Assembly (NCBI GenBank): GCA_024276825.1 | Contig: JAJRWI010000068.1 | Location: 1 to 25,589, forward strand | Direction of reading: 5' to 3' | From: an archaeon | GTDB taxonomy: Archaea; Asgardarchaeota; Thorarchaeia; Thorarchaeales; Thorarchaeaceae | DNA: 25,589 nucleotides | In this document: one piece after another, positions 1 through 25,589 of the stretch | Numbering within the stretch: the stretch's first letter is position 1 | Layout of the letters: each line of letters begins with the position of its first letter | Notes under the pieces: model-generated | What the model saw: the letters and a program-made list of their open reading frames with translations, nothing else | What the model was told of the DNA's origin: nothing | Database searches by the model: none | Program-made: the position numbers and the translations under genes

Positions 1-714
1 AGCATCCTAATTGAGGACTATGAACAGCTTGTAAAACAATTTCATCTTCGTAAGTATGAAACAATGTTAATGTTTGCAGGTCGAATAGTTGAAACTCTCT
101 TTATTTGCCTTTCTCATCTCACAACAAATCCTGCAATCGATAGGCCATCATTGAATGTAATTGAAAAAGAACTGAAAAACCTACCTGAAAATGAGCATCC
201 ATCATCTATACGAATTGTTATTCCCTGCTTAGCAAAAGCCATTTACAAACTTCGAAGTCGTAGAAATGCAGTACATGTTAATTCTGTTTCACCAAATTAT
301 ATGGATGCGCTATTAGTACTCTCAGTGGTTCAGTGGATTCTAGCTGAATTAGTACGCGTATATTCAATGGATGATCCCCATTTGATTCTGAATACAATTA
401 ATGGACTAGTTAGTAGGAAAATGCCCCTTGTCGAGGAGATTGAAGGTGAACTTATAATCTTGGAACCTGATCTATCCGCACATGACTCGATTCTTCTTTT
501 ACTCTATTATCAATATCCCAATTACACGAACTTTAATGACCTTGTAAATTCACTATTTATGTTTACCAAGAATAATATCTCTACCTCATTAAAAAATGCC
601 ATCAAGGCACGATTAGCGTTCAGAAAAGAAGATAGAGTATATCTTACTGCTCGTGGTATCGAGTTTATTGAAACCAAATTCTCATCCATATTAGCAGGAG
701 GACTGACAGATTGA
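1..714 (+). CDS. Putative HEPN-like ribonuclease with C-terminal winged helix (5'-truncated by the window edge)
   Basis: Frame 1 is open from base 1 (SILIEDYEQLVKQFHLRKYET-MLMF...), so the ATG at 64 is probably internal. Helical N-domain has GRIVE and IYKLRSRRNAVH (R-x6-H / RNxxH, nt 253-276), the HEPN-type active-site motif. C-terminal ~70 aa (DSILLLLY...NISTSLK...VYLTARGIEFIE) fits a wHTH. Confidence 0.7.
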   Translation, partial: SILIEDYEQLVKQFHLRKYETMLMFAGRIVETLFICLSHLTTNPAIDRPSLNVIEKELKNLPENEHPSSIRIVIPCLAKAIYKLRSRRNAVHVNSVSPNYMDALLVLSVVQWILAELVRVYSMDDPHLILNTINGLVSRKMPLVEEIEGELIILEPDLSAHDSILLLLYYQYPNYTNFNDLVNSLFMFTKNNISTSLKNAIKARLAFRKEDRVYLTARGIEFIETKFSSILAGGLTD

Positions 715-1214
715 CGAACATCTCTGAGAAAAAATGTCTAATTTGTGGCAAAGCAATATCGTCTGACTCGGCATTTATCGAAGCTATATTAGATACAAAT
801 GAACGAGTAATAGCACACAAGTTCTGCGTTCTTGGAATGAAAGCTCTTCTAGAATTGATGGGATTTGACAATGAAAGTGATAGCTCAGAACTATTGAAGG
901 GAGTTGTTAAAAAGTATGAAGACAAATGGATACTATTACGTCGATCATTTCCAAATCAAAAAATCCCCATTCTAATATACTTCCAGCTTCATAAAGGCAA
1001 TCCAAAATCAATGCAAGATTTGAAAGATTGGCTACGAATAAACAAAATGAAATATTCAAACCCATCCGTTCCAGTGAAACGCCTAGTTGATGGTGGTTTT
1101 CTTGCAGTCTTAGTTAATGAGAATAACACGGATCAATACTTCATCACTGATGATGGGTCAAGAATGCTAACGAAGTATCTTCATAACAAATCAAATGGTG
1201 GCGATCCAAAATGA
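711..1214 (+). CDS. Zinc-finger (CxxC-x23-HxxC) plus winged-helix protein
   Basis: TTG start overlaps the upstream stop (TTGA, 711-714), with GGAGGA at 697-702. CLIC...AHKFC at residues 9-39. C-terminal NPSVPVKRLVDGGFL...YFITDDG is a wHTH pattern. Confidence 0.75.
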   Translation: MTNISEKKCLICGKAISSDSAFIEAILDTNERVIAHKFCVLGMKALLELMGFDNESDSSELLKGVVKKYEDKWILLRRSFPNQKIPILIYFQLHKGNPKSMQDLKDWLRINKMKYSNPSVPVKRLVDGGFLAVLVNENNTDQYFITDDGSRMLTKYLHNKSNGGDPK

Positions 1215-1621
1215 ATTATATAATGTGCTTTATTTGTCAATCACCAACTGCTGATGATGAATCCGTTTTGAGTATTACAACAAATGATGGCCATAAGATT
1301 CACGCCCATTATGATTGCATAGATGCATTACTAGGTCTGATGAAACAAGTTTCAACAAAAAAGCATGTCAGTGAATTAGTTCAACCTTCTGCTCCTAGTG
1401 CAAGTCAATTAATTGGAGAACTATTTCTACAGGGTTGGTTTTCTGAACTTCGGTCATTAAATGATGTGATATCCAAACTACAGCAAAGGGGATTTCATTT
1501 CGATAAATCAACAGTATCAAATGCTCTTAAAAGTTGTACAAAACGGAACATCTTGTCACGCAAAGGAACTCGTGGGGACTACAGATACATTCAGAAGAAG
1601 CCGCCATTGGCAAGGAATTGA
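1211..1621 (+). CDS. Zinc-finger (CxxC-x23-HxxC) plus winged-helix protein, N-domain paralogous to 711..1214
   Basis: ATGA overlap at 1211-1214. CFIC...AHYDC at residues 6-36. C-terminal GWFSELRSLNDVISKLQQRG...STVSNALKSCTKRNILSRKGTRGDYRY is a wHTH pattern. Confidence 0.75.
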   Translation: MNYIMCFICQSPTADDESVLSITTNDGHKIHAHYDCIDALLGLMKQVSTKKHVSELVQPSAPSASQLIGELFLQGWFSELRSLNDVISKLQQRGFHFDKSTVSNALKSCTKRNILSRKGTRGDYRYIQKKPPLARN

Positions 1622-3018
1622 CAAATATGTTGATAGGGAAATCATTAGATGGTGATGACATTAGGCTTTCAACAAAAGATGTTGCGACATCAGGAACTAC
1701 AATCCTTGCTATGCGTGGGGCAGGAAAAAGCTGGCTAGCAGGTGTTCTTGCTGAGCAAATGGCACTTGAGAAAATCCCATTTGCTATTATTGATCCCGAA
1801 GGGGAATATTGGACTCTGAGAGCTAATTTCTCAAACATTGTTGTAGTAGGCGGTGAACATGGCGATGTTCCATTAGATATCTCCATTGCAGAAACAATAG
1901 CACAAATTTCAATCGATGAACGTTTGGAGATTATTATTGATTTGAGCGATATGAGACGAAGGCAGCAATATGAGTTTCTAGAAAAGTTTTTGACATCCAT
2001 ATTTACCCGTGAAACTAAAGTACGAATTCCGTTTTGGGTTTGTCTTGAAGAGGCTGATTTATGGGTGCCACAAACTGGCAATCCCCTTTGTAAAATTGCA
2101 GTTCTGGACTTGTGTCAGAGGGGTCGTAAACGTGGCCTTGGATTCACTCTTGTAAGCCAACGACCTGCAGTTATTGATAAAACCGCATTAAGTCAAGCTG
2201 AATTCAGGTTCTTTAAGCGATTCAGTCAACCACATGATTTGCGTGCTGTCGCTGATTATCTCAGTCCACACGCTCATCTAACCAAGATTCTCCCATCTCT
2301 ATCAACACAAGAAGCCCTATTCTATGCGCCCACGATTAATGATAAACCACTTCAAATTGTTGTGGCTTCAAGAATTACCCCTCATGGAGGAACAACTCCA
2401 ACTGGTGTGAAAACTGTCAAACCCTCAACAACAACTCTTTTGATGAAACAAAAGCTTGAGAAGATTCTTGAGGAAAAGAGGAAAGAATTAGCTGAAATAC
2501 GCACCCAAGAATCCAAGATTAAAGCACTTCAGGAAAGGATTCATGCACTGGAAAAAGAACTGGAGAAAACAAGACTTGCTTCTGATGTTGCATCTATTCT
2601 TTCTAGAAGTACATCTAAAGACCAACGAGAAAAAGAATCCAGTCCACCTCCAAGTATGCAACATAAGGAAATAGATTCCAAGAACAATAAGGATTGTAAA
2701 ACTTCTGACACCCCTTTATTCACATTGCTTGATGAAATGATAGTCTTTAATAGATCCATTAAAATTAATCTACACACAGGACACGTGGTAGGTTCTGAAT
2801 TGGTAAATATGCTGCTGAACCGTTTAAATCCCAATGAACGCGTAATATTTCTAACATTAATGGTCCGTAATAGCAAGTTATCTGCAACTCAGCTTTCAAA
2901 AATAACTGGATGGAGTGCCAATAAAGTACGAAAAATCATCAAACAACTGATTCGAAAAGGTGTAGTAAAATCATATGGTCGCAGTAAAGGGGGCATATTA
3001 TATTTCATAAATATTTAA
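1618..3018 (+). CDS. HerA/FtsK-superfamily (DUF87-like) P-loop ATPase with coiled coil and C-terminal winged helix
   Basis: Walker A AMRGAGKS (1708-1731), IIDPEGEY, Walker B CLEEAD, and QRGRKRGLGFTLVSQRP (Arg-finger/sensor motif of HerA/FtsK). Heptad segment KQKLEKILEEKRKELAE...LEKELEK. Terminal LNPNERVIFLTL...SATQLSKITGWSANKVRKIIKQLIRKGVV wHTH. Start moved from 1534 to the in-frame TTG at 1618 (TTGA overlap, as for gene 2); ATG 1627 is an alternative. Confidence 0.88.
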   Translation: MTNMLIGKSLDGDDIRLSTKDVATSGTTILAMRGAGKSWLAGVLAEQMALEKIPFAIIDPEGEYWTLRANFSNIVVVGGEHGDVPLDISIAETIAQISIDERLEIIIDLSDMRRRQQYEFLEKFLTSIFTRETKVRIPFWVCLEEADLWVPQTGNPLCKIAVLDLCQRGRKRGLGFTLVSQRPAVIDKTALSQAEFRFFKRFSQPHDLRAVADYLSPHAHLTKILPSLSTQEALFYAPTINDKPLQIVVASRITPHGGTTPTGVKTVKPSTTTLLMKQKLEKILEEKRKELAEIRTQESKIKALQERIHALEKELEKTRLASDVASILSRSTSKDQREKESSPPPSMQHKEIDSKNNKDCKTSDTPLFTLLDEMIVFNRSIKINLHTGHVVGSELVNMLLNRLNPNERVIFLTLMVRNSKLSATQLSKITGWSANKVRKIIKQLIRKGVVKSYGRSKGGILYFINI

Positions 3019-3083
3019 TCGAAATATGGAACCAAACAATAATACGCTTGTTGTAATAATTTCATTCAAATTTAGGAACAAAT

Positions 3084-3326
3084 TTAGCCTCCCCCCACAG
3101 GCGGAAATACCACGACTAAGTCATTCTCCTCAAGGGATGCGCCATAATTAACTACACGTGTCCCATTGACCATCACTATCTTTGCAAGTTCCTCCTCAAT
3201 TCCAAGATTTTTCAGCACCCCTGAGATGGAATTATCATCAACATCTATGATGAACTCCTCTCCAATATCGGTGTTTTTGGGGGCATGGGCTCTCAGTGTT
3301 GCATAGAGCTTGACCCTGATCTTCAC
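3084..3326 (-). CDS. moaD: MoaD/ThiS-family sulfur carrier (ubiquitin-like beta-grasp)
   Basis: 80 aa, begins MKIRVKLYATLR, contains VNG and ends FPPVGGG. GTG start preceded by GAGGTGA. Lies downstream of aor, as commonly seen. Confidence 0.9.
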   Translation of the reverse strand: MKIRVKLYATLRAHAPKNTDIGEEFIIDVDDNSISGVLKNLGIEEELAKIVMVNGTRVVNYGASLEENDLVVVFPPVGGG

Positions 3327-3335
3327 ACTTTCACC

Positions 3336-3644
3336 TCAGTAGTAGTCAACATCAACATCATCACGAGTATAGCCATGGCCTTTGAGATGTTGTCCTCCAC
3401 ATAGGAGAACCATATTGAACGGAAACAGTGCTACTCTTGCACCTTCTCTCAACTCTGATTGTGGTCTTGTCAGTGTGCCATCAATAAAGCAATCACCTAG
3501 TTCATCCCTAGTGAGTCCCATTCGTCTAATGAACTCGGCAAATGTTTCACCCTTGACAAACTCAACCATCAGGATTGTGTCCTCACTGGCCTTGCTGCCT
3601 TTGACCATTGACCTGAGGGACCCATAGAGATGTACTTCTAACAT
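3336..3644 (-). CDS. MoaD/ThiS-like beta-grasp protein with internal CGG and an 18-aa C-terminal extension
   Basis: MLEVHLYGSLR...GET...FIDG...LREGARVALFP matches the MoaD fold pattern, then continues FNMVLLCGG-QHLKGHGYTRDDVDVDYY. Confidence 0.78.
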   Translation of the reverse strand: MLEVHLYGSLRSMVKGSKASEDTILMVEFVKGETFAEFIRRMGLTRDELGDCFIDGTLTRPQSELREGARVALFPFNMVLLCGGQHLKGHGYTRDDVDVDYY

Positions 3645-3689
3645 GAACTATCTATTGTTTACTGAATGAATTAATGTTGTCATCTAGTT

Positions 3690-3722
3690 AAAAAGAGAAA
3701 AAGAGTGATCAAACGATCACTC
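3690..3722 (-). terminator. Hairpin plus U-tract terminator after aor
   Basis: Minus strand reads GAGTGATC-GTTT-GATCACTC (perfect 8-bp stem, 3703-3722) followed by TTTTTCTCTTTTT, 14 nt after the aor stop. Confidence 0.75.
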
Positions 3723-3736
3723 GTCAACTCATTCTA

Positions 3737-5533
3737 TCACAGGTCCTTGTAGACCATGTCCAGTTCCTCATCAGTCACATCAAAAGTGACATTATGGGGC
3801 GGCAGTGGTTCGGTGTAGAAGAACTCTGGCAGTCTGTCATCGGCATTTGTGAAGCCTGCCTTGGCATTGAACTCGCGTTCTTTCTTTAGGACCGCCAGAC
3901 CGTACTCTGTGACATCAATGTCTTTGCCCAAGAATGCGTCCACTGAGCCCTTCATTCCAGCAAACCCGTCATCATTATCTAGGATGCAGAATGCTATGAA
4001 GAGGCAGTATCCACTAGAGTCGATATATGCAGTTGTTGACTGAAATGCACGAGAGAGTTCCGCCTTGTCAAGGGCCCTTGGATCTGTGACCTTTCCCTTA
4101 ACTCCCAGAATCTCTGCTGCTATAGTATAGCCTGAGGTGTGATCTGCACCCATTGTCGATGTTGCATAGGTGACTCCAATTCCTCGTATGGGTCTCGGAT
4201 CATATGCTGGAAGCGCCTGCCCTTTGACCACTGGAATCCTTGTGACACCCAATGCCTCGCCTGCGCTCTTTGTGCCTGAGCACACTAGGCGACCCTCAAT
4301 GCTCTTCTCATCATATGCCTTCTTGAGGAGTTCTATTGCTGCCTGCCCATCACCAAAGTCAATCACTCCGGCTTCCATGAACATTGCAATTGTGTTTCCT
4401 GTTTCAATGGTATCAAGTCCGAGATCATTGCAGAGCCTGTTCAACTCTGCGACATCTTGCAGTTTGTCAATCCCCAAATTGGTTCCTAGGGCCCATGCAG
4501 TCTCATATTCCAATGGGCCAACATGGTGCTTTCCAGTGTCTTCATATGGCACAACATTGGAACATCTCATCACACATGCAGGATGACATGCATGACCATA
4601 CCTCCCCTCTGCAGAATCACCAAACTTCTCTCTGGTCTTATCTACAATCTCATGGACTGCTTCACCTGATATTTTCGCGGCACCTTCAAACCTCCCCGAT
4701 TTGAAACCTCTAGTCGGAAGTCCACCTGCCTCGTTAATGATGTTCTGAAGAATGTTGGTTCCATAGTTTGCAAGACCTCCAAATGGCTTGCCCTTATCAT
4801 CCTTGAGCTTTCCTGTGACAGGATGCGCTCTGAGCGCCTCTCTCAGTTTGGTAATCGACTCAGTGAATTTGTCGGAATCCTTCGGTTCTGGTGCCTTTCC
4901 CTCTGAATCATCAGTGATTATCGTCACAATACGCTTTGATCCAAATACTGCCCCCAGACCTCCACGACCGGCGTATCTCCCTGGATCCGTGTTCTCAATG
5001 TTGTTTCCGAAGACTCCCGCAGCCTTGGAAAGTCTCTGTCCCGCAATACCGCAGCCAATGATGCCTGGCTTGTTCGGATAATCCTTCCATATCTTTGTTG
5101 TCAAGTCATAAAGACCTAGTCCGGCATATTCGTTCGTCACTTTGATCTCGCATTTGTCCTTACTAATGATGATACTATACCAATCGTTGCCCTTGGGCAT
5201 CCCTTCAATGACGATTCCCCTAATTCCCAATCGTCCTAATTTTGTGGCAGTCAGTCCTCCAGCATTGGCCTCCTTGATCCCCTCAGTAAGGGGAGATTTA
5301 GCCCCAACACTCAACCTTCCCGAAGAGGGTGCTTTAGTACCGGCGAGGAGTCCCGGCGAAATTACAATCTTATTCTTCTCTCGAAGAGGGTGACACTTTG
5401 GATCAACCTCTTCAGACACAATGGTGGATGTGAATGCACGACCCGCAAGGGTCTCCCATTTTGATGGTACCTCCTCCCATTTGTAACTGAGATCGTTCAT
5501 GTTTATTCTTAATATCTTAGCCATTTTACTCAC
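3737..5533 (-). CDS. aor: Tungsten-dependent aldehyde:ferredoxin oxidoreductase (AOR/WOR family)
   Basis: 598 aa with family motifs GRLSVGAKSPLTEGIKEANAGG, AGRGGLGAVFGSK, CHPACVMRC and GYCLF ([4Fe-4S] cysteines), EYET, LGLDTIETG, PAYDPR, GADH and DDRLPEFF. Confidence 0.95.
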   Translation of the reverse strand: MSKMAKILRINMNDLSYKWEEVPSKWETLAGRAFTSTIVSEEVDPKCHPLREKNKIVISPGLLAGTKAPSSGRLSVGAKSPLTEGIKEANAGGLTATKLGRLGIRGIVIEGMPKGNDWYSIIISKDKCEIKVTNEYAGLGLYDLTTKIWKDYPNKPGIIGCGIAGQRLSKAAGVFGNNIENTDPGRYAGRGGLGAVFGSKRIVTIITDDSEGKAPEPKDSDKFTESITKLREALRAHPVTGKLKDDKGKPFGGLANYGTNILQNIINEAGGLPTRGFKSGRFEGAAKISGEAVHEIVDKTREKFGDSAEGRYGHACHPACVMRCSNVVPYEDTGKHHVGPLEYETAWALGTNLGIDKLQDVAELNRLCNDLGLDTIETGNTIAMFMEAGVIDFGDGQAAIELLKKAYDEKSIEGRLVCSGTKSAGEALGVTRIPVVKGQALPAYDPRPIRGIGVTYATSTMGADHTSGYTIAAEILGVKGKVTDPRALDKAELSRAFQSTTAYIDSSGYCLFIAFCILDNDDGFAGMKGSVDAFLGKDIDVTEYGLAVLKKEREFNAKAGFTNADDRLPEFFYTEPLPPHNVTFDVTDEELDMVYKDL

Positions 5534-5557
5534 TATAGACTAATGTACTGCAGAACT

Positions 5558-5566
5558 TGTATATAT
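5558..5566 (-). promoter_or_regulatory. Probable TATA box of a leaderless aor transcript
   Basis: Minus strand ATATATACA ends about 25 nt upstream of the GTG at 5533; no obvious SD. Confidence 0.5.
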
Positions 5567-5568
5567 GC

Positions 5569-5613
5569 GATATGATTGCTCGATTCATATCGATATGAAT
5601 TGTGATGCATATC
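5569..5613. promoter_or_regulatory. Tandem palindromic operator(s) upstream of aor
   Basis: GATATG-N11-CATATC (5569-5591) abuts GATATG-N10-CATATC (5592-5613). The junction forms the perfect 18-bp palindrome ATTCATATCGATATGAAT (5583-5600). Confidence 0.65.
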
Positions 5614-5696
5614 ATGTGCTTTGACTCCGCGCTGCCTTTGAAGAGAATGGCCTTGCTGATTACTGTTCTTTCATAAGCGGGCTGCTTTGAAATGTG

Positions 5697-6116
5697 CTAG
5701 TCATCAAGAAATCTAGTGGGCACCATTGCAGCGGTTCTCACAAGTTCAGCAGCTGCCTTTGTTGCACGCATGACCTTGCCCATATCCCCGGTGAGTTTGA
5801 ACTTTCTTGCCATGATCCCCTTTATGGGATCTATCTTGCCTTGAAACAGCAGTTTCCAATTCTCATATGGTCCTGAATAAATGAACTCTGCGGTCTCGTC
5901 TGGTCTTGCCATATGAGCCTCCCTGCACTTGCCATGCCACAGATCAAGGTAGAACTTGATGGGTTCTTTAACGACTTTTCCATCAGCAGTGATCTCGAAG
6001 ATGAAGTCTCCTTCCCACCAAGAGGCAGCATCAGCATAAGCCTCATTCTGATTGAGTTTCTCCATGTATGCACTGATCCACTCATCCGAAGGGAACAGCA
6101 ACTTTTCCTCGCTCAT
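5697..6116 (-). CDS. SCP2 sterol/lipid-binding domain protein
   Basis: FPSDEW...LNQNEAYADAASWWEGDF, YLDLWHGKC, SGPYENWKLLFQGKIDPIKGIMARKFKLTGDM is the prokaryotic SCP2 pattern. AGGAG SD upstream. Confidence 0.88.
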   Translation of the reverse strand: MSEEKLLFPSDEWISAYMEKLNQNEAYADAASWWEGDFIFEITADGKVVKEPIKFYLDLWHGKCREAHMARPDETAEFIYSGPYENWKLLFQGKIDPIKGIMARKFKLTGDMGKVMRATKAAAELVRTAAMVPTRFLDD

Positions 6117-6203
6117 TGTTCTTATCTCCTGCTATCCTTATGACTACAATGATAGTCAAAAGCCTTCTGGATTTCTAAATCACTGCATTACCATTGATTG
6201 AAG

Positions 6204-6854
6204 TCAAAGTTTCATACGATAATCGCATAGATCAAGGTCCATGACTCGTGCTAACTCGACCTCTCTCTGAAAGCGACCTATCTCATTGGCTGAATGCGCG
6301 TCAGATCCTATGGTGAATTTGCAGCCCTGATCACGGGCGAGCTCGATAAAATCAAGATGCTTCACTTCATATCGCGAACTCAATTCAATGGCCACATTAT
6401 TCTTTGCAAGGGATCTTGCCACAAGTTCACCATAGGTGGGACTATATGACTGGAGGTATCCGTCAAAATGTCCCAAGATGTCGATGATTCCCAACTCGGC
6501 CGCTTTGGAGACCGCTTTCGCCCACTCATTTGAGTCAAGACAGAAATGAACGGACCCGATGATAATATCGAATTGATCATATCCTTCCTCGATGGGTGCG
6601 AGAGTCCCGTCGGGCATTATGTCGACCTCTGCACCATCAAGGATTCTCAATCCATACTCGTTTCTCATCTCATTTATTATGCCCCGTCGCCGTTCAATCA
6701 GTCCGCGTTCATCCTTACTGCCAAGTGAGGGCCAGAAATGATCCGTAATTGCTATCACATCTAATTTGATCTCATGTGCCCTCTTGACAATTCTTTCGAT
6801 AGTATCGTATCCATCGGAGAACTCAGAATGGACATGAAGGTCTTGTCTTATCAC
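6204..6854 (-). CDS. PHP-family phosphoesterase (YcdX/histidinol-phosphatase-like)
   Basis: DLHVHSEFSDG, AITDH, GAEVD, IGSVH, ILGH and GSDAH metal ligands. Start moved from 6902 to the GTG at 6854, 7 nt after the sufB stop. Confidence 0.88.
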   Translation of the reverse strand: MIRQDLHVHSEFSDGYDTIERIVKRAHEIKLDVIAITDHFWPSLGSKDERGLIERRRGIINEMRNEYGLRILDGAEVDIMPDGTLAPIEEGYDQFDIIIGSVHFCLDSNEWAKAVSKAAELGIIDILGHFDGYLQSYSPTYGELVARSLAKNNVAIELSSRYEVKHLDFIELARDQGCKFTIGSDAHSANEIGRFQREVELARVMDLDLCDYRMKL

Positions 6855-6861
6855 CTGATGT

Positions 6862-8094
6862 TCACATCCCACCCTTAAGACTGAGTTCAATTGCCTCCTC
6901 AATGGATCTCTGGAGTATCGGCGGTAGGTCTGGCACCTCTAGTTTCATGAAACCGCTTACTATCAGAGATGTCGCCTCCTCCTTACCGAGACCCCTACTC
7001 ATCAGATAGTTCAACTGTTCAGCCCCCACTTTTCCAACAGTGGCCTCATGACTGAGTTCAGCCCCTTCAACACGGGCATCTAGCATCGGAATTGCCCTGA
7101 TGGAAGCCTGACTGCTGAGCAGAAGGCCATCGCACTCAAGTCTGGCCTTGGTGTCTTCATTGAGACCCACGAGATCTCCGCGTGCAATGATGTGTGCCTT
7201 GTCTGTAGCGATGCTTCTGGAAACCACCTTGCCCGTTGCCCTCCTAGCCTCAAGGCTTACTGCACCTCCGATGTCGTACTCGGACTCGCCAACACCATTG
7301 ACAACAGAGTTCAGTTCAGTCTTTGCATAAAGTCCAACAAGTCTGACCCTCGGGAACGTTTGAATCGACCTTAGTGGACTGAGAATTACATAGTTGGACA
7401 CAAAGATTCCGTTCTCGTCCACAATGGCCGCTGACCTCGGTCGAATGAGAGTCTTCTCACTCCAGTTGTGGACCATTGTAAATGATAGCTTTGCATTCCT
7501 CTTGATATAGAACTCTGAGATGCCTAGATGAAGAGACCTCTCAACACTTGATGGCGCAGCGCATCCAGTGATGATGTGCATCTCTGAGCCTTCTTCTGCA
7601 ATGATGAGATTATGCACATTCTGAACCGACTTGCTCTTCTTCAACAGCAGGCAGCTCTGAACTGGTGCTGTTATCTTCACGCCCGGTAGCGCCCTGATGA
7701 AGTAGCCCTCATAGACCTCGAGTTCGCTTCTTGCTGTAAACTTGTCAGTGTCTACGGGTACTGCATTCCATAAGTAATTCTCAACCCAATCATACTTCTG
7801 CCTTGCTTGACTGAGGGGCATGATCTCAAGACCCTCTTGTTTGATCATGACATCTGCAAGAAATGCCTCATTGTCCAGCTGAATGAATGCCCCCGCAGCC
7901 CTGTTCTGTTCGGGATCAATCCCCACAGACTCCAGCAGTTGTTTCTCGGTTGATGATATCTCGTCCAGCGACTCCAGCTCTGCAATGTCAGACTCAGGAT
8001 ACTCAAACTCTTCCAGATCCAAATCCGACCCATACCTTGCAGGCTTGTTCAATGCTTCCTTTGCCCGCTTCTTTCGTTCATTGTCTGAAGTCAT
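6862..8094 (-). CDS. sufB: SufB/SufD-family Fe-S scaffold (SmsB-type, two-gene system)
   Basis: GYFIRALPG, PVQSCL, QNVHNLIIAEEGSEMHIITGC, HLGISEFY, ECDGLLLS, ELSHEATVGK and YLMSRGL. GGAGGA SD. Directly downstream of sufC. Confidence 0.93.
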   Translation of the reverse strand: MTSDNERKKRAKEALNKPARYGSDLDLEEFEYPESDIAELESLDEISSTEKQLLESVGIDPEQNRAAGAFIQLDNEAFLADVMIKQEGLEIMPLSQARQKYDWVENYLWNAVPVDTDKFTARSELEVYEGYFIRALPGVKITAPVQSCLLLKKSKSVQNVHNLIIAEEGSEMHIITGCAAPSSVERSLHLGISEFYIKRNAKLSFTMVHNWSEKTLIRPRSAAIVDENGIFVSNYVILSPLRSIQTFPRVRLVGLYAKTELNSVVNGVGESEYDIGGAVSLEARRATGKVVSRSIATDKAHIIARGDLVGLNEDTKARLECDGLLLSSQASIRAIPMLDARVEGAELSHEATVGKVGAEQLNYLMSRGLGKEEATSLIVSGFMKLEVPDLPPILQRSIEEAIELSLKGGM

Positions 8095-8106
8095 TGTGTG
8101 ATCCTC

Positions 8107-8874
8107 CTATGCTGGGAGCACTCCTTCAAGAAACTTCTCGTAGCCCTTCTCTTCGAGCACTGGAATGTCGCTCATGTCGCCTGTGTAGACCAAACGCCCC
8201 GATTTCAAAATGAACAACTTGTCAATCTCAAGAAACTCGAGGATATATCGGTGGTGGCTGATGATGACCATTGTTGTTCTCCCCTCATCTCTTATCGCCT
8301 TCAGTTCTCTCCCCACAATCTTCAATGAGTCATAGTCAAGCCCGCTATCGGGCTCGTCAAGGAACATGATTTTGGGTCGCATTGACAGGACCTGAAAGAG
8401 CTCACTCCTCTTCAGCTCTCCCCCAGAGAAACCATCATTGAGGTCGCGTTTGGCGAGGTTTGCTATTCCCAGTCGTTCAAAGTCATCATAGAGTGTGTCT
8501 TTACAGACGCATCCATTTGTCATGAACATATCATCCTCGCCCTTACAAGCATAGTCGGGGCATATTTTACAGATGAAGTCCTCAAGCCTTATCCCGGGTA
8601 TTGCTGGTGGAGTCTGAAATGCATAAGCAATCCCCATCTTTGCCCTCTCGGTGATTGACTTGTTGAGGATTGACTCCCCCTCAAACTGAATATCGCCACC
8701 CTTCACAACATATTCGGGGAGTCCCATTATAGTCTTGGCAAGGGTCGACTTTCCAGAGCCATTTGGTCCAAGAATTGCGTATGCCTTTCCAGTATCAAAG
8801 CCAAGATCGAGGCCCCCAATGATGGGTATCCCAGCCACTTCAACTCTGAGGTCTCTGACTTCAAGCAGGGTCAT
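8107..8874 (-). CDS. sufC: SufC-family ABC ATPase (SmsC-type) with an internal Cys-rich insert
   Basis: GPNGSGKST, ERAKMGIAYAFQTP, RDLNDGFSGGELKRSE, FLDEPDSGLD and IISH. ATG at 8874 preferred; TTG at 8880 is possible. Confidence 0.93.
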   Translation of the reverse strand: MTLLEVRDLRVEVAGIPIIGGLDLGFDTGKAYAILGPNGSGKSTLAKTIMGLPEYVVKGGDIQFEGESILNKSITERAKMGIAYAFQTPPAIPGIRLEDFICKICPDYACKGEDDMFMTNGCVCKDTLYDDFERLGIANLAKRDLNDGFSGGELKRSELFQVLSMRPKIMFLDEPDSGLDYDSLKIVGRELKAIRDEGRTTMVIISHHRYILEFLEIDKLFILKSGRLVYTGDMSDIPVLEEKGYEKFLEGVLPA

Positions 8875-8974
8875 CCTCAATGCACCAGATATCTCTGCCC
8901 CATTTTGCTAATATTTGGTTTTGGTTGTGAACTTTTTTGCCTCAAATTCCCCTTGCTATTGCACTGATTGTTTG

Positions 8975-9033
8975 ACGTTTGATGATTGCCAAACATTTAT
9001 ATGCATCTGATATGTTTGATACTTGTCAAACAT
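8975..9033 (+). promoter_or_regulatory. TATA box flanked by two 22-bp inverted-repeat operators
   Basis: ACGTTTGA-TGATTG-CCAAACAT (8975-8996), TTTATATG (8996-9003) and ATGTTTGA-TACTTG-TCAAACAT (9012-9033, perfect arms). Confidence 0.75.
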
Positions 9034-9050
9034 TAAACGAGTTGAAATAC

Positions 9051-9938
9051 ATGTCTACTGACTTTGGTACGATATTAGACGATCTGAAGTCCAGCTTTCG
9101 AGTGGCCAAGGAGAACATCGGAACATTCTTTCTCGCGAATCTTGGCATGATTGTCCTTTTAGCAGTCATGCTCTTCATAATTGGTATTCCCTTTGTTCTT
9201 CTGACCCTCTGGACTGGTGGGCAGTTCTGGCTTGGTCTTGCAACAATGGCGTATATGAACCCCATATTGATAGGGTCTGGAATACTTGTGATGAGCATTC
9301 CATTCTCAGTGATATTCTTCACGGCATTCGGGTCAATGTTTGGACTGACCCGAGATGTGGTGGAGTCTGGCGAAGGAAAAGCCGAATCAGTGTTCTCATG
9401 GTTTAGAAGCCACTTCATGTCATTCGCATCTGCTGGGATTATTCTCAGCCTGATCATTGTGTTTCCAATGATTCTCATCGGACTGATTGCAGTCTATCTC
9501 AACGGTGGTCCTCTGATAGGACTTGCAGCACAGATCAATTCTGTATTCAATTTTGTCTGGGTGTTCATTACATTCGGCCTGACATCAATGGTGTTCCCTG
9601 CAATCGTCAATGGGGCTGGAGTTCAGGATGCATTCGTCCAGTCCTTCAAGCTCTCTATCTCCCGCTTTGATCGAGTGTTTGGTCTGCTGTCATCCATTTT
9701 TGTCATTACACTCATCACACTCTTGCCGATGATTGCATTCAATGGCATGTTTGGTTTTCACATGTACCAATACTTCAATCTCCTTCTGATTGGAGTGGCA
9801 GCATGGTCATTCATCTCGATCATTCTCTGGATACTATTGATCTATCCGATGGCCTTGATAGCAACGACCCGACTCTATCACGAGTTCTCTGGTCTGTCCA
9901 TTCATGTGCCAGAGCCTGCAGAGCTTCCAGTCATGTGA
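9051..9938 (+). CDS. Polytopic membrane protein (about 6 TM), paralog of 9951..10883
   Basis: Long hydrophobic segments. Start moved to ATG 9051 (MSTDFG), which aligns with the paralog's MEQEFG and lies downstream of the promoter. FPAIVNGAGVQDAFVQSFKLS resembles YciC/DUF975/GDPD-membrane-domain-like families. Confidence 0.8.
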   Translation: MSTDFGTILDDLKSSFRVAKENIGTFFLANLGMIVLLAVMLFIIGIPFVLLTLWTGGQFWLGLATMAYMNPILIGSGILVMSIPFSVIFFTAFGSMFGLTRDVVESGEGKAESVFSWFRSHFMSFASAGIILSLIIVFPMILIGLIAVYLNGGPLIGLAAQINSVFNFVWVFITFGLTSMVFPAIVNGAGVQDAFVQSFKLSISRFDRVFGLLSSIFVITLITLLPMIAFNGMFGFHMYQYFNLLLIGVAAWSFISIILWILLIYPMALIATTRLYHEFSGLSIHVPEPAELPVM

Positions 9939-9950
9939 GGTGAGTAAGAA

Positions 9951-10883
9951 ATGGAACAGGAGTTTGGTTTCTCATCATTGATTGATGACCTGAAGATCAG
10001 CATCCGTTTCGCAATCAAGAACTTCATATCGTTCCTTCTTGGAATGATCGGGGTTCTAATTGTGACTGCATTACTGGTTGGAGTATTCATGGCAATTAGT
10101 CTCTCCATCCTTACACTGGTGCTGGGTGACTTTCATAATCTCATGGAATTCTTTATGGATATTGGGAGCCTCTTTGCAACAGGAAATGTGCTCTCTTCAG
10201 CTGGAGTACTGTTTACAGTGATCTCATTGTTCATGATGCCGCTTGCAGCAGCATTCTTTGTTGCAATCGGCGCTCTGTTTGGAATGAGCCGTGAGATTGT
10301 TGAGAGCGATGGGACAACTGTGAGCGGCATCTTTGTCTGGTATAGGACCAAGTTTCTCTCGCTCGCAGCAGGAGGAGTGTTACTTCACATCACTGTGATG
10401 ATTCCTATTCTTGTGATGTGGTATATTGCCATAGTCATCACTCAGACAGTCACACTGACAGGTGCATTTGTTGGTGTTTTGACTTCTATGTCATTTATCT
10501 GGTTTGTGATCAGTGGTGGCATGCTCTCAATGATGTTCCCCGCTATTATCGATGGTGCTCCCGTTCTGCAGGCATATAAGCAATCGGTGCGACTGAGTCT
10601 AACATACTTTGACAGAGTGTTTGCCACTTGGCTCTCATTTGTTGTGATGTTATTCTTGCTGGGGTCTCCTTTGAACCTTGGAATGCCAGCAATGGCCTAT
10701 TATCTTGGACCCTTGGGAGCAGTCGTTTCAATTATCATCTTCGTGTTCGCCATAATACTATTGCCTGCTCTGTCTATTGCATTAACAAGACTCTACATGA
10801 TGTTGACTGCCGAGGGCGAATTTGAAGATTCTGACATCTCGCACGAGGAGCACTCAGATTTGCAGTTGGTGGGTGGTGTATAA
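9951..10883 (+). CDS. Polytopic membrane protein (about 6 TM), paralog of 9051..9938
   Basis: GAGGTGA SD. Shares DDLKxS, GxxFGxxRxxVES, FPAIxxGA and LSxxxFDRVF with the upstream gene. Confidence 0.85.
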   Translation: MEQEFGFSSLIDDLKISIRFAIKNFISFLLGMIGVLIVTALLVGVFMAISLSILTLVLGDFHNLMEFFMDIGSLFATGNVLSSAGVLFTVISLFMMPLAAAFFVAIGALFGMSREIVESDGTTVSGIFVWYRTKFLSLAAGGVLLHITVMIPILVMWYIAIVITQTVTLTGAFVGVLTSMSFIWFVISGGMLSMMFPAIIDGAPVLQAYKQSVRLSLTYFDRVFATWLSFVVMLFLLGSPLNLGMPAMAYYLGPLGAVVSIIIFVFAIILLPALSIALTRLYMMLTAEGEFEDSDISHEEHSDLQLVGGV

Positions 10884-10886
10884 GGA

Positions 10887-11513
10887 ATGACCAAGCAAGT
10901 GAAAGACCTGCAGGTGATTACGGATCCTGCGCAGATCAAAGTTCTAATGGAACCTACACGGTCTGCAATTGTCTTCAAGTATCTCATCCATGGACCAATG
11001 ACAGTGAAGCAACTTGCTGATGCTCTTGGAAAGAACCCTGGGACAATACTGCATCATATCGAAAAACTTCGCAAAGCCAGACTTGTGATCCAAGTCAGGA
11101 CGCGAAAGACCCCAACTGGGATCATAGAACGATATTACAGGGCAGTGGCTCGTGAGTTTCGTATCGGGATCAGTGAGATGATGCAGGCGGATGATAAGGA
11201 CCTCCGCGAGTTTGCTGAGAACAGGTTAACGGCTGCAATAAGGGGTCTCTCAGTATTTGGTCTTAAGATTCCCGAGTCTGAGATTGAGACCGCCATGAGT
11301 CTTCTACGTCCAATGATAGAACGTGAGAATGAGCTCAGTTCAAATCTTCCGATGAGAGACGTTTCAGCATTTGAGAGGTTTCCGGAGTCGGTCCGTAATG
11401 ACATTGTGAGAATTGTTAGACGATTAATTCTGAATGAAGATGAACAATATCAAAAGTTGCAGAAGGCATGGCATGTCTTTCTGCGAAAACATGAAGGTGG
11501 GATCAACAAATGA
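10887..11513 (+). CDS. ArsR-like (HTH_20) winged-helix transcriptional regulator
   Basis: ITDPAQIKVLMEPTRSAI...PMTVKQLADALGKNPGTILHHIEKLRKARLV...GIIERYYRAVA. Confidence 0.9.
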   Translation: MTKQVKDLQVITDPAQIKVLMEPTRSAIVFKYLIHGPMTVKQLADALGKNPGTILHHIEKLRKARLVIQVRTRKTPTGIIERYYRAVAREFRIGISEMMQADDKDLREFAENRLTAAIRGLSVFGLKIPESEIETAMSLLRPMIERENELSSNLPMRDVSAFERFPESVRNDIVRIVRRLILNEDEQYQKLQKAWHVFLRKHEGGINK

Positions 11514-12265
11514 GTGAATATAGAAGAAATCCGACAATTGTGATTTGCATTTTGGCTGTGATGGCAGTGGGTGCTATCGCAGTGGGCCTTCTGGCCGCAG
11601 GCGAGTCAGGATGGGGCTGGTTTGGGTCGCATGACATTAACACCACATATGTCTTTGAGAGCAGTGAGTCAGCTCAAGGGCAAATGATGTTGAACATCAA
11701 TCTCAATGTTGGGAGTGTGAATGTCATATTTACTGATAACGCATCCCTGCTCTACAGAATAGTGATTGTGGTGGATAACTCAACCATAGCATCATGTGGC
11801 GAGCCCAGTGTCACTCTTGCAAGTGGCACAATTGGCCTTACCTATAATGTGGCTGAGGTCAATGTGACCCTTGGGACTGGTGTTAATTACACACTCTCTA
11901 TCTCGACAGACACAGGCACGATCAATGTGGCTCTGGCTAATGGGGCGCATATTGGTGACATGACCCTGACCACGCAGACGGGAAGCATTGTTCTCGTATT
12001 GAATAATGATGTAGTTATTCATGGATCTACTGTGTTCTCACTACTGGCAAACACTGGTGACATCACAGCATTGGTCAGTATTCCACCCTCAGTTGGAGGG
12101 AGTTTCACTGGCTCCTCATCAGTAGGTTCGGTGTCAATAACTCCTGTGGGCTGGAATGAGATTTCAGACAACCATTATCAGACGAGCAACTACTCCGTCG
12201 CAGAAGACACCGTGACAATCACTGCCTCCACAAACGTCGGAAGTATCACGGCCACTTTAACATAG
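11510..12265 (+). CDS. Membrane-anchored beta-strand-repeat protein (DUF4097/LiaF-LiaG-like)
   Basis: ATGA overlap with the regulator. N-terminal TM or signal anchor. Repeats LNVGSVNV, TDTGTINV, TQTGSIVL, ANTGDITA, SSVGSVSI and TNVGSITA. Several N-x-S/T sequons. Confidence 0.75.
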   Translation: MSEYRRNPTIVICILAVMAVGAIAVGLLAAGESGWGWFGSHDINTTYVFESSESAQGQMMLNINLNVGSVNVIFTDNASLLYRIVIVVDNSTIASCGEPSVTLASGTIGLTYNVAEVNVTLGTGVNYTLSISTDTGTINVALANGAHIGDMTLTTQTGSIVLVLNNDVVIHGSTVFSLLANTGDITALVSIPPSVGGSFTGSSSVGSVSITPVGWNEISDNHYQTSNYSVAEDTVTITASTNVGSITATLT

Positions 12266-12272
12266 AACATAC

Positions 12273-12304
12273 AGGGGGATGCGGATTCCCCCTTCCTACT
12301 TTTT
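12273..12304 (+). terminator. Hairpin plus pyrimidine/U-tract terminator
   Basis: AGGGGGA-TGCGGAT-TCCCCCT followed by TCCTACTTTTT, 7 nt after the stop at 12265. Confidence 0.65.
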
Positions 12305-12320
12305 ACACAACTCTTTTATC

Positions 12321-12355
12321 GAAATCATATAAAGACCGCTCACTCTTTTCGGGAG
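12321..12355 (+). promoter_or_regulatory. Probable BRE/TATA and SD for the GNAT fusion gene
   Basis: GAAATCA-TATAAA (TATAAA at 12328-12333) and GGGAG at 12351-12355 before ATG 12365. Confidence 0.45.
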
Positions 12356-12364
12356 TCTGGTATT

Positions 12365-15300
12365 ATGGGTGATAAATATACTCTAGGCAAGGTCAGGGAC
12401 TTTGAGCTGAACACAGAGGATGCAGAGCGACTTGCTCGCTGCTTCAACTCCTTTGATGACAGCGACTCATGGCCCGGCGGGTTCACCCATGGCACTCCCT
12501 ACACAGCTGAGATGATCATGGAGCGATATAGGGATTTTCAGAACATAAGAGTCCTAGTGGCCTATGATAAGGACCTGATTGTCGGGCACTGCAATATTGC
12601 CCAGGGTGAACTTGATCCCGAGGCTGCTTATGTTGGCCTTCTTGGAGTTGACCCTGTATATCAGGGAAGGGGATATGGAAAGGCACTCCTTATCGAGTCC
12701 ATTGAAACAGCGGCTAGGTTGGGATTTCGACGCCTTGATCTTCACACTTGGGGCGGCAACCTGAAGGCCATGCCTCTTTACAAGAGAATCGGATTCAACT
12801 GGGTGCCCAATACACGCGTTCTCATGGAGTCCTACATGCCCGGAATTATCTCCTGTGAGATGTTCAAGGACTTCTTCGACCGCTATTATTGGTATGACAG
12901 TTTCAAGCGAGAGATCACTCAAGCTCCCGATGACAACAAGGAGGGCAAGATCGGCATATACAAGTACCATTTTCAAGGTCAGAACGGCGATGCTCTTGAA
13001 GTCATTATTGACAGAGAGGCAAAGGGGATATGTGCATTCACAATAACACTCGATGGCGAGGTCATCTCTGCCAGAGTTGTCCCAGAAGACCACATTGGCT
13101 TTATTGGCACAGGCCCACTGACTTTTGAGTTCTCATTGAATAATGGCACCTCGGGTGGTATCAACTACTCCCTGACTCTAACACCCTCGGACAAGATGCT
13201 ACTCGAGTCTAACAGATCAATCAATGGTACAATCTCGCAGAACGAGTCCGTCAAGCTCGACTTCAATCTCAGAATAAGTCCCGAAACCACCCAGATCGAT
13301 CGCGATGTTGTCAGTGATGAGAAGGTCTCCACTTATGTCGAATGGCGTCTAAGAATTAATGACAGAGAGATTGTGATGCATAGTGGTGTCATCCCTCGAG
13401 ATACGGTCTCTCTAATTTGCCCACCGCGACTTGCAACTTTGACTCCTGGCCAGAGCAAGATGATAAACCTGGGTCTGCAGAACAACCTGCCTGATAGGGT
13501 GTCATTTGATGTAGAACTCACCGCAGAAAACCATGTAGAAGTAGATGCCAATCAGTCCCATAGTCTTGAATCCAATGAACGGACCACAATTCCGATTGAG
13601 GTACATGCCAGACGCGATGAGAGGCTGATTCCAGTAAAGATACGGGTCTTCATGAATCAAGACTCTGAACGTCTGTTGGTTGCATCAAAGACATTGAATA
13701 TTGCTGTCATGGGACTAGGTGCAACTCTGGTGAGAGAGACCCTAGATAACAAGATTGCAATAGAGAACAACCATGTTCGATTTCTAATGAACAACTCGGT
13801 CCCGTTTTGTATCACTGATATCATGTACGACAATCTGAACATTCATCTGAATGGATTGGCTCTGCTGCCATCACTCGGATATCCCTTTCCAAGTGAAGGA
13901 AATGAGTGGGAACGAAAGAAGTTTGATGTGTTTCTTGTAAACAATGCGGAATTTTCTATGATTGAGCTCAAGGGCGAATCTGAAGAGCGCCCCGGATTGT
14001 TTCTGACCCTCCGATTCAAAGTTTATCCCAATAATGAGGTTCTAGAAGTATCTGCAAGCTTGGAGAATAGGGGCGGGCACGCTTACACAAACCTTGGCAT
14101 GAAGATTAATGGCTGGATGGATATCATGTCCGATAAGCTCTATGTGCCATTGAATGACAGAATCTATTGCATCTCATCAGTCGATTGGAATGGCTATCGA
14201 CAGTTGCCCAAGAATCCAAAGTACTATTCAGAGAGCTGGTTTGCCCTTTGTGACTCTGATAAATCTCCGCTTATTGGATTCATATGGGAACCCTCTAAAA
14301 TTGCCAAGGTCTCACTCATGAGGACTTGGAACTTTCCCACATTTGAGTACCATCTTCCAGATATGGATGCTGGCTCTTCATTTGAGTTCTCACTGGCACA
14401 TATTATGATAACTCAAGGAAATTGGTCAAGAGTACGTGATGTCTGGGCACGGCTGTATGGTGGCAATCTTAAAATGCCTAGTTCTTCCATAATCCACTCA
14501 GACCTAGAGGTCGAACTTGTGAGAGTAGGTAGTGGGGATCATCAGTCTGAATTGAGTCCTGTTCTAATTGACTCTGCACAGGTCAATGACATGGAATTGA
14601 GAGTCAGAGTGATCCATGAATCAGCAATCAATGGCAATGCGTCTATCGAAATGCCCGCGGGAGTAATGATTAATGGTGCCCAGAGGCTCAACATCACGAT
14701 TCCAGAAGTTTCTATCAATAATGAATTTGTGTTTCCTGTCAGAATCACTGCAGAGAAAGGTGAATGGTTCAGAGATGGAGGTCTCTTGGATATAAGAATC
14801 TCTGGTAGAATTGAAAGGATTCCTTTTGCAGCAGTGATTTATGACTCAAGTGTGGGCTTAAGGTACGAAACCAGTGATGTTGAGGGGTCCCAGATCATGA
14901 CTCTTGAATCAGGCGACTTTAAAATTGCAGTGTCTCCTGATAATGTCGGGGGCCTAGTCAGGTACGGTCCGGTGAATGAGCCCAGCCTATTCCTTGATAC
15001 GTTTCCCAAAGTAGAACCTTTCCTTTGGTGGGACCAATTCAATAGCGGATTAACACCGCATCTTCAAGCTTTTGGCGTTTGGGACTGGCAGACTGGCTTT
15101 TCAAAGGAGCAATGGCAGGTTCAGCCAATCTCAATTGGTTCTTGGCATGGATTCGAGTCCACTCTTATTGCAAAGAAATCGCCAGGTCTTAATGGGATAA
15201 CTTTGCGACTGCGTTTCTTGCTTCTCTCAGGGACTCCCCTGCTATTGTCACAGTTTATTATCGAAAACACTTCAAATATGGCCAGAGAATGTGCCTTTGG

Positions 15301-15661
15301 ATTCTGGGGTGTGCCTAGAATCAACAACAAGGCGCAATTCATCACACATACTATATACAATGGTCATCCTATGACATTCTTGCCCCGCGAGAACCAGACT
15401 CATATCCCTGTATTCTCAGATGAAGGATGGGCGGTCCTTGAAGAGCATGAGAGTGGGACTTGTCTGGGAATCATAAGCACAAGCAGGGACCATCATAATT
15501 TGCTATTGTCCGATTTTGGAATCAAGGGGATGATCTGCAGGTTCTCTCAGGACCGGTTGCTAGATGTTGGTGAATCCACTACCTGCTCTTTGTATTTAGC
15601 TGTGGTAAAAGAACCAAGGAGTGTTCGCCTGCTAAAGGGACTATCAGGTGCCATTGATTGA
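12365..15661 (+). CDS. Large GNAT-family N-acetyltransferase fusion protein
   Basis: N-terminal GNAT: YVGLLGVDPVYQGRGYGKALL (acetyl-CoA motif A) and LHTWGGNLKAMPLYKRIGF (motif B). About 900 further residues are beta-rich, with Ig-like segments (LTPGQSKMINLGLQNN, LESNERTTIPI). No signal peptide. Confidence 0.85.
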   Translation: MGDKYTLGKVRDFELNTEDAERLARCFNSFDDSDSWPGGFTHGTPYTAEMIMERYRDFQNIRVLVAYDKDLIVGHCNIAQGELDPEAAYVGLLGVDPVYQGRGYGKALLIESIETAARLGFRRLDLHTWGGNLKAMPLYKRIGFNWVPNTRVLMESYMPGIISCEMFKDFFDRYYWYDSFKREITQAPDDNKEGKIGIYKYHFQGQNGDALEVIIDREAKGICAFTITLDGEVISARVVPEDHIGFIGTGPLTFEFSLNNGTSGGINYSLTLTPSDKMLLESNRSINGTISQNESVKLDFNLRISPETTQIDRDVVSDEKVSTYVEWRLRINDREIVMHSGVIPRDTVSLICPPRLATLTPGQSKMINLGLQNNLPDRVSFDVELTAENHVEVDANQSHSLESNERTTIPIEVHARRDERLIPVKIRVFMNQDSERLLVASKTLNIAVMGLGATLVRETLDNKIAIENNHVRFLMNNSVPFCITDIMYDNLNIHLNGLALLPSLGYPFPSEGNEWERKKFDVFLVNNAEFSMIELKGESEERPGLFLTLRFKVYPNNEVLEVSASLENRGGHAYTNLGMKINGWMDIMSDKLYVPLNDRIYCISSVDWNGYRQLPKNPKYYSESWFALCDSDKSPLIGFIWEPSKIAKVSLMRTWNFPTFEYHLPDMDAGSSFEFSLAHIMITQGNWSRVRDVWARLYGGNLKMPSSSIIHSDLEVELVRVGSGDHQSELSPVLIDSAQVNDMELRVRVIHESAINGNASIEMPAGVMINGAQRLNITIPEVSINNEFVFPVRITAEKGEWFRDGGLLDIRISGRIERIPFAAVIYDSSVGLRYETSDVEGSQIMTLESGDFKIAVSPDNVGGLVRYGPVNEPSLFLDTFPKVEPFLWWDQFNSGLTPHLQAFGVWDWQTGFSKEQWQVQPISIGSWHGFESTLIAKKSPGLNGITLRLRFLLLSGTPLLLSQFIIENTSNMARECAFGFWGVPRINNKAQFITHTIYNGHPMTFLPRENQTHIPVFSDEGWAVLEEHESGTCLGIISTSRDHHNLLLSDFGIKGMICRFSQDRLLDVGESTTCSLYLAVVKEPRSVRLLKGLSGAID

Positions 15662-16921
15662 TCTCAACTGCTTGGCATGAGCAAGGCACTCAATCGCGCG
15701 AGTTGGCATTCCTGCCTTTCTATAGAGTGGTTCGCATATCTGCAATGATCTAGCAGCCTCCTCAATTCTTCCGAGGTCAATCAGTACGAGTGCTCTGTTG
15801 TACAAGTATTCAGGATTTGATGCGTCAAGTGAGAATGCCCTGTCAAAGTCTGCCAGTGCCATTTCTAGATTTCCCAACGTCCTATGAATCTTGCCGCGTT
15901 GGAACAATATCTCGCCATCGTCTTGAGCGAGAGCTGCTGCAGTGTTCAGGTATTCAAGAGCGGTGGTCAAGTCATTCGTCATGATCATTGTCTTGCCCGC
16001 CTTGACCCAAGCCTCCACACATTCAGGATCTGCGTTCATTGCTTTCTGATAGGCGCTTGCAGCCTCCTGAAATGACTTCATTGCAAGGTGGATGTCACCC
16101 TTTCTTATCCAGAGCTGAGGATCATCAAACTTGATGATGAGGGCCCTCTCATACAGCTGAACTGCTCTGTTGAGGTCCCCTTCGCTGGAATAGATGTCTG
16201 CCAATAAGGCTAGGGCATAGGGTTGTTCAGGGTCTATCTTTAGCGATCTGTTCAGTGCAATCTTCGCCTTCTCTATCTCGCCATTCTCGATATGAATATT
16301 GGCCATGTCATAATATGCTGACAAGCATTTTGGATTAATTTTCAAGGCCCTCTTCATCCATAGCAGTGCCCCTACATTGTTTCCAATAGCCTTGAAGTAT
16401 AGACCCTTGGCCCAGTATACTCGGTCCCAGTCTGATTTTAGCCTAAGTGCCTCCTCTATATTGGCTAGTGCTCTCTCATAAATTCCGAGATCTATCTGCG
16501 TAAGGGCAAGGTAGAGATACGCACATTCGTTGTCAGGATCAATGGCAAGGGCACTCCCGAAACAACTCATTGCTTCATCATATGACTTGAGCATTCTATA
16601 TGCAATGCCCATGTTGATCCATGCTCTTGGCTGATTGGAGTTCATTCCCAATGAGACCTCATAGAGAATAATGGCTCGTGCGAATGATCCTTCCTTGAGA
16701 TGGAGATTGGCAAGTCTGAAAAGAACCTCTGGTGTGCGTTCATCTTGCTTTATGTACTCCAACATTCTCTGAAGTTCTTCTTCAAGCTTGTTCAGCTCCA
16801 TGCGATTGGCGGATCTCAACCCAACAGGTCTTATCATCTCCGGCTCAATCTCATCAACAACTCCAACTTCCTGAAGCTTTGTGATAATGGTGTCCAAAAC
16901 ACCTTCAACATTCTGCCCCAT
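15644..16921 (-). CDS. Tetratricopeptide-repeat protein (about 10 TPRs)
   Basis: 34-aa repeats such as AWINMGIAYRMLKSYDEAMSCFGSALAIDPDN and ILFQRGKIHRTLGNLEMALADFDRAFSLDASN. Start moved to ATG 16921 because a TTTATAT box lies at 16973-16979, inside the longer ORF call. The 3' end overlaps the GNAT gene by 18 nt. Confidence 0.88.
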   Translation of the reverse strand: MGQNVEGVLDTIITKLQEVGVVDEIEPEMIRPVGLRSANRMELNKLEEELQRMLEYIKQDERTPEVLFRLANLHLKEGSFARAIILYEVSLGMNSNQPRAWINMGIAYRMLKSYDEAMSCFGSALAIDPDNECAYLYLALTQIDLGIYERALANIEEALRLKSDWDRVYWAKGLYFKAIGNNVGALLWMKRALKINPKCLSAYYDMANIHIENGEIEKAKIALNRSLKIDPEQPYALALLADIYSSEGDLNRAVQLYERALIIKFDDPQLWIRKGDIHLAMKSFQEAASAYQKAMNADPECVEAWVKAGKTMIMTNDLTTALEYLNTAAALAQDDGEILFQRGKIHRTLGNLEMALADFDRAFSLDASNPEYLYNRALVLIDLGRIEEAARSLQICEPLYRKAGMPTRAIECLAHAKQLRSINGT

Positions 16922-17065
16922 TACATACCCGTTCCTTGAAGAGTCCGTTGTACAGGAATTGGGAATTGGATGATATAAATGTTGCATTTTTATCTTACAG
17001 CCCTCTTACAATTGATTCTCTCAATTGGTTGGCTCAATCAGTTTTGAATGTACAGAATCTATTAT

Positions 17066-20000
17066 TTATGCAACGATTTTAACAGGCCGCAAGTTGACTG
17101 TTCGTGTTTCGCCATCCACAGTGTCGTATTTCACCATTCCAACAAGCTCGCCTTCAGCGCCAGGTTGAAGCTCGAAGTCAATCTCGACAACAGACACATT
17201 ACCTGGATCGATATTGCCCATATTGACAGACTCAATGTGATCTGTCAAATCCGGAACCCCCAGAGTCACCTGCACATTCTGCATGGAGATCTCAGAGTAG
17301 TTTCTCACGACTACACCGAACACGACTTTGCCCTCGCGAATCTTATATTCTACACTAATATCCATACCGGGTTCTAGTCCATCAGCAGCAGATTCTGCTG
17401 TTGTGATGGGTCTACCAGCGATGATGCGTTCACGAACTCGTCTAATCACTATGATTACAACAAACAGAGTTATGATTGCTATTGATGCTGTCACTGCCCA
17501 GTGCGTCTTTATATCAAAGTCAACATTGTCAGCAAGTCCGTCTCCATCTGTGTCTATGGACAGGGGATTACTTCCAAGCTTGATCACCTCATCGTAATCC
17601 GAAATGCCATCGCCATCACTATCAATGCTCCTCGTGTTTGTGTGATATATGAGATATTCATCGCCATCACTGAGACCATCCCCATCAGTGTCATTCAGTG
17701 CTGGGTCGCTCAACGAGACCATGATCTCGAAATAGTCATCTAGGCCATCGTCATCTGTGTCTGGCTTGAACGGGTTGATATGGTGAGTGATCACTTCATC
17801 ATAGTCGGTCACTCCATCATCGTCGCAGTCTGGATCAAGTGGATCGGTCGACCAGACCTCAATCTCATCATAGTCATCAAGCCAATCCCCATCAGTGTCA
17901 TAATTCGTGGCATTTGTTCCAAACACGCTGATCTCAATGGAGTCTAGAAGCCCGTCAGAGTCCGTGTCGTTGCTAGTGGGATCTGTGTGGTATAGGAGAA
18001 TCTCCTCTCCATCTATCAGAAGATCTCCATCAGTATCATCATTGTGCAGATCTGTGGTCACATGAATTTGAATCAGGCGGTGGGATGTGTCGTATATCCA
18101 CACATCAAAGCCAACTACCTCTTGACCATCAAGGAGATCATCATTATCATAATCGGGGTCAAGAGGCAGAGTGTTGTAGACCCTGAGTTCTTCGAGATTG
18201 GAGAGTCCATCTGCATCAGAGTCGTAGTCACCATCAAGAATGCCTGGATATGTCATATTCGTAATCGGGCTTGTGGCAGTGAGGAAGACCTCCTCATAGT
18301 CAGTTAACTGATCCGAGTCGGTGTCATTCAATAATGGGCTTGAGCCATATTCATTAATCTCATCACCATCACCAAGTCCATCACCATCCGTGTCAAAGAG
18401 CAACGGGTCTGTGTAATAGTCCTCTATCTCCTCATTATCATCCACCGAATCGCCATCTGTGTCCTTCTTCAATGGATCTGTTCTGAATTTGTTGATCTCG
18501 TCACCGTTTGATAATGTGTCCCCGTCTTCATCATCATTATAGTCTGATATTCCATTATCATTCGAGTCCTTATCTCTGGGGTCTGTCTTTGTCAGCACGC
18601 ATTCCTCATAATTCGTCAACAGGTCTCTGTCCTCATCATCAGCACCATCTATCACACCATCATTGTCTGTATCATTATTCCTTGGGTCTGTATGAGTCAA
18701 CAGGACCTCCTGAATATTGGTTAGTGTGTCATTGTCCAGGTCAACATCTGCATCTGAAACACCATTGTTTAGGGTGCTGTATCGCAAGGGGTCTGTCAAT
18801 GTGAGGTTCACTTCATGATAGTCAGTCAACGAGTCGCCATCGGTGTCCTCATTGAGCGGGTCAGTGCCAAGGGCGATCTCCTGAGCATCGAGTAGTCTAT
18901 CATGGTCAGTATCTTCCTCAAGTGGGTCCGTGTTGTACACGAACAGCTCCTGTCCATCGCTGAGCCCATCAGAATCACTATCGTACTCCAGTGGGTCGGT
19001 TTCAAAGACCTTGATCTCATCATAGTCAGAGACCGTGTCAGAGTCAGTGTCTGAGTTGTTCAACAATGTGTGATATGTGAATGCCTCTTCTCCGTCCTCG
19101 AGCAGGTCATTATCAGTGTCTCTGTCATTTGGGTCACTGGAGTAATAGAACAGTTCATCCCAGTCACTTATCTCATCTCCATCCGTGTCAGCCTTGTTAG
19201 GATTAGTGTGACTGATAAACACCTCATATGAATCTGAGAGCTTGTCTCCATCTGTGTCATACAGAGTGCAGTTGGTCTCATACAGATAGATCTCTAGAAA
19301 GTTACTCAGTCCATCTGCATCCTCATCATCATCTGCATCTGAGATACCATCAGAGTCGGAGTCAACAGATAGGGGGTTGGTGTGGCTGTTCCATATCTCG
19401 TCATTATCCGCAATTCCGTCATCATCAGTATCTGGGTCCAGAGGTGATGTCTTATACTCGTTCACTTCCTGACCATCAGTGAGATTGTCATAATCAGAAT
19501 CTGGATTTGTTGGGTCCGTGCCTTGGGCAATCTCCTCCCTGTCATTCAGTCCGTCGCCATCTTCGTCAGCCTGTGTTGGATCAGTGTTATATATTGCCCA
19601 TTCATCATAATCAGACAGCCCATCACCATCAGTATCATTTGAGTTGGGATCAGTACCTAGGTCTATCTCTTTCTTGTCGTTTATCATGTCATTATCACTA
19701 TCGGGGCTGTTCGGGTTGGTGTTGTAATTGTTGACCTCTTCGCTGTCAGAGAGCTGGTCACCATCAGTGTCCCATGAGGTTGGTGAGGTCTTCGATGTAT
19801 ACACTTCATAATAATCGTCTAACCCATCAGCATCCGAGTCTGTACCAGTTGGGTCAGTGTGATAGACAACATACTCCAAATAGTCTGATAGTCCATCGTC
19901 ATCAGTATCGGCATCAGTGGGTGATGAACCCGCCAGATTCACTTCCACTCCATCAGGAAGCAAATCATGGTCCGTGTCAGGGTCAGTCGCATTGCTATGG

Positions 20001-23000
20001 ACCCCATAGATCTCCACACCATTGCTAAGGCCATCATGGTCAAAGTCGAGGTCATAGTCGGAGGTCCCGTTCATGTATGTGCTCCACAGGGTGGCATTTG
20101 TTCCAAGGACCTCAACCTCGATATAATCGTCAAGGCCATCGCCATCAGTGTCTTGCTTGTTAGGGTCAGACCCATAGTTTATCTCATCAAGGTCATTCAG
20201 GCCATCGCCATCAGTGTCTTTCTTTAGTGGGTTGGTAAGATAGACCTCCACCTCCAGTCCATCATAAATCCCATCATCATCAGTGTCTGCATCACCGGGC
20301 GAAGTGTCATAGATATCAATCTCCTCACCATTTGTCAAGCCATCATTGTCAGAGTCTATCTGATAATCAGTATGAGTTGCATTATACCACATGTTTGTTG
20401 GATCGGTATGGGTGATATTCACTTCGGTCAGGTCATCAAGGAGGTCACCATCCGTGTCATTGTTTAATGGTGAAGTCCCATAGTCTTTCACCTCGGCGCC
20501 GTCTTTCAGTCCATCGCCATCTGTGTCTTCATCCCATGGTATCGTTCCCTCGTTGATCTCCTCTAAGTCATTAAGTCCATCGTTGTCAGTGTCTGCAAGA
20601 CTAGGGTCGGTCTCACCGGGATCAACTACGCCATCAGCATCAAGGTCCTCACCGAGTTCGCCCTCATCCCACACACCGTTACCATTAGTATCATTCCAAC
20701 CATCATTCAGGCCATCGCCATCAGTGTCAATATTCGTGGCGTTCAGTCCAGCATCAATCTCAACGCCATCACTTATCATGTCTCCATCGGTGTCTTGAAG
20801 TGTGGCATTCGTACCATAGGTCCTTATCTCTTCAATATTCGTAAGTCCATCGTTATCCTGATCGTCATTTGCATCAATTACTCCATCATCATCACTATCA
20901 CTGTCATTGGGGTCTGTGTGGGTCTTTCTGATCTCCTCTGCATCTGTGAGGCCATCATTATCAGTGTCTGCATTAAGTGGATCTGTCCCATGATTATACT
21001 CATCAAGATTAATGAGACCATCATTATCAGGGTCCTCCTCCCAGTCATACACACCATTGTCATTGGTGTCATTGGCCAGTGGGTCTGTGTTTGACTTTTC
21101 AATCTCGAAGATGTTTGGTAACTTGTCATTATCACTGTCGTAATTATCATCTCTGGGTTGTCCGACTCCATGACTGTATGCATTCAATGGATCCGTCTTG
21201 GTCACATACAATTCAATACCGTTCGACAGATTGTCGGAGTCAAAGTCCTCATCATAGTCTGAGATTGAGTCATCATCCGAATCAGTATCCAGCGGGTCAG
21301 TTCCAAGGATGTTATACTCGTCGCCATCCTTGACCTTGTCGCCATCCGTATCAGGATTTCTTGGGTGTGTGAACGTCACAAAGAGCTCTTGATAATTGGT
21401 CAGATTGTCAAGGTCCACATCCTCAAGGTCATCAGTGATGTTATCACCATCAGTGTCATTGTTTAAGGCAGAAGTGTGAGTGAGGTATATCTCCTGACCG
21501 TTTGTGAGTCTATCATTATCATAATCCCAGTTGTAATCATTGATTGTGTCATTAAATGTATATGCATTAGTAGCATTGAATACTGGATAGAGCTCGATCT
21601 CATCATTGTCGAAAATACCATCTGAATCAGTATCTGCTAACGTGGCATTAGTCCCCCAAACAAGGACCTCATCGCCATCGTCTATTGTGTCACCATCGGT
21701 GTCAGTCAGTGTTGCATTAGTGTGGTAGACATAAACCTCATCAAAGTCTGTCAATGAGTCGAGGTCAGTGTCATTGGAGTTGGGATCAGTGTTCCAAGTA
21801 TTCACCTCTTCCCCATCGCTAAGCCCATCACCATCAGTGTCAGGATTAGTGGCATTTGTGTGATACACATTGATCTCATCAGCATCATTAAGTCCGTCAT
21901 GGTCAGTGTCTGAGTCTGAAACATTCGTGTGGTAATTCACATACTCATCGTAATCACTAAGCGTGTCATCATCGGTGTCCGCCTTTGTGGGATCTGAATG
22001 AACAATATTGACCTCCTCCCAGTCATTTAGGTTGTCATTATCAGTATCCGAGTCAGTCGGGCTTGTCTTGTAGACTTTGACCTCTTCGCCGTCTAGCAAA
22101 AGGTCATCATCCGAGTCTGGATCCAATGGGTCCGAACCCACAGAGATCTCCTTCCAGTTTGCCAAACCATCACTGTCTTCGTCATCGTAATAGTCCGAAG
22201 TCCCATCATTGTCACTGTCAACATCATTGGGGTCAGTCTTGGTAATACGAACCTCCTGAATGTTGGTCAGTCCGTCCCCATCATTATCGTCCTGTGCATC
22301 ATTGATCCCATCATCATCAGTGTCGGCAATAGTAGGGTCGGTTTCAGTGATGTTATTCTCCTCATAGTCAGTCAGTCCATCAGCATCGGTATCTGCCCTG
22401 TTAGGATCGGTCCCAAGATAGATCTCCTGCCAGTCTGTAAGTTTGTCATTATCAGAGTCGGGGTCATTGGGATCTGTCCCATGAGTGATTACTTCTGAAA
22501 AGTCGTCAAGCCCATCATTATCAGAATCGGGGTCTAACGGGTCTGTACCATACTGGAGGACTTCATCGCCATCTGATAACTTGTCATTGTCTGAGTCAGG
22601 ATCATTGACTCCGGTGCCTAACAGAATGGTCTCACGTGCATCAGCAAGGCCATCGCCATCAGTGTCAAGACCATAGATTGAGAAAGTCCCTGCATTGTTT
22701 CCGAAAACATACTCATGCTTTCCATTACTGTCTATATCTCCATAGTTCAAGACTCCTGCGTACAGGTTCACATCCACTGTCTTGATTAGATAGCCAGTTG
22801 CATTGTAGAGGACCACAGAACCACCATTCACACCAGCTGCTACTTGGAGGTCTGCTGAGCCCCAAACATTGAGAAACTCAATTGTTGAGACCTGCCCTCC
22901 AAGTGTCTTGTTCCACACCCTATATCCAGTCGAGTTGAACACTTCCAACTCGTTTCCAGATGTACCGACAGCAAACTCATCCTTACCTCCAGATTTGAGG

Positions 23001-23863
23001 TCTCCAACCCTCAGCCCAGTTATGCCATCATTGAATGCCTTTGTGAAATAAGGTGTTCCATTGCCAAAGAATGCGTATAAGCCGCCTTGAGATGTTCCAT
23101 ACACAACCTCATGAAGGCCATCACCGGCAAGGTCTCCATGATCTATCTCTGTAACTGAGTAGATGGTACTGTGCTCAAAGATGAGTGTTCCATTGTCATT
23201 AATGACCATGAATCTTCCAGATGATGTGCCTGCCAGAACCTCATCCATCAGATCGCCATCGATATCTACAACACTGAGGGCCCTGACACTACCTACACTG
23301 GTATAATTCCACAGCTGAGTGCCATTCTCATCATATGAATAAACAAGACCATCATCACATCCAGCGATAATCTCTTGCTTCAGGTCTCCATTAATCTCAG
23401 CGGGATATACTGCTCTCACTGCATCATTCATTGTGATATTCGTTAGCACGGTGTTATTTGCACCCAGCAGCAGGACTCCATTATCTGTGCCAACAAGTAT
23501 CTCCATGACTGTGTCTGCATCTGCCGCTATCTCCCTGATATCATGTGGTGTTGAACCAAGGTTCATCTGCCAGAGCTTGGTGTTGTTATCATCGAACAGG
23601 TAAAGACTCCCGTTGTTTGTGATGATTGCAATCTCGTCCCTGCTATCAAGGTCAAAGTTTGCCATCACCAAGCTAGTGATCTGAGCTCCTGTGGTATTTG
23701 ACCAGACCAACTCCACCTCAAAAGGGGTGAGGTCGGATAGAATTGCTTGGTCATGATGCTCGATGTTTATAGCCAGTTGTGTTGCTGGATCTGCTAATGG
23801 CATCCGTATACCTATCAATACAAGCGCCAAAAGAGCAAATAGCGCGTAATAATATGATTTCAT
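17066..23863 (-). CDS. Giant single-pass surface glycoprotein/adhesin: beta-propeller, TSP3-like Ca-binding repeats, TM helix and cytosolic Ig-like domain (2265 aa)
   Basis: Start at ATG 23863 (ATGA overlap with the ABC gene stop; GGAGGA SD) gives a clean signal peptide MKSYYYALFALLALVLIG. Eight ~44-aa blades with D-x-D-G-D-xx-E-hhh-G loops. About 80 DxDxDGLxDxxE units. TM WAVTASIAIITLFVVIIVI followed by RRVRER. About 120-aa beta-sandwich tail. Confidence 0.92.
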   Translation of the reverse strand: MKSYYYALFALLALVLIGIRMPLADPATQLAINIEHHDQAILSDLTPFEVELVWSNTTGAQITSLVMANFDLDSRDEIAIITNNGSLYLFDDNNTKLWQMNLGSTPHDIREIAADADTVMEILVGTDNGVLLLGANNTVLTNITMNDAVRAVYPAEINGDLKQEIIAGCDDGLVYSYDENGTQLWNYTSVGSVRALSVVDIDGDLMDEVLAGTSSGRFMVINDNGTLIFEHSTIYSVTEIDHGDLAGDGLHEVVYGTSQGGLYAFFGNGTPYFTKAFNDGITGLRVGDLKSGGKDEFAVGTSGNELEVFNSTGYRVWNKTLGGQVSTIEFLNVWGSADLQVAAGVNGGSVVLYNATGYLIKTVDVNLYAGVLNYGDIDSNGKHEYVFGNNAGTFSIYGLDTDGDGLADARETILLGTGVNDPDSDNDKLSDGDEVLQYGTDPLDPDSDNDGLDDFSEVITHGTDPNDPDSDNDKLTDWQEIYLGTDPNRADTDADGLTDYEENNITETDPTIADTDDDGINDAQDDNDGDGLTNIQEVRITKTDPNDVDSDNDGTSDYYDDEDSDGLANWKEISVGSDPLDPDSDDDLLLDGEEVKVYKTSPTDSDTDNDNLNDWEEVNIVHSDPTKADTDDDTLSDYDEYVNYHTNVSDSDTDHDGLNDADEINVYHTNATNPDTDGDGLSDGEEVNTWNTDPNSNDTDLDSLTDFDEVYVYHTNATLTDTDGDTIDDGDEVLVWGTNATLADTDSDGIFDNDEIELYPVFNATNAYTFNDTINDYNWDYDNDRLTNGQEIYLTHTSALNNDTDGDNITDDLEDVDLDNLTNYQELFVTFTHPRNPDTDGDKVKDGDEYNILGTDPLDTDSDDDSISDYDEDFDSDNLSNGIELYVTKTDPLNAYSHGVGQPRDDNYDSDNDKLPNIFEIEKSNTDPLANDTNDNGVYDWEEDPDNDGLINLDEYNHGTDPLNADTDNDGLTDAEEIRKTHTDPNDSDSDDDGVIDANDDQDNDGLTNIEEIRTYGTNATLQDTDGDMISDGVEIDAGLNATNIDTDGDGLNDGWNDTNGNGVWDEGELGEDLDADGVVDPGETDPSLADTDNDGLNDLEEINEGTIPWDEDTDGDGLKDGAEVKDYGTSPLNNDTDGDLLDDLTEVNITHTDPTNMWYNATHTDYQIDSDNDGLTNGEEIDIYDTSPGDADTDDDGIYDGLEVEVYLTNPLKKDTDGDGLNDLDEINYGSDPNKQDTDGDGLDDYIEVEVLGTNATLWSTYMNGTSDYDLDFDHDGLSNGVEIYGVHSNATDPDTDHDLLPDGVEVNLAGSSPTDADTDDDGLSDYLEYVVYHTDPTGTDSDADGLDDYYEVYTSKTSPTSWDTDGDQLSDSEEVNNYNTNPNSPDSDNDMINDKKEIDLGTDPNSNDTDGDGLSDYDEWAIYNTDPTQADEDGDGLNDREEIAQGTDPTNPDSDYDNLTDGQEVNEYKTSPLDPDTDDDGIADNDEIWNSHTNPLSVDSDSDGISDADDDEDADGLSNFLEIYLYETNCTLYDTDGDKLSDSYEVFISHTNPNKADTDGDEISDWDELFYYSSDPNDRDTDNDLLEDGEEAFTYHTLLNNSDTDSDTVSDYDEIKVFETDPLEYDSDSDGLSDGQELFVYNTDPLEEDTDHDRLLDAQEIALGTDPLNEDTDGDSLTDYHEVNLTLTDPLRYSTLNNGVSDADVDLDNDTLTNIQEVLLTHTDPRNNDTDNDGVIDGADDEDRDLLTNYEECVLTKTDPRDKDSNDNGISDYNDDEDGDTLSNGDEINKFRTDPLKKDTDGDSVDDNEEIEDYYTDPLLFDTDGDGLGDGDEINEYGSSPLLNDTDSDQLTDYEEVFLTATSPITNMTYPGILDGDYDSDADGLSNLEELRVYNTLPLDPDYDNDDLLDGQEVVGFDVWIYDTSHRLIQIHVTTDLHNDDTDGDLLIDGEEILLYHTDPTSNDTDSDGLLDSIEISVFGTNATNYDTDGDWLDDYDEIEVWSTDPLDPDCDDDGVTDYDEVITHHINPFKPDTDDDGLDDYFEIMVSLSDPALNDTDGDGLSDGDEYLIYHTNTRSIDSDGDGISDYDEVIKLGSNPLSIDTDGDGLADNVDFDIKTHWAVTASIAIITLFVVIIVIRRVRERIIAGRPITTAESAADGLEPGMDISVEYKIREGKVVFGVVVRNYSEISMQNVQVTLGVPDLTDHIESVNMGNIDPGNVSVVEIDFELQPGAEGELVGMVKYDTVDGETRTVNLRPVKIVA
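17519..22666 (-). repeat. Coding tandem array of about 80 Asp-rich bacterial/archaeal TSP3-like units
   Basis: Hand parse gives about 66 long units (mostly 22-23 aa, DxDxDGLxDxxEhxxxxTDPxxx) and 15 short units (11-13 aa). The DNA copies are highly diverged. Confidence 0.9.
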
Positions 23864-24840
23864 ACTAATAGTCCTCCTGTTTGTTCGCCCTTCCATGGCT
23901 TGACCTGGAAATAATCAAAAAAGTCGGCCTCAACTATTGAAACCTCCTCAAATGGTATGTTCATCTGGTTGAGAGCTTCAACAACTAAGAGTAATTGTTC
24001 ATCTGGATGATTCATAAAGACCTTGAGTGTGTTCCGCCCCGCCTTTGTCATATACTTCACGCCTGGGATTGAATACAACCGTTCTACGAATGTCTGAGAC
24101 ATACTATTCAAGACAACCTTTAGACTCTCTCCTTTTCCAGGCAGGGTCGAGATCAACTCTTGTGGTGTGCCAAACTGGCTGACCAATCCATTCTCGAGAA
24201 GCACAACACGACTGCAATAATCGGTGACCTCAAGGTCATGACTAATAATCACCATGGTTGTGCCCATTTCATAATTGAGCTCCTTGAGATAGTTCAGGGT
24301 TTCATGGCGAAGGTGCGCATCAAGACCTGTAGTTGGCTCATCAAGAAGTAGCACCTTCGGTTCATGTATCATCCCCAGACAGATTGAAACCCTCTTTCTC
24401 TCGCCGCCCGATAGTCTACTGACCCTCTTTGTCATCAGGTCCTCATCAAAACCAAGAATTGTGAGAATGCTCCGGGCTCGATCATCAATCTCTTTTGGTC
24501 TAAGACCAAAGCATCTTCCAAAGAACTGGGCATTCTGTAGTGCGCTGAAGTCATAATAGAGACTGAGGTGCTCCAACTGCGGCACATAACCCACCAGCAG
24601 ACTGATGAGTTTCTTGTTTCTAGTTACATCATAACCACTGATGTATGCTTTTCCAGAGGTGGGGCTTATCTGTCCAGTGAGAACTCTGAGCACTGTTGTC
24701 TTGCCCGCTCCTGATGCACCAATGATTCCAAGAAACTCGCGCTTATTGGCAAAGAATGAAACACCCTTCAGAGCGTAGAATTTCCCGAAGGCCACTTTGA
24801 GGTCAATGATATCAATCTCACGTTTCTTTGTTCCTGACAT
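23860..24840 (-). CDS. ABC-2/DrrA-type ABC transporter ATP-binding protein
   Basis: GASGAGKTT, YVPQ, LSGGERKR, LLLDEPTTGLD and IISHD, plus a C-terminal accessory domain. Start moved to ATG 24840 (GGAGG SD, 1 nt after the upstream stop). Confidence 0.92.
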   Translation of the reverse strand: MSGTKKREIDIIDLKVAFGKFYALKGVSFFANKREFLGIIGASGAGKTTVLRVLTGQISPTSGKAYISGYDVTRNKKLISLLVGYVPQLEHLSLYYDFSALQNAQFFGRCFGLRPKEIDDRARSILTILGFDEDLMTKRVSRLSGGERKRVSICLGMIHEPKVLLLDEPTTGLDAHLRHETLNYLKELNYEMGTTMVIISHDLEVTDYCSRVVLLENGLVSQFGTPQELISTLPGKGESLKVVLNSMSQTFVERLYSIPGVKYMTKAGRNTLKVFMNHPDEQLLLVVEALNQMNIPFEEVSIVEADFFDYFQVKPWKGEQTGGLLV

Positions 24841-24841
24841 A

Positions 24842-25589
24842 TCACACGCCTCCAATCTTTTCACTGACCTCTTGAAACAGCTTCTCTGCCTCGCCTAGAC
24901 TCCTCATTAGACCTCTCAGCATCTCAATCTTTTCAATTCTGTCAATGTCCTCACGTTGAATCATATCACCTATCTGCTTTACCAAAACCAATACTGTGCT
25001 CATCATATTGTCTATCTCTCTTAACATCTCTTCGTTCAGATCTGGAATTTTGTATCTCTTTTTCTTCCTGTACCTGTTTACAAAAAGCATTGATAGTACA
25101 GCTGAAAAGATGGACAGCGATGAGATAATTGCCACTTGTGCCATAGTGAACAGTCTTCCAGGCTCCTCAGTCTGGGTTGGGGCGGCTTTGGCATAGAGCT
25201 CGAAATGAATACTTGCAAAGGTGTTGGCATACTTTTCGTCCATGATGATAAAGATGCAGTTGATTCTCCCCGATGACTTCCAATATTCTTGAGTGAACTG
25301 TGTGACATAATGCCCATTCTCAACAAAGCCTGCAAAGAAGAAGGCAAGCGTTCCATTCGGAAGCTCGAATGCGACAGCAACAAAGAGATCATTGGCAGGT
25401 CTGCCTTCATAATCCTTTAGATACAGATTGATATAGATGCTCCTTCCAACCTCGTATCTAGAAATGTTTTCAGCCAATGAGGTGGTTGCAGTCAACGTAT
25501 TACGCAAGAGATATTCATTGAGGTTCTCCAATAACCTCTGATTGTCACATTTTACTATGTGTTTGTTCATGAATAATCTTGAAGATCCA
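24842..25589 (-). CDS. Single-pass membrane protein, C-terminal part (5'-truncated by the window edge)
   Basis: The frame stays open to the edge (GSSRLF-MNKHIVKCDNQRLLENLNEYL). This is followed by a beta-rich Ig-like domain, TM AIISSLSIFSAVLSMLFV, basic stop-transfer RYRKKKR and a helical cytosolic tail. Confidence 0.8.
   Translation of the reverse strand, partial: GSSRLFMNKHIVKCDNQRLLENLNEYLLRNTLTATTSLAENISRYEVGRSIYINLYLKDYEGRPANDLFVAVAFELPNGTLAFFFAGFVENGHYVTQFTQEYWKSSGRINCIFIIMDEKYANTFASIHFELYAKAAPTQTEEPGRLFTMAQVAIISSLSIFSAVLSMLFVNRYRKKKRYKIPDLNEEMLREIDNMMSTVLVLVKQIGDMIQREDIDRIEKIEMLRGLMRSLGEAEKLFQEVSEKIGGV

Follow-up and report, generated by a model that had tools for sequence, protein, structure and literature searches.

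What is a compact run of AT-rich genes at the very end of a contig doing in a Thor-type Asgard archaeon? The genes fill positions 1-3018 of the window (the whole stretch of 25,589 nucleotides that was analysed), and a sequence-only reading had taken them for an undescribed four-gene defence or conflict system, in which a HerA motor and zinc-finger winged-helix adaptors sense foreign nucleic acid and license a HEPN RNase. That interpretation is partly supported by the present analysis: the four outcomes that it had named against itself, namely a failure of the genes to co-occur elsewhere, a gene 1 that does not model as HEPN, a match to a named system and membership of the syntenic core genome, were all looked for and none was found. 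The island is horizontally acquired, and its cassette is an uncommon archaeal form of one that is widespread but unnamed in bacteria and archaea and that resembles an undescribed defence or toxin module.

Extent and layout of the island

At 37.3% GC, the block 1-3018 stands apart from the rest of the window (45.9%) and from the genome (43.6%, sd 2.6), as expected of an AT-rich block unlike its flanks; it lies among the lowest-GC 1.9% of the genome's 3-kb windows, which counts in favour of a conflict module. No tRNA is present in the window. The four open reading frames of the block lie on the same strand, with the following features.

1-714, forward strand: gene 1 (G1 family), open reading frame truncated at its 5′ end; HEPN-like N-terminal bundle (predicted), then a C-terminal beta-hairpin and MarR-type winged helix
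253-276, forward strand: gene 1 motif R85-S-R-R88-N-A-V-H92 (family column counts below)
711-1214, forward strand: gene 2, TTG start in a TTGA overlap; Cys2-His-Cys knuckle, then beta-hairpin and PadR/MarR-type winged helix
1211-1621, forward strand: gene 3, ATG start in an ATGA overlap; Cys2-His-Cys knuckle and 'c5'-type winged helix
1627-3018, forward strand: gene 4, probable start at ATG 1627 (TTG 1618 possible); P-loop ATPase, coiled coil, low-complexity linker and winged helix
1627-2391, forward strand: gene 4 ATPase core with Walker A, Walker B and SQRP sensor segment; near-invariant in 19 orthologues
2824-3015, forward strand: gene 4 C-terminal winged helix of TrmB/HTH_24 type (HTH_24 match); poorly conserved

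The earlier description of these genes is partly confirmed. A 4-nt start/stop overlap had been claimed for every junction, and those at 711 (TTGA) and 1211 (ATGA) stand. The third, TTGA at 1618, is doubtful because, although TTG 1618 is in frame, the database gene call of 463 aa starts at ATG 1627 behind a 5-nt spacer, and the orthologues of gene 4 align from the Met of this ATG, their own spacers being mostly 11-15 nt. The suspicion that the cassette continues to the left proves correct: the window begins at base 1 of its contig, gene 1 is truncated by the contig end and lacks about 20 residues on its 5′ side (relatives have 250-260 aa), and an extra gene, g0, lies upstream of gene 1 in relatives. 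Judged from these relatives, the full unit is thus not one of four genes but one of five, g0-G1-g2-g3-g4. The left remainder of the island is absent from every other contig of the window's genome (G000). In the best explanation, for which probability is evenly balanced, the block makes up the four-fifths on the right-hand side of a five-gene conflict module that was acquired horizontally.

Domains of the cassette proteins

Far from being a rare novelty, gene 1 is a member of a very large unnamed family that comprises 1291 or more clusters at the 50% identity level, spans numerous bacterial phyla as well as archaea, and usually works without any ATPase. The RSRRNAVH motif first noticed in it is present (residues 85-92 of the partial protein) and conserved in the family, where the columns read R101 (45/53), [NS] (53/53), x, R104 (52/53), [GND], x, x and H108 (53/53). 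The near-strict pair is therefore R-x3-H, corresponding to R88 and H92 of gene 1, while the Arg of the Rx6H spacing (R85) is kept in 85%. In an AF2 model of P0003, a full-length G1 orthologue 53% identical to gene 1 (pLDDT 92.3), the N-domain forms a four-helix up-down bundle within the roughly 120-150 residues typical of the HEPN fold, and the Rx4-6H motif lies between helices 84-103 and 115-138. E50, H108, D119, W129 and R136 are invariant in this domain, and its E/R/H/D/R constellation points to catalysis or ligand binding.

The assignment of gene 1 to HEPN holds for the modelled fold and the motif, and not for sequence or profile similarity. Among 48,161 PDB representatives, the N-domain best matches the HEPN protein AF_0298 (2hsb; Z 11.0, rmsd 3.4, 121/126 residues); the LinB C-domain scores Z 10.0 and the generic helical bundle GIT1 FAT Z 9.7, a Z of 11 being within the range that such bundles reach. 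Foldseek against the PDB recognises only the winged helix of G1, and the C-domain resembles MepR/MarR (Z about 10.5, rmsd 1.8-3.4). G1 is not recognised by Pfam (including Abi_C, HEPN and DUF4145; no match at E<=1), NCBIfam, PHROGs or PADLOC, and the Pfam Abi_C model matches neither G1 nor 16 relatives at E<=0.1-1. By hhalign, the N-domain and the PF05168 set give a non-significant probability of 2%; the G1 motif is aligned with LRNKxGxAHG of Abi_C at E 0.005 and a likewise non-significant probability of 7%. A profile of the N-domain run against PDB sequences finds no HEPN chain at E<=10; its sole hits are helical proteins of designed origin, with E>0.2. On the strength of the model and the motif, the N-domain is probably a HEPN-like bundle and the predicted RNase effector. 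For two copies of G1, complex prediction gives a score of 0.39, the mark being 0.42. A DUF4145-like motif was suspected in the 'second module' proteins of 268-282 aa and then dropped, Pfam being negative and hhalign not significant.

Genes 2 and 3 are paralogues, each with a Cys2-His-Cys finger and a winged helix, which occur in this cassette only. The CxxC-x23-HxxC pattern ascribed to both is present: its ligands are C9, C12, H36 and C39 in gene 2, kept in 11/11 clusters, and C6, C9, H33 and C36 in gene 3, kept in 6/7 relatives. The AF2 model of gene 2 (pLDDT 83) places a winged helix at residues 76-167, with PadR-type matches at Z 10.7, and gene 3 matches the 'c5' HMM (E 1.5e-12), that is, the type of winged helix encoded upstream of bacterial G1 genes. 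It also shows weak matches to MarR_2 (0.006) and to the C-terminus of DndG in PADLOC (6.7e-5), a faint resemblance to DndG/DptG. Nothing above threshold is found for genes 1-3 in Pfam, NCBIfam, PHROGs or PADLOC, and genes 1 and 2 have no PADLOC match of any kind. A MarR/PadR-type winged helix is found in all cassette proteins, in g3 and g0 by weak sequence matches only.

Gene 4, described earlier as a HerA/DUF87 ATPase, keeps the second name but the first only at superfamily level. It has the DUF87 core (7.9e-11, 42.9 bits against a Pfam cut-off of 23.2), Walker A and B and the Q sensor of the FtsK-HerA superfamily, and matches PADLOC HerA at 2e-19. It has about 20 orthologues at 43-53% identity. 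Among 19 orthologues there is no change in Walker A (G31-A-G-K34-S, the codon of K34 being nt 1726-1728), in Walker B (E141-E142) or in LVSQRP; the coiled coil, linker and C-terminal winged helix (TrmB and HTH_24 matches, the latter 7.4e-6) vary among them, whereas the ATPase core is near-invariant. Only about 30 residues precede Walker A, leaving no room for a HAS barrel. HerA models match solely the part from Walker B to the sensor (about 105-240) with 30-48 bits against NCBIfam cut-offs of 600-970; NF040819, NF040937, NF042943 and NF042944 give 31-47 bits against cut-offs of 800-970 and no full-length match, and PDB HerA chains (4d2i, 2.7e-9) match over 131-250 only. By its sequence, gene 4 is thus not a full HerA. 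As noted before, nurA, mre11 and rad50 do not adjoin it: neither these nor Sir2 or DUF4297 neighbours occur in the window or the five-gene relatives. L018 alone carries a separate, divergently oriented HerA-NurA pair, and tblastn with these two proteins finds no match in G000.

The cassette in other genomes

The order g0-G1-g2-g3-g4 is kept in at least five divergent metagenomic lineages (the window, where it is cut, L014/15, L016, L145/146 and L147/148) at 36-57% identity, which bears out the expected co-occurrence. The distribution is patchy. An orthologue of g4 occurs in 2/400 Asgard genomes, neither gene 4 nor gene 1 in any of 85 genomes of the same family, so that the cassette is no part of a syntenic core, and the relative G004 has different genes at the site of the island. 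G1 is found in 11/400 Asgard genomes and in 8/151 Bradyrhizobium genomes, two of these copies being broken. A Bradyrhizobium G1 used as query hit none of 72,556 plasmids and none of 50,697 phages; among IMG/VR viral contigs, one has G1 and none g4.

G1 operons are self-contained. Bacterial G1 is the last gene in operons of 2-4 genes for small winged-helix proteins, the upstream gene usually overlapping it by 4 nt. What flanks them varies, which counts for a conflict module: 125 flanking proteins yield 112 Pfam families, among them serine recombinases, methylases, ResIII and AbiEii. Most flanking genes are ordinary, however, which counts against it. Among the neighbours are genes of defence type: PDC-S05-like winged-helix/PLD-like proteins (L014, L016 and L143), a DrmC/MkoB-like PLD (L147), a restriction-modification pair (L017) and HEPN with TIR_2 (L151).

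The linkage between G1 and the ATPase recurs in four phyla. Outside the Asgard archaea, Chloroflexota (L151, L153), Methanobacterium (L157) and Bacillota (L158) have G1 and c4 next to g4-like ATPases. G1 stands beside the ATPase at 3 of 53 scanned ATPase loci, against about 0.01 that we estimate for chance alone. The partnership is optional, since 70/70 bacterial G1 loci lack the ATPase and 50/53 g4-like loci lack G1. A eukaryote-like winged-helix complex of the ESCRT-II type was also considered and was rejected, the core family being mainly bacterial.

Relation to known systems and competing explanations

PADLOC assigns the cassette to no named system, in agreement with the earlier failure to recognise one. 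Its predicted effector comes closest to the HEPN RNases with an Abi_C domain (PF14355), such as lactococcal AbiJ and S. aureus SadR (PMC13590631, PMC3710099), the latter having measured RNase, anti-phage and anti-plasmid activity (PMC13590631). Shared features are a helical HEPN-type domain, the R-polar-x5-H spacing, which is the commonest one in Abi_C (PMC13590631), Gly at +4 in most members and a conserved Glu of an earlier helix that hhalign aligns; AbiJ and SadR are also patchy, island-borne and fused to a second, non-catalytic domain. However, the HEPN-like domain is N-terminal in G1 and C-terminal in Abi_C proteins, the Pfam Abi_C model stays silent even at E 1, G1 has the second and more conserved Arg of R-x3-H, its fused domain is a winged helix instead of AbiJ-NTD, and its small partner genes are obligatory, whereas AbiJ and SadR each form a system with a single gene.

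The pairing of HerA/FtsK domains with HTH partners has been described as a theme of conflict systems (PMC10853773). Sir2-HerA, DUF4297-HerA and 'HerA/FtsK capture' (PMC10853773) resemble the cassette in joining a superfamily ATPase, a predicted nuclease effector and HTH or winged-helix proteins on an accessory island. They differ in the effector, which is Sir2, DUF4297 or a restriction-type DNase and not a predicted HEPN-like domain, and in the ATPase: by its sequence, g4 lacks the HAS barrel, falls some 100-150 residues short of theirs in the ATPase part and has a coiled coil and winged helix of its own, and it reaches only 31-38 bits with NCBIfam anti-phage HerA models (cut-offs 800-850). 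Another short FtsK/HerA-like ATPase, Mad8 (PADLOC PDLC04140), aligns with g4 over 23-312 of its 314 profile positions (6.8e-14). MADS, a proven defence system, is an eight-gene operon, mad1-mad8, with a methyltransferase, a kinase and a MAD3/4 module, and requires the ATPase-associated module MAD7/MAD8, of which the source does not state which one is the ATPase (PMC13662399). The likeness is at family level only: Mad8 has neither coiled coil nor winged-helix tail, the other seven MADS genes are absent, and PADLOC mad models match no other cassette gene. G1 operons further recall HEPN-MNT (HepT/MntA), being small and mobile with the HEPN gene right behind its partner and often overlapping it, but their partners are winged-helix proteins and not nucleotidyltransferases, and G1 is twice the size of HepT, with a fused DNA-binding domain.

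That the cassette is an undescribed conflict module, of defence or toxin type, with a HEPN-like effector takes about half of our belief, and for it we infer that RNA is cut, that the proteins form a complex and sense DNA, and that the role is antiviral. Its core would be G1, in which an Abi_C-like HEPN domain, predicted to act as the RNase effector, is joined to a winged helix; one to three small winged-helix partners, normally made together with G1, would probably restrain or aim it. In the Asgard version these partners would be g0 and the two zinc-finger paralogues, and a minimal FtsK/HerA-type ATPase, carrying its own coiled coil and a winged helix that evolves fast, would have been added to them. 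The winged helices and the ATPase may engage DNA, presumably foreign DNA that invades or replicates, and ATP-driven loading or translocation may alter the assembly; the HEPN-like domain would then be freed to cut RNA and arrest the cell or the invader. More tentatively, G1 operons and their ATPase versions might form a new, cross-domain class of immune modules, in which interchangeable heads on related winged helices assemble on invading DNA and motor action licenses the RNase. The heads of such a class would possibly comprise the Abi_C-like RNase, the zinc knuckle, the coiled coil and the minimal FtsK/HerA motor, with the Asgard five-gene cassette as the most elaborate form.

It is unlikely that the module serves as a toxin-antitoxin or addiction system without a dedicated antiviral role, in which G1 would be the HEPN-like toxin, the upstream winged-helix protein or proteins its antitoxin or autorepressor, and the ATPase and zinc-finger proteins accessory regulators, persistence being due to post-segregational killing. 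That a HEPN toxin has its cognate partner encoded upstream is a familiar pattern, as in HEPN-MNT, and the terminal, usually overlapping position of bacterial G1, the patchy distribution, the broken copies and the variable flanks would all fit; but the ATPase versions of three to five genes exceed typical toxin-antitoxin pairs, no MNT-type nucleotidyltransferase accompanies G1, and the plasmids searched, a common place for addiction modules, yielded no G1. This alternative overlaps with the best explanation because its boundary with abortive-infection defence is blurred.

Quite unlikely, too, is a module by which an integrated mobile element handles its DNA, for segregation, transfer, packaging or replication control; in it the ATPase would be the motor, the winged helices would bind sequence resembling a centromere, origin or transfer site, and the N-domain of G1 would be a non-catalytic helical adaptor. 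The AT-rich accessory block at a variable site, the match of g4 to PHROG 2666 ('terminase large subunit', 4.9e-19) and the partition proteins AspA and TubR among the winged-helix structural neighbours speak for it, as do the element-like contexts of the closest non-orthologous relatives of g4, which at L149 have Cdc6/Orc, MJECL34 and RHH genes as neighbours and at L150 a TraG/VirB4-like ATPase. Yet no integrase, replicase, capsid or conjugation gene adjoins any five-gene cassette, the viral, phage and plasmid records hold G1 only once and viral contigs never g4, the G1 family mostly lives without ATPase in otherwise ordinary chromosomal surroundings, and the invariant residue set of the N-domain favours catalysis or ligand binding. 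An ordinary transcription-regulatory cluster of winged-helix repressors or activators and an ATPase-coupled regulator, with no conflict role, would suit the winged helix at the end of all five proteins but is very improbable, given flanks that differ at every locus with no conserved target operon, absence from all close relatives, and a HEPN-like domain and FtsK/HerA ATPase that are atypical of regulator modules.

Candidate archaeal systems are scarce, and this compact cassette ties a large unnamed family with a HEPN signature to a minimal FtsK/HerA-type motor and zinc-finger DNA binders. If it served a mobile element instead, it would define for Asgard archaea a new type of apparatus for partition or transfer. 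If, as in the preferred reading of a conflict module, G1 is an RNase effector, a function would be gained for more than 1000 unannotated operons, and the optional ATPase would be an example of a DNA motor bolted onto a toxin-type core.

The block at the contig start and its Asgard relatives

The contig (C62) is part of a 2.9-Mb genome that is 98% complete, and the window starts at its base 1, within the first of four genes lying on the same strand:

1-714, + strand: gene 1 (g1), open reading frame, 5′ end open
711-1214, + strand: gene 2 (g2), open reading frame, TTG start
1211-1621, + strand: gene 3 (g3), open reading frame, ATG start
1627-3018, + strand: gene 4 (g4), open reading frame, ATG start at 1627 likelier, TTG at 1618 also in frame

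The sequence-only reading had joined these genes by three 4-nt start/stop overlaps. TTGA (711) and ATGA (1211) are present as claimed, but the third is doubtful: although the TTG at 1618 is in frame, the public gene call of 463 aa corresponds to the ATG at 1627 and the alignment of g4 orthologues begins at its Met, so that a 5-nt spacer between g3 and g4 is likelier. The block is indeed AT-rich, with 37.3% GC versus 45.9% in the rest of the window and 43.6% (sd 2.6) in the genome, and falls within the lowest 1.9% of the genome's 3-kb windows. Ordinary chromosomal genes follow on the 3′ side, namely those for aldehyde:ferredoxin oxidoreductase, SufBD/SufC-like proteins and, as assigned by eye, MoaD-like proteins. 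Since full-length relatives of g1 have 250-260 aa, about 20 residues of g1 are missing at the contig end; the lost left part of the island was not found on any other contig of this genome. In a relative (G004), what lies past the MoaD genes is some 3 kb of unrelated genes, and beyond them a block matching the start of C59, another contig of the window's genome; the island thus occupies a gap of variable content that separates C59 from C62.

Farther along, the window carries a pair of ORFs of 319 and 310 aa (8979-10883, + strand), divergent from the SufC/SufBD-like genes and without a Pfam match at E<=1e-5, and a 1098-aa protein (12365-15661, + strand) whose sole recognised domain is an N-terminal GNAT acetyltransferase (residues ~50-147), leaving about 950 residues unexplained. 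A 2276-aa protein (17066-23896, - strand) is probably a giant surface protein; it has numerous TSP3 repeats of bacterial type, and its N-terminal part gives beta-propeller matches, some of them weak and of BBS2/BBS7 type.

Orthologues of g4 on metagenomic contigs (43-53% identity) stand in the same gene order, preceded by a fifth gene of small winged-helix type, g0, which lies 5′ of the g1 homolog (family G1). The order g0-G1-g2-g3-g4 is kept in the related loci L014/L015, L016, L145/L146 and L147/L148, mostly with overlaps or very short spacers at the junctions. Variants also occur: L143 has g0-g2-g3-g4 without G1, g4 of L018 is preceded solely by a g3-like gene, one contig has a G1-like gene immediately 5′ of g4, and in L017 G1 lies just past g4 on the opposite strand. 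L018 is also the only locus seen in which the cassette ATPase adjoins a HerA-NurA pair (DUF87 HerA-like, 482 aa, and NurA-like, 364 aa; 4924-7450, - strand), which is divergent from the g3-like/g4 pair. In both L014 and L147, g4 is followed by a second trio of genes on its strand, which encode a c4-type protein (see below), a protein of 271-282 aa in which a g2-type winged helix is joined to a helical head bearing a K-L-G-D-Q-K-A-H motif, and another small protein:

L014:9469-11292, + strand: second trio after g4
L147:5135-7026, + strand: second trio after g4

Predicted folds of the cassette proteins

Searching 1.84 billion 50%-identity representatives with a profile built from g1 and the six relatives nearest to it gave 1291 proteins at E<=1e-3, of which 409 reached E<=1e-30; nearly all have 245-265 aa, and no Pfam domain was found in the members examined. 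The AlphaFold model of a full-length orthologue, P0003, is confident (pLDDT 92.3): residues ~11-155 form a helical bundle, after which come a beta-hairpin and a winged helix. Foldseek matched this model to the MarR-type winged helix alone. A structural search of 48,161 chains ranked the HEPN protein AF_0298 first (Z 11.0, 121/126 residues), and the HEPN-type C-domain of LinB had Z 10.0; however, a generic FAT bundle reached Z 9.7, and the HEPN fold match of G1 alone is therefore not decisive. E50, H108, D119, W129 and R136 are invariant in the family, and the motif is R101(85%)-[NS](100%)-x-R104(98%)-[GND]-x-x-H108, or R85-S-R-R88-N-A-V-H92 in the window. The motif of Abi_C, a known HEPN RNase family, is R-polar-X-H, in which X is most often five residues, and its member SadR is an RNase that confers protection from phages and plasmids (PMC13590631). 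G1 has this commonest spacing. In hhalign against eight Abi_C domains, the G1 motif was aligned to LRNKxGxAHG and the GKFvE helix to the Abi_C llE.vCk helix, at a non-significant score (probability 7%, E 0.005). As the Pfam Abi_C model gives no G1 match, we term G1 'Abi_C-like HEPN' and not an Abi_C family member.

The CxxC-x23-HxxC motif read in g2 and g3 is N-terminal in both. The two are paralogues with a common N-terminal knuckle and a winged helix in each. The g2 model (pLDDT 83) has the knuckle, a hairpin and a helix, and then a hairpin and a PadR/MarR-type winged helix (Z 10.7). All 11 g2 clusters and six of seven g3 relatives retain the four putative zinc ligands, and the motif predicts zinc binding by both proteins. 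The g2 family was found on cassette contigs only.

The N-terminal 255 residues of g4 form a DUF87-type ATPase of the FtsK/HerA superfamily. All three segments of this core, Walker A, Walker B (E141-E142) and SQRP, are intact in g4 and hardly change across 19 orthologues; variation is found in the coiled coil, the linker and the winged helix at the C-terminus. The name HerA given to g4 holds at the superfamily level only. The protein is not a true HerA, as there is no room for the HAS barrel, curated HerA models score 31-47 bits versus cut-offs of 800-970, and similarity to solved HerA chains is confined to the Walker B-sensor part. Apart from this label and the third overlap, the earlier observation was borne out. 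The best full-length PADLOC analogue of g4 is Mad8 (positions 23-312 of 314); MADS defence requires two ATPase-associated modules, one of which is MAD7/MAD8 (PMC13662399).

Distribution of G1 and its linkage to the ATPase

G1 is patchy, being found in 11/400 Asgard genomes and 0/85 of the window's own family; true g4 orthologues are found in 2/400 and 0/85, respectively. Eight of 151 Bradyrhizobium genomes have G1, two of them as frameshift-split or TGA-interrupted copies (G504:C1:99337-99964 and G536:C26:14784-15389), which shows that the cassette has decayed in some lineages. Viral contigs hardly ever carry G1, and one bacterial query found none in plasmid or phage records.

In 70 bacterial loci (Bradyrhizobium, Streptomyces, Nocardioides, Mycobacterium, CPR and others), G1 is almost always the final gene of a same-strand operon of two to four genes, and other Asgard genomes also have a plain operon with G1 in last place. 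The genes 5′ of bacterial G1 belong to five small-protein families (c1, c4, c5, c6 and c7), usually joined to it by a 4-nt overlap, and those of their products examined, by eye or through weak Pfam matches, look like proteins with C-terminal winged helices. The c5 HMM matches g3 (1.5e-12); that of c4 is weak on g2 (1e-5) and strong on small genes adjoining g4 orthologues (1e-19 to 1e-30). The flanks vary widely, with 112 Pfam families represented among 125 proteins, the commonest genes being serine recombinases (4) and UvrA-like (4), and next methylases, ResIII and AbiEii.

None of these 70 loci has a g4-type ATPase. On a Ktedonobacteraceae contig, a distant g4-like ATPase of the same ATPase/coiled-coil/winged-helix layout is followed by c4-G1-c4, and the locus is flanked by a PF05168 HEPN gene and a TIR gene. 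Among 53 g4-like loci scanned in species genomes, c4 and G1 adjoin the ATPase in three, from Chloroflexia (L153), Methanobacterium (L157, c4-c4-G1-g4) and Bacillota (L158). G1 is not present at the remaining 50, which are conserved genes of Thermotogae/Bipolaricaulota, Halobacteria and Nitrososphaeria. With a single G1 in about 3-5% of genomes, adjacency within 7 kb would by our own estimate arise by chance at about 0.01 loci among the 53, so that the G1-ATPase partnership is optional but recurrent across four phyla. This recurrence is the strongest support for joint function. In the Thermotogae and Bipolaricaulota MAG loci (L159-L186, L196), the g4-like ATPase has about 510 aa and is well conserved; it is present in many genomes of these groups, has 37-40% identity to the Chloroflexota form, and no G1 lies nearby.

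Genomic settings and proposed role

A 253-aa protein convergent to the cassette, absent from the window, matches the PADLOC candidate PDC-S05 (1e-16 to 1e-20):

L014:11391-12155, - strand: 253-aa PDC-S05-like protein
L016:5029-5790, - strand: 253-aa PDC-S05-like protein
L143:5166-5927, - strand: 253-aa PDC-S05-like protein

It starts with a winged helix and ends with a PLD-like motif (H-x-R...D...G-H-S), and may belong to the island as a DNase arm or else be a defence gene in its own right. There is also a DrmC/MkoB-like PLD in L147, a restriction-modification pair in L017 and a second Mad8/HerA-like protein (859 aa) in L014, and no integrase, replicase or capsid genes were seen beside the five-gene cassettes. 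Against this defence-type context have to be counted the settings of the closest g4 paralogues (40-43% identity), which adjoin Cdc6/Orc, MJECL34 and RHH genes or a TraG/VirB4-like ATPase and are element-like. The closest of these (598 aa, 41% identity) lies at the end of a 251-kb JGI contig (L149, 1-8785). Its neighbours are Cdc6/Orc, MJECL34, RadA-like and RHH genes as well as numerous very small ORFs, and the region looks like an integrated archaeal element. HerA/FtsK domains have repeatedly been 'captured' from such sources into conflict systems with HTH proteins (PMC10853773).

An unnamed conflict system, close to the defence or conflict role first proposed, is the best-supported reading of the cassette, with about an even chance of being right; the remaining probability is shared by three rivals, in which the cassette acts purely as a toxin-antitoxin, handles DNA for a mobile element or serves plain regulation. 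In such a conflict system, the cassette proteins would form a complex, sense nucleic acid and have RNase activity. A limited check of the literature found no description of the core G1 cassette. Two things are new here: a five-gene form in Asgard archaea that carries a minimal ATPase and two paralogous zinc-finger winged-helix proteins, and the link between G1 and the ATPase across phyla.
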